DNA of 56,715 nucleotides, counting the filler, from Jimgerdemannia flammicorona (lineage: Eukaryota), in NCBI GenBank assembly GCA_003990765.1. It is 2 parts of 2 records of this genome, joined end to end, with 100 filler letters (N's around TTAATTAATTAA, not from the genome) between each part and the next. Parts side by side here need not be neighbours in the genome. Positions count along the whole stretch, not along the records: positions 28,410 to 56,715 come from RBNJ01000571.1; 1 more part is not named here. One strand, given 5' to 3'. Position numbers and translations under genes: made by a program. The number at the start of each line of letters is the position of its first letter. The stretch's first letter is position 1. The notes below the pieces were generated by a model. That model ran no database searches and had not been told where the DNA came from. It was given only the letters and a program-made list of their open reading frames with translations. This document shows, piece by piece, positions 1 through 56,715 of this stretch.

Positions 1-156
1 ATAAGTGATGTTGTATATTTTGAACTATGATATATCTCATATATCTCAATATGTCTCAACTATAATACATCTTAAACCCAAACAACTCTTTCATCTTAAT
101 CTTATTTAATAATTTATAAATAATTATACTTCTACTGCTATTTCAAAGATATATAT

Positions 157-1678
157 TATAACGGTGATCCCAGAATGATGACATCAGCACAGGAGACAGC
201 CTTTCCTTGCAAGCCACCAGATTGGAGCACAAGAAGATCATACGGCATATGAGATGAGCAATGATGACCAACTGTGAGTCATTGTGACCACAGTATAAGC
301 ATCCTGAAGAATATAAAAGAAGAATCAAGGAACTACAGTAGCAGCAATCAACAAGAACCACCAATCCCAAAATAGCTCAAAGACTTACCATAAATGAAAT
401 ACCTACTGCCCACCAAACCTCAAGGTCAAGGAACTACCAAGGTATCTCAGTTGAAGAAAGGATATTCCAAGACATCAGAAGAGCCATGAGGACTCACTCA
501 AGAAGGACTCCTAGTATCAACCTAGGTACTGCAGATCTCTATCACTTTATTCTCTACCACCATGAAATGGAAACAAGGATCACCATTGCTACTGAATGCC
601 TCCAAATATGGCAGGAGTATGAAATAGGAAACCTCCTCTGCCAGGAGTTCCCACAGGCCAGTATTCAAGAGCTACAAGATACTACTCCCATAGATATATA
701 TGAAATAAGGACAGCTAAGAAGATCCATCAGATCTTCAGACATGTACCATGGTCAATCCCCAACTTGGAGTATATTAGAGTCTCAAATTTTAGAGATCTG
801 TCATCCTATCACATCAATGTACTAGAAGCCAGGGTGGCTACAGAAGCCCAGTCCACTATCACCCTCAATAGTGATGAAGTAGAAGACTTCTGGTACCCCA
901 TCCTCCAAGACAACCTAGACCAATTCCTACAAGGATTGATCTCAGTATTCCAAGACCCAAGCATCCAGGTTAGATCTCTCCAAGACCCCACATTTGTTCC
1001 CTATTTTGTGAAAGAGAACCTTATAGACTAGAGAGCTCCAGATCTTGTTTCCGATTTTCCTGCTGCCAAACATGATGACATCATCAGCAATGACATCATC
1101 CTGCATGACATCGAAGCATGTGAAATGCATGACATATACAAGATATGTGACCTGCAAAATGACAAATTCGCAGACCTCATCTCCTTCAGTAATGATGATG
1201 ATGATGAAGTCCTCATGATCCTGAATATTCTGCTCTAAGTTCCTTATTACACTGGATAATGCCAGTACTGGTATTCTGAGATGACATGAAATTATTCTAG
1301 TACCAGCATTTTGATGTGACACTAAATAATACCAGCATCCTGAACCTGTACAACCATCAGTACCAACCCTAGAACTTAGTAATTTTAGTTATTGGAATTT
1401 ATATTTAGCTTATATCTTAGCAATCATTGAATTATATTTTGTATAAATACTCCTCTTATTTTCTTTGAAATAAAGTCAGTTCCAGTTTCATTTATACATA
1501 CTTCCTTACAAGCAATCTAAGAGATAACAAGATAGTTAAGATAAGAATTTTGAGGACTATAAGATCTTGGGAAGGTACTCCAATAAGAACTTGCTTATAA
1601 CAAACTTGAGTTAGTCTAAGAGATATATCTTGAAGAGAATCTGGCATATTTGAAGGACTCAGCAACCACTACATGACA
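157..1678 (+). repeat. Family A LTR (5' LTR of copy A1), ~1.52 kb
   Basis: Homologous to 5835-7383, and in reverse to 19629-20845 and 26545-28074. Starts TATAAC (TG>TA), ends TGACA, followed by PBS-like TAGTGCC. Confidence 0.9.
486..1238 (+). pseudogene. LTR-encoded ORF of unknown function
   Basis: 181 aa open (486-1031). The TAG at 1029 is TGG in other LTR copies, extending the frame to TAA at 1236-1238. Homologous frame in all four A LTRs. Confidence 0.6.
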
Positions 1679-1734
1679 ACTTAGTGCCTATTGGCTGGTG
1701 ATTCAAGATGAATCCCTCACTTTCAAGCTGAAAA

Positions 1735-4700
1735 ATGAACAACCCCTATAACAACTACCCTGACTACAAGAGTCACCCCTGTAAGAATTCAAGACAAAAT
1801 GGAAATATGCTCCCCCATATTCTATGGATATACTACTGAAGAGTCAATCCTGACCTTCATTGAAGACTTTGAACAATTTACCACCATATGAGCCCTTAGT
1901 GTGGCCCTACTACCAGTCAGCCTCAGAGGACCTGCCAGAGACAAGTTCAATACAGCCACCATTACCGATGCTGATATAGCCAAACTTGCCAATATGAAGG
2001 TCTTCCTCAGAACAACATATTATACTGAAGAGATCAAGCAAGCTCTCAAGGATCAACTCAATACTATCTGCCAGGGACTTAGTGAAGATCCCAACTCATT
2101 CTATATCCGAATTTACCACCAGATTGTCTTGGCTGGCTATGATAACTATCTTAAGGAACAAATAGCAGATTCAACCTTCCTCAAAGGAGTTCACTCTGAA
2201 ATTGCCCTAGTAATCTGGTCTACTCCAGCTGCACTGACTCTTGATCAGAAAGTGGTCTTTGTATAGAGATATTGGACTGCCAGACACTTTGCCAAACACT
2301 CAATGGAAAAAATAACTGATATCAAGATGGAGCCATCAAAGCCAACTAGTATCATACCTGCCACAGTTGTAAACAGACAACCAACCCCACCTACCCCCAA
2401 GATAGCCAAAGCTGACCCAGTGGAAGAACTCACCAAGCAGTTCACTAAGATGACTGCACACCTTGGTGATATTGTTAGAGAAGTCCAAAGTACCAACAGG
2501 AGATCAGTGCAAAGATTTGCAGCTACTACAGAAGAATACAATATCACATACTTCAGATATAGAGAAGAAGGTCACTATGCAAAGAGTTGTATGACTGAAA
2601 CAAGATACAAAGCCCAACCAAGCAATGCTAGCAGAACCAGAGAACAAACCAATACAGTAGTCATCGAGAAGATTGGTAACACTGATGATGAAGAATACTA
2701 TGAGGAGCTTGAATTCTACCCTGCTACTGAAGATACCAGAACCTGGTCCAAGCCCTATGACAAGAAGAGCAACAGTAAGCCAGTTGGAAGACCAAAGAAG
2801 ACTCTAGCTATCACTATTTAAAGCAAGACTCAACCAGAGGAGATTGATCAAGATATGGAGTTAGATGAAGCTGCCCGCTAAATTATTGAAGGCACTACTC
2901 CAGTCTCAGAAGAAAGTGAAAGCAAGAAGGAACAGAAGCTGCACAAGACCAAGATCTACCAGTATGATATCTATAAGGACCTCAAGGAACAGAAGGTCAA
3001 TGCTACTTTTGGACAACTAGCTGAAGTCCCTGCCTTCAGATAGCAGTTGAGAGTAGGACTTACAACTACTGCTAAGAATCAAGAGTACAAGATTGTAGAA
3101 GCTCACAATGCACAAGAAGAATCTGAGAACTCAGGTAAAGAATCTGAAGACCAGCACAAGACATCAGCCTATACTTCCTGCCAGATTGAAGACTGTATCT
3201 TTGATGCTATCATTGATACCAGTGCTGAAGGATGCCTCATGAGTAAGAAGGCAATTGACCACTTAGGCTGGAACATTGAAGAGTCCACCAGGATGATCTA
3301 TGTCACAGCAGATAGTACATGAGCTACCCCCCTTGGCAAAATCTGAGAAGTCCCCATCAAGATAGGAGGAGCTACCATTCCAGTAGATGTAATTGTCATA
3401 AGTGCCACTAACTATGATATTCTCATTAGCAACCAATGGCTTCACAAGGCCAAGGCCATCATTGATCTCAATGCCCAGAAGATGCAGATCAACTATAGAG
3501 GAAGAAAGGTACAAGTCTCTATCAATGTCCACAAAGGAGTTCTACCAGATATGGAGGAAGGAGATGAAGAAGACACAGAGGTCTTCATGCACTTAGTGAA
3601 TAAGAACAAGAACAAGACACCCAAGCTCACAGATGAGCAGTGGTACAACAAGATTATCGATGGGTATGCCCCTCAAGAAAGATGTCCCCATGGTACTAGG
3701 ATGTACTGCTCAGAACACCTGAATGACTGCTGGTCCTGTATCAGTGAAGTCAGGAAAATCCACCAGCAGAAACACAAGCAAGAAGCTGCCAAAGCAAAAA
3801 GGAAAGCCAAAGAAGATGACCAGCCCCCAGAGCTCTAAGCTGACAGCAATAATGAGGAGGAACAAGAATCAAACATCACCCTTAAGGTCAAGAAGTTTCA
3901 CCCAGAAGCCAAGATCCCAGAATATAAGACTGAAGGAGCCATAGGAATGGACCTTGCCAGCATTCAAGATGCTACCCTCAAACCACAGACCACTACCCTA
4001 CTTGGCACTGAAATTGGAGTCAAGTTATCAGAGAACTATGCTAGAATCATCAAGACCAGGAGCAGTCTGGCCAAAAGTGAAATCTCAGTTAAAGGAGGAG
4101 TAATTGACTCTGATTACACTGGTGAGATCTTCCTCATAGTCAGAAATCACAACCACACCACCCCCTTCAAAGTCAAGAAGCATGACAGGATTGGCCAGAT
4201 GCTGATCCACGAAATCAAGAAACCCAAGATCATTGAAGCCATCGAACTCATCAAGATCAAGAGAGGAGAACAAGGCTTTGGATCTACTGGAAGAGAAGCC
4301 TACACTGCCACCAAGATTATCGAACTTGAATACAAGAAAGATAAGGACCAGAACAAGCACACATATATCATTAGAGAAAACTTTCCCCTGAAGGAACAAC
4401 TTCTCAAGATCCTGCATCAGAATGAAGGAGTACTTGCTACAGACTTTAGAGATATCCACAATCAAGAACCCAAGTACTACTACAAAGTTGATACTGGTGC
4501 TACCAAGCCCATCTACCAGAAAGCCAGACCCATACCACCTGTCTACAGAGAGTGGCTGTGAGCAGAACTCAAGGAAATGGAAGAAGCTGGAATCATCAAA
4601 CAAGCCTGGAGAGTTTGCACCAAGACTCTGCATTGACTACAGCTCAATGCCATCACCAAGAAGGATAGGCAGCCCTTGCCAAATATTTAAGAAATCCTTA

Positions 4701-5521
4701 CCACCCTTGGAAGCAAAGCCAAATACTACACTACCTTGGATCTGTTCTCAGGCTTCCATCAGATCAGTCTCACTCAAGATACCAGTGAGAAATCAGCCTT
4801 TATTACACCTGATGCCACCTATATCTATCTGCGAATGCTATTTGGAATGTGCAATGCCCCAGCAAGTTTCCAGTGAATGATGAACAGAGTCTTTAGTAAC
4901 GAGATTGGAAAATGGCTCTTTGTCTATATTGATGATGTGATCATCTTCAGCAATACTGCACGGGAATATGTCAATTACATACAGCTGGCCCTCAAGAAGC
5001 TCAAGAAACATAGCCTCTACATCAAGCCCAAGAAATGCAAGTTTGCAGCCCAGGAAATCGCCTACCTAGGACACCTCATCAACCAGACCAGAATCCACAC
5101 AGACCCCATGAAGATCAAGGCTGTTGCAGCCTACCCGAGACCCAGAACAACCACAGAAGTCCATGCCTTCCTTGGACTGGCCAGCTACTACAGAAGGTTC
5201 ATCAAAGGATACTCCAATATTACAATACCTATCTATGAGCTACTGAAGAAGGAGACCAAATTCGAATGGACCAAGGAGCACCAAGAAATCTTCAATGAAC
5301 TCAAGACTAGGTTGACCCAAGCATTTATTCTCAGAAGACCAGATTGGAACCTAGAATTCATCCTGCAAGATATCAAGGGAATCACCTTCTGGCTTAGAAA
5401 AATCTCAGGGACTATACTGTCTACCATGGTACATAGGAACAGACTCAAGAAGTATCACAAACCTATACAAGAGAAGCAAAACATGATGACTGCCTATAAG
5501 GTTCTAGTCTGTGAATCATAA
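1735..5521 (+). pseudogene. gag-pol polyprotein remnant of A1
   Basis: ORF fragments starting 1901, 2303, 3047, 3482, 3947 and 4877 share one frame; gag, PR, dUTPase and RT motifs. Confidence 0.88.
3880..4295 (+). pseudogene. dUTPase domain within A1 pol (between PR and RT)
   Basis: GMDL, RSSLA, GVIDSDYTGEI, DRIGQM and RGEQGFGSTG match trimeric dUTPase motifs. Confidence 0.93.
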
Positions 5522-5834
5522 CAGCATGTCCCATGACCAGCAGGCTATCTGTCTGGACCATTCTCTAAGGGATACGGCACAGGCAACTACTTATCCATAA
5601 GACTTTCAAAGTCAGAGAAGTTCGAACCATCAACTGATTGGTCAAGATCAGAATCAGGCCCTTGCTCTATATGAAGGGAGTGATCCTTCACCATCACACT
5701 AAAATACAAAGAGAAGACACCAGCCCATAAATACCACTTTTCGACCCCTTGCCAGAGGTTATGGGATTAGCAAATTTTTCAGGACTGGACTAATGAATAA
5801 GAATGCTCAGAAAGATCCTTTTTCAGGAGGAAGA

Positions 5835-7383
5835 TGTAACAGTGACCCAGAATGATGATATCAGCACAGGAGACAGCCTTTCCTTGCAAGCCACCAGATT
5901 GGAGCACAAGAAGATCATATGGTATATAAGATGAGCAATGATGACCAATTATGAGTTATTGTGACCACAGTATAAGCATCCTGAAGAATATAAAAGAAGG
6001 ATCAAGAAACTGCAGTAGCAGCAACCAACAAGAACCACCAATCCCAAAATAGCTCAAAGACTTACCACAAATGAAATGCCTGCTGCCTGCCAAACCTCAA
6101 GGTCAAGGAATCACCAAGGCATCTCAGTCAAGGAAAGGGTATTCTAAGACATCAGAAGAGCCATGAGGACCCACTCAAGAAGGACTCTTAGTATCAACCT
6201 AGGTACTGCAGATCTCTATTACTTTATCCTCTACTACCATGAAATGGAAACAAGGATCACTATTGCTACTAAATGTCTCCAAATGTGGCAGAAGTATGAA
6301 ATAAGCAACCTCCTCTGTCAGGAGTTCCCACAGGCCAGCCCTCAAGAGCTATAAGATACCACTCTCATGGATATATACAAGGCAAGAACAGCTAAGAAGA
6401 TCTATTAGATCTTCAGGCATGCACTATGGTCAATCTCCAACTTGGAGTATGTTAGAGTCTCAGATTTCAGAGACCTATCATTCTGCCATATCAATGCACT
6501 AGAAGCCAGGGTGGCTACAGAAGCCCAGTCCTCTATTACCCTCAATAGTGATAAAGTAGAAGACTTCTAGCATCCCATCCTTCAGAACAACCCAGACCAA
6601 TTCCTGCAAGGATTGATCTCAGTATTCCAAGGCCCAAGTATCCAGGTTAGACCTCTCTAAGACCCCACATTTATTCCTTATTTTGTGGAAGAGAATCTCA
6701 TAGATTGGAGAGCCCCCAATTTTCCTGCCAAACATGATGATGTCATCAGCAATGATATCATCCTGCGTGATATTGAAGTATGCGAAAATGACAAATTTGC
6801 AGATCTCATCTCCTTCAGTGATAATGATGATGATGAAGCTCCCATGATCCTGAACATTCTGCTCTAAGTTCTTTGTTATACTGGATAATACCAGCACTGG
6901 CATTCTGAGGTAATACAAAATTGTTCCAGCACTGGTATTTTGATATATGTAATACTAAATAATACCAGTACTGGTATTTTGATGTAATACTAAATAATAC
7001 CAGTACCAGCATTCTGATATGAAACTGAATTATACCAGTATCCTGAATCTGTACAATTATCAGTACTGACCCTAGAACTTAATAGTTTTAGTTATTGGAA
7101 TTTATATTTAGCTTTATATTTTAGCAACCATTGAATTATATTTTGTATAAATACCCCTCTTATTTCCTTTAAAATAAAGTCAGTTCTGGTTTCACTTATA
7201 TATACTTCCTTGCAAGCAATCTAAGAGATAACAAGATAGTTAAAGATAAGAAGTTTGAGGACTATAAGACCTTGGGAAGGTACTCCAATAAGAACTTGCT
7301 TATAACAAACTTGAGTTAGTCTAAGAGATACATCTTGACAAGAATCTGGCATATTTGAAGGACTCAGCGACCACTATGTGATA
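5835..7383 (+). repeat. Family A LTR shared by A1 (3') and A2 (5')
   Basis: TGTAAC start directly after the PPT; followed by PBS-like TGGTGCCC and a second gag. Confidence 0.9.
6885..7045 (+). repeat. ~35-bp tandem repeat array inside the family A LTR
   Basis: Repeated ATACCAG(C/T)ACTGG(C/T)ATT(C/T)TGA...TAATACTAAATA units; unit number differs between LTR copies. Confidence 0.75.
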
Positions 7384-7386
7384 ACT

Positions 7387-7394
7387 TGGTGCCC
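7387..7394 (+). promoter_or_regulatory. Primer-binding site of family A
   Basis: TGGTGCCC 3 nt after the LTR end; primer tRNA not assigned. Confidence 0.65.
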
Positions 7395-8511
7395 ATTGGC
7401 TGGTGATTCAAGATGAATCCCATACTTTCAAGCTGAAAAACAAACAACCCCCACAATAACTACTCTGACTATAAGAGTCACCCCTGCAAGAATTCAAGAC
7501 AAGATGGAAATGCATCTCTCCACATTCTATGGATATACTACTGAAGAGTCAATTCTGACCTTCATTGAAGACTTTGAACAATTTGCCACCATACAAGCCC
7601 TTGGTGTGGATGTACAATTAGTCCTTCTACCAGTCAGCCTCAGAGGACCTGCCAGAGATAAGTTTAATGCAGCCACCAGTACAGCCAAACTTGCCAACAT
7701 GAAGGCCTTTCTCAGAATAATATATTATACTGAAGAGATCAAGCAAGCTCTCAAGGATCAACTCAATACTATTTGTCAGGGACTTAGTGAAGATCCCAAT
7801 TTATTCTATACCTGAATCTGCCACCAGATTGTCTTGGCTGGCTATGATGATGCCCTCAAGGAACAAATAGTAGATTCAACCTTCCTCAAAGGAGTTCACT
7901 CTGAAATTGCCCTAGCAATCTGGTCTACTCCAGCTGTACTGACCCTTGATCAGAAAGTGGTCTTTGTACAGAGATATTAGACTGTCAGACACCCTGCTGA
8001 ATACTCAATAGAGAAAATAACTAGCATTAAGATGGAGTCATTAAAGCCAACTAGTATCATACTTGCCACAGTTGTAAACAGACAACTAACTCCACCTACC
8101 CCCAAGATAGCCAAAGCTGACCCAGTGGAGGAACTTGCCAAGCAGTTTGCCAAGATGACTACACACCTTGGTGATGTTGTTAGAGAAGTCTGAAGCACCA
8201 ACAGGAGACCAGTACAGAGATTTGTAGCTACTACAGAAGAATGTAATATTACATACTTCAGATGTAGAGAAGAAGGCCACTATGCAAAGAGTTGTATGAC
8301 CAAAACAAGATGCAAAGCCCAACCAAGCAATGCTAGCAGAACTAGAGAATAAACTAATATAGTAGTCATCAAGGAGATTGGCAATACTGATGATAAAGAA
8401 TATTATGAGGAGCTTGAATTCTACCCTGCTACTAAAGATACCAGAACTCAGTCCAAGCCCTATAATAAGAAGAGCAACAGCAAGCCAGTTGAAAGACCAA
8501 AGAAGACTCCA

Positions 8512-8915
8512 TATAATGATTCTAGTTTCTAAATAAGGAAGTAACTAGTTCTGGTAGTTCTAAGTAGCTTGAAGAGATACTTAAGGACTCAAGTATTCTC
8601 AAAGGATTTCTGGAAGAAAATATTCTAAGACTTTATTCATGAGAACAATGGGGATATTTATACAAGATCTGAAAGAAGGATCTGGAAAGATCTGAGAAAT
8701 CAAAGGAAAATGCCAAGAGGAAAGTTCTTGGCAAAGATGACAAATGATGACAAATAAAGTTCTACAAGTTTCCAGGACATTCAGTGACTAACTAAATAAG
8801 TACTAGAGGATGCTCAGCATCAAGAAAGGATTTCTAAGTATTTGGAAAGTACTAGAAGGTTGTAGAATATTGAAGAAAGACAAAGAAAAGAAATAAACTA
8901 TGCTAAAATGTTACA
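8512..8915 (-). repeat. 3' LTR of B1
   Basis: Direct repeat of 15371-15774; adjacent to the polypurine tract. Confidence 0.93.
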
Positions 8916-9249
8916 TCTCCCTCTCCTTAAAAATCAACATCCTCATTGAATTCTCAAAGTTATACATAATAAACAATAAGACTAAAAGAAACTTCAAATT
9001 AGATATACTGACTCATTGGTAAGGATTGGCCATCCTTGTATAAGACAAGGGCCAAAGTATCATCTTGATCAGATGAGAACTGGTTCAAACCTTATTGGTT
9101 GCAGGATTTATAGAGTTCTCTTATATCTCTTGTTTCTGATGCTGTATCCCTTAGAGAGCCCTGATGTGTAATGTGTCTGATCAGCACAGTAGGTTGTCTA
9201 CTATCCAAGGGGAGAACCTCACGGGCAGTCAATGAGTTCCTTTTTGCTC

Positions 9250-9395
9250 AAACTCTTGAATGAGGTCTTGGGAGTTCTTGAGATTGGCAGCAGGTTCCCA
9301 GATAGTGTCATATTCAGGATAGCCCATCCACTTGGCTAGGTATTCTGTGTGACAGTATCAGACTTGCTTGTCTAAGATTTTCTCAACTTCATACT
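9250..9395 (-). pseudogene. Chromodomain at the C-terminus of B1 integrase
   Basis: EYEVEKILDKQV*YCHTEYLAKWMGYPEYDTIWEPAANL. Confidence 0.88.
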
Positions 9396-11945
9396 CAATG
9401 TGGTCTTCAACTATGACTGGTGCTAATGGTGTTGGAATTTGACCAGGGTATGGAAGTGACTGGTTCCAGGCCTTGAGTTGTGACACATGGAATACTGGGT
9501 GTATATGCATAGTTGTTGGTAAGTTGAAACAGTAAGACCAGGTGGAGACTTGCTCAGTGATCTCAAAGGGTCCAAGGTACTTGGGCTGGAATTTGGCTGA
9601 CTGGCAGTTGACTTGGAATTGAGCCTTGATATTGTCGGCTTTGAGTAAAACCATATCATCAATATTATATATGACATCTTGCCACTTTTATCTGTATACT
9701 TAGCTTGATATTGCTGAGTCTTTTGCAGGTTTGTAGTGGCAATCTTGAGAAGGGAATCTATTTTGTCAATATGGTTCTGGGCTGTGGGGACTTGTGTGTG
9801 ACTGGATTGCTGGAATTGGACTAGACTTGCAGAAATCTCAGAGTTTTGACCATGAAGTAGCTGAAATGGAGAAAGACCAGTTGATGATTGGTTAGCATTG
9901 TTGTAGGCAAACTCAGCATAGATCAGATAGTGGTCCCAATTATCTTGCTCATAAGATACATAGTTTCTGAGCATTTGTTCAAGTGTTCTGTTCATTCACT
10001 TGGTCTGTCCATTAGTTTGAGGATGGAAGGCAGTGGACATAGCAATTTGGGTTCCAAGGGTCTTGAAGAGTACTTACCAGAAGTGACTTGTGAACTTGGG
10101 GTTGCAGTCATTAATAATTACTTGGGGAAGTCCATAATAGCAGAAGACAGTCTTGAAGAAGATTCTTGCAATTTCTGGGGCAGTAGCATTGGTTGTGGTT
10201 AGCTTGGTGATTGTAATCTTAGTGAGATGGTCCACAAACACAACAATAGTATCATAGCCTGTTTTGGTTTGTGGGAGTTGCACAATAAAGTCCATTGTGA
10301 CTTGTTCAAACTTCTTGGTTGGAATTGACAAGGGTTGTAGAAGACTGGCAGGTGCTTGGTTGCTTGACTTGTTTCTTTAGCAAAGATTACAGCTTTGGAC
10401 ATACTCCTTGATTTCCTTGAGCATATTTGGCCAGTAGTAGTCTCGTTGGATATTCTTGATAGTCTTCTCAGTTTCAAGGTGCCCAGCTAGTGGGGAGTCA
10501 TGATGTTTATGAAGAATCTTGTATTGTAGTTCAGGGTTGGCATAAATATATACTTTGTCTTGATAGTACACAAGGTTGTCCTTGATGGTGTACTTTTCCT
10601 TAAATTCCTTGATATTCCTTTGTAGAACCAGAGAGTCTTGTTTGTATGCCTTCTTGATCTGATTGAGGAATTCAGGTACCACAGTGACTTGTAAAATCAT
10701 AGCAAGGTCAGGTTTTCTTGAGAGTGTATCTGGTACAACTAGAGTTTTGCCCGGCTTGTAGATGATGTTTGGGGTAAAGGTCTGAAGTAGTTGACTCCAC
10801 TTGACTTGTTGGTGAGAAAGAGTTGGTTGAGTGTTGATATACTGAAGGGACCTGTGATCAGTGATCACATCAAACTCAACTTCTTCTAGATAGTATCACT
10901 AGGTCTTGAGGGAATGCATGATTGCCAGGAGTTCCCTTTCATGAGTAGCCAGCTTTTGTTCTGCTGGGGACAATTTTCTTGATTCAAAGGCAATAGGTCA
11001 GTGTTCTTGACCATCATCTTGAGAAATGACTGCACCAATGGCAAAGTTAAATGTATCTATAGTAACTATGAACTTCAAGTTTGGGTCTATATTTCTAAGG
11101 ACAGATGCATGGGTCAGATGGTTCTTGAGTTCTTGAAAAGCTTGTTGACAGAAAGCATCCTAGATGTAGGGGACATAGAGATCAGAGTTGGGTTCCTTTC
11201 ACAGGAGATTTGTCAAAGATTCTGTGATGCCAGAGAAGTTCTTGACAAATCAATGGTAGTATCTAGCCAGACCAAGGAAGGACCTGAGTTCAGTGAGGTT
11301 TGCTGGTACAGGCCACTGTTCAATAGCTTGTATTTTTCTTGGGTCTACTTGAATTCCTTTGGCTGATACAATGTGTTCAAGGTATTTGACTTGATTCTTG
11401 AAAAATTTACATTTCTTGAGCTTTGCATAGAGCTTGTTCTCATGGAGGATCTTGAAGACTTGTTCGATGTGCTTGAGATGTTCTTCTTCAGTGCTACTGA
11501 AGATCAGAATGTCATCAATATATACAAGTACAAAGATATAGAGCTGATCCTTGAAGATAGTTTGCATGAGATCTTGAAAGGTTGCTGGTGCATTAGTGAG
11601 ACCAAAGGCCATGACTAGGAATTTGTAGAGTCCAAAGAGTATCATGAAGATAGTCTTGGGTATGTCTTCTGGCTTGATTCGAATTTGGTGATACCCAGAG
11701 ATGAGATCAATCTTGGTGAAGTACTTTGCATTCTTGAGAGCATCAAAGATTTGATCTATAAGTAGTAGCGGATAATGGTTTTTGACTGTGATCTTGTTGA
11801 GTGCTCGGTAGTCTATGCACATTCACAGAGTATCATTCTTTTTCTTGACAAATAGGACTGGAGAGCCAAAGGGTGACTTGCTTGATTGGATGGCTCCTCA
11901 CTCAATAAGTTCATTGAGTTTCTTCTTGACTGCTTCAATTTCGAG

Positions 11946-13120
11946 CAGCTCCTTTCTCCACTACCTTACCGGTCACAAGGTTTGGTAGACAATCTTCTGA
12001 GTCCCCTTTCCCCTAATATTACCCCCTCTACCTTAGGTTGGTTTGCTGTGCCTGCAGAGGCATGGTGGGAGGAGGGCAATAGTGATGGGTTGCCTCTTTA
12101 TCGGTGTCAGATTGGTGCTTCCTCTACTTTTTTGCAGTTTCTGGTACCTTCAGCTACATCTGTGGTATACCCGTTTTGGTGCGGCACCTTCTTCCTTTTG
12201 CTGTTGCCAACAAGAAGTTGTCTCAGTGTGTCTCAGGCTACATAGGGAGTCGGCTGACCTTGGGTATCAAGTGCTCAGTATAGGCTATCTGCAGGTCCTT
12301 GGTGCCTGTGGTGGGGCCCTCTGGCTTTGGCGAGCTTCCCGGTGAGCACGGTTCTGGCATAGGTGACTGCTTTTCAGGTGTTGTCAAGTTGGGAGGGGAG
12401 ATGACCATCACAGATAGGAGGAAGGGCGATAACAGTGAACCAGTAGAGTACTAGGCTGGGGGTGGTCATTGGGGCTGAGGCAGGTACTGCTTCGGTAGGG
12501 CCTTTTGATTGGTGCAGTACAGTTAGATGATAGGTGTCACTCTCGGCTTCTTTTGGCAATTCATGGGGTTGGGCTTCAGTCATCTGAGGGGGTCAGGGGG
12601 TCCAAGGCTACCCATTTCAGGTATCTTGGCTGTACTCAACTGGAACTGGGAGCTGACATGGAAACATGATCAAGGCCCACAGGCTTGAGTAGTGGGGTAT
12701 TGGGGGTCTCCTCCTGCCTCACATATAAGTCCTCTACTCACCTCAACTGGGAGAATCAGGCCCTACCCACTGTGTTGTACTTTAATGAGGGTTTTTTCTT
12801 TGCCTATCATTCTCTTTGGGGTGACAGGGGCTATTCTATTTGGCTTGGGCATGGCCTTGTACATATGTTGGGTTCTTGGATGTGCACTTTCAGTCATTGG
12901 CATATGGCTGGGTTTCCCCTGGTGGTAGGGAGAGCATGGTGCACAGAATGAGGTATGGGCCAACATAGGCCCTGCTGCACCTGGTATGGTCGAGCTGCTG
13001 GATAATAGCTAGCCTAGGTTAATAGGGGGGCAGTGCTTGATAGGTGGTGGGGGAGGGTTTTGGCCTATATAGTCTAGGTTCCCTTCCAATAAAAATCTGC
13101 AAGACATAGAGTCTGTAAAA

Positions 13121-13167
<47 letters not shown>
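11946..13167 (+). mobile_element. Non-LTR retroposed insertion (5'-truncated LINE, SINE or retrocopy) inside B1 pol
   Basis: 14-bp TSD GCTTCAATTTYGAG (11932-11945 and 13168-13181); AATAAA at 13088; 46-nt poly(A) at 13122-13167. Confidence 0.88.
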
Positions 13168-13170
<3 letters not shown>

Positions 13171-13924
13171 TCAATTTTGAGTGGAGACATGTGGTACATT
13201 TTCTTCTTAGGTATAGCTGCATCAGATACCAACTTGATTTCGTGGTCATGGTCTCTTGAGGGTGGTAGGCCAGGTAGTTTGTCCGGAAAGATATCCTTGT
13301 ATTTGTTCAGTAGTAACTTGATGCTTTCACTAATTGATAGCTTCTTGTCCTCTTTCTTTGATCAGATCAGTACTACAAAGGCACAGGTAGCTTTCTTGAG
13401 GGCCTTCTTGAACTGAATTGCTGAAAGGGTAGCAATTGGAGTTCTTGTCTGAGTCTTGTCTGACTTGATAGTAATGTTGGCTCTATCCTGGATCAAGGTG
13501 ACTTCATTCTTGGTCCAATCAATCTGAGAATTGTATCATATAAGCCAAGGTTTGCCTAGGATCAGATCATGGTCTCCTAGTGGTACTACCTCAAAATCTA
13601 AATGTTCCCAGTACTTCTGGATCTTGAGGGGAAGTTTAGCAGCAATTGAGTCAATTGGTAAGGTAGTGCCATCTGCAGTGACAACTCCACCATTCTTGTT
13701 GGCTGGTTTGGTGAGAATCTTGAGCTTGTCGATGAGGTTCTTATTGATAAAGTTCCCAACAGCTCCACTGTCTATGAGAACATCTAGCTCTTGTCCCTTG
13801 ACTAGACCTTTGAAGATGAGCATTGAATTGGGTCAGTTCTTGGCTATATTTGTAACTTTGTCAGTACTGCCAAAGCCTTTCTGATCTCACTTGGTTGATG
13901 ACAACTTGGTGACTTCTTTGATGA

Positions 13925-14275
13925 CTAGTAGGGTGGCTTGCTCCAGAATGAGCTGTGCAATTCTGTCACCTTCATTGACAGTATATGGTTAGTTCTTGTG
14001 GTTGACTAGCAGGACTTGCATTTCACCTCAGAAGTCAGGGTCAATGACTCCAGCACTAACATCCAATGAGTACTTGAAGCTGAGGCCAGATCTTGGTACA
14101 ATTCTTGCATAATGTTCCTTGGGAATTTCGACTGAAAGACCAGTTGGAATAAGCCTTCTTTTATGTGCAGGAATAGTGACTTGTTGTACTGCTTGAAGGT
14201 CCAAACCAATGGCTCCTTCTGACTATGCTTGAGGGATCTGGGTCTTGGAGTTGACTCGTATGAAATTGAGTATGA
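13925..14275 (-). pseudogene. dUTPase domain of B1 (between gag zinc knuckle and protease)
   Basis: GLDL, PRSGLS, AGVIDPDF*GE and GDRIAQLIL motifs. Confidence 0.88.
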
Positions 14276-15370
14276 CTTCTTGTTCAACTGATTGACCCTG
14301 AGTGTCTTTGAACAGGACCAGAATCCTCTTTGGTTCAGCAGTTTTCTTAGGACATTTAGTTGCAATGTGACCAGGCTGATGGCAAAAGAAGCAGGCTCCA
14401 GCCTTCTTGAGATACTCCTTTTCCTTGGGTATAAGCTTGTCTTTCTTGCTCTTGTCGATGGTGTCTAGGTCTATAGGGGCAGGTCCAACAGTTCTGACTT
14501 TGGGTTTCTCCCTTCTGTGGTTATTGTTGTTGAAAGACAGTCTCTTCTGTTCAAAGTGGTGACCATAGGTGATGACATCAAACATATCAGCAATTTTCAT
14601 TGCTGTATCTAGGTTCTTGGGTTCTTCTAGTTCAACATGAACTCCGGTTTGACCTTTCAGGCCTCAGATATACTTATTGACCTTCTCATCTTCAGTGACA
14701 TGTGGTAGTTCAAGCAGGATTGACAGGAATTGTGTATTATATACTTATATGGACTTGAGTTGTTTGATATTTGCCAGACAGTCTCACACAGCCTTAGTGC
14801 TGTTGACTTGTTTGAATTAGCCCTGAATAGCATCAGCAAATTCACCCCAGGTCTTGATTTGGCCAGAGAATCTGATATTCTGGATATGATTTCGCCACCA
14901 GATTGCAATATTCTCTTAGAGGAGTGTGGCGGCAAATTAGACTAGTATTGCTTCTTCCAAATTGGTCAGTTCTCCATATTTCTCCAATTAGAAAAGCCAA
15001 GTGTCAGTAGACAGTCCTTCTCTTTGACCATCAAAGATGTCAGGCTTCTGAGGCTTGATAGTGACTGCTGTCAGATGTATTGATGTCAGTAGAGGTGCAG
15101 AGATATGAGTAGAGGCCTTGCTTTCCTTCCTTTCTATGTGTTCTTAAAGTTGAGCAATCTGAGCTAGTGCAGTCTGCAAAAGACTCTCAATGGCCCCATT
15201 TGACTGAGTAGGGTTTTGCTATTCCTCTTCTTCTTGCTGATTGTATGAGACATTGTCTGGACTATAGGTACTGTATGAAGGGTTCCACCCATTGTCCTCT
15301 ATAGTGTTGTGACTGATATCTTGAGAGGTGTCTTGATAAGGCTAGATATAACTTCACTACTGCTACTAAG

Positions 15371-15774
15371 TATAACAGTTCTAGTTTCTAAATAAGGAAG
15401 CGACTAGTTCTGGTAGTTCTAAGTAGCTCAAAGAGATACTTAAGGACTCAAGTGTTCTTGAAGGATTTCTGGGAGAAAATATTCTGAGACTTTATTCATG
15501 AGAACAATGGGGATATTTATACAAGATCTGAAAGAAGGATCTGGAAGGATCTGAGAAATCAAAGGAAAATGCCAAGAGGAAAGTTTTTAGCAAAGATGAC
15601 AAATGATGACAAATAAAGTTCTACAAGTTTCCAGGACATTCAGTGACTAACTAAATAAGTACTAGAGGATGCTTGGTGCCAAGAAAGGATTTTTAAGTAT
15701 TCGGAAAGTACTGGAAGATTATAGAATATTGAAGAAAGACAAAGAAAGGAAATAAACTATGCTAAAATGTTATA
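15371..15774 (-). repeat. 5' LTR of B1, followed on the minus strand by a tRNA-iMet-like PBS
   Basis: PBS reads TAGTAGCAG here and TGATAGCAG at 55713; consensus TGGTAGCAG. Confidence 0.92.
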
Positions 15775-18700
15775 CCCCAGCTATCACTATTCAAAGTAAG
15801 ACCCAACTCAAGGAGATTGATCAAGACATGGAGTTAGATGAAGCTGCCCACTAAATCATTGAAGGCACTACTCTAGTCTCAGGAGAAAGTGAAAGCAAGA
15901 AGGAACAGAAGCTGTGCAAGATCAAGATCCACCAGTATGATATCTACAAGGATCTCAAGGAACAGAATGTCAATGTTACTTTTGGACAACTAGCCGAAGT
16001 CCCTGCCTTTAGACAGTAGTTGAGAGTAGGACTTACAACTACTATCAAGAATCAAGAGTACAAGATTGTAGAAGCTCACAATATATAGGAAGAATCAGAG
16101 ACTCAGGTGAAGAATCTGAAGACCAGTACAAGACATCAGCCTATACTCCATATCAGATCAAAGACTGTATCTTTGATGCCATCATTGATACTGGTGCTGG
16201 AGGATGCCTCATGAGCAAGAAGGCAATTGACCACTTAGGCTGGGACATTGAAGAGTCTACCAAGATAGTCTATATTACAGCAGATGGTACACAAACTACC
16301 CTTTTTAGCAAAATTCGAGAAGTCCCCATCAAGATAGGAGGAGCTACTATCCCAGTAGATGTGATTGTTATAAGTGCCACCAACTATGACATCCTCATTG
16401 GCAACAAATGGCTTCACAAGGCCAAGGCCATCATTGACCTCAATGCTCAGAAGATACAGATCAACTATAGAGGAAAAAAGGTACAAGTCTCTATCAATGT
16501 CCACAAAGGAGTTCTACTAGACATAGAGAAAGGAGATGAAGAAGACACAGAGGTCTTCATGCACTTGGTGAACAAGAACAAGAACAAGACATCCAAGCTC
16601 ACAGATGAGTAGTGGTACAACAAGATCATCAATGGCTATGTGGAAGATGCCCCCATGGTACTAAGATGTACTGCTCTGAACACCTGAATAACTGCTGGTC
16701 TCCTGTATCAGTGAAGTCAGAAAAATCTGCCAACAGAAATATGAGCAAGAAGCTGCCGAAGCAAAAAGGAAAGCTGAAGAAGATGACCAGCCCCCAAAGC
16801 TTCAGGCTGACAGTGATGATGAGGAGAAATAAGAATTAGACATTACCCTTAAGGTCAAGAAGTTTCACTCCAAAGCCAAGATCCCAGAATATAAGACTGA
16901 AAGAGTCATAGGAATAGACCTTACCAGCATTTAAGATGCTACCCTCAAACCACAGACCACCACCCTACTTGGTACTGGAATTGGAGTCAAGTTATCAGAG
17001 AACTATGCTGGAATTATCAAGACCAAGAGCAGTCTGGCCAAAAGCAAAATCTCAGTTGAAGGAGGAGTAATTGACCCTGATTATACTGGTGAGATCTTCC
17101 TCATAGTCAGGAATTACAACCACACCACCCCCTTTGAAGTCAAGAAGCATGACAGGATTGGCCAGATACTGATCCACAAAGTCAAGAAGCCCAAGATCAT
17201 AGAAGCCATTAAACTCATCAAGACCAAGAGAGGAGAACAAGGCTTTGAATCTACTGGAAGAGGAGCCTATACCACCACTAAGATTACCGAACTTGAGTAT
17301 AAGAAAGACAAGGACCAGAACAAGCACACATATACTATTAGAGAAAACTTTCCCCTGGAAGAACAACTTCTCAAGATCCTATATCAGAATGAAGGAGTAC
17401 TTGCTACAGACTTCAGGGATATCCACAATCAAGAACCCAAGTACTACCATGAAGTTGAGACCAGTGATACCAAGCCCATCTACCAGAAAGCCAGACTCAT
17501 ACCACCTGCCTACAGAGAATGACTGTAAGCAGAACTCAAGGAAATGGAAGAAGCCGGAATCATCAAGCAAGCTATCAGTCCCTGGGCTTCACCCATTATC
17601 CTTGCTCTAAAGAAAGAAAGCAAGTCTGGAGAGTTTGCACCAAGACTCTGCATTGACTACAGGAAGCTCAATGCCATCACCAAGAAGGATAGGCAGCTCT
17701 TGCCAAATATTCAAGAAATCCTTATCACCCTTGGAAGTAAAGCCAAATACTACACCACCTTGGATCTATTCTCAGGCTTCCATCAGATCAGTCTCACTCA
17801 AGATACCAGTGAGAAATCAGCCTTCATCACACCTGATGCCACCTATATCTATCTGCGAATGCCATTTGGAATATACAATGCCCCAGCAAGTTTCTAGTGA
17901 ATAATGAACATAGTCTTCAGCAATGAGATTGGAAAATGGCTCTTTGTCTATATTGATGATGTGATCATCTTTAGTAATACTGCATGGGAACATATCAAGT
18001 ACATACAGCTAGCCCTCAAGAAGCTCAAGGAGCATGGTCTCTACATCAAGCCTAAGAAATGCAAGTTTGTAGCCCAGGAAATCACCTACCTAGGACACCT
18101 TATCAACCAGACTGGAATCCATATAGACCCTATGAATATTGAGGCTGTTGCAGCCTACCCAAGACCCAGAACAACTATAGAAGTCCATGCCTTCCTTGGA
18201 CTGGCCAGCTACTACAGAAGATTCATCAAAGGATACTCCAATATTGCAACACCTATCTATAAGCTACTGAAGAAAGAAACCAAATTTGAATAGACCAAGG
18301 AGCACTAAGAAACCTTCAATGAACTCAAGATCAGGTTGACTCAAGCACCTATCCTCAGAAGACCAGATTGGAATCTAGAATTTATCCTGCAGACAGATGC
18401 AAGTACTATAGGACTTGGAGCAGTAGTCTGGGCAGTAGATAAGTTCCACTACTACCTAGCTGGGAAATACTTCACTATTCAAACAGACCACTTCACTCTT
18501 ACCTGGCTATTCTACACTCTGAAAAGAAATATATGCCAAATGGATTTATAGACTGCAAGAGTATGACTATACTGTCAAGCACCACTCAGGAAAGACCAAC
18601 ACCAATGCCAATGCACTCTCAAGGATGTCCCAAAACACCCCCATCAAGACTATTCAACATGAATAAGGAGCTATACTATGGATTAATCAGCTACCTTGGG

Positions 18701-19628
18701 CAGTGGAAGATGCCCAACCACCTCAAATCCTGGACAACTACTATCATCAACCGGACTTAGAAACAGTTTGAACTAGACAATACTATACTCAGAAAAGGAG
18801 GAAAGTTAGTAATACCTGAACATAAGAAGTATCAAGTAATAAAGGAAGTACATGAGCAAGGATACTTAGGAGGAACCAATATATATAACAAAGCAAGAAG
18901 AACTATATGGTGGCCTAAGATGGAAGAAGACCTGTACCAATTTGTCAAAGGGTGTGACAAGTGCCAAAAATAGAAATAAGATCAGTAAGATCAGGCACCT
19001 GGGTCATCAAGAATTGAGTCTATCCCCTTCCACCACATCACAATAGATATCATTGGGCCAATACCAGTAACACTATCAGGAAACTGCTATATTATAGTTA
19101 TTATAGATCTCTTCACCAAATGGATAGAAGCAAGAACATTACAAGAAGCCAATGCTCTCTCTATAGCTGACTTCCTATACTGAAAAATCATCTGCTACTA
19201 CAAGACACTGAAGCAAATCACAACAGACTGCAGTATGGAATTTGTCAATGGATTCCATGAGATAATATATCAGAAATACAAGATCCAGCACATCAAGACC
19301 ACTATGTACCACCCTTAAGAAAATGGACAGATGGAGAGAACCAACAAGACCCTCAAGAACATCCTAGTAAAGATCTCAGAAATATATGAGAATTGGGATA
19401 ACTATCTCCCAACTGCCCTCTCTGTTCTACAAGATATATGGTCACAGAGTACACGCTTTACCCTAAGGGAACTGCTCTTTGGAGAAGAAGATTCTGATGG
19501 AACCTCAGCTACAAATCTAGACCTAACTTAGAGATAAATTGATGCAGAAATCCAGAGACTACACCAAATCAGGAAGAAGGCTGAAGATTACATCACCAAG
19601 TCACAAGTGCTGATAAGGAAGAATGTGG

Positions 19629-20845
19629 GTTCTAGGGTCGGTACTGATGGTTGTATAGGTTCAGGATACTGGTATAATTTAGTGTTATATCAAATACTAA
19701 TGCTGACATTATTCAGTATTACATCAAATACTGGTGCTAGCATTATTCAGTATAACCAAGAGACTTAAAGCAGAATGTTCAGGACTATAGGGGCTTTATC
19801 ATCAGAGGTCAGGATGTCTTCAAAAGAGATGAGGTCTGTGAATTCATTGTCATTATGTAGGTTACATATTTTGTATATTTCATGCATATTGTACATCTCA
19901 CATATATCACACAATATGACATCATCACCAATGACATCATCATATTCAGTAGTGAGAAAGAGGTCTGGGGCTCTCTAGTCTATGAGGTTCTCTTCTACAA
20001 AATAGGGAACAAATGTAGGATCTTGGGGAGGTCTAACCTGGATACTTGGGCCTTGGAATACTGAGATCAATCCTTGCAGGAATTGGTCTGAGTTGTCCTG
20101 AAGGATGGAATACCAGAAGTTTCTACTTTATCACTATTGAGGGTGATGGTGGACTGAGCTTCTATAGCCACCCTGATTTCTAGTACATTGATACAGCAGG
20201 ATGACAGGTCTCTGAAGTCTGAGACTCTAATATACTCCAAGTTGGGAATTGACCATAGTGTATGCCTGAAGATCTGATGGATCTTCTTAGCTATCCTCAC
20301 CTTACATATATCTATGGGAGTGGTATCTTATAGCTCTTGAGGGCTGGCCTGTGGGAATTCCTAGTAGAGAAGGTTTTCTATTTCATACTCCTGCTACATT
20401 TGGAGGTATTCAGTAGCAATCATGATCCTTGTTTCCATTTCACAGTGGTAGAGGATATAATGATAAGGGTCACCAGTACTCAGATTAATACTAGAAGTCC
20501 TTCTTGAGCAGGTCCTTATGGCTCTTCTGATGTCTTGAAATATCCTTTCTTCAACTAAGATGTCTTGATAGTTCCTTGACCTTGAGGTTTGGTAAGTGAC
20601 AGATATATTTGTAGTAAGTCTTTGAGCTATTTGGGGATTGATGGGTCTTGTTGGTTGCTGCTACTACAGTTTCTTGATTCTTCTTTTATATTCCTTAAGA
20701 TATCTGAACTGTGGTCGCAATAACTCACAGTTGGTCATCATTGCTCATCTTATATATCATATGATCTTCTTGTGCTCTGATCTGGTAGCTTGTAAGGAAA
20801 GGCTGTCTCCTGTACTGATGTCATCATTCTGGGGTCACTGTTATA
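19629..20845 (-). repeat. Truncated 3' LTR of A3
   Basis: Reverse complement of about 157-1375; last ~300 bp missing. Confidence 0.88.
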
Positions 20846-23800
20846 TCTTCCTCCTGAATAAGGATCTTCTTGAGCATCCTTATTCATTGGTCCAGTCCTG
20901 AAAAATTTGCTGATCCCATAACCTCTGGCAAGGGATCAAAAAGTGGTATTTATAGGCTGGTGTCTTCTCTATATATTTTGGCATAATGGTGAAGGGTCAC
21001 TTTCTTCATATAGAGTAAGGGCCTGATTCTAATCTTGACTAATCAGTTGATGGTTCAAACTTCTCTAGCTTCAAAAGTCTCATGAATAAGTAGTTACTAG
21101 TGCTGTATCTCTTAGAGAATAGTCCAGACAGATAGTCTGCTGGTCACAAGATATGCTGTTATGATTTGCAGACTAGAACCTCATAAGCAGTCATCACGTT
21201 TTACTTCTCTTATATAGGTTTGTGGTACTTTTTGAGTCTGTTCCTATGTACTGTAGTAAGTAGTATAGTCTCTGAGATTTTACTAAGCTAGAAGGTAGTT
21301 CTCTTAATATCTTGTATATAGAAGGGTTCTTCCTATTTGGGCTCCAGTTTTCGTGACCATAAGACTTCTACCATATTTCGATACAGTAGGACCTTTTCTC
21401 TGATTCAGATGGATTCTAGAGTCTTGTAATTCTTTTCTGCATTCTTCTTTATCAGTACTTGTGACTTGATAATGTAATCTTCAGCCTTATTCCTGATTTG
21501 GTGTAGTTTCTGGATTTCTGCATCAACCCATCTCCAAGTTAGGTCTAGATTTGTAGTTGAGGTTTCATCAGAATCTTCTTCTCTAAAGAGCAGTTCTCTT
21601 GGAGTAAAGTATGTGCTCTGTGATCATATATCTCATAGGACAGAGAGGGCAGTTGGGAGATAATTATCCCAATTCTCATATATCTCTAAGATCTTCACTA
21701 GGATATTCTTGAGGGTCTTATTAGTTCTCTCTGTCTGTCCATTTCCTTGAAGGTGGTATGCAGTGGTCTTGATATACTGGATCTTATATTTCTGATACAT
21801 TATCTCATAGAATCCATTGACAAATTCTGTACTGTAGTCTGTTGTGATTTGCTTTGGTATCTTATAGTGACAGATGATTTCTCAGTACAGGAAGTTAGCT
21901 ATAGAGAGGGCATTGGCTTCTTGTAATGCTCCTGCCTCTATCCATTTAGTGAAGAGATCTATAATAACTATAATATAGTGGTTTCCTGATAGTGTTACTA
22001 GTAGTGACCTAATAATATCCATTGTGATGTGATGAAAGGGGATAGGCTCAATTCTTGATGACCCAGATACCTGGTCTTATGGATCTTGTTTCTGTTTTTG
22101 GCACTTGTTACATCCTTTGACAAATTGGTGTAGGTCTTCTTCTATCTTGGGCTACTATATGGTTTTTTTTGCCTTGTCATATGTGTTGGTTCCTAGGTAT
22201 CCTTGCTCATATACTTCCTTCATTACTTGATACTTCTTATGTTTGAGTATTACTAGCTTTCCTCCTTTTCTGAGTGTAGTGTTGTCTAGTTCAAACTGTT
22301 TTTAAGTCCAGTTAATGATAGTGATTATCTAGAGTTCAAGGTGGTTGGGTATCTTCCACTGCTCAAGATAGCTGATTAATCCATAGTATAGCTTCTTATT
22401 TATATTGAATAGTCTTAATGGGGGTGTTTTGGGGTATTCTTGAGAGTGCATCAGCATTGGTATTGGTTCTTTCTGTAGTGCTTAACAGTATAGTCATACT
22501 CTTGTAGCCTGTAGATCTATCTGGCATATATTTCTTTGGGGTTCAGAGTGTGAAATAGCCAGGCAAGAGCAGAATGGTCTGTTTGAATAGTGAAGTGTTT
22601 CCTGGCTAGGTAGTAGTAGAACTTGTCTACTGTCCAAACTACTGCTAAGTATTCGAGCTTATATGACTTGTAGTTCTGTTCTACTCTGCAAATACCTCAG
22701 CTTGTATAGGAGATGACATATTCATATCTATCTTTCTTCTGAGCTAGGACTGCTCCAAGTCCTATAGTACTTGCATCTGTCTGCAGGATAAATTCTAGAT
22801 TCCAATCTGGTCTTCTGAGAATAGGTGCTTAGATCAACCTAGTCTTGAGTTCATTGAAGGTTTCTTGACACTTTTTGATCCATTCAAATTTGGTTTCCTT
22901 CTTCAGTAGCTTGTAAATAGGTGCTGCAATATTAGAATATTCTTTGATGAATCTTTTGTAGTAGCTGGTCAGTCCAAGGAAGGCATAGACTTCTGTGATT
23001 GTTCTGGGTCTTAGGTAGGCTACAATAGCCTCAATCTTCATGAAGTCTGTATAGATTCTAGTTTGGTTGATGAGGTATCCTAGATAGGCAATTTCTTGAG
23101 CTGCAAACTTACATTTCTTAGGCTTGATGTAAAGGCCATGCTCTTTGAGCTTCTTGAGGGCTAGCTATATATGATTGACATGTTCCCATATAGTGTTGCT
23201 GAAGATGATCACATTATCAACATAGACAAAGAGCTATTTTCCAATCTCATTGCTGAAGACTCTGTTCATTATTTACTGAAAACTTACTAGGGCATTGCAT
23301 ATTTCAAATGGCATTCACAGATAGATATAGATGGCATCAGGTGTGATGAAGGCTGATTTCTCACTGGCATCTTGAGTGAGACCGATCTGATGGAAGCCTG
23401 AGAACAGATCTAAGGTGGTATAGTATTTGGCTTCACTTCCAAGGGTGGTAAGGATTTCTTAAATATTTGGCAAGGGCTGTCTATCCTTCTTAGTGATGGC
23501 ATTGAGCTTTCTGTAGTCAATGCAGAGTCTTAGTGCAAACTCTCCAGGCTTGCTTTCTTTCTTTGGGGCAAGGACAATGGGTGAAGCCCAGAGACTGATA
23601 GCTTGCTTAATGATTCTGGCTTCTTTTATTTCCTTGAGTTCTGTTCATAGCCATTCTCTGTAGGCAGGTGGAATGGGTCTGGCTTTCTGGTAGATGGGCT
23701 TGGTATCACTAGTATCAACTTCATGGTAGTATTTGGGTTCTTAATTGTGAATATCTCTGAAGTCTATAGCAAGTACTTCTTCATTCTGATGCAGGATCTT

Positions 23801-26544
23801 GAGAAGTTGTTCTTTCAGGGGAAAGTTTTCTCTAATAGTATATATGTGCTTGTTCTGATCCTTATCTCTCTTATGTTTGAGTTTGATAATCTTGATGGTA
23901 GTATAGACTCCTCTTCCAGTAGATCCAAAGCCTTGTTCTCCTCTCTTGGTCTTGATGAGTTTGATGGCTTCAGTGATCTTGAGTTTCTTGATTTTGTAGA
24001 TCAGTATCTGGCCAATCCTGTCATACTTCTTAACTTTAAATAGGGTGGTGGGGTTGTGATTCCGGACTATGAGGAAGATCTCACCAGTATAATCAGGATC
24101 AATTACTCCTCCTTCAACTGAGATTTCACTTTTGGTCAGACTGCTCCTAGTCTTGATAATTCTGGTATAGTTCTCTGGCAACCTAACTCTAGTTCCAGTA
24201 CCAAGTAGGGTAGTGGTCTGTGGTTCAAGGGTAGCATTTTGAATGCTAGCAAGGTCTATTCCTATGGCTCCTTCAGTCTTATATTCTGGGATCTTGGCTT
24301 TGGGGTGAAACTTCTTGACCTTGAGGGTGATGTCTGATTCTTGTTCCTCCTCATTATCACTGTTAGCCTGAAGCTCAGGGGGCTGGTCATCTTCTTTGGC
24401 TTTCTTTTTTGCTTTAGCGGCTTCTTGCTCATGTTTCTGTTGGTGGATTTTCCTAACTTCACTGATACAGAACCAGCAGTCATTCAGGTGTTCAGAGCAG
24501 TACATTCTAGTACCATGGGAGTATCTTCCTTGAGGGGCATAGCCATCAATGATTTTGTTATACCACTGCTCATCTGTGAGTTTAGATGTCTTGTTCTTGT
24601 TCTTGTTCTTATTCACTGAGTGCATAAAGACCTCTGTATCCTCTTCATCTCCTTCCTCCATGTCTGGTAGAACTCCTTTATAGATATTGATAGAGACTTA
24701 TACCTTTTTTCCTCTATAGTTAATCTGCATCTTCTGGGCATTAAGGTCAATGATGGCCTTGGCCTTATGAAGCCATTGGTTGCCAATAAGGATGTCATAG
24801 TTGGTGGCACTTATAACAATTATATCTACTGAGATGGTAGCTCCTCCTATCTTGATGGGGACTTCTTGGATTTTTCCAAGAGGGGTAGCTTGTGTACCAT
24901 CTACTGTGACATAGACCATCTTGGTGGACTCTTCAATATCCCAACTTAGGCAGTCAATTGTCTTCTTGCTCATGAGGTATTCTTCAGCACTGGTATCAAT
25001 GATGATATCAAAGATATAGTCGTCGATCTGATATAGAGTATAGGCTGATATCTTGTACTGGTCTTTGGATTCTTCACCTGAGTTTTTAGATTCTTCTTGT
25101 ATATTGTGAGCTTCTACAATCTTATATTCTTGATTCTTAATAGTAATTGCAAGTTCTACTCTCAACTACTGTCTGAAGGCAGAGACTTCAGCTAGCTGTC
25201 CAAAAGTAGCATTGACCTTCTATTTCTTAAGGTCCTTGTAGATATCATACTGGTGGATCTTAGTCTTATACAGCTTCTGTTCCTTCTTACTTTCACTTTC
25301 TTCTGAGACTAGAGTAGTGCTTTCAATAATTTGGTGGGCAGCTTTATCTAACTCCATGTCTTGATCAATCTCCTCAGGTTGAGTCTTACTTTGAATAGTG
25401 ATAGCTGGGGTCTTCTTTGGTCTTCCAACTGGCTTGCTGTTACTCTTCTTATCATAAGGCTTAGATTGGGTTCTGGTATCTTTAGTAGCAAGGTAGAATT
25501 CAAGCTCCTTATAGTATTCTTCATCATCAGTATTGCCAATCTCCTTGATGACTACTGCATTAGTTTGTTCTTTATTTCTGCTAGCATTACTTGATTGGAC
25601 TTTGTGTCTTGTTTTGGTCATACAATTCTTTGTATAGTGACCTTCTTCTCAACATCTGAAGTATGTGATATTACATTCTTTTATAGCAGTTGCAAATCTC
25701 TGCACTAGTCTCCTGTTGGTACTTCAGACTTCTCTAACAACATTACTAAGGTGTGTAGTCATCTTAGTGAACTATTTGGCAAGTTCTTCTACTGGATCAG
25801 CTTTGGCTGCCTTGGGGGTAGATGGGATTAGTTGTCTGTTTACAACTATAGTAGGTATAATACTAGTTGGCTTTAATGGCTCCATCTTAATGCCAGTTAT
25901 TTTCTTCATTGAGTGTTTGGCAGAGTGTCTAGCAGTCTAATATCTCTGTGCAAAGACCACTTTCTGATCAAGGGTTAGTGCAGCTGGGGTAGACCAAATT
26001 GCTAAGGCAATTTCAAGGTGAACTCCTTTGAGAAAGGTTGAATCCACTATTTGTTCCTTGAGAGTATCATCATAGCTAGCCAAGACAATCTGGTGGCAGA
26101 TTTGGATATAAAATGAGTTAGGATCTTCACTAAGTCTCTGGTAGATAGTATTGAGTTGATTCTTGAGAGCTTGCTTGATCTCTTCAGTATAGTATATTGC
26201 TCTGAGAAAGACCTTCATATTGGCAAGTTTGGCTGCACTATTATCAGCAATAGTGGCTATATTGAACTTATCTCTGATAGATCCTCTGAGGCTGACTGGT
26301 AGAAGAGCCAATTGTGCATCCATACTAAGGGCTTGTATGGTGGTAAATTGTTCAAAGTCTTTAAAAAAGGTCAGGATTGATTCTTCAGTAGTATATCTAT
26401 AGAATATGGAGAGATACATTTCCATCTTATCTTGAATTCTTGCAGGGGTGACTCTTATAGTCAGGGTAGTTATTGTGGAGTTGTTCATTTTTCAGCTTGA
26501 AAGTGAGAGATTTATCTTGAATCACCAGCCAATAGGCACTAAGT

Positions 26545-28074
26545 TATTATATAGTGGTTGCTGAGTCCTTCAAATATACTAGATTCTCTTTAAGATATAT
26601 CTCTTAGACTAACTTAAGTTTATTATAAGCAAGTTCTTATTAGAGTACCTTTCCAAGGTCTTATAGTTCTCAAACTTCTTATCTTTAAACTGTTTTATTA
26701 TCTCTTAGATTACTAGCAAGAGATTGTATATAAGTGAACTGAAACTGACTGACTTTATTTCAGAAGAAATAAAAGAAGTATTTATATAAAATATAATTCA
26801 ATGGTTGCTAAGATATAAAGCTAAATATAAATTCCAATAACTAAAATAAAATACTAGGACAGGAAAAACTACTAAGTTTCAGAGTTGGCACTGATGATTG
26901 TATAGGTTCAGGATGCTGGTATAATTCAGTATTATATCAGAATACTAGTGCTGGCATTATTCAGTATTATATCAGAATACTGGTGCTGACATTATTCAGT
27001 ATAACCAAGAGACTTAGAGCAGAATATTCAGGACCATGGGGGCTTCATTCTTATCATCACTGAAGGAGATAAGATCTACAAATTTATCATTGTCATGTAG
27101 GTCACATATTTTGCATACTTTGTACATATCACATGTCTTGCATATATTGTGCAGGATGATATCATTGCTGATGATATCATCACATTTGGCAGCGGGAAAA
27201 TCAGGGGCTCTCCAATCTATGAGATTCTCTTCCACAAAATAGAGAGTCTTGGAGAGGTCTAATCTGGATGCTTGGACCTTAGAATACTGAGATTAATCCT
27301 TATAGAAATTGATCTAGATTGTTCTGGAGAATAGGATGCCAGAAGTCTTCTACTTCATCACTATTGAGGGTGATAGTAGACTAGGCTTCTGTGTCCACTC
27401 TGGCTTCTAGTACATTGATATGGTGAGATAACAGGTCTCTGAAATCTGAGACTCTAACATACTCCAAGTTGGGGATTGACTATGGTACATGTCTGAAGAT
27501 CTGATGGATCTTCTTAGCTATCCTTGTTTTGCATATATCTATGGAAGTGACATCTTATAGCTCTTGAGTACTGGTCTGTGGGAACTTCCAGTAGAGAAGG
27601 TTTTCTATTTCATACTCCTGCTATATTTAGAGGCATTCAGTAGCAATGGTGATCCTTGTTTCCTTTTCATAGTGATAGAGGATATAATGATAAGAGTCAC
27701 TAGTATCCAGGTTGACACTAGGAGTTCTTCTTGAGTAAGTCCTTATAACTCTTCTGATGTCTTGGAATATTCTTTCTTCAACTGAGATATCTTAATGGTT
27801 TCTTGACCTTGAGGTTTGGTGAATAGCAGATATTTTATTTATGGTAAGTCTTTGAGCTATTTTGGGATTGGTAGGTCTTGTTGGTTGCTGCTACTGCAGT
27901 TCCTTGATTCTTCTTTTATATTTCTCAAGATACTCAACTATGGTTACAATAACTCACAATTGATCATCATTACTCATCTCATATATTATATGATCTTCTT
28001 ATACTCTAATCTGGTGACTTGTAAGAAAAGACTGTCTCCTGTACTGATGTCATCATTCTGGGGTCACCATTATA
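26545..28074 (-). repeat. 5' LTR of A3
   Basis: Reverse complement of 157-1678, PBS adjacent. Confidence 0.9.
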
Positions 28075-28309
28075 ATATATACTATTCCAGCCCAATATAT
28101 TACTTTAGTTTAAGATCAGATGAATGATATATATATACTGCCCTAGCCTGATATACTGCTTCAACTTGAGATTAGATAAACAATAGACATATATACTATA
28201 TTAGCTTGAGATTAGGTAAATGATATATATATATCACTCTAGCCCAATATACTACTTTAGCTTAAGATTGGGTAAATGATAGACATATACTACTTCAGCT
28301 TAAGATCAG
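28075..28309. repeat. Degenerate AT-rich tandem repeat at the contig end
   Basis: Recurring ATATACTACTT(C/T)AGCTT(A/G)AGATT...TAAATGAT units. Confidence 0.65.
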
Positions 28310-28409
28310 NNNNNNNNNNNNNNNNNNNNNNNNNNNNNNNNNNNNNNNNNNNNTTAATTAATTAANNNNNNNNNNNNNNNNNNNNNNNNNNNNNNNNNNN
28401 NNNNNNNNN
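28310..28409. other. Artificial contig-joining spacer (44 N + TTAATTAATTAA + 44 N)
   Basis: Exactly 100 nt, with a six-frame stop linker in the middle. Confidence 0.95.
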
Positions 28410-29119
28410 TTTTTTTTGGGTCGTCGTGTTATACATTATTTGACCGTGTCCCTTTTGGTTATGTTTACAGCTATTTCCACTGTACCCAAGGGAAACGGCG
28501 AGGATCTGCGTTATTGAAAGAGGACGAATGTACACCGTACATGGCACACGAGGGTCTCTTTAGTTTATTCTCCCAGCACAGCACAAAGAGTTCGTGGACA
28601 AAAGGTTCCGATGCGCAGGAGAACAAGGTTGATTTGATTCTACCATTTCGGCCCGAACTCCGCGCGCACACGCCGAAGGTTTGAAAATTTTGGGCTCCGC
28701 TGTTCCCCATCCAAGGGGTGGGTATAAGTAAACGAGTGACATGAATTGCACAGGGTTCACCGATCAGTCAGGTGGGCTAAAATATTAGTAATATATAACG
28801 GGTCTATAAACGGAATGGCATATATGCGGACTCGTTTCTAATTCATTGACATTGGTGAGGACTTGTCCTAAATGGACACAAACAATGTTATCTTATCGTT
28901 TGGATCTTTTGTATCCTTGACTAGGATTCATGCGATCGGCGCTTACAAACGACGATACGAAAAACAGACCATGAGCAAACCCCAGTCACGGACGTAACAT
29001 ATCTCCGCCTCTAAAATCTGCTGAGCGCGTCGAGTTTCCTTGTCGATTGCTGCGTACATCCTCCCCCCTCCCCAATCACACAATCAGTCAATCAGTTAGT
29101 CAGACAGACAGACAACTCC

Positions 29120-31267
29120 ATGGCGTGGATAACAAACCTGAATGAAAGGGTTGCCAAATCGGCAGTTGGTCGCCATTTCAAGTTGGAGGGATCTGGTGTC
29201 AAGAAGGAACGTACGGGGTCCAAGTTCACCACCGAGATTCGCGCCGGTGTTGCCACCTTCGTTACGATGGTAAACTCTCTTGTTCGGATCTATTGTGTCG
29301 CCAAAGTCATGCAAGTCTCGCTAACCAACGGGCAATTCTGCACGGACCCCAGGCCTACATCATTAGTGTGAACGCTGCCATTCTCACCGATTCGGGTGGT
29401 CCGTGCAAATGCACCCCAGCCCCGAACGCAACAGGCAGCGGCCTGATCTGCGTAGGCGAACCCGCTTACACGGCTTGCCAGTTCATCGTGCGCCAGGACC
29501 TCATCACCGCCACCACCGCCGCCTCGCTAATCGCCACTTTCCTCATGGGCGCCGTCGCCAATCTGCCTCTAGGACTGGCTCCGGGCATGGGTATCAATGC
29601 CTATTTCACTTATACCGTTGTCGGCTTCAACGGAACCGGCAAGATCGCCTACGAAACTGCCATTGCTGCTGTCTTTATCGAGGGGATCTTATTCTTCATC
29701 TTGACCATCTTCGGCATCCGTCAATGGCTCGCTCGAATCATCCCCATGTGCATCAAGATTGCCATGGGCTCTGGCATTGGTTTGTACTTGTGCTTCATCG
29801 GGTTGCAGAGCTCTGCTGGTATTGGCGCGGTTGGTTCTGATTCCGCCACGCTGGTCACTCTCTGTGAGTATATGTTATCCACTTGAATTCGCACCGAGAT
29901 TTAGTGTATGAGATCACACTGACACGATATTCATTGCATCTAGCTGGTTGCCCTGCTTGGGCCAAGGATCCCACCACTGGCGCCTGCACCGGCCACCGCA
30001 TGGAATCTCCCACGACGTGGATGGGTATGTTGAACAAGTAAATGAACGTTTTGTTGTTCTAGCCCGTCGATCAAAACTCATTTTCTTTTTTCTTTCTTTT
30101 CCCTTTGTTCCCTTTCAGGTATCCTCGGGCTTATCATCATGTCCATCCTTCTCCTCTTCCGCGTAAAGGGTGCCGTCCTTATCGGCATCCTCTTCATCTC
30201 TATTATCTCGTGGCCGCGTAACTCCCCTATCACCTACTTCCCTTACACCGAAGCAGGCGACGAAGGGTTTAACTTCTTCAAAAAGGTTGTCAGCTTCCAT
30301 CCCATCGAAAAGTAAGTGTTCTCCTATTCGACCAAGTAATAGTCAGTTATCGCCCAATTTATCAATTGAAGCATCGCTAATTCTCCCAAACCCTATTAGA
30401 ACCCTCGCCGCCTTCAACTTTGACCTCACCGGTGGTCAAACCTGGATTGCTCTCATCACGTTCCTGTACGTGGATATCATGGACACGACAGGAACGCTTT
30501 ATTCGATGGCCAAGTTTGGTGGTTTCCTCGACAAGAACGGCGATTTTGATGGTTCAACTCTGGCCTTCATGTGCGACGCCATTTCCATCTCCATCGGCGC
30601 CATCTTTGGCACCTCTCCCTGCACCACCTTCATTGAGTCCGGTGCGGGCATCACCGAGGGTGGCCGCACGGGCATCACTGCCATCACCACCGCCTTCTGC
30701 TTCTTTATCAGTCTGTTCTTCGCACCCATTTTTGCCAGTCTGCCACCTTGGGCCACGGGACCCGCGCTAATCCTCATAGGGTCGTTGATGATGGCGAGCG
30801 CCAAAAATATCAATTGGGAATATATCGGCGATTCCGTGCCGGCTTTCCTAACCATGGCCCTGATTCCTCTGACGTACTCCATCGGTAAGGATCACTTTCA
30901 TAGATATTTGTTTTCAGATTGGAAGGAAAACTTACTAATCATCGACGCACGATCTACCTCCACAGCCTACGGTGTCATCGCCGGTATCGTTGCCTATGTT
31001 CTCATCAATGGCTCGGCCCTCTTCATCGAGAAGGCCAGTTTCGGGCGTATCACGCACGATAATAGCAAGCGTGAAACATGGTGGTCGGGTCTCGCGGGCG
31101 TGGGGATCGTCCCCATTTGGATCAAGATTGTCGCTGCCAAGGCCCAGGGCAAGGAATACAAGCACGAAGAGGAGGACGAGACGGACGAGTCGATTGGCAG
31201 TTTTAAGCAAATGGAAAACGAAAAAGGGGTCGAGGAATTGCCCGTCGCGGTTAGGATTACAGAATAG
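29120..31267 (+). CDS. azgA: AzgA-like purine (adenine/guanine/hypoxanthine) permease, NCS2 family; 6 exons (29120-29269, 29353-29863, 29944-30024, 30119-30311, 30400-30884, 30966-31267)
   Basis: EIRAGVATFVTMAYII, ANLPLGLAPGMGINAYF, DIMDTTGTL and FIESGAGITEGGRTG motifs; GT-AG introns restore the frame. Confidence 0.92.
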
Positions 31268-31938
31268 TGTGGATGAGAGAGGTGTACGATAATCGAAGAC
31301 GGGCTTGATGGTGTCTTGACGCATGTCGACTTTTTATTTTTATTTTACTCCTTTTGTTCTTTATAGCATTTAATACCGAGAAGGCGGAGGAGCGGTTCAT
31401 GTGAACTGTTGGCTCTGTTGTTCTCTTTGTACAAATATAATAATCGAAAATCCCGTAATATGCGATGCGTTTGCAGGATGTGTTCCAAGTGTTCGGGCGG
31501 GTCTGCGTTTTGGTCGTCCACGCTACAGTGCTCCAAGCATATGGCTACATTTTGTCCCATATCAAACTCATCAATAGATCGTACTTGAAGTTTGAAGTAT
31601 GGTAACATTTCACCTTCCACGTTCCACACAAAAACAATAGCGATAATAATCGGGCAATAATGACATGGTGAGAAGACTATTAGCGTTAAAATGAGCGGAG
31701 ACGTTGCAGTTTTCGAATAAAACAGAATGCAAACTTTAAAAAGGGGCAGCCAGTGCATGAATATGATTCTAAAGGTAAGCATAAAAAAAAAGGTATCCCA
31801 ACTTAAGCTGGCTGGCGGGTATCATACAATTACATGGGTGATAAAACGACATGAACGAACATAGGAAATAAACATACAAAATAAATATATAAATAAATAT
31901 ATAATAAATAAATAAATAAATAAAAACGTATTCAAATT

Positions 31939-34900
31939 CTAGTGTCGCGGCATCCTAATCCCCGATAGATCCTGTTCGCTCGGGGACCGCATGGAGGACT
32001 TGGCCGGCCGTCTTGGGGGTACAGTGGAGCTGCTCTGCTGCGCGTACGCGGGTGCGGGTTTCGCGGGCACAAGTGGACGTTTCGACGTGTTCGACTGGCT
32101 GGCGATGCTGCTCACGACGGATGCGGGGAAATGCGGCGCTGTTTCGGGGGTGTCATAGAACGTGTCTGGGATTGCCCAGCTCTCCGGGGGCGACCAACTC
32201 GGTGGCGGGCTCGACCGGACCGATTGTGTAGGACTGGTGGGTTCCGCCGTCGTGCTGCTGGTTGCCAACCTGGCGGCGGGGATATCAGGCGAACCGTTGG
32301 GCGAGGGGACTTTGTTCATTGGCGGTTCGTCTCCCAGAAGGCCCACTTCTGTGATGAAATGGAAAAAGATTAAAATTCACCTTTTGATGCAGTCTTGTTG
32401 CGTAAATGTTTATGGAACAATTACGAACCTGATATGCTTTGATCCTGTGCCTTAGGTCCCCCCTTAACATGACCCGGGAACGCTTCCATGAATTCATCGA
32501 GAACTTTCTTGGTCTTAGCCTCAGCGTAGTAACTGCACTCGGGCGTAACGATCACGAACAGCAACTCAGTCGATAGGTCGTGCTCGTCGTACCGGATGTC
32601 GCACTTTGAAATTTCGTGCACACCAACACAGTCCACAGTGTAATAACGGAGGATAAGCATGAGGTCATAGTCGTTCAGGAGAATAATCCGCACACGCTTC
32701 CATACGCTGAATACTTTGACATTTTTGATATCGAAAGACCAGATCGATGACTGGATTTGAGATTGACAAAGATTCAACAGTCAGAATTAATGACCACACC
32801 GCCGGACCGACACTTGTGAACTGAGCGAGAGAGATGTTTACCGTGCTGTTTTGTAATATCTGGAGCTGTTCCGAGGTTCCGAGAAATCCTTTAGCTTTGG
32901 AATGCAGTCCAGATCGAGCCATCTGTTCATTCTGGCCAAGGATGTTGAATAATTCGAACCCCTTTGCCGGATCTTTATTGCCGGCCACCTTAGGGAAGAG
33001 AATAAACCATATCTTGCTCCAAAGAAGGAAAAATGTTGCCACCACGCAACATATCAGGATGATGGCGGTGCGGAGGGCGAACTGCGTCAGCAGATCAATG
33101 GTCGAGAGGTACATGACTGACAGAGAAGACATGCTAATGGATCAGTATTCTTGGTACATGAATTCAAAGAATCAAACGTAAATATTGTTTGAGGACTATC
33201 ACCGTACCTGGCAACGTTACAATAGCAGAAACGGCAAGCATGTAAACAGTGAAGGCGATCATATGACTTTCATTGAAAGGCCCACGGACCTTTCGAGTCT
33301 TGAAGGCCAGAACGAGGCATGCGACGAGCAGGAAGCCGTTCAGCACGTAAAGCGTGGACATCATGCCCAGTTCAAAAGACCGGGATTGGGAGCTGCACAC
33401 AAATATGTACTCCCTTGCGGGCGATAAAATCTGGATTGGCTAGAATGAAATCGCAAATGACATATCTTAATAATTATGCTTGGCACTGTGGACGAGATGT
33501 CAAAAGAAGTACGATGTAAAAAATAAATCTGCAGGGACATCCACCTTTGGAGGATCAACAAGAATCCAGATGGACACTACAATCTGTGTAGATTAACAAA
33601 TAAATATTACTATTCGCGTCCTTTACAGATGTTATTTATTCAAATTATATCTATTTCTCACCACTTCAATGGCAAGGATTACTCCACCGACGATTAAAAG
33701 TCGAGAGTCAGGAATGCCTTTGTTGAGTTTGCTGCGATTCTCTGTTGGGTTGAAGACTCGTCAGTGAAAGGCGGTTACATAACCTTTTGGCATAGTGAAT
33801 TTCATAGACGAAACGTACCGAATATCTCAAACACTCTATACGTCTTTGCCAGTAACATTCTACAATGCAATTTGGCAACGTTTTTATTTCGCGTCAGTAA
33901 ATTTACCTTAGCATTACTTTCGAAAACAAAATAGTCAACTCACCCAAAAACAAGTCCGAACGAGCACGCCAGGATGTAGGGCGCCGACTTGCACTTGACA
34001 TCACTCGGCTCGCCCACATACGTCAGAATATTGGACAATGCCAGCAGCACGCCGGCGGCGATCAGGCAACAGAACAGAGGACTAGCTGCTCTGACAACAG
34101 GGTTATGCCTTCGCGCCCACAAGAACCCAGCGGCCAGGATGACAAAGATGGCGGCCACTGCATATGTGCAAAGGAAGGCGAGGGCGGATTTGGAGGTCCA
34201 CTCAATCGTGATTGGCGTCACCAACTCGGAGCAATCATTCTTAAGGATATTAGTGTAATTCACAGGGCACTTGCAAATATCTGTGGAAAGATGGAATGCG
34301 CCGTCCGTATCGCAAGAACCGTGTGCGCAGCCATTATCACAGGGCGCTAAAGAGATAGGCAATGATAAGCTATGACGGCCCATTCCAAATTGGGGATACG
34401 AGAAGCACGGCAGGGTATTGTACTTACAAACACCATATAGCACGGTTCCGCCGGCTGTGAAGAGTTTAAGGATGTCCTTGACCTTCGCTGTGACAGTGGG
34501 AGTGAGAGGCACAAATTTGTTGTCTTGGACGATCGATTGAGCGTACTGATGTAAAGTTGGATACATGCACATCAGTTAGTCAGCAGCTTAGGTAGTACCA
34601 GATCTGTGTAACCACCCCATCTGCCTTTTTTGATATTTATGCATATATATATCCATATCTTCCAGACAAGAACTTACCGGATCCGTATATGTCCACCAAA
34701 TATACCGTAATGTTTTCCGCGCTGTGTCAATACTTGTCCAGTTGTTCTTGTGAAGGATGAGATATCTACATGAGTGAATACGGGCGTTAATAGATAGTGA
34801 TGATCGGCCAAAGCGATTGAGACTTACGCAACAATACTTACGTGAAACCGCACTGCAAGTATCCGAGTCAGAGCAAAAGTAGCCATGTTGTAGTTTCAGA

Positions 34901-36455
34901 TCCAATTATAGCAGTGGTGATGGGATATGTAGCCAAGAAATTACTTACAATAGGATAGCTCAAAGCGCTCGGGCCGTCGGAAATAGACGTGGCAAACCTA
35001 GAGGAGCTACTCAAAGCATCAGCGAAATCGTCGATGGCACTCTGGAAAAATATAATAGATTTAGAAGGTATTAGCTTGCCGATTATCAACGCGTGGTAGC
35101 AAAGCATGTTGTGCACCGTCTTGGTGCTCACCCCAATGGTCGTGCTATTCGGCCCAACTACTTTGCCAGCCTGGTTGATGAGAAGAGCGCTGGTAAGGTT
35201 GTTGCTAAAAACTTCGCCGTAGTCTTGAGGCCAGGGGAAACAGACGTATGTGTGTTAGCAACAAAGGACGCAATCACTACCGAGCCCCAAATACGATTCA
35301 CAATCAGATGAATTCTCACCCATATACCCAATAGAATATTGGATAGCGTAAATGTATTTGCCTACGCCGGAGTTAAGGCTTCCGTTGAAGTCAGCACGGG
35401 GCCACTTTGGCATCATACTGGTTCCGACGGTGTTGTTCCAATTCGAGTCGAAGCGCGAAAGCGCAGCGCTGAAGATGTTGGATGTGCCGCTGCCATCTTT
35501 GCGAACAACCACTTTGATGGTAGCATTGGGTAGCTAAACAGCATTTTATTATATTAACGCTTGCGAAAGCTAAAGTACGAGGTCAGTTTATTAGCGAAAG
35601 GAGAGCAAACCTGGAAGTTATTTGTCGCTTGGATAAGCGGATGGTTCCAGGTTAAGATCGTGCCATTGTAAATGCCGACGAGAGCTTGGCGCGTAAGAGT
35701 GATCAATTGGTTGATGGCATTGGCTTCAGGTACGTTGTAAGCGACCGCCACGGCACTGGGCAAGTTTTCGAAATCGATGTTAGCAGTTCAACATAACATG
35801 GAAAGACACGAAATCAATTGATCAAATTATGATTACCCGGCCATTGTCGGTATCATTTGCTGTAGCCGAAAGAGAGTTGGTATTAATTGCGTAGAAAATA
35901 AATACACATGACGTTGAGAGTTATCTTGTGATGCTTACCAGATCCCCGCCTAGAGCGTACTGTTCTTCGGTAAGCATCGCATCGCTTCCAGCAAATTGTA
36001 CTTTGCTACCAAGGATGGCATTTATGCCTGCCGTACTTCCTACAGCCGAATACGTTACTGTGACATTTTCATATGTTCGACTGGAAGATTTACCCAAAGA
36101 TATAGAATTTAGATTGGAGAACGTTGGTAGGATCGGTTGGGCAGACGAACAAATGAAATAACCAACATCGTCATTACCTGGAGTACGTGTTTGCCCAGAT
36201 ACTATAGACACTGTATGGAAATGAAGCACCGGCACCTTGTATAAGTGTAGTGTTTGTCGGCGATGTTTGTGCTGTAGCGTTTGTCGGCGGTGACGTTTGT
36301 GCTGTAGTGCGAAGTCCATGTTGTCAGCAACTTTGCAGACAATTGAGGATATCGGTACCCGAAAGCGACATTCCAGCTATTGATGTATGCATACCGTCAC
36401 TGCCAATGGTGACAAAGATGAAGAAGAGGGCGGCGACAACCTGCTGTCTCAACAT
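31939..36455 (-). CDS. Multi-exon receptor: signal peptide + PstS phosphate-binding domain + EGF-like module + class C GPCR 7TM + PH-like domain + Pro/Ser-rich tail
   Basis: GAGASFP, GSTAG, AGSDA, RKDGSGTS, SIGY (PstS); CDNGCAHGSC..CKC; PVVRAASPLF, AKTYR, AFKTRKV..FNES..I (class C 7TM). Some exon borders are approximate. Confidence 0.85.
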
Positions 36456-38287
36456 GATTCAAAATCTTCTCGGACAGGAGAAAGGAATGGTCCGCGGAAA
36501 AAAAAAAAAAAAAAAATAGATGACAACCCATGGTCAATGCGGTAGTCGACCTAATTATGTATAAATCACAATTACATTTAGACAGTCACCAACCAAAGAA
36601 CCGGGACCTCGTCTGGCTCTAAGGCCACACGTTACCGTTTGTTCCGTGGCACCAGTGGTACGGGGTTCTGGCTAACGAAACCGTGCCGACGATGGGGTAG
36701 TCGTGCCTGGAATTAGTCGGCATGCCAATTATTACGTTTCCGACGCCCCGGAAGCCCCTCCAATCCGAAGCAAACTATGAGGCACGAGGAGGGTCCAGTG
36801 GCTAAAGACCCCAAACGGTGACTGTTCTTACCGCTATAAGCACAGCGGGAGGCATAGCAGACGACTTACAATAGTGTCTAAGACAAAGGCGTATGTATGC
36901 CGAACTGACTGACGTCCGCACGTTCGGCGCGTTCACTATGGAGCTAAAAATGGTGGTCATAACCAGGTTTCCAAGTTCAATGTGGTGTCGTTTGTAATAC
37001 ATAGTTGAGTGTGAGGTCGCAAGTCGGCGAGTTTCAGACCGCGGGTAACAAAGGAACTTTGTGGTCGGGAATAATGGATTAAATGGAGCCCGATCGACAA
37101 TCATCGTGGAGCTTGCCCTCTTTTCTAAGTAATAATGACCGCACGTGGACACCAAAGCGCTGCAGGTGTCTTGCTCCGAGGTGCCAAGATCAGCAACACT
37201 CCAGATTATCGATGCAGTAACCTGCATACTATGCCAGAGCGAAAATCAGTTCTTCCTGTCAATTTGAGTACGCTTGATTTAGATGATGTTACCAGGTACA
37301 GGCTCATTACTATGCAACCGAATTAGCAACGATTTACAAAAACACGAAGATAATGATTCGAATGCACTGTGTACGTTTTATTCTGTACAGATTTCACGCT
37401 TTTAAGATAGGACGTGATTTCGGGTTGCTTAGTACTATGTGGCACCTGTGCCCAGAAACGTTGTACCAATATTTATTTAGTGTATTTTAAACGGATGAAT
37501 TTTGCCTCAAATAGGCAGGATGAACTGAATATCTCACCGGCATAGTACACATTCTCATGTCAAAAAAAAAAAAAAAAAAGAATCGAAAATCTATTTGACA
37601 GGTAGGTGGCGGAAACTCTGATTGTGAAATGGTGATTTTAGCATAACTTGCCGTGATAAGGAATTTCGTGCTAACTATTTATCGGTCCAAACGGCAGGTG
37701 GTTTATACGGAAGGTGGGGTGACTTATTGTCCATAGAAAGATCCACGTGGTCAAGATACCACCCCTAACAGTCGGTAAACCACCACTCCATCTCAACTAT
37801 ACTCGATCGCATTATGTAAGCGACCGCTGCGTCAGCTTCATAATAGCGTACAGCCACGAAGACGACCTGTTGTTTTGAGCTATGGCGCGTCATGTCATCG
37901 ATTTCTCAAATCATTGCAAGCTGAAACGCAGGACCTTCGAAACAGTCCAATTCCTTTAGTAGTATGACGTCATACCTGAGAAATCATGACGAAATGGGCG
38001 ATATTCGCCAAAGTCGCCAAAGTCGCCAAGTCGCCAAAATCTCACAAAGTCGCCAAACGCGTTTTAACCCACCATGGGTATGACTGTGCATATCGCCCTC
38101 ACCGTCGTGTTCTTGTGCACATTGTGCCTCGGCCTCAAGGTCCATGAGGAATTCCAAGTGCCGCAAGGATTCCACTTCCGCGCCAAAAACAATGGATCTT
38201 TTGGTAAGCCATTGGAGGAAATCTGATACACTCTAATATTCTGCTCTTTGCCCACGTCCGACGAAACACGTCCATACTGAAGCCAAC

Positions 38288-38839
38288 ATGGCCCAACATT
38301 CAGGTTACATCCAATCCCTGAGCACGTCCTTTGCCACCTTCCAACCCGACCTTCCCATGCACCAACCCAACCTTCCCATGCGCCAACCCAACAACTCCGA
38401 GACAGTGTCCAAGTCGATCGCTGTCCTCGCCGAATTTCTCTACCAGAACACCATCTCTCCTATCATGCTGCGCGCTCGGCTCTCGCGGTTCAATGCCGAC
38501 ATCGCCCGCCGCTCATTCAAGCAAGGCTACCCGGTCGCGATACAGTTTTTGACGTACGCGCACGATCCGTGCGAGGGATCGTACTTCGTGCACTTGGTCT
38601 CCGCGGGCACCTACCCTAAGCCCGCCGTCATCTACGGCAGGGTTGCCGAGGTCGCTGTCGACAGGGACCCAGGGAGCGACATCAAGGTTCCGGAGAATTT
38701 CGAGTTTAAGGTCAGCATTTTGCCGTTGAAGGGAATGTTGCAGAAGATCGGGTATGCTGAGAGTGCCAGGGATGCGTTTTTCTGTTTGCATTGGGGACCC
38801 GGAGACGACTTGCAGCTTATGATGCAGGGGCCAAATTGA
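38288..38839 (+). CDS. Hypothetical protein, 183 aa, intronless
   Basis: Open ATG-TGA frame with C/G-rich third codon positions like the neighbouring genes; no recognised domain. Confidence 0.6.
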   Translation: MAQHSGYIQSLSTSFATFQPDLPMHQPNLPMRQPNNSETVSKSIAVLAEFLYQNTISPIMLRARLSRFNADIARRSFKQGYPVAIQFLTYAHDPCEGSYFVHLVSAGTYPKPAVIYGRVAEVAVDRDPGSDIKVPENFEFKVSILPLKGMLQKIGYAESARDAFFCLHWGPGDDLQLMMQGPN

Positions 38840-38999
38840 CAAAAAAAAAAATCCGTCACGAAAATCCTTGCAATTACTGAAAATTGTATGAATTCTGCCA
38901 TTGAAGATAAATAAATACGTGTCATCAAGAAGGTCGCGAGGTTTTGGGAAACGTATAGAAACACGTTAGTAGAGTAAAATAGTATGTTTCATGACTTGA

Positions 39000-41900
39000 A
39001 TTTTATTCACTACATTTACTACATTTGTTTTTTGTAATTCTATTTGCAGTTCACATCAATTATGCAAGTTTCATTTATGATAATTTTATTCGTGGTTACT
39101 ATTTTTGTTAAATATTAGAAATATAGGTCATAGACTACTTATTATGAGCTTTTTTGTATATATAAATTAATTTTATTTGTATTATATAGCTTTTGCTAAA
39201 TATTAGATAAATAAGTTAAAATTAAATTTTTACAATATATTATTCAGACTAATTGTATGATAGTTATGATTTTCAGATTTTTTTTCAGAGAGTATTTATT
39301 GAAAGATTTATTATAGATTTTATATATTATAATTTTTAAATATTTTTTATTTTAATTAATTAAATAAAATTTTGGGTTTAATAATTAAATTAATTAAAAT
39401 TTATAATTGATATAAATATAAAAAAACAATATATAAATTTATATATTTTAAATATAAAATATATTTAAATAAATATTTTATATTATAATAAAATAATAAA
39501 AATAAATTTTTAATTTAAATTAATTATATATTTATAGTAAAATCTACTAATATTATTAATTTAATATATAATATTTAAAAAAAAAATATAGATACTTTAT
39601 TTATAAATATTATATTTCTTTATAAAGTATTATTAATAATAATAGAGTTAATATAATGAGTTTAATATCTATTCTCTGTTTTATATTATTAAGTTCTAGA
39701 TAAATTATATAAGATCTAAATAAAATAATATATAAAGTAAATAGATATATTCTTTATATTAAAATTTTCATTATTATATATCTCAATTATATAGCTTATA
39801 TATAACTATATCATCTTTGAGCTACATATATTACTTAATATATAAAAATGTGAGTAATTAATAAATAATACTACTGCTCTTTCTTTTTATTTCATATTTC
39901 TAATAAAGTTATAATAAAGATTATAAGCTCTATTTAGTGGCTAATCTTTAAGACTATATATTACTCTATATTAAGATATTATAAGAGATAAATTAAAAAG
40001 CCAGCATAAGTATACTAGCTATAGTAGATGCAGATATATACTTTTAGAATAGATATAATAATAGTTACAATCTCTGTTACTAATATAAATATAACCAAAA
40101 GGTCAATTTCTATCTTTAATGATAAGGACTATACTATTTGGATATTCTATAAACAATCTTCTAGAAAAATATAACTTAGTAGAGTATATAAAACTATAGA
40201 TACAGATTCAAAATTATGATGTTACAAATGATGACTGAGTATTATATAAAATTATATTTATATTGTTAAATTTATAATGAAGTATATAATATATATATAT
40301 AATGACTACTCATAAAGTATGAGAGACTCTATACAATTATCATATATAAGTATCTATATTGAATTAATTTTATCTGAAATCTCAGCTATTTAATCTATAA
40401 ATAAAGTATAAGAAAAGAATCTAAGAATATACTAATTATATTAATAATCTAATAAATTAAGTAAATTCTCTAAATATATCAGCAAAGAGATTCTGGTCTT
40501 TATAAAAAGTCTCTCTGAGATATATAATATTATAATAATAGCTATACACAAAAGTAGTAAGCTTATAGACTATATATATATCTATAAAATAATAAGTTTT
40601 ATAAATAAGGAGATGCATTAAGAAAACAGTAGCAATAATGATAAAAAAGTATTCTATGAATTATGCAGACTAGGTAAGAAGTACTAATAAGGTCAAAAAT
40701 ATAAATTCAAGTTTAATAGAAACTATTATTATTATAGTAAGTATGAGTATATATAAAATAACTACTATTATAAAGATAAGAAGAATGATAAAAATAAATA
40801 TAGAGACTAGTATTGGTAATATAAAAATAGTAAAAAGAATCAAAAGAATAGTAAAGAACAATATAATACAAATATTACAAAAACTAATAATAACTAAGAT
40901 AGAGATATATTTTATATATAAGTAATATATATTGAGTATCTAGAGAAGATATCTATATTAAGCTATATATTTTTGAACTAGTAAAAAACATTAATATTAA
41001 TAGTAAAGTATATACATATCAATATAACTAATAATAACAATATAAAACTTATAGATTCTGATACTATATATTCCTAAATACATCTCACTCACTTTTATCT
41101 AGAGCCTTGGCCTATATTTCCTTATCAGTAGCTACCATTGAATCTATTGGCTTTTTTTGTTTTTTGTTTTTTTTTTTTAAAAAATAAATCTTTCATTATC
41201 CAAAATAAGTTGCTTCAACTGATCAAAGAAAAAAAGAATGCATACTATAGCAAACTCCAGCATGCACTGAATCATTGTAAATATTGAGTTCCAATGCATA
41301 CAGATGTCTAATATAAGCTCTTTCAGAGCTAAACTAATTGTCCTACACTATGTAGTGAATTTGTCTCATCATTGTGGAGATGATTAGACCAATACAACTA
41401 GTTTGTATAGCTTGGAAATTATACTCAGAGCCCCTCCTCTCTTGGGTGTTTTGTCTATGTGTATAAGATAATCCTGATCAATATGTGGACCTGGTATTAC
41501 ACATGATAGCTTTCTGTACCAAAGGTCATGTTTTTCTATTTGAGGCTGGCCACTAAAACTTGGAAAAATATTGAGTTATTTGTAGCATTGTCTGTCATAA
41601 TGGCCAAAATCTGTACTTGAAATATTTAGTTTGTGAATTATGTAAAAATAAATAACTAATAAAATCTGTTTTATTTTAGGATCTCCCTCAAAATGCTGAC
41701 CTGATGACAAGCCCCCCTTTTTTTTACCTTAGTTGTGATCCCAAGCTTCTGAATATAACTAATAAAAGCATCTGTGATGTTGTCTCCAAAATGAGGGCCA
41801 GCAAGTTTGATGAAGTCAAGGGTGAGATATTTAAGCTACCAATTGAGGTCAATCTAATGATCAATAATACCCAGAAATGAAATTGCATTGAGGGATATCT

Positions 41901-43000
41901 ATGTATCATTTGTAAACAAAATTTTGTCTGCCAAATTCTGCTTATTGAATGTAAGGTTAAATTGGTGAGCTCTTTTATATAATTCAGCTTACAAAGGTCA
42001 CAGTACCACCCTTATTTTACCTGAAGTATCTGGTAGAGATTGTCATACTCCTTTCTATAGGCCTCCAGGATATCTTTGTAAATAGTATCAGTACTTGGCA
42101 AATATAAATCATACTTGAGAAGACCAAAGATGCTATGTAATTGATCACTCTCAATGGTTGTAAATGGCTGGTCTGTGCATACAATCTAGCAAATAAACTG
42201 ATTTCAAAATTCTGCTAAAGAGTATGGCTAAATATTTTTGATTAAATAGTGTTGTTAGTATAGAAATGGTTGGGCAATCAGATAAATATACCCACTATAG
42301 CTTAGATGTCAATTTTATTTATTTCTATGTTCTTTTTGATTTTGTTAGAGTGCTTGTCTTTTATATATTGATTTATGTTCAAAGTTGTACTATTAAGCAT
42401 TTTGAACTTCTGGCTGGTGTAGTTTATGAGGGTAGATGAAACAATATCATGTGTGTATCAAATAAGTCAATAGGTGCATCTTAATTTTTTATCTACAATA
42501 ATTACAAACAATATCATCTCCTATCTTAGCATAATATTGCCAGATTTCAGAGCAAGGATTATATAGAAGGTGTGGAACTATCAGAGATATTTGACTTGAA
42601 GTGCTGGAAGAATTTGAAATCTCAGCTAGTATGTAGTGTAGACAATAGTTGGCTCACTATAGGGTGGGTTTTAGTAGTGTGGGTAGGACTAGCTGATCAT
42701 TGGCTCTTTGTTTTCAAGGAGAGGCAATAGATGGGTTTATAGAAGAAATTATTATGGTGGAAGAGGTTGATGGAGGAGTGGTGGGTAAGTTGGGGCCTCC
42801 AGGGTGGGTGATATTACAGTCTGGTGGAAAAGATCTATGAACAGAGTAGTGGGCAGATAGAGATGGTGTTAGACAAAGTGGCTTTTTATTGAGTAGGGGT
42901 GAGGGAGAGGGAAGTCCTCCTAGGGGGATTGAATGAGGGGTGGACTTAATATATTTATATGAGATAGATGAGTATTAATAAAGGAAGGAGTCCAAGTAAC

Positions 43001-43036
<36 letters not shown>

Positions 43037-44000
43037 TGTTTAACTTAAAGTATCATCAGTACTGTAAACTGTTGAAGACTGATCTGTCAATATGTATGTT
43101 TGTGTATTTATGTATATATGTGTATGTATGTGTATATATTGTATATGCATGTATGTGTATTGTATATATGGATGCATTTAGCATATAAGTCATGTGGAGG
43201 ATTTAGATTAAAGGATTTAGTTGAAGGATAAGGATGAGGATTTGAATTGGAGAATTCAGATTGAGTGATTTGAATTGAGTGATTCAGATTGAGTGATTCA
43301 AATTGAGGTGGTTCAGATGGGTGATTCAGATGGGACAATTCAGATGGGGTAATTCAGATTAATCTGAGTTAATTCAGATAGCTTCAGATTTGAGATTTGG
43401 ATCAAACTATCATATAATAAATCAAATCCAAATTTGATTCGAATTGACTTGTTCAGAGCACTATTATTAATATCTATTATCTTAGAAATATAAAAATATT
43501 CTTAATGTATTTATTTTTATTTATATAGATTTTTAATTATAAAAATAATAATAAAAGTTAGTATATCTTAGTTATATATTTCAGTAAAAAATAATTTTAT
43601 TTTTTTGACTGTTTTGTACCTATATTTAGAGATAAGATTTTAAAAGTTTATAACTTTTAAAATTATAATAGTTTTTAAGAAAAAATTTATCAATAATTTT
43701 TTATATACATAATAATTCTATCTTTGGTAAAAATTTTATAAAAAAATTTTTTTTTTTTTTAAATAAATTAAGATATATTTTTAATATAAAAACAATGTTT
43801 CAAAAAATCTTTTTTTTTCAAACTTTAATTTGTCTGCTAAATGATTTTAAAAGAATAGTCAAAGGGATATAACTTACTATAGTATCTTTAACTTATTTAG
43901 ATATAGCTTTTTCTTAATACCTTAAGATCTACAAAATTTATTTATTTTTATTAAAGTTTTATTTTTTTTCTTTGCATTTTTTCTATGTAGAAGTGACTAT
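39000..44000. repeat. Very AT-rich decayed repeat block
   Basis: Abrupt composition shift, almost no CpG, abundant TpA. Confidence 0.75.
41100..43463 (-). mobile_element. Degenerate hAT DNA transposon remnant
   Basis: Minus-strand relics IVCTDQPFTTIE, TNDT*ISLNAISFLGIIDH*ID, ILAIMTDNATN, DICMHWNS; GATTCAGAT subterminal repeats at 43250-43445; putative end TAGTGCTCTG at 43463. Confidence 0.75.
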
Positions 44001-45469
44001 TTTTCCTCATTGGCAAATTTGCTTACCTAATTGACTAGCTATTGATCTCTGATTCATCACACAAAATTTTGTCAGGACCGCATACCTTAATCCCAAATTG
44101 ATGATGATTTTGATGACGTTTCCCTTGATGACGTCTCATATAAGCCACTCAAGAAATTATCAAAAAGAGTTGAATGACGTGACAAATAGCGACGTCATTG
44201 CTGATGACGATTTAACGAACGTGTAGACCATCCGTGGACGAGTAGACAATCCGTTACTTACGTCCCCCAAATGTCCATCCATTCTCAACCATGTAAGGAG
44301 CATGAGAGTGGGCGACGTGGTTGGCGGCAGGAGTCCATTCGGGGGTGCCAGGCTCGGGAACCCATTCGGGGGTAGCAGGCTTTTCATGGTGGAATGTAAA
44401 CACGATGCACAGTATAAATTGTAAGAAATCGCACTCACCCTCCTATTCCTTATTAGTACTCCAACGGAACGTCTCCGAGTGGGTATCTATCCAAGGAGAC
44501 GGGGGAACATTATTACTAAAAGGCTTCAGTATACGTATATAGAATACATTTTAGAAGATTACACTTCGTTTGTTGGACTGAACCAGAGGTTGGCGAAGAT
44601 AAATTCTTTGCGTACATGGAGTGATGCGCTGACATGTGACCAGTTATGAGGAATTGGGGTTTTGCGTGGTCAAGCATCAGATGTGTGGGATAAGAGAGTA
44701 TGGACGTTGTGTGGTGTTTACAGTTCCACGCCTCTGATGGATGTTGATTATGTCGCAATATATGTTAATAAAGCTTTGTTTGTGGTTTTGCTACATAATG
44801 GGGAATTTTACAGTAGAGTACACTGAAGGTACGCGATTTTACATATCTATCAAACAGAAATCGACTATTGTGTACAACTATATACAAATTCTACGCCAAA
44901 TGGGTGGGAGAAACAGGTGCGAACACAGAACAAAAAAGATTCAGCTTAATATCTTGTCTTTTAATTTTTTACCCCGAGTTAGATTATCTGGATTGATATG
45001 GGACAGAGCGTTTCGCAGCTGGATCGTTTGGTGCGTGGGGTAACCTATTTAGTGTGATGCTGATAGGCAGTGGTACATGTACATACTGACCAAATACGAC
45101 GATCCAGAATCCAATTGAAGGTTGCATATTTACCATTGCCAGCCATTCCAAGCATTCCAAGCATATATATACTGATGAGCGCTATCAAAAGTCTAAAAAT
45201 GCTGAAGTCCTGTTTGTTGTGGAGAAGCGGGGATGGATGAGCGAGAGAGGCATAAAGCGCACGTTTACGAAATTCACAACATCAGTTGGCGGGTGCCATA
45301 ACTATCAATCGAACCAGCGATGCTCACCTCAACGTGTCAGACGTACGTGAACAAAGCCATGCAGGAGAGGGAAGTTAAAAAAAAAAAAAAAGGCTGGATT
45401 AGCCCCTAATTTTCATATCACTTGTTCTCTCTTGATCACTTAGAACCTCGCGCCAGTTCATACGCCCCC

Positions 45470-47039
45470 TTAAGAGAAACAAAAAGGTAAAGAAGGGTAG
45501 CATGTAACTCCTCTTTCTCGCACCTCAATGGAAGCATGGCTAAGATGATTAAGACTTGTAGTGAGTCAAGTTCGACAGAGGCATTCGGTGGATCAGCCAT
45601 TGAGCTGGATTGGGACGAACTAAATTAGATAACATAATATCCGGTATTGTTTATGCAGGTGGAGAACGACAAGGTATTTTAATCCAATACTTACGTTTCA
45701 TTAGATACATCCTCCGTAAGGCTTGCAGTCTGTGATGGCGGCGGTAACAGTTCTCTGATGGTCTTCTCGTGAGCTTTGAAGAACATAAAAAGTGATGCTC
45801 GGATTGCCTCAGTTGGCTTGAATCCACCAGAAAACGACTCAAACTCGTCGTTGAATTTTTCTTCGTCCCACTGTCGCACGAAGGTTCTATCTTGGAGGGT
45901 GTAAGCTTCGTTGACGTAATCGTTAAGTACATCTGATTAAAAAAAAAAAAAAAAAGGGGTTAGAAGCCGATCTCAATCTTGTGTTGCCGGCGTTCAATAG
46001 AACGACCTGGGTGCTCACACCAGAACAACACCCACTAAAAGGCGCCCACCCTGAACACAATCACGCAATTCTAACCTGTGACTTTCCAACGGGTATGGGC
46101 GATTCGTAATGGCGATGTGGCAGTCATCTTGCAAAAACGGTCCCTGCTAATATATCGATTTGAAAGTCAGGATCATCCACGGGGCCGCAAATCAAATAAA
46201 CACAAATTCAGGACGATTCTAATGACTTTACCAGTTTGGATCGAGCCATGTAGCAAAGCCGCGCACAATTGGATCCCGTAGGAGAACCTGGTGATGCATA
46301 TCTTCGAGGGTATCTTCATCGTTTTTGAACGTATGTTGTTTGAATGTCAGTCTGAAACGTCCTTCGCTGTCGTGATCTTCATGAACAGGGAAAATTTGTG
46401 TTGAGCTTAAATGGCCCCACACAAAAGAAATGTTGGATGGTGAGTTTGGGGTACAGCCGAAAAAAAAACAAAAAACTGTCAGACGAAAGGGCAAGGACAT
46501 ACATTTGACTGGTCTCTTCAACATAGGCACGAAACAGGCGATCCGCCAGCTGATACAAATCGTATTATTAGTTATTTGCTAGAAAGTGCGTCACATCGAA
46601 GAAGAGGTTTTGGAAGGACCCGCAGGGAGCGAATTTGAACAGACCTCCACGTCTGACGTCTTCAAGATGGGTATATGTCGGTCTCTGGCCTTTTGTAAAA
46701 TCGTTAGGTATTCATGATCAGTTGGTTTGATTTCGTTGTCAACTACGACAAACTCCTGTTGTTATGATATATTGGTTGGGGTTGAATAGGCAGAATTAAT
46801 ATAGATTGTTTGATTGTGCTTTTCGATAAAATCAGTCAGGAAGGGGTGAAGCCGCATACAGCCTGTTCAATTCCATTCACAATCGTGATGTTTATCGACG
46901 AAGGAAAATATTGCCTGATTTGTTTATCTTCGGATAACCACGTTTTGACAGGGCGTACATCAGAGCGCAAGTGGTAGAACTGCTTCCCAACGAGTGAGTG
47001 AGGAGTCCAGCGTGGCAGCCAGATTTCAGACGAGCTCAT
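45470..47039 (-). CDS. Gene A': BRCT-like N-terminus + uncharacterised domain; kinase-less paralog of gene A (3' end uncertain)
   Basis: Spliced blocks WLPRWTPHSLVGKQFYHLRS / LQKARDRHIPILKTSD / LLRDPIVRGFA / PLRIAHTRWK / VRQWDEEKFN match gene A, with shared intron positions. Confidence 0.75.
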
Positions 47040-47242
47040 GCTTGGGTATTGTTAGTAAACATAGTAAACAGCAATGCAGCGTCAGCTGCATAATTATACA
47101 CGTGACTAAGCCCCACGTGCTTGCCGTGGAAAGAGTCGTTATCTATTTCTTACGCCGCATACTCACAGATTTCTACCATGTTGTCAAGGCCCCTTTTCCC
47201 ATAAACCTCACGGAGATAGTCACCCACTATTTTTGAAATACA

Positions 47243-48178
47243 ATGAATACCACCACGTTCAAGTGTAAATTCGACGAGAATCTCCTTGGTTTCGTTGGTA
47301 AAGCCGTACTTGAGAATTTTGATGTTGAGATGGAAGGTGAGTAGTCCTCTTTCCTCCGGGAACCCCTTTGAAGCCGAATGTGAAGGAAGTCTGAGTCCTG
47401 CTTCTCTCCATTATCTGCAATAGGAATCGGGGGGAAAGATGATGAGGCCATCACTGTCGAGGCATCAAAATGCGGGCGCACCATCATTACGAATGATACA
47501 GATTTTCTCTTCACACTGAACAACGAATACGGTGTAATCGTTCTGTGGGGAGGCATCCACAACGACAACGGTATCTGGCAGCCCTTGCGTTGTTTGAAGA
47601 GGATGGAGAGGCAAACCGCCGTTCTTCTGTTGTTCAAACAAAATTTGAGAGAAATGGAAAGGTACATAATTACAACGCTCTCGTTGTCAAACATTTTCCC
47701 CAAACATATCTAATGGGAAATTATTTTGGCAATTATTTCTAGGATTCGCGATGAAAGGCGTTGTGCACTAGCATCGTTGTCTGGGAGAAAATCTAATCAG
47801 ACTCTTTCGGTGCTGAAGTGGGAATTCATAGAGCCGACAGACGATCAGAAGAAGTACTTCTTGAAGCGACGTGAAGAGAAAACCCTGGAGGCGCTCGAAA
47901 ATGCAAGAAACAATGCATCTGCTTCGCCAACGCCCATTACCGTCAGTACCGAACCGATTCCTCCACAGAAAACTCAAGACTTCTCCGGTTCTCCGCTTAT
48001 TCCTGAAAATACTTCTGAGTCGTCAAAGTCTGCATGTCGAGCGGGGTACCAAGGCTACCCCAATAGAAGAATCCACAATGGCGACTCTGATACTCGAGCA
48101 AATTCTATTGACTTCAACCAAATTTTTATTAGTCTAAGCAGGCCGAATAGTGATTTCCCATTTACGGTATCATTTTAG
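47243..48178 (+). CDS. Gene B': stand-alone PIN-like (DUF5615/Mut7-C type) protein; exons 47243-47336, 47424-47661, 47743-48178
   Basis: FKCKFDENL...GIGGKDDEAI...GRTIITNDTDF...GVIVL pattern; GT-AG introns keep the frame. Confidence 0.8.
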
Positions 48179-48693
48179 TTTGGAACGATGTTTTGAGGAA
48201 CTTGGGTCCTTCATTTTCTATCTTTCAATGAGCCTTTCCTGATTGGGTAACATTGTCCCTACGTTTGGTTCAGATATACCATAGAGTGTGACTCTTTTTA
48301 CGCATGATCATGTGAAAAGTCTTTGCCACAAATAAATGACATGTGAATAATTGGCTTTTCGATATAAGTAGTGCGATACGCCTAGTCCGAAGTTTATAAT
48401 TGACCATTGCTATTGGTTGCTTATGTCACTTTTCTGCGTGACTGTGTGAGATAATAAAAGGGGTATGCAGGTGACAAGCCTGATTACAACGCACTATGGA
48501 CTAACGCGAATATATTTTAAGGACGTCTTACAAATACGTGTATATATATATATATATGTAATACGCTTAACATTATCCTGACTGCATAGAGATTTGAGTC
48601 GACACTTTCTAAAGACAAAAAATGCAAAAGCTACTATCTCATTACATTATTCGCTGGATGATCATATGATAAAACGTCATGAGATAAAAAATA

Positions 48694-51600
48694 TCATTTT
48701 GACCCTTTCTGAGTTTTGCTTCTCTCCAGAATTTCCATTTTCGCTTCCTTTTTCGCCAAGAATCGTATAAGCTCTGGATCCGTGAATTTTCGGAATGTCC
48801 ACTTAACCTCGCCGCCGACACCCTTTGAAAGAACCGCCATCATTGTTTCTCCACTTTTTTGCAGTCTACACGAAAAATTGAATAAACATAAATTCCGTCC
48901 ATTTTCTTATACAAGCAAGGGAAACGAACTCAAATACCAACCTTTCAATCTCACCAAAATAATTCCGGAAAAGAACGTGCACGATATTTTGCTTCTCCTG
49001 TTTTCTCATCCTACGAAGAGTAGCATATCGACCGTCTTCTTCAAGGTAGCCCCCCATGAGGATCAATATCCCGAAAGGGTTGTTTTGGAGATAGAAATCG
49101 GTATCGGTGGTTATAATTGTCCTGCGCTCGGATGTTGCGGTATCGGTGATCGTCTTTTCGGAAGCACCACGGATTCCTAGCGTTTCGAGATCAACTGCAT
49201 CAACACCAAAGTCTAGACGATTGATTATGTCGACCCCGAATCTAAAATTGTCATCGAACATAATCTTAAAGCCTTGGTATTCTGACTTTTGATATCTCAG
49301 CTTAATGTTAATTAGCTGATGAACAACTTGCTGGGCTCCTGGCCGTGCAGACGGCGTATCAGAAGTACATTGTTGATATAACGCGACGAGTTCCTCGGGA
49401 CAGTCTCGAATAGGTTCAAGCCTGCTTGGATTGATCCGCGCGTATCCTGCAGAAGGATTTGTTCCTGAGAGCACCTGTCGGATGATAACACCAAGGCTGA
49501 AGATATCTTGCGACTGGTCAAAGGATGGCGGGGGTCTGTTAATGATGCGTTCGGGGGCTGTGTATGCCATTCTTCCGTACATGTTGGTGGAAGAAAAGAT
49601 TTCGGCTTCTGAGACCGTTCTACTCAGCCCGAAATCAGCGATGACGGGATTGCGATCGACATTGATCAAGATATTGGCAGAGTGAAGATCGCAATGGACA
49701 ATGTTCGCTGCGTGAAGATGGGCGAGGCCGTATGCAATACCCATACACATGTCTATCCGCTGCGATTGAAGAACGTTCAATTTATAGTTCGGTTCACAAA
49801 CGTACTCTTGCAAACTGGATATCGCGAGCTCCATGACGATGTACGGATGATGCAAATGGTTCTGGGAGATGCCGTAGAAATTCACAATGTTCCTATGGGT
49901 AGTGACGGAATTCAGAACTTTAACCTCGCGAATGGTGGCAGTAATGTCGTCGATCTGCTGTTTGACTGCAACCTGTTTTCCGTTCCAAATGCCACGGTGA
50001 ACATCTGCAAATGCTCCGCGTTTGTAGAAATATTTCTCAATTTTCAGATCGTCTATAGGGATAATGTAGGAGCCCAGACGTTTCAACTGCTCGAAAACTT
50101 TGGATAGCGCCCCTTGATCAGTGGCTTTAAGATAGAAAGAAGGACACAGTTTAATCAAAGATAAACATTCATGTAAATGAAACAAAAGATATTAAACTTA
50201 CGGTCAAGGTCGCGACTTCTGGCATTGACGACCGTCATGCTGCTATTACTGACATCTACGATCGTCATGCTGTTATCCCACTGCCGATCTCTGTCGTCAA
50301 AGCCGTCTGCCAAGTCGCTCAACTTTTTCACAATCTCGGTGATATTTGGCAAAATCGACGATTCTCGGTTCCAGCACTGATCCCATAAACTGTGATATTC
50401 TTCGGGAGTATTCTCTGGAAATTCTGTTTCCCGCTTCCCTTCCGTAATGCTCTGCCACACCATCGAATTATCTGCATTGTCGAATGCTGGTCTTAACGCG
50501 GAGATCTCCCAGAGCAGAACCCCAAAGCTAAAATAATTAACGGGTCAACTCTGAGTATTTCATTTCACGATGGCAAGTTTGAGAGAATACTCGGCGATTC
50601 CGTATTCATAGGAACTACGGCAGAAATTTCGGTACAAAACGATACCTGCCTATATACATCCCGACTCAGTTCAGTGTTGGGTTGCTGGTCATCAAAGCGG
50701 TCGCTAGTGCTTTTGCTACTCATGCTGAATCCACTCAATGCTATGCTACCGTTTTGGCGAACCAGAATATTACTGCAATCCAGATTGTCATGAACGAAGC
50801 CGTTGTTATGAATGCACTGCAATGCATGCGCCAGTTGTAGAGCCATGTCAACCTTGAACGGCCATCGAAGATTTGGACGGTTTTTCCAATAGTCATGAAG
50901 GCTTCCGTTGCTGGCATACTCCATAACCATTTCGAATTCTTTTGTCAAAGGGTTGCTGTATATGAGACGAAAAGCACAAAATTTGTTACCCTGATCGTCT
51001 ATAAGACAGGGATGGAGTGGTTTTTTATATTTATATAATGAATGCTTACCATGTTGCGCCCTCCAGCTGGATTATATTGTCACTTGGGCCAACGGAATAG
51101 ATCGATCGCATTTCACGTAAAAATAAGCTCCTTTCGTAAAAAACCTTAAGGGCAACATCGCGATCGTTCCATGTCACACGATAAACCGACCCGGAATCGC
51201 CTCGGCCAATCAAGTTCGCAGCATCGAACTCAATGTCTTGGTAGGGTATAGTCTTGATAGCACCTTCTGAGAGTCTTGCGTTAAACCAAACTTGATCGGT
51301 TTCTGGCGAATTCCCCTGATTTGATGCGGCCTTTGCCCGTCTCGGGGCCACCACGGTTTGTAATAGATCGGTGACCAATTGTCCGCGTTGAATGTGTTGG
51401 TGGATTAGCCAATGTCCACAGTCGGCCATTTGTTCAATTTGCAATTGTTGCACTTCGATCGCTTTTTTGTTGGTTTCCTCATCGAGAATAATTTCCTGTA
51501 TCAATTTGATGTTATCCAGGTCAGCTGGCGACGGCGTCATCGTCTCATTGTTGTCACCCGGAATTTCTTCGTCGGTTTCGGTCGCGCTTTCGATACTTGG

Positions 51601-52188
51601 GCTGGCAGATGCTGGAGGCAGCCGATCCTTTACAGATTTCTCATTCGTTATGTAGAATACAAAAAGGGCAGCGCGAACAGCCTTTGTTGGCTTGACATGG
51701 TCCGATGGTGTCTTGAAATCTTCATTAAACTTGGCTTCATCCCATTCTCGAACGCAAGTCGTTGGACCGACAAAATCCCACGCATTAGATCGGTAATCAC
51801 CCAGGACGTCTTTAATTTTCCAACGCGTATTGACAATCCGCAATGGGTTTGTTCTTATTATCTCACGGAAGTGTTTCCTGTCGAGTTGCGGATGAACTTG
51901 TTATTCAACTTGGTTAAAACACCCCCCTCCCCCCCAAAAAGGGAAAAAAGATGCGTCGTTCGATGTTCCGTTGTAGAGGATGCATGTAAATATTTACCAG
52001 TCGTCATCCAATGTTTGAGCAAATTTGCGAACAATTGGATCCCTGAGAAGAATTTCGTGATCCAAGAGCTCATTCCCCTCGTCACTATTCCGGCATTCAA
52101 TGTCATTTTCCCCGAATGTCAGCGTAGGACAACCATCTGTATCACGGCCCTCTTGAACGGTGAACTGTTTTGCACTTTCACTGCTGAC

Positions 52189-52231
<43 letters not shown>

Positions 52232-52838
52232 AAAGAAATTAGAATGAGCTAAGAACATCTACGTTGATGTGAATACCGAAAATGTAGGCGCTTAATGAAT
52301 TAGTAATTTCTGCCTTTACTTGCGAGGATGGCCAAACAAGTCATTTAATTTAGTTTTAGTAGAGCCATGAAAGAGCTGTCGCGCCAGCTGGATGTTCAGG
52401 ATTGCGAAAATAGAGATGACAAATTTATTAACAATTTTGTTGAACTCCAAAATACAAAGAATCGCACAGTAATTCTAAGACATACCTTTAAGTCAGACGT
52501 CTTCAAAATAGGTATGTTTCTTTCCCTTGCCTTTCGGAGGACATCTTGGTATGCAGCATCCGTTGGTGGGACGTCATCGTCAACTGCAACAAATCCCTAT
52601 AATTTTATGGACATAGAGATGGGTAAATATTCAATTTCGTTTTGTTTAACCTCCTCTGAACTCAGGACGGTAACTTTACCGCTTGATCAATATTATTGAC
52701 TAAATAAGCATCTAACGGCTCATCTCGAGTTGAACATGTTGCAGAGTTGCCGGAACGTAAGTGGTAGAATCGTTTGCCTTTGAGGAGATAGGGAGTCGGC
52801 CGTGGAAGCCAAACATCGTTCAGGGGGGAGGTTCTCAT
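48694..52838 (-). CDS. Gene A: BRCT-like + unknown domain + pseudokinase + TKL-type kinase + C-terminal PIN-like domain
   Basis: Kinase 1 has GRGDSG and VALK but HDN for HRD, GFS for DFG and no APE. Kinase 2 has VAVK, HCDLHSAN, DFG, APE. Tail reads FKIMFDDN...GIRGASE...RTIITTDTDF. Last exon 48694-48865. Confidence 0.82.
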
Positions 52839-53291
52839 TTTGTAAGAAGAATGGTTCAAATCCGTCAACAATAATCGTGGCTAGTTAAGGGGCGCTGTCA
52901 CGTGGATAACTAATTATTCGTAATCGTCACTTGGTCGTCACTGGTCAAATCGGTAAATCACCACATGAGGATCACATGACAGAAAGGGAATCAATCAGTC
53001 TGCAACATCATAACTACCGTAATATGCAATTTTTTTTTTTTTTCCGGCATTCTTGAAGTTGAAGACAGTTACATTATTCTAATTTTGAACGCGGCAACGC
53101 ATATACAACACCTATGTTCTACTTCCAACGATCTTACTGATAATCAAGATGACGCGGGATAGCATTGTCACGATGGTAGTTTCACGTGATTTCCTAACAT
53201 CTGTTTACTTCCGCGGTTCGCTTGACACTTCATGAGTCCGAACAGTCTTCAGTGGTTCTTCGCTCTTCGGTGGTGCACTGAATCACCGACA

Positions 53292-54046
53292 ATGAGCGTC
53301 TTCAAATGCAAATTTGACGAGCATTTCCTTGATGTGGTGAGGCGTAACGTATTGGCCGAGTTCAAGTCACACTTCACGGATCCGGATGGTTTTGTGGATG
53401 ACGTCGATATCGAGGGTGGGTAATGCCAGCTGTCCTTCTCAACTCTGTCTTATCTCGGCCTAAATTTCTCACGTAACAATGCCGAATAGGAATCAGAGGC
53501 CAGGACGACGCAACAGTCCTAATTCACGCCGCAAACACGGGACGTACGTTGATCACGAATGATGCCGACGTCTTTTTCCTGCCGGACAACACATACGGCA
53601 CAATTGTCTTGCGGGGTGGTGTGAGTGAAGTCAACGGACCGTCTTGGTGTAATTTAAATCGCTTTTCGAGAGATGAAAGGAAGGAAGTGTTTTGTCTGTT
53701 ATTCCGAAATTATATGGCCGATATGGAAAGGTGAATATGCATTCATGTTCGTGAACATTGTGCTATCGGTTAGCAAACTCAATTAACGAGGTGTACGCGC
53801 ATTAACGCTGTCAGCATACGCAGAGGGAGCCAAACGAAGCTGGCACTATTGTCGGGCCGTTGTAAAATGGAATTATTGCCGGGTAGGAAGAAAATGAAAA
53901 AAACTTTATCTGACTTACGATTCGACTTCCGAGATCCGACCGCCGAAGAAAAGGAGGAATTCTGGAAGGCAGTACAAGCAAAAGAAGAGGCAAGAGTCGC
54001 AATGAAAGAGGCTGAGTATCGGGCTATGGCGCAGCCATCCATCTGA
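53292..54046 (+). CDS. Gene B: stand-alone PIN-like (DUF5615/Mut7-C type) protein; exons 53292-53415, 53490-53730, 53815-54046
   Basis: FKCKFDEHF...GIRGQDDATV...GRTLITNDAD...GTIVL; same two intron positions as B'. Confidence 0.8.
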
Positions 54047-54529
54047 AGGTAGATCTCAACCGCCCGTTTCCACTATTCGGACGGTAGTCCCACCAGTGTT
54101 TTTCGATCATCCAAGGTGTGCAGTGCAACTCAAGCGCGTCGCAGGTTTCATTGACGGCAATAACCGCGGTTCCGCAGGACAAAATCTCCCGTTCTACCCA
54201 CATGACGTCGCGGGAACCCGAATTCTCTCGTCACAATACAGATGCTATTTATCATCGAAGGCTGTATATTAGCTCTTTCCGCTGATGAGAATAAATACAA
54301 TGCAACACATTGTTAAGTTAACCGAAACAATACAAATATTTGTTTTATTTCTTATTTTTAAAGAAGGATAATCGAGAGGTATGCATTCTGACAAGTATTA
54401 TGACTACGAATAATTAAAATGCGAAGGGGTGAGGGTATTTGATACCAAATACCTTGTATCCTAAGCGATCTTTATTTAGTCTTGGTGATTCAAAATTAAG
54501 AGTGAAACTTTGAAATATAATAATATAAT

Positions 54530-54800
54530 GGGTTTAATTTCTTTAGGAGAAAATAACTAAATTTGAAAGATTCTAGTAAATCTAAAGTAGCTCAAAGAGA
54601 TACTTATAGGTTTAGATAGTCTCAAAGAGAGAAATATTCTAAGCTTTATTTAAGTAAAAAGAGAGGATATTTATACAGGATCTGAAAGAAAAATCTGGAA
54701 GGATCTTAGAAATAAAAAGAAAAGTCAAGAAAATAGTTCTTAGTAAAGATAATTTATAAAGTTCTACAATGTTCTAAATAATTTTATAACTAGCTAAGAT
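54530..54800 (-). repeat. Old degenerate LTR relic related to family B
   Basis: AAGTAGCTCAAAGAGATACTTA and GGATATTTATACAGGATCTGAAAGA match the B LTR. Confidence 0.6.
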
Positions 54801-55306
54801 AAGATATATTGTTATAGAAGAAAAAAAAGAAAGAAAAAAAGAGGTTTATTTATTGATCTGAGTTGCATGCATTTTTATATATTGTAATCACAGGCAATAT
54901 AGTTATATAAGCTATATATTATTAAGATATAAGAATTTCAATACTTTTATTCAGTGAGATAATAAGATAATATATAAGCAAGAATATAGTAAACAAGTAA
55001 TAACTGTAAACTGACTATAGATGAACTAAAAGAATGCTTTATATATATTTGAATTATAAGAAAATATAGTAAAAATAAAAGATATAGATAGATCTCATTG
55101 GTGAAAAAAATGAAAAAATAAGATATATATAGACTAGTAAATAATAATATAATATAATACTTAAAGTGAGAGAGAGATATAATATATTGTTTTTCTTCTA
55201 CTTTCTTTTTCATCATAAAATATCTTATAATTATCTATTACTAATATATACTTACTATTCTATTATAGATATATATATATAAAAATACCTATTTTTTGAG
55301 TGTATT

Positions 55307-56715
55307 TGTAACATTTTAGCATAGTTTATTTCTTTTCTTTATCTTTCTTCAATATTCTATGATCTTCCAGTACTTTCTGAATGCTTAGAAATCCTTTCTT
55401 GGTACCGAGCATCCTCTAGTACTTATTTAGCTAGTCACTGATTGTTCTGGAAACTTGTAGAACTTTATTTGTCATCATTTATCATCTTTGCCAAGAACTT
55501 TCCTCTTGGTATTTTCCTTTGATTTCTCAGATTCTTTCAGATATTTCTTTTAGATCTTGTATAAATACTCCCTTTGTTCTCATGAATAAAGTCTCAGAAT
55601 ATTTTCTCTCAGAAATCCTTTGAGAATACTTGAACTCTTAAGTATCTCTTCGAGCTACTTAGAACCATCAGAACTAGTCACTTCCTCATTTAGAAACTAG
55701 AACTGTTATACTTGATAGCAGCAGTTAAGTTACACCTAGTCTTATCAAGACACCTCTCAAGATATCAGTTACAATACTATGGAGGACAATAGGTGGAACC
55801 CTTCATACAGTACCTATGGTCCAGGCAATACCTCCTACAATCAGCAAGAAGAAGAGGAATAGCAAAACTCTACTCAGTCAAATGGGGCCATTGAGAGTCT
55901 TTTGTAGACCACATTAGCTCAGATTGCTCAACTTCAAGAATATATAGAAAGAAAGAAAAGCAAGGCCTCTGCTCATACCTCTGTACCTCCACCAATATCA
56001 ATACATCCAACAGCAGTCACTATCAAGCCTCAGAAGCCTGAAACTTTTGATGGTCAAAGAGGAGGACTGTCTACCAATGCCTGGCTTTTCCAATTGGAGC
56101 AATATAGAGAACTGACCAATTTGGAAGAAGCAATATTAGTCCAATTTGCCACCACACTCCTCTAAGGGAATACTGCAATCTGGTGGTGAAATTATGTCCA
56201 GAATATCAGATTCTCTGGCCGAATCAAGACCTGGAGTAAATTCTCTAATACTATTCAAGGCCAATTCAAACCAGTCAACAGCACTAAGGCTATGTGAGAC
56301 CGTCTGGTAAATGTCAAACAACTCAAGTCTGTGTAAGCATACAATATACAATTCCTGTCAATCCTACTAGAATTACCATATATCACTGAAGACAAGAAGG
56401 TTGACAAGTACATCTGATGCCTGAAAGGTCAAACCTGAGTTCATGTTGAACTAGAAGAACCCAAGGACCTAGATATAGCAATGAAAATTGCTGATAGGTT
56501 TGATGTCATCACCTATGATCACTACTTTGAACAGAAGAGACCACCTTTCAACAACAATAATAACCACAGAAGGGAGGAACCCAAAGTCAGAACTGTTGGA
56601 CCTGCCCCTATAGACCTAGATACTATCGACAAGAGTAAGAAAGGCAAGCTTACACTCAAGGAAAAGGAGTGCCTCAAGAAGACTGGAGCCTGCTTCTTTT
56701 GCTTTTTTTTTTTTT
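55307..56715 (+). mobile_element. Family B copy B2: 5' LTR (55307-55710), PBS and gag, cut off at the window end
   Basis: Reverse complement of about 14390-15774; LTR TGTAAC...GTTATA. Confidence 0.92.

What the first reader, a model, noticed from the sequence alone, without database searches (positions are those of the whole stretch)
31939..36455. Class C GPCR with a PstS ectodomain retaining the phosphate-binding motifs: candidate fungal phosphate-sensing receptor
Seen: after splicing, the ectodomain has GAGASFP, GSTAG, AGSDA and RKDGSGTS. These correspond to E. coli PstS GAGATFP, GSSGG, GASDA and RADGSGTS, which carry the Pi ligands T10, F11, S38, D56, R135, S139, G140 and T141. An EGF-like linker and a class C 7TM follow. 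Known: canonical class C receptors use a type I Venus-flytrap domain, PstS is a type II bacterial ABC binding protein, and yeast Pi sensing uses PHO/SPX and transceptors. Inference: an extracellular phosphate GPCR, relevant if the host is a root symbiont.
Basis: partly seen in the sequence, partly recalled or inferred. Interest (0 to 1): 0.85.

Follow-up and report, generated by a model that had tools for sequence, protein, structure and literature searches.

The report
Fungal receptor with phosphate-binding outer domain
A soil fungus that lives on tree roots carries an expressed surface-receptor gene whose outer part is a bacterial-type phosphate-binding protein with its phosphate contacts conserved, so it is a good but untested candidate sensor of phosphate outside the cell.

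Summary
Window 36455..31939 (minus strand) holds one 19-exon gene of Jimgerdemannia flammicorona (Endogonales). My model has 18 GT-AG introns of 76-132 nt and encodes 970 aa. RNA contigs show joints at or beside all 18 introns, including an 11-nt mini-exon. One 3317-nt contig of a ~95% identical copy runs from the PstS exons to the stop codon.

The protein has these parts:
- a signal peptide
- an E. coli-type PstS domain (E 1.7e-37 to 1IXH, fold TM 0.88-0.91); the nine pocket positions checked are kept, with T10 as Ser
- a six-Cys linker
- a class C 7TM (PF00003, 159.5 bits)
- a disordered tail

The architecture is not new. PBP_like_2 + 7tm_3 was listed for Spizellomyces in 2012 and Plasmodiophora in 2016. 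Here, 39 of the 150 best representatives carry it (chytrids, an aphelid, Blastocladiomycota, Calcarisporiella, Endogone). It is therefore old, not specific to symbiosis, and not a recent bacterial import.

The phosphate contacts are kept across the family. No paper found tests a ligand. An earlier scan found giant-virus versions on other DNA and described them as lacking the phosphate contacts.

Best reading: an extracellular orthophosphate-sensing class C GPCR (confidence 0.55). Binding and signalling are untested.

The parts
36395..36455 (-). Exon 1: start codon and signal-peptide-like hydrophobic N-terminus (aa 1-21)
   Evidence: Model; hydropathy peak at aa 1-19. The donor is supported indirectly: the ~95% copy in X1/X2 joins 36397 to 36265 with 11 letters between, and that copy lacks one 9-aa repeat unit.
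36178..36301 (-). Exon 2: Ser/Thr/Pro-rich repeat with NxT sites, then the start of the PstS domain with GAGASFP (36236-36216; equivalents of T10 and F11)
   Evidence: joint 36080/36178; alignment to 1ixh.
35939..36080 (-). Exon 3: PstS lobe with GSTAG (S38 equivalent) and AGSDA (D56 equivalent)
   Evidence: Pfam PBP_like_2 E 4e-7, 30.5 bits against a cut-off of 27; joints 35859/35939 and 36080/36178.
35837..35859 (-). Exon 4: 23-nt exon encoding QMIPTMAG
   Evidence: Joints 35755/35837 and 35859/35939 in X1 and X2.
35611..35755 (-). Exon 5: PstS domain
   Evidence: PBP_like_2 E 8.5e-4; joints.
35320..35533 (-). Exon 6: PstS domain with RKDGSGTS (35503-35480; equivalents of R135, D137, S139, G140, T141)
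   Evidence: joints 35533/35611 and 35223/35320.
35132..35223 (-). Exon 7: PstS domain
   Evidence: Joint 35041/35133 with one letter between, and joint 35223/35320.
34949..35041 (-). Exon 8: PstS domain
34842..34852 (-). Exon 9: 11-nt mini-exon (CGFT), missed by all five public models compared (P0001-P0005)
   Evidence: X1 and X2 join 34765 to 34949 with 11 letters between, and these are the reverse complement of this exon (table 5c). Calcarisporiella P0008 has the matching residues.
34678..34765 (-). Exon 10: PstS strand YLILHK and the following helix
34428..34545 (-). Exon 11: C-terminal end of the PstS domain
   Evidence: Joint 34545/34678 (X1, X2). X3 record 8 joins 34346 to 34428 with 0 mismatches.
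33944..34346 (-). Exon 12: six-Cys linker, TM1, TM2 and the start of TM3, including the conserved Cys before TM3
   Evidence: 7tm_3 E 6.5e-12 and EGF E 0.18. Aligns to the end of the CaSR Cys-rich domain plus TM1-3, E 7e-4.
33819..33859 (-). Exon 13: end of TM3 with LLAKTYRVFEIF
   Evidence: Joints 33859/33944 and 33741/33819.
33662..33741 (-). Exon 14: intracellular loop 2 and TM4
   Evidence: X3 record 7 covers 33545-33583, 33662-33741 and 33819-33856 with 0 mismatches.
33545..33583 (-). Exon 15: end of TM4
   Evidence: X3 record 7; joint 33439/33545 in X1, X2 and X3.
33208..33439 (-). Exon 16: extracellular loop 2 with its Cys, TM5, intracellular loop 3 and TM6 (AFKTR...FNES)
   Evidence: 7tm_3 E 6.7e-15; aligns to mGlu5, E 1.5e-6.
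32842..33116 (-). Exon 17: TM7 and a cytoplasmic linker
   Evidence: Joints 33116/33208 and 32750/32842; hydropathy.
32429..32750 (-). Exon 18: cytoplasmic PH-fold domain (aa 728-835)
   Evidence: AF2 pLDDT 83.2. All top Foldseek hits in the PDB are PH domains, TM 0.59-0.72 in ranks 1-10. Atlas features point to PH, score 0.91. No Pfam hit.
31939..32348 (-). Exon 19: disordered Ser/Pro-rich tail and the stop codon
   Evidence: In the model of P0003 pLDDT is below 50 from residue 808 onward. X1 and X2 cover 31933-32331, and X3 record 5 ends at 32348.

Best explanation
The gene encodes a cell-surface class C G-protein-coupled receptor. Its ligand-binding 'flytrap' is a PstS-type (type II) phosphate-binding domain instead of the usual type I ANF-receptor domain.

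Proposed mechanism:
1. Orthophosphate in the soil solution is buried between the two PstS lobes. It is held by the conserved Ser/Phe (N-terminal loop), Ser, Asp, Arg and Ser-Gly-Thr contacts.
2. Lobe closure is passed through the rigid six-Cys linker to the 7TM bundle.
3. The 7TM bundle activates a heterotrimeric G protein.
4. The cytoplasmic PH-fold domain and the long disordered tail recruit or position downstream partners at the membrane.

Shown here: the gene structure, the single mRNA, the domain identities, conservation of the phosphate contacts and of class C 7TM motifs, and expression.

Inferred: phosphate binding, lobe-closure coupling, G-protein coupling, any dimerisation, and the role of the PH domain.
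For: - One mRNA. The X1 contig of 3317 nt (a ~95% identical copy) is laid from 31933 to about 36460, with joints at my intron borders. X3, a soil metatranscriptome, gives spliced pieces with 0 mismatches.
- PstS identity. P0003 residues 32-338 align with E. coli PstS 1ixh residues 4-308 at E 1.7e-37. The TIGR00975 PstS equivalog model scores 198.4 bits against a cut-off of 205, even though P0003 lacks 10 residues through a model error. The AF2 model superposes on phosphate-bound PstS structures at TMt 0.88-0.91 and rmsd about 2 A.
- Ligand positions. The window protein reads S, F, S, D, R, D, S, G, T at the T10, F11, S38, D56, R135, D137, S139, G140, T141 equivalents. The ligand list comes from a passage of PMC6549937.
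- Conservation across 42 GPCR-linked PstS domains: S38 34 of 42, D56 34 of 42 (plus 4 Glu), R135 35 of 42, S139 41 of 42, G140 35 of 42, T141 33 of 42 (plus 4 Ser). Mean column identity in the full-length alignment of 34 fused receptors is only 16%.
- Class C 7TM. PF00003 scores 159.5 bits over profile positions 2-250 of 251, and there are seven helices. The Cys before TM3 and the Cys in extracellular loop 2 are kept, as are the KT.R..IF and AFKTR...FNE motifs, when aligned to CaSR and mGlu5.
- The family is kept in at least six fungal phyla by NCBI's ranks, which argues for a maintained function.
Against: - There is no binding, signalling or phosphate-responsive expression data of any kind.
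- No class C receptor with a type II binding domain has a shown ligand or a shown coupling mechanism. The 2026 review PMC13308352 says in one passage that the fungal Glutamate-like class still needs experimental validation.
- D137, which positions R135 in E. coli PstS (recalled), is kept in only 15 of 42 family domains, although it is kept here.
- An earlier scan note (e1-5773653, not tested here) describes giant-virus receptors of this architecture that have lost the phosphate contacts. The scaffold can therefore serve other ends.
- Rolfe 2016 read the Plasmodiophora homologues as transporters.
- The Pho4-type core CACGTK is not enriched in the window: 25 sites against 20.1 expected, and 18 of 100 shuffles do as well.
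Confidence: 0.55

Rival explanations
1. It is a receptor of the same build, but its physiological ligand is not free orthophosphate. The ligand could be another oxyanion or a phosphorylated compound, for example arsenate, phosphite, pyrophosphate or a small organophosphate.
For: PBP_like_2 is a broad family. The TIGR00975 score of P0003 (198.4 bits) is just under the equivalog cut-off of 205. Identity to E. coli PstS is only about 29-30%. D137 varies in the family.
Against: All eight direct phosphate ligand positions are kept, including D56, which is recalled as the discriminator against sulfate, and so is D137. The best structural matches are phosphate-bound PstS proteins. P0003 lacks 10 residues, so its score is depressed.
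Confidence: 0.15
2. It captures or presents phosphate without signalling. In this reading the PstS domain is tethered to the membrane by a 7TM anchor and concentrates phosphate for nearby transporters. This is close to how Rolfe 2016 read the Plasmodiophora proteins, as transporters.
For: Bacterial PstS works as a delivery protein. Passages of PMC4815078 call 7tm3+PBP fusions novel transporters.
Against: The 7TM domain keeps class C signalling motifs rather than being a plain anchor. 7tm_3 is not a transporter fold. A conserved cytoplasmic PH-fold domain and a long tail fit signalling better.
Confidence: 0.1
3. It is an orphan or constitutively active receptor, with the PstS domain kept mainly for structure, as described for the giant-virus homologues.
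For: Earlier scan notes e1-5773653 and e1-5773664 (not tested here). In this family, the second PstS domains of multi-domain members have lost the contacts (P0056_d2, P0065_d2).
Against: The membrane-distal domain keeps the contacts in most members and completely in this gene.
Confidence: 0.1
4. It is a gene-model artefact: two neighbouring genes (a secreted PstS and a 7TM receptor) read through as one.
For: The public models of this locus disagree with each other (P0001 has 756 aa, P0002 has 896 aa).
Against: One RNA contig bridges all exons. X3 record 8 joins the last PstS exon to the linker/TM1 exon with 0 mismatches. No stop or start is needed between the domains. The same fusion is found in 39 of the 150 best representatives.
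Confidence: 0.01

Closest known systems
PBP_like_2 + 7tm_3 'Glutamate-like' receptors of early-diverging fungi and Plasmodiophora. Examples are SPPG_06488 (listed by Krishnan 2012, PMC3251606), the seven Plasmodiophora brassicae fusions with an SBP or PBP domain (Rolfe 2016, PMC4815078), and SPPG_09437 (= P0160) found here.
   Same: The domain order is the same: a PstS-type domain, then a class C 7TM. The family is homologous over both domains, for example P0012 over query residues 32-795 and P0008 over 27-659. The phosphate contacts are mostly kept.
   Different: The Endogonales/Calcarisporiella clade adds a cytoplasmic PH-fold domain, which is found only in P0001-P0005, P0008 and P0081 among 156 stored proteins. 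No member has a tested ligand. The published mentions are domain lists or a 'transporter' label, not a phosphate-receptor proposal (passages seen).
E. coli PstS (PDB 1IXH/2ABH), the periplasmic phosphate-binding protein of the PstSCAB importer
   Same: It aligns end to end at E 1.7e-37. The fold matches at TMt 0.88. All phosphate ligand positions are kept, with T10 as Ser.
   Different: This protein is eukaryotic, intron-rich and carries NxS/T sequons. It is covalently fused to a 7TM receptor, so it cannot dock on PstCA. Identity is about 29-30%.
Metazoan class C GPCRs (mGluR, CaSR, GABA-B). CaSR is also reported as a phosphate sensor (passage of PMC8476121 citing Centeno 2019).
   Same: The 7TM domain is homologous (mGlu2 E 1.1e-19, GABA-B2 5.3e-16, CaSR 6.8e-16). 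The layout is the same: ligand-binding flytrap, Cys-rich linker, 7TM. The TM3 and ECL2 cysteines and the FNE motif are kept.
   Different: The ectodomain is a type II PstS, not a type I ANF_receptor. There is no Pfam NCD3G hit. A PH-fold domain sits in the C-terminal tail. In CaSR, phosphate acts at anion sites of a type I flytrap (recalled), which is not homologous to this pocket.
Class C GPCRs of anaerobic gut fungi with type II solute-binding domains (Seppala 2016, PMC5168858)
   Same: They are fungal class C receptors in which a type II binding protein replaces the ANF domain, some with EGF-like modules (passages).
   Different: Those domains resemble sugar-binding proteins. No phosphate-binding type is mentioned: the word 'phosphate' occurs 0 times in that text.
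PstS-ectodomain receptor guanylyl cyclases of molluscs and a nemertean (P0006 Argonauta, P0053 Haliotis, P0055 Tubulanus, P0063 Argopecten)
   Same: A PstS-type ectodomain sits on a eukaryotic signalling receptor (34% identity to P0003 for P0006; Pfam for P0006; TIGR00975 214 bits for P0053). They lie in the same weakly supported 20-row cluster (support 86, below the 95 mark) as the Endogonales clade.
   Different: The output module is a kinase-homology plus guanylate cyclase domain with a single TM, not a 7TM.
Giant-virus PstS-type class C receptors (earlier scan notes e1-5773653 and e1-5773664)
   Same: According to those notes, the architecture is the same.
   Different: The notes say the viral proteins have lost the phosphate contacts and pair with a secreted sugar-binding protein. 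This gene keeps all contacts. None of this was tested here.

Membership tests
PstS / PBP_like_2 phosphate-binding proteins | Significant match to the family profile over the whole domain | tested here: met
   PF12849 scores 104.7 bits against a cut-off of 27 on P0003. Window exon 3 alone scores 30.5 bits. TIGR00975 covers profile positions 1-312 of 315 at 198.4 bits, just under the equivalog cut-off of 205. P0003 lacks 10 residues of the true protein.
PstS / PBP_like_2 phosphate-binding proteins | Phosphate ligand residues (T10, F11, S38, D56, R135, S139, G140, T141 of E. coli PstS) | tested here: met
   The window protein has S, F, S, D, R, S, G, T, and D137 is also kept. The ligand list is from a passage of PMC6549937.
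PstS / PBP_like_2 phosphate-binding proteins | Two-lobe type II binding-protein fold | tested here: met
   In the AF2 model the domain has block-mean pLDDT of 82-97 over residues 31-260 and 83-92 over 301-350. The stretch between them is lower and falls below 50 at 287-295, where P0003 lacks 10 residues. Foldseek matches PstS structures at TMt 0.84-0.91.
PstS / PBP_like_2 phosphate-binding proteins | Measured orthophosphate binding | not testable with these tools
   This needs ITC or MST on the expressed ectodomain.
PstS / PBP_like_2 phosphate-binding proteins | Works with a PstCAB importer | tested here: not met
   The domain is covalently fused to a 7TM receptor on one mRNA in a eukaryote. 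It is therefore a PstS-type domain, not a PstS transport component.
Class C (Glutamate, 7tm_3) GPCRs | 7tm_3 profile match over all seven helices | tested here: met
   PF00003 scores 159.5 bits against a cut-off of 33.5, over profile positions 2-250 of 251. There are seven hydrophobic helices. PDB hits are mGlu2, mGlu7, CaSR and GABA-B2.
Class C (Glutamate, 7tm_3) GPCRs | Conserved cysteine pair (before TM3 and in ECL2) and the TM3 and TM6 motifs | tested here: met
   The Cys in 'gepsdvkC' aligns with CaSR 'gepqnwtC'. The ECL2 Cys and AFKTR...FNE align with mGlu5. The names and roles of these motifs are recalled.
Class C (Glutamate, 7tm_3) GPCRs | Type I ANF_receptor Venus-flytrap ectodomain | tested here: not met
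   There is no ANF_receptor hit, and the ectodomain is PBP_like_2. This domain is typical of the family but not required for it, since it is already known to vary in non-metazoan members.
Class C (Glutamate, 7tm_3) GPCRs | NCD3G nine-Cys linker | tested here: inconclusive
   No NCD3G hit at E<=1, and EGF scores E 0.18. However, the six-Cys module aligns with the last part of the CaSR Cys-rich domain in a hit of E 7e-4 that also covers TM1-3.
Class C (Glutamate, 7tm_3) GPCRs | G-protein coupling and dimeric operation | not testable with these tools
   This needs cell-based assays; see Tried and rejected.
PH domains | Seven-strand beta sandwich capped by a C-terminal helix | tested here: met
   The AF2 model of exon 18 has pLDDT 83.2, with seven strands (E2-10 to E73-78) followed by helix H81-90. 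The top PDB matches listed are PH domains (ASAP1, pleckstrin, DAPP1, TAPP1), with TM 0.59-0.72 in ranks 1-10.
PH domains | Profile (Pfam PH) match | tested here: not met
   No Pfam family matches exon 18 at E<=1. The only support is the Atlas feature score of 0.91 to PH clusters. It is therefore PH-fold, with sequence membership unproven.
PH domains | Basic phosphoinositide-binding motif in the beta1-beta2 loop | tested here: inconclusive
   The window has K..K......KRVR, but Endogone P0005 and Calcarisporiella P0008 do not keep the last basic residues (alignment). The motif definition is recalled.

The most novel reading that the evidence does not exclude
This is the first dedicated G-protein-coupled receptor for extracellular orthophosphate in any eukaryote. 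It would be one member of an ancient, overlooked set of 'PstS-receptors' that early-diverging fungi (and, with a guanylyl-cyclase output, some marine invertebrates) use to read external phosphate directly at the cell surface. This would run in parallel with the intracellular SPX/inositol-pyrophosphate route. In Endogonales it would let hyphae steer growth or uptake toward soil phosphate that is later traded with the plant host.
Probability: 0.45. Interest if true: 0.8.

Novelty: new member of a known kind. Interest (0 to 1): 0.55.

Why it matters
How fungi sense phosphate outside the cell is known only for yeast-type transceptors and intracellular SPX signalling (recalled). The 2026 review read here says in one passage that the fungal Glutamate-like GPCR class still needs experimental validation.

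This gene gives a concrete and easily testable ligand hypothesis for that class. The ectodomain keeps the phosphate-binding positions checked here and should express as a soluble protein.

A positive result would have four consequences:
- It would assign a ligand to a receptor family spread over at least six fungal phyla.
- It would show that a type II binding protein can drive a class C 7TM.
- It would provide a natural phosphate biosensor module.
- It would open the question of surface phosphate sensing in mycorrhizal Mucoromycotina.

The corrected gene model also matters. All five public models compared (P0001-P0005) break the PstS or the 7TM domain.

Tried and rejected
- Homodimer of the ectodomain (complex prediction, residues 25-400 of P0003 with alignment A1, two copies). 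The verdict was 'no answer' (score 0.00, mark 0.42). It says nothing for or against dimerisation.
- Whole-genome search of the window's own genome. No genome is held, so copy number, G-alpha genes and PHO genes could not be examined.
- Pho4-type promoter cores. CACGTK occurs 25 times in the window against 20.1 expected, and 18 of 100 shuffles reach 25. Four sites lie within 1.3 kb upstream of the ATG (36628, 36919, 37142, 37744), which is not evidence.
- Third word-index search, with the family alignment A3. Only the 8000 candidates sharing most words were scored and 12 proteins were returned. It added only a second Calcarisporiella protein (P0009), so it cannot show absence from Mucorales, Mortierellomycotina or Glomeromycotina.
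- Literature. I ran searches for PstS/class C/GPCR/fungi, PBP_like_2/7tm_3, phosphate-binding/class C GPCR/PstS, Jimgerdemannia/Endogone/phosphate/GPCR, extracellular phosphate sensor/GPCR/periplasmic phosphate-binding and PstS+GPCR (21 papers listed). Going by listings and abstracts only, none described a PstS-type GPCR as a phosphate receptor. The choanoflagellate GPCR preprint has no PBP or PstS mention, and Liu 2025 has no phosphate or PBP mention. Subscription journals and supplements were not seen. The supplements of Krishnan 2012 and Rolfe 2016 may list more members.
- PMC5439949 and PMC12976172 were queried for the E. coli ligand numbering and gave 0 hits. PMC6549937 supplied it.
- Recent bacterial transfer into Endogonales: rejected. 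The nearest PstS domains are fungal GPCR-linked ones (Calcarisporiella, 54% identity). In the FastTree of 159 domains, all 42 GPCR-linked rows lie across a 98* branch from a group of 84 rows (64 proteins of 520 aa or less, mostly stand-alone PstS, and 20 longer ones). The tree is unrooted, is sampled from the best hits to P0003 only, and most short rows are unnamed.
- Symbiosis-specific gene: rejected because of the family's distribution.

Full report
**What is there.** The finding's coordinates are exact for a minus-strand gene, with ATG at 36455 and the stop ending at 31939. Reading the three minus frames and joining them at GT..AG borders gave a model of 19 exons and 18 introns (76-132 nt, mean 89). 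The CDS is 2913 nt (970 aa) with a single terminal stop. The window is eukaryotic and of moderate GC, 45-47% around the gene. A word-index protein search with exon 12 returned four public models named Jimgerdemannia flammicorona. Two are 100% identical over that exon (P0001 at 756 aa, P0002 at 896 aa), and two are a second copy at 94-95% identity (P0003 at 950 aa, P0004 at 894 aa). NCBI places the species in Mucoromycota, Endogonales. All four already carry precomputed PF00003 + PF12849.

**Is it one transcript?** Yes. Three coded public runs were laid on 31800-36600. X1 and X2 (same organism label) contain spliced contigs of a copy about 95% identical to the window. X1 record 1 is a single 3317-nt contig. 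It is laid from 31933 up to the start region, with joints at 32750/32842, 33116/33208, 33439/33545, 33741/33819, 33859/33944, 34545/34678, 35223/35320, 35533/35611, 35755/35837, 35859/35939 and 36080/36178. These are exactly my intron borders.

Between 34765 and 34949 the contigs carry 11 extra letters, which are the reverse complement of my 11-nt exon 9. The joints at introns 1, 7, 11 and 18 are offset by a few letters 'between'. This is explained by substitutions or indels of that copy: P0003 lacks one 9-aa repeat unit near the N-terminus and one residue at the start of the tail.

X3 is a soil metatranscriptome. It holds five short contigs that differ from the window by 2 letters in all. One spans exons 15, 14 and 13, and another joins the last PstS exon to the linker/TM1 exon, both with 0 mismatches. 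The contigs are assemblies, so they show presence and linkage, not expression level. The linkage of all exons in one contig is shown for the ~95% copy, and only piecewise for the window's own copy.

All five public models compared (P0001-P0005) are faulty. Each misses the mini-exon. P0001 and P0002 also retain the intron before the linker and skip exons 13-15, which encode the end of TM3 and TM4.

**The ectodomain.** Single exons already match Pfam PBP_like_2, and P0003 scores 104.7 bits. Against the PDB, residues 32-338 of P0003 align with residues 4-308 of the 321-residue E. coli PstS (1ixh) at E 1.7e-37, and with Yersinia PstS at 2.5e-38. NCBIfam's PstS equivalog model TIGR00975 matches over positions 1-312 of 315 at 198.4 bits, against a cut-off of 205. 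P0003 lacks ten residues of a core strand, so the true protein may pass.

An AlphaFold2 model built on a 46-row alignment has pLDDT mostly 82-97 in this domain; it drops below 60 and to under 50 at residues 287-295, the stretch where P0003 lacks ten residues. It superposes on phosphate-bound PstS structures at TM 0.84-0.91 normalised to the target, rmsd about 2-3 A.

The phosphate ligands of 1IXH are Thr10, Phe11, Ser38, Asp56, Arg135, Ser139, Gly140 and Thr141, according to a passage of PMC6549937. The window protein has Ser, Phe, Ser, Asp, Arg, Ser, Gly and Thr at these positions, and also keeps Asp137.

**The rest of the protein.**
- Residues 1-20 are a hydrophobic signal-like segment. A Ser/Thr/Pro-rich repeat with NxT sites follows.
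- After the PstS domain comes a six-Cys module. Pfam EGF is below threshold (E 0.18). phmmer aligns this module with the last part of the CaSR cysteine-rich domain, in a hit that continues through TM1-3 (E 7e-4). It may therefore be a remnant of the class C linker rather than a true EGF domain.
- The 7TM domain is unambiguous. PF00003 scores 159.5 bits over positions 2-250 of 251, and there are seven helices. Homology reaches mGlu2 (1.1e-19), GABA-B2 (5.3e-16) and CaSR (6.8e-16). The cysteine before TM3, the ECL2 cysteine and the AFKTR...FNE stretch all align with CaSR and mGlu5.
It has no Pfam hit. It folds with pLDDT 83.2 into seven strands capped by a helix, and its top PDB matches are PH domains (ASAP1, pleckstrin, DAPP1, TAPP1; TM 0.59-0.72 in ranks 1-10). 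A language-model look-up also pointed to PH.
- The last ~135 residues are predicted to be disordered.

**How common is this build?** HMMER with P0003 against 1.84 billion cluster representatives gave 11051 hits at E<=1e-3 and 232 at E<=1e-30. I scored the stored proteins locally with the three P0003 segments. Of the 150 best representatives, 39 carry both a PstS-type and a class C 7TM domain.

Twenty of these were looked up, and 16 have names. They come from Calcarisporiella, Amoeboaphelidium, Paraphysoderma, Spizellomyces, Cladochytrium (2), Nowakowskiella, Phlyctochytrium (2), Gorgonomyces, Chytriomyces, Polychytrium (2), Blyttiomyces, Siphonaria and Borealophlyctis. Endogone sp. has an ortholog (P0005). 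NCBI ranks place these in Mucoromycota, Calcarisporiellomycota, Blastocladiomycota and Aphelidiomycota. The chytrid genera I assign from memory.

The build is also in print. Krishnan 2012 lists PBP_like_2 on SPPG_06488 (passage). Rolfe 2016 shows 7tm3 + PBP_like_2 fusions in Plasmodiophora and calls them transporters (passages). Seppala 2016 describes type II (sugar-type) binding domains on gut-fungal class C receptors (passages). Earlier notes of this scan report the build in giant viruses, with the phosphate contacts lost (not tested here).

**Conservation of the pocket.** I compared 42 GPCR-linked PstS domains. P0001, P0002 and P0004 were left out as faulty duplicates, and domains covering fewer than 200 of 321 query positions were dropped. 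The ligand columns read as follows:

| E. coli position | Residues in the 42 domains |
|---|---|
| T10 | S 25, T 8 |
| F11 | F 26, L 6 |
| S38 | S 34 |
| D56 | D 34, E 4 |
| R135 | R 35 |
| S139 | S 41 |
| G140 | G 35 |
| T141 | T 33, S 4 |

Mean column identity in the full-length alignment of 34 fused receptors is only 16%. The exceptions are mostly second or third domains of multi-PstS proteins. D137 is kept in only 15 of 42 domains, but it is kept in the Endogonales/Calcarisporiella clade. This pattern is what purifying selection on an anion pocket would give.

**Origin.** I built a FastTree of 159 PstS domains. It has local supports only, is unrooted, and is sampled from the best hits to P0003. 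The window groups with P0003, Endogone and the two Calcarisporiella proteins (100*). A starred branch (98*) separates two sets: 75 rows holding all 42 GPCR-linked domains plus 28 from other long proteins, and 84 rows of which 64 come from proteins of 520 aa or less (mostly stand-alone PstS) and 20 from longer ones.

The weakly supported cluster around the Endogonales clade also holds Paraphysoderma, the jakobid Andalucia, and receptor guanylyl cyclases of molluscs and a nemertean. Those cyclases carry a PstS ectodomain. I see no sign of a recent bacterial import into Endogonales. The fusion looks old within fungi. A rooted tree with named bacteria is still needed.

**Mechanism.** The best-supported reading is a surface receptor for orthophosphate. 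The ligand is buried between the PstS lobes, closure is transmitted through the Cys-rich linker to a class C 7TM, and a G protein is activated. The PH-fold domain and the tail would organise the cytoplasmic side. Everything up to 'has an intact phosphate-type pocket on an intact class C 7TM, is expressed and is conserved' is shown. Binding, coupling and output are inferred.

I put 0.55 on this. The rivals are another anionic ligand (0.15), phosphate capture without signalling (0.10), an orphan or structural use of the domain (0.10) and a model artefact (0.01).

**Novelty and value.** The gene is a new member, now with a correct model, of an already catalogued but functionally untouched family. 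The PH-fold addition and the complete pocket are the new details. In six searches of the paper library, no listing or abstract that I read proposes or tests a PstS-type GPCR as a phosphate receptor. A 2026 review states that the fungal Glutamate-like class still needs experimental validation (passage). CaSR, a type I class C receptor, is reported as a phosphate sensor (passage of PMC8476121), so phosphate sensing by class C receptors has a precedent, but through a different pocket.

The hypothesis is cheap to test and would matter for fungal nutrient sensing and mycorrhizal biology. I score interest at 0.55.

Noticed in passing
P0006, P0053, P0055, P0063 (proteins): Receptor-type guanylyl cyclases of Argonauta, Haliotis, Tubulanus and Argopecten carry a PstS-type ectodomain where an ANF-receptor domain is usual. 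P0006 shows PBP_like_2, a kinase-homology domain and Guanylate_cyc. P0053 scores 214 bits on TIGR00975, above the cut-off. They lie in the same weakly supported cluster as the Endogonales PstS clade. They may be a second family of eukaryotic phosphate receptors.
   Followed up: partly
P0010, P0032/P0163: Chromosphaera perkinsii (an ichthyosporean) has a 2386-aa protein with four tandem PstS domains. The jakobid Andalucia godoyi has proteins of 745 and 751 aa that its source labels PstS. PstS-type domains are therefore widespread in eukaryotes outside fungi.
   Followed up: no
window 34842-34852 and 33545-33859; P0001-P0005: All five public gene models compared for this gene, its second copy and the Endogone ortholog are wrong. 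Each misses the 11-nt exon 9. P0001 and P0002 also retain the intron before the linker and skip exons 13-15. RNA contigs support the 19-exon model.
   Followed up: yes
window 36178-36301 (exon 2): The Ser/Thr/Pro-rich stretch after the signal peptide holds two copies of a 9-aa unit with NxT sites in the window copy, but one copy in the second gene copy P0003.
   Followed up: no
window 3839-4558 (+), 16935-17519 (+), 23744-24697 (-), with RT, integrase and protease ORFs at 4877-5518, 10380-11822 and 16013-16609: There are three dUTPase-bearing open frames next to reverse transcriptase, RNase H, integrase and aspartyl-protease frames. These are fragments of LTR retroelements that carry a dUTPase.
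   Followed up: no
window 29146-31264 (+): The neighbouring gene downstream of the receptor's 3' end, on the opposite strand, is a Xan_ur_permease-family (purine/xanthine-uracil type) permease split over at least two open frames. It has no obvious link to phosphate.
   Followed up: no
window 38001-44000: An AT-rich block (GC 0.26-0.32) with a strong GC skew of 0.338 at 42001-44000 lies upstream of the receptor gene. I did not examine its nature.
   Followed up: no
window 48869-50191 (-): An open frame of 441 aa has a protein kinase domain followed by DUF5615.
   Followed up: no

Follow-up and report, generated by a model that had tools for sequence, protein, structure and literature searches.

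Kinase-gated nucleases, such as Ire1 and RNase L, hold a central place in stress and immune signalling, as do tandem kinases with integrated domains, and, to our knowledge, all of the known cases either employ nuclease folds other than the one described here or come from animals and plants. The kinase fold of RNase L is catalytically dead, and in the JAK kinases a pseudokinase directly precedes the active kinase. The closest fungal precedent for a nuclease and a kinase in one chain is presented by the Spok spore killers of Podospora (PMC6660238), in which an ELK-like kinase is preceded by a PD-(D/E)XK nuclease and accompanied by a Cys cluster. As to the bacterial relatives of the predicted nuclease considered below, the DUF5615 PIN-like group had no solved structure in 2017, and COG4634 was credited with 4 eukaryotic members (PMC5499597). 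A PIN-COG2442 pair, vapBC10 of Synechocystis, was shown to be a working toxin-antitoxin system (PMC3834315). In the plasmid loci that we fetched, a gene annotated as DUF5615 adjoins a DUF433 gene in 9 of 12.

The window analysed here (the whole stretch of 56,715 nucleotides, filler included, from assembly GCA_003990765.1) belongs to Jimgerdemannia flammicorona, an early-diverging, root-associated mycorrhizal fungus of the Endogonales, and it contains one expressed nine-exon gene that encodes a single chain of 1112 amino acids. From N- to C-terminus, this fusion protein is composed of a domain that we call A, a linker, a pseudokinase, a kinase and a DUF5615 PIN-like tail. A sequence-only reading of the locus had placed a pseudokinase, a kinase and a homologue of the neighbouring B genes, in this order, on the minus strand at 48694..51260, and Pfam and alignments confirm all three; this interval, however, covers only part of the gene, and domain A, which pairs with the B genes and opens the same protein, had been omitted. 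The two kinases are thus flanked by A on one side and B on the other. The gene is laid out as follows, as determined from the spliced transcript contigs of runs X1 and X2.

48694..52838, minus strand, whole coding sequence of the fusion gene (stop TGA at 48696-48694)
52838-52680, minus strand, exon 1
52596-52486, minus strand, exon 2
52387-52320, minus strand, exon 3
52183-51998, minus strand, exon 4
51877-51050, minus strand, exon 5
50955-50650, minus strand, exon 6
50527-50202, minus strand, exon 7
50124-48942, minus strand, exon 8
48865-48694, minus strand, exon 9
50528..50649, minus strand, GC-AG intron of 122 nt inside the pseudokinase (joint 50527|50650, ends CT..GC, both runs)
48599..52842, minus strand, extent of the transcript contigs (adaptor letters follow at 48599 in X1 and at 52842 in X2)

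The contigs (3451 nt in X1, 3193 nt in X2) skip eight introns and do not split the region into separate genes, so that the earlier proposal of a single transcript across 52838-48694 stands. We take X1 and X2 to be RNA-derived because their contigs lack these eight introns, which have GT/GC..AG ends. Seven of the splice joints are listed directly and found in both runs, while joint 52320|52183 was deduced from the contig record lengths and the reading frame. Two of the seven cut inside the pseudokinase fold, and one connects the exon of kinase 1 to that of kinase 2. Exon 5 contains both the last part of domain A and the first part of kinase 1, and exon 8 contains both kinase 2 and the B tail; these shared exons, along with the joints present in both runs and a frame with a single stop (3339 nt when the exons are joined, the sole stop being terminal), support a single chain. 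The second allele, represented in X2, carries 7 coding substitutions (3 silent, 4 replacements), with no indels listed inside the coding sequence. The public model (P0024) halts at 569 aa because the GC-AG intron was missed: a GT donor at 50657 is used instead and runs into a stop, and applying this alternative donor reproduces the model. As a result, the full protein is invisible to domain-architecture surveys.

The two kinase folds are positioned as follows, the motifs having been placed by alignment.

50302..51246, minus strand, pseudokinase (kinase 1), aa 386-628, three exons (Pfam and alignment)
51207-51181, minus strand, pseudokinase glycine loop, kept
51156-51142, minus strand, pseudokinase VALK, Lys kept
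50795-50769, minus strand, pseudokinase HDN, replacing HRD
50735-50718, minus strand, pseudokinase GFS, replacing DFG
49295..50059, minus strand, kinase 2, aa 684-938 (Pfam and alignment)
50026-49997, minus strand, kinase 2 glycine loop, degenerate (K-R-G-A-F-A)
49972-49958, minus strand, kinase 2 VAVK
49699-49673, minus strand, kinase 2 HCD/DLHSAN
49639-49622, minus strand, kinase 2 DFG
49561-49547, minus strand, kinase 2 APE

Kinase 1 is recognised by Pfam in two of its three exons (E 2.7e-14 and 2.3e-9), and PF07714 matches it at E 2.3e-20 in the public model. Judged by its motifs, it is a pseudokinase, a kinase fold without the catalytic Asp and the DFG Asp; the APE motif must also be missing, as the spacing from GFS to DVYSFG is just 22 residues, and all three absences had been correctly called before. 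When the exon of kinase 2 and the tail (48869-50122, minus strand) was submitted to Pfam, PK_Tyr_Ser-Thr (PF07714) was matched at E 1.3e-36 over residues 35-270 of the submitted stretch. Aligned to MAP3K12 and to a Src/Abl ancestor, kinase 2 keeps VAVK, the alpha-C Glu, HCD, the catalytic-loop Asn, DFG and APE, and thus reads as a eukaryotic protein kinase with every catalytic residue that is probably live. Its earlier description as intact holds for these residues, but not for the glycine loop, which is degenerate, nor for the catalytic-loop Lys, which is replaced by His (DLHSAN). The two folds are 23% identical (64/274). Scans with NCBIfam and PADLOC added nothing beyond generic kinase matches and, in P0019, a HAD type II match.

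The kinase pair is followed by the tail and its extension.

48944..49273, minus strand, DUF5615 PIN-like tail, aa 946-1055 (Pfam, family alignment, hhalign)
49270-49244, minus strand, tail FDD (family alignment)
49174-49154, minus strand, tail GASE, with Glu at the near-invariant Asp of the family (family alignment)
49123-49091, minus strand, tail TTDTDF (family alignment)
48697..48943, minus strand, B-family C-terminal extension, aa 1056-1112, with a W-x-F...P-x-x-E motif (joints, alignment)

The PIN-like similarity of the tail, also part of the earlier claims, is supported by Pfam and hhalign alike. DUF5615 (PF18480) is matched within the exon stretch at E 5.5e-8 and 33.1 bits (cut-off 23.8; residues 286-357) and by the tail alone at E 7.2e-9 and 35.9 bits (same cut-off), and an 18-row alignment of fungal B proteins matches 8 bacterial DUF5615 proteins, encoded beside DUF433 genes, with a probability of 89.4% (E 2.1e-6, 77 columns). 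At the level of sequence, this establishes the fungal B family as homologous to bacterial DUF5615, a reduced PIN-like fold found as the toxin in bacterial toxin-antitoxin systems. Profile searching of PDB with the B family yielded nothing but a FlgN row at chance level, and tblastn of the tail against plasmids gave only two chance-level rows. Of the family acids (FDE, GxxD, TxDxDF), the first and the third groups are kept in the tail, as FDD and TTDTDF, along with the family-invariant Ala, Arg, Thr and Gly, while the Asp of GxxD, present in 17/17 other rows, is Glu. The tail is 36% identical to B1 and 31% to B2, the proteins of the flanking genes. It shares with both the second B intron, at the same codon (R of '...ER') and in phase 2 (48941-48866), across which the C-terminal extension is reached, and it lacks their first intron. 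In the B-domain tree, the tail groups with neither B1/B2 nor a direct A-B fusion from Endogone and sits on a branch flagged as long; 11 of the 17 inner branches of this tree are open, and it leaves unsettled both the origin of the tail and whether A and B were fused once or twice. Among 1.84 billion representatives searched, none of the 19 true relatives of the tail has a kinase domain, and no tail-bearing protein longer than 733 aa was found in the protein search. The four-part combination is thus not seen in the databases searched, the architecture being found in one species only, nor did any title in the literature library searched point to a published description of the gene.

The fusion gene lies in a locus where A and B genes form two divergent pairs (A2|B1 and fusion gene|B2), among retroelements in a repeat-rich region.

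51616..52838, minus strand, domain A of the fusion gene, aa 1-262 (paralogy; no Pfam family)
51247..51615, minus strand, linker 1, aa 263-385 (within exon 5, between domain A and kinase 1)
45172..47039, minus strand, A2, stand-alone A-type gene, about 352 aa, with a hydrophobic C-terminal tail (joints and gene model)
47243..48178, plus strand, B1, stand-alone B gene, 255 aa, 3 exons, divergent from A2 (spliced contigs)
53232..54046, plus strand, B2, stand-alone B gene, divergent from the fusion gene (homology; X2 contigs cover 53122-54300)

The joints of A2 are listed except for intron 46075-45933, which was placed by splice signals and homology. The translation of B1 equals P0021, as compared by eye, and the first two exons of B2 equal P0006 except for one residue, its third exon (ORF 53774-54043 plus the stop codon) being assigned by homology. 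Domain A has paralogues in A2 and in the N-termini of two Endogone sp. proteins, with 35-45% identity among the four. One of these proteins is the direct A-B fusion (P0011), and the other has a MACPF-like domain after A (P0023). On one Endogone contig (locus tags 92752-92755), A-type and B-type genes alternate. A and B make up the two parts of a gene module that has so far been encountered solely among fungi of the Endogonales. Like bacterial DUF433-DUF5615 pairs, the module combines a DUF5615 member with one constant partner. Unlike them, its genes bear introns and are divergent rather than arranged in an operon, B has a conserved C-terminal extension, the fusion has a kinase pair between the partners, and the partner is domain A, of about 262 aa, not detectably DUF433.

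As to the nature of domain A, Pfam gives nothing at E up to 10, though the copy used may lack SPOK models. A structure model has a middling pLDDT of 67.5, a second model, of the C-terminal half (P0025), is worse at 57.1, and Foldseek of the domain A model against PDB finds nothing at E up to 0.001. BRCT chains are frequent among the best fold matches to the N-terminal part (best Z 4.9, rmsd 3.1, 62 aligned), in a stretch with pLDDT of 56-70 and without a Pfam match. The idea that A is a DUF433 (COG2442) domain was prompted by a weak fold match (2ga1_B, Z 3.3, rmsd 2.7, 57 aligned) and by a likeness of motifs; it was not supported, with an hhalign probability of 0.2% against 12 bacterial DUF433 proteins and no Pfam or PDB profile match. 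A complex prediction for domain A with the tail scored 0.00; run without controls, it is uninformative either way.

Like Ire1 and RNase L, the fusion protein carries a kinase fold followed immediately by a small nuclease-like domain, and, as in RNase L, a dead kinase fold is present. Unlike them, it has a putative nuclease of reduced PIN-like fold and two kinase folds, with no ankyrin or lumenal sensor domains. Pfam on the exon of kinase 2 and the tail gives kinase families and DUF5615 only (E up to 0.1), with no KEN domain, and kinase 2 hits IRE1 kinase domains at E about 4e-18, its matches to Src and MAP3K12 being the better ones. Because no KEN domain is found, the protein is best regarded as an analogue, not a member, of the Ire1/RNase L group, and the likeness would be convergent at most; what survives of the resemblance first proposed is the analogy. 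With the JAK kinases, the protein shares a pseudokinase immediately before a kinase; it has no FERM or SH2 domain, JAK has no nuclease, and the kinase similarity is generic.

The reading that we prefer, with a probability of roughly 40%, is that of a kinase-controlled nuclease, in which the kinase pair has been inserted between A and B. The B tail, a predicted metal-dependent nuclease, would be the output, and the pseudokinase-kinase pair would be a switch that frees or assembles it, through either phosphorylation of the chain or pairing of the kinase domains; domain A, which may normally handle B-type proteins, could act in the fusion as a mask or an input. Since A is also found fused to a MACPF-like pore-former and, in A2, with a hydrophobic tail, a setting of conflict or self/non-self recognition appears likelier than housekeeping. 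Against this reading stand the Glu in the tail, the degenerate glycine loop and His-for-Lys replacement in kinase 2, the restriction to one species, with kinase-free and shorter relatives of the tail, the lack in domain A of a recognised fold or of any likeness to DUF433, with which DUF5615 is paired in bacteria, and the unplaced, long-branched position of the tail in the tree.

If a kinase-controlled nuclease it is, the gene would unite kinase gating and tandem kinases with integrated domains in a mycorrhizal fungus, by means of a fold familiar from the toxin-antitoxin pairs of bacteria. It also presents a toxin family of bacterial origin that has become established in a eukaryote, where it has a different partner. 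As the chain divides into four separable domains and unfused A and B paralogues lie nearby, it could serve to study how a pseudokinase-kinase pair can control a PIN-type nuclease. A broader version, which we consider doubtful, is that Endogonales took a bacterial PIN-like toxin family into intron-bearing genes with A as the new partner, and that the single-chain sensor-pseudokinase-kinase-PIN switch is an independent, PIN-based counterpart of Ire1/RNase L, a cell-autonomous effector of defence or of self/non-self death, its sister genes having a pore-former (A-MACPF-like) or a membrane tail in place of the nuclease.

The same facts may be viewed differently, with the tail as an integrated decoy: a catalytically weakened copy of B serving as bait, so that whatever binds or modifies free B also engages the tail, and the kinase pair reports. 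There is some room for this idea, as the near-invariant Asp is Glu in the fusion tail alone (1 of 18 rows), and the long branch of the tail and the free B genes on both sides of the fusion gene fit it too. Plant tandem kinases with integrated domains do exist (PMC13478195, PMC10260399): in WTK4, Lr9 and others, two tandem kinase folds, one of them dead, are accompanied by an extra non-kinase domain, while here the protein is fungal and the extra domains are A and a PIN-like nuclease. But a change of Asp to Glu preserves the carboxylate, and the other conserved acids and invariant residues of the tail are kept. B proteins are not known to have a ligand or an attacker, and in the fusion the pseudokinase precedes the kinase, with no partner receptor evident. 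We consider the decoy unlikely.

Quite unlikely, in our view, is a single-chain toxin-antidote system similar to Spok, in which the nuclease tail would kill, the kinase activity of the same protein would protect, and the gene would be a selfish element. Both proteins are fungal single chains with nuclease-type and kinase-type domains, and in Spok these have opposed roles, killing by Spok3 needing the predicted nuclease domain and resistance the predicted kinase domain (PMC6660238). The derivation of B from a bacterial toxin family and the retroelement surroundings would suit a selfish element. A feature search with domain A also led to SPOK2_N-bearing clusters, at rank 12, with a score of 0.84, which is below the 0.9 line and so a lead only. 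The architectures, however, differ: the nuclease-type domain of the fusion is PIN-like and C-terminal to a pseudokinase-kinase pair, reversing the domain order, no PD-(D/E)XK domain with a Cys cluster precedes the kinase, no Cys cluster being seen in the protein, and the kinase is a tyrosine-kinase-like eukaryotic protein kinase, not of the ELK type proposed for Spok.

Finally, a young chimera without integrated function, produced by a local rearrangement that brought genes of the A, tandem-kinase and B types together in a tolerated product, would suit the single-species occurrence, the repeats and the missing first B intron, as expected of a rearranged copy, but it appears rather improbable given a 1112-codon frame open in two alleles, eight correctly spliced introns (one of them GC-AG), a tail diverged enough from its neighbours for the copy to be old, and an A-B fusion in another genus, by which joining A and B in one chain recurs.

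A dUTPase is also encoded in the window.

The sequence-only reading had placed two kinases and the tail, the DUF5615 PIN-like C-terminal domain, on one transcript, and this is borne out. Contigs assembled from two sequencing runs, X1 and X2, originating from two studies (0.73 and 0.69 of sampled words contained), were placed on 45400-54300, where they skip the minus-strand GT..AG stretches 48866-48941, 50125-50201, 50956-51049, 51878-51997, 52388-52485 and 52597-52679, along with 50528-50649, which ends GC..AG. Both runs carry only a guessed RNA label and, as introns are missing from the contigs, are taken to be RNA-derived. The contigs measure 3451 nt (X1) and 3193 nt (X2), with adaptor letters beyond 48599 and 52842. 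We infer an eighth intron, 52184-52319, absent from the listed joints, with X2 record lengths leaving exactly 186 nt for exon 52183-51998. Joining the nine exons gives an uninterrupted reading frame of 1112 codons, up to a TGA stop at 48696-48694. Contig continuity alone is weak proof of one gene, since contigs can cross genes, as X1 record 1 crosses A2, a stand-alone A-type gene, and B1, a stand-alone B gene. The single gene follows instead from shared exons and from splice joints, the latter being something that merged transcripts cannot produce: domain A ends in the exon in which kinase 1 starts, kinase 2 has an exon in common with the tail, and splicing connects what lies between. X2 represents a second allele, separated from the window by seven differences in the fusion coding sequence (three silent, four replacements), with no indels listed; of the four replacements, three recur in P0024, the gene's public model. 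Some contigs and intron features at the locus deserve separate mention. An X1 contig in 46645-48329 contains exon 1 of A2 (minus gene) and the whole of B1 (plus gene), skipping 47041-47166, and represents either divergent transcripts that overlap and were fused during assembly or a further B1 exon lying upstream. An X2 contig of depth 363 touches only 50724-50744 and 51179-51209; it has long loose overhangs, and its ends there are non-canonical (GC..CA). Probably it stems from a paralogue at another genomic site, or else is chimeric. Long poly-T runs (minus-strand reading) lie at 52191-52250 and 45930-45966, in introns of the fusion gene and A2.

P0024 (569 aa) begins with domain A, continues through the greater part of kinase 1 and closes with 19 terminal residues unlike any kinase part. 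A GT donor at 50657 with the same acceptor reproduces its length and C-terminus exactly, and the window translated with this splice yields 569 aa, 7 residues differing from P0024; the transcripts splice from the GC donor at 50649, keeping the frame (DVY, then SFGVLLWEI). The deposited annotation thus loses both kinase 2 and the tail, GT at 50657 having been used instead of GC at 50649. Consistent with this truncation, the tail was found in none of the proteins of 733-2090 aa. A tail search of 1.84 billion representatives returned 20 matches, 19 of them true B-family members, none with a kinase domain; this search reached the fungal subfamily only, with no bacterial DUF5615 at E 0.001, so that any kinase fusion involving a distant DUF5615 elsewhere would go undetected. 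The remaining match, P0020, an RTX-repeat protein matching by chance, was dropped. No printed description of the fusion gene was found in the literature searched.

As to the kinases, the first does lack the catalytic Asp, DFG and APE, as had been claimed. Aligned to solved kinases via P0024, kinase 1 retains the glycine loop as well as the lysine of VALK, with H-D-N at the H-R-D position and G-F-S at the D-F-G position, and DVYSFG follows GFS after only 22 residues, so the APE segment is missing. Pfam detects it in pieces over three frames (2.7e-14, 2.3e-9 and a weak N-lobe match). Kinase 2, in a single open minus-strand exon with the tail, matches PK_Tyr_Ser-Thr at 1.3e-36 (residues 35-270, stretch 48869-50122, Pfam). 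Its description as intact stands for VAVK, alpha-C Glu, HCD, Asn, DFG and APE, all in place, but not for the glycine loop, which reads K-R-G-A-F-A, or the catalytic-loop Lys, replaced by His. At 23% identity (64/274), the two are not recent duplicates of each other. From these motifs, one kinase is predicted to be dead and one is apparently competent. This tandem dead/live plan is common to plant tandem kinases and JAKs, as a likeness of plan. The proposed resemblance to RNase L and Ire1 survives in outline only, as the KEN domain that defines them was not found in the fusion protein by Pfam.

Directly after kinase 2 there is indeed a homologue of the neighbouring B genes, 36% identical to B1 and 31% to B2, with a common intron in the Arg codon of '...ER' (phase 2). 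The tail is without the first B intron (phase 1, after '...EG'). It matches DUF5615 at 5.5e-8 (33.1 bits versus a cut-off of 23.8, residues 286-357, Pfam, stretch 48869-50122) and, alone, at 7.2e-9. We take PF18480 to be equivalent to COG4634. In an 18-row alignment the tail keeps the family-invariant Ala, Arg and Thr, both Asp of TxDxDF, two Gly and two Leu, while at GxxD, where Asp is otherwise near-invariant, the tail alone has Glu. Comparison by hhalign of the fungal B family with eight bacterial DUF5615 proteins, chosen from plasmid loci with an adjoining DUF433 gene, gave a probability of 89% (E 2.1e-6). Judged by sequence, the tail is a true member of DUF5615; it belongs to a family of nuclease toxins, whose acids it essentially retains. 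DUF5615 clusters also carrying PIN_10 occur among Atlas rows (scores 0.75), a lead only. DUF433 and DUF5615 are annotated side by side in 9 of the 12 plasmid loci fetched, and three of the pairs, Synechocystis sll5003/sll5004, sll7033/sll7034 and sll8007/ssl8008, are listed as PIN/COG2442 toxin-antitoxin pairs in PMC4963859. For vapBC10, growth arrest neutralised by the partner is shown in PMC3834315. In the classification of Matelska et al., COG4634 and PIN_10 fall into the Mut7-C group, with the most reduced PIN fold, and 4 of 1732 members are counted as eukaryotic (PMC5499597).

Domain A (first 262 residues) has no family in Pfam, NCBIfam or PADLOC. Its fold model is middling (pLDDT 67.5) and has no match in Foldseek; in a wide structural search, this middling model related residues 20-97 to many BRCT domains, the best at only Z 4.9, and residues 180-254 to one DUF433 chain, 2ga1_B (Z 3.3). 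Assignment of domain A to DUF433 failed in profile comparison (probability 0.2%). A-type proteins, gathered by word-index searches and from the window itself, are listed with one further fusion.

A-type proteins and a further fusion ending in B
P0024: A-type, public model of the fusion gene
A2: 45172-47039, minus strand, stand-alone A-type gene, about 352 aa, hydrophobic C-terminal stretch
P0025 and its cluster: A-type, same species as the window
P0011: Endogone sp., direct A-B fusion, 577 aa, DUF5615 at residues 316-366
P0023: Endogone sp., A fused with a MACPF-like domain of fungal type (1.4e-8)
P0019: Endogone sp., 787 aa, HAD (haloacid-dehalogenase) type II domain (8.6e-24), then C-terminal B

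By domain content, P0019 is a third kind of fusion ending in B. The hydrophobic end of A2 looks like a membrane anchor. For A2 we also infer an extra intron, 46075-45933, with a poly-T run, which is not a listed joint and is absent from the fusion gene. One 24,426-bp Endogone contig carries tags 92752 (A-MACPF-like, P0023), 92753 (B, P0008), 92754 (A-B, P0011) and 92755 (B, P0016), and the window order is A2 (minus), B1 (plus), fusion gene (minus), B2 (plus). The two genera share the alternation of A-type with B-type genes, and each has a B domain at the end of its second A-type gene. This argues that A and B work together, as a genomic link and not as proof of binding. The B-domain tree is not strong enough to give the fusions a date or an order.

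A single chain of four domains is established, as is the genomic linkage of A with B. We prefer, at a probability of about 0.4, to read the fusion protein as a controlled nuclease, in which the tail would cut nucleic acid, the kinase pair would control the tail, domain A may mask or sense, and the setting would be one of conflict. Its being a decoy guarding the B proteins is unlikely. A toxin-antidote function like that of Spok appears quite improbable: Spok likewise combines a nuclease with a kinase in a single fungal protein (PMC6660238), yet its nuclease fold is a different one and its domains run in reverse order. A functionless chimera appears equally improbable.

With regard to its origin, the window DNA is, by its gene content, eukaryotic, with short GT-AG introns, Ty3/gypsy-type elements with dUTPase, a 7tm_3 receptor and a xanthine/uracil permease. 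The B1 translation equals the public Jimgerdemannia flammicorona protein P0021 (by-eye comparison) and B2 differs from P0006 by one residue; with P0024, three encoded proteins match records of this species, and thus the window comes from it or a very close relative. Jimgerdemannia flammicorona is an ectomycorrhizal member of Endogonales.

Other features of the window
3347-5518: Ty3/gypsy-type retroelement copy
9361-14663: further Ty3/gypsy-type retroelement sequence
16013-18548: Ty3/gypsy-type retroelement copy
23744-25165: Ty3/gypsy-type retroelement copy
33167-36376, minus strand: 7tm_3 (class C GPCR-like) receptor pieces, with a PBP_like_2 periplasmic-binding-type piece upstream

In three of the Ty3/gypsy-type copies, dUTPase lies between protease and reverse transcriptase (6.8e-28, 5.8e-21, 1.4e-25). 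Two N runs of 44 bases each, 28310-28353 and 28366-28409, mark the record join, and a very AT-rich block, 39001-44000 (GC 0.13-0.36), sets the A/B locus apart from the receptor region.
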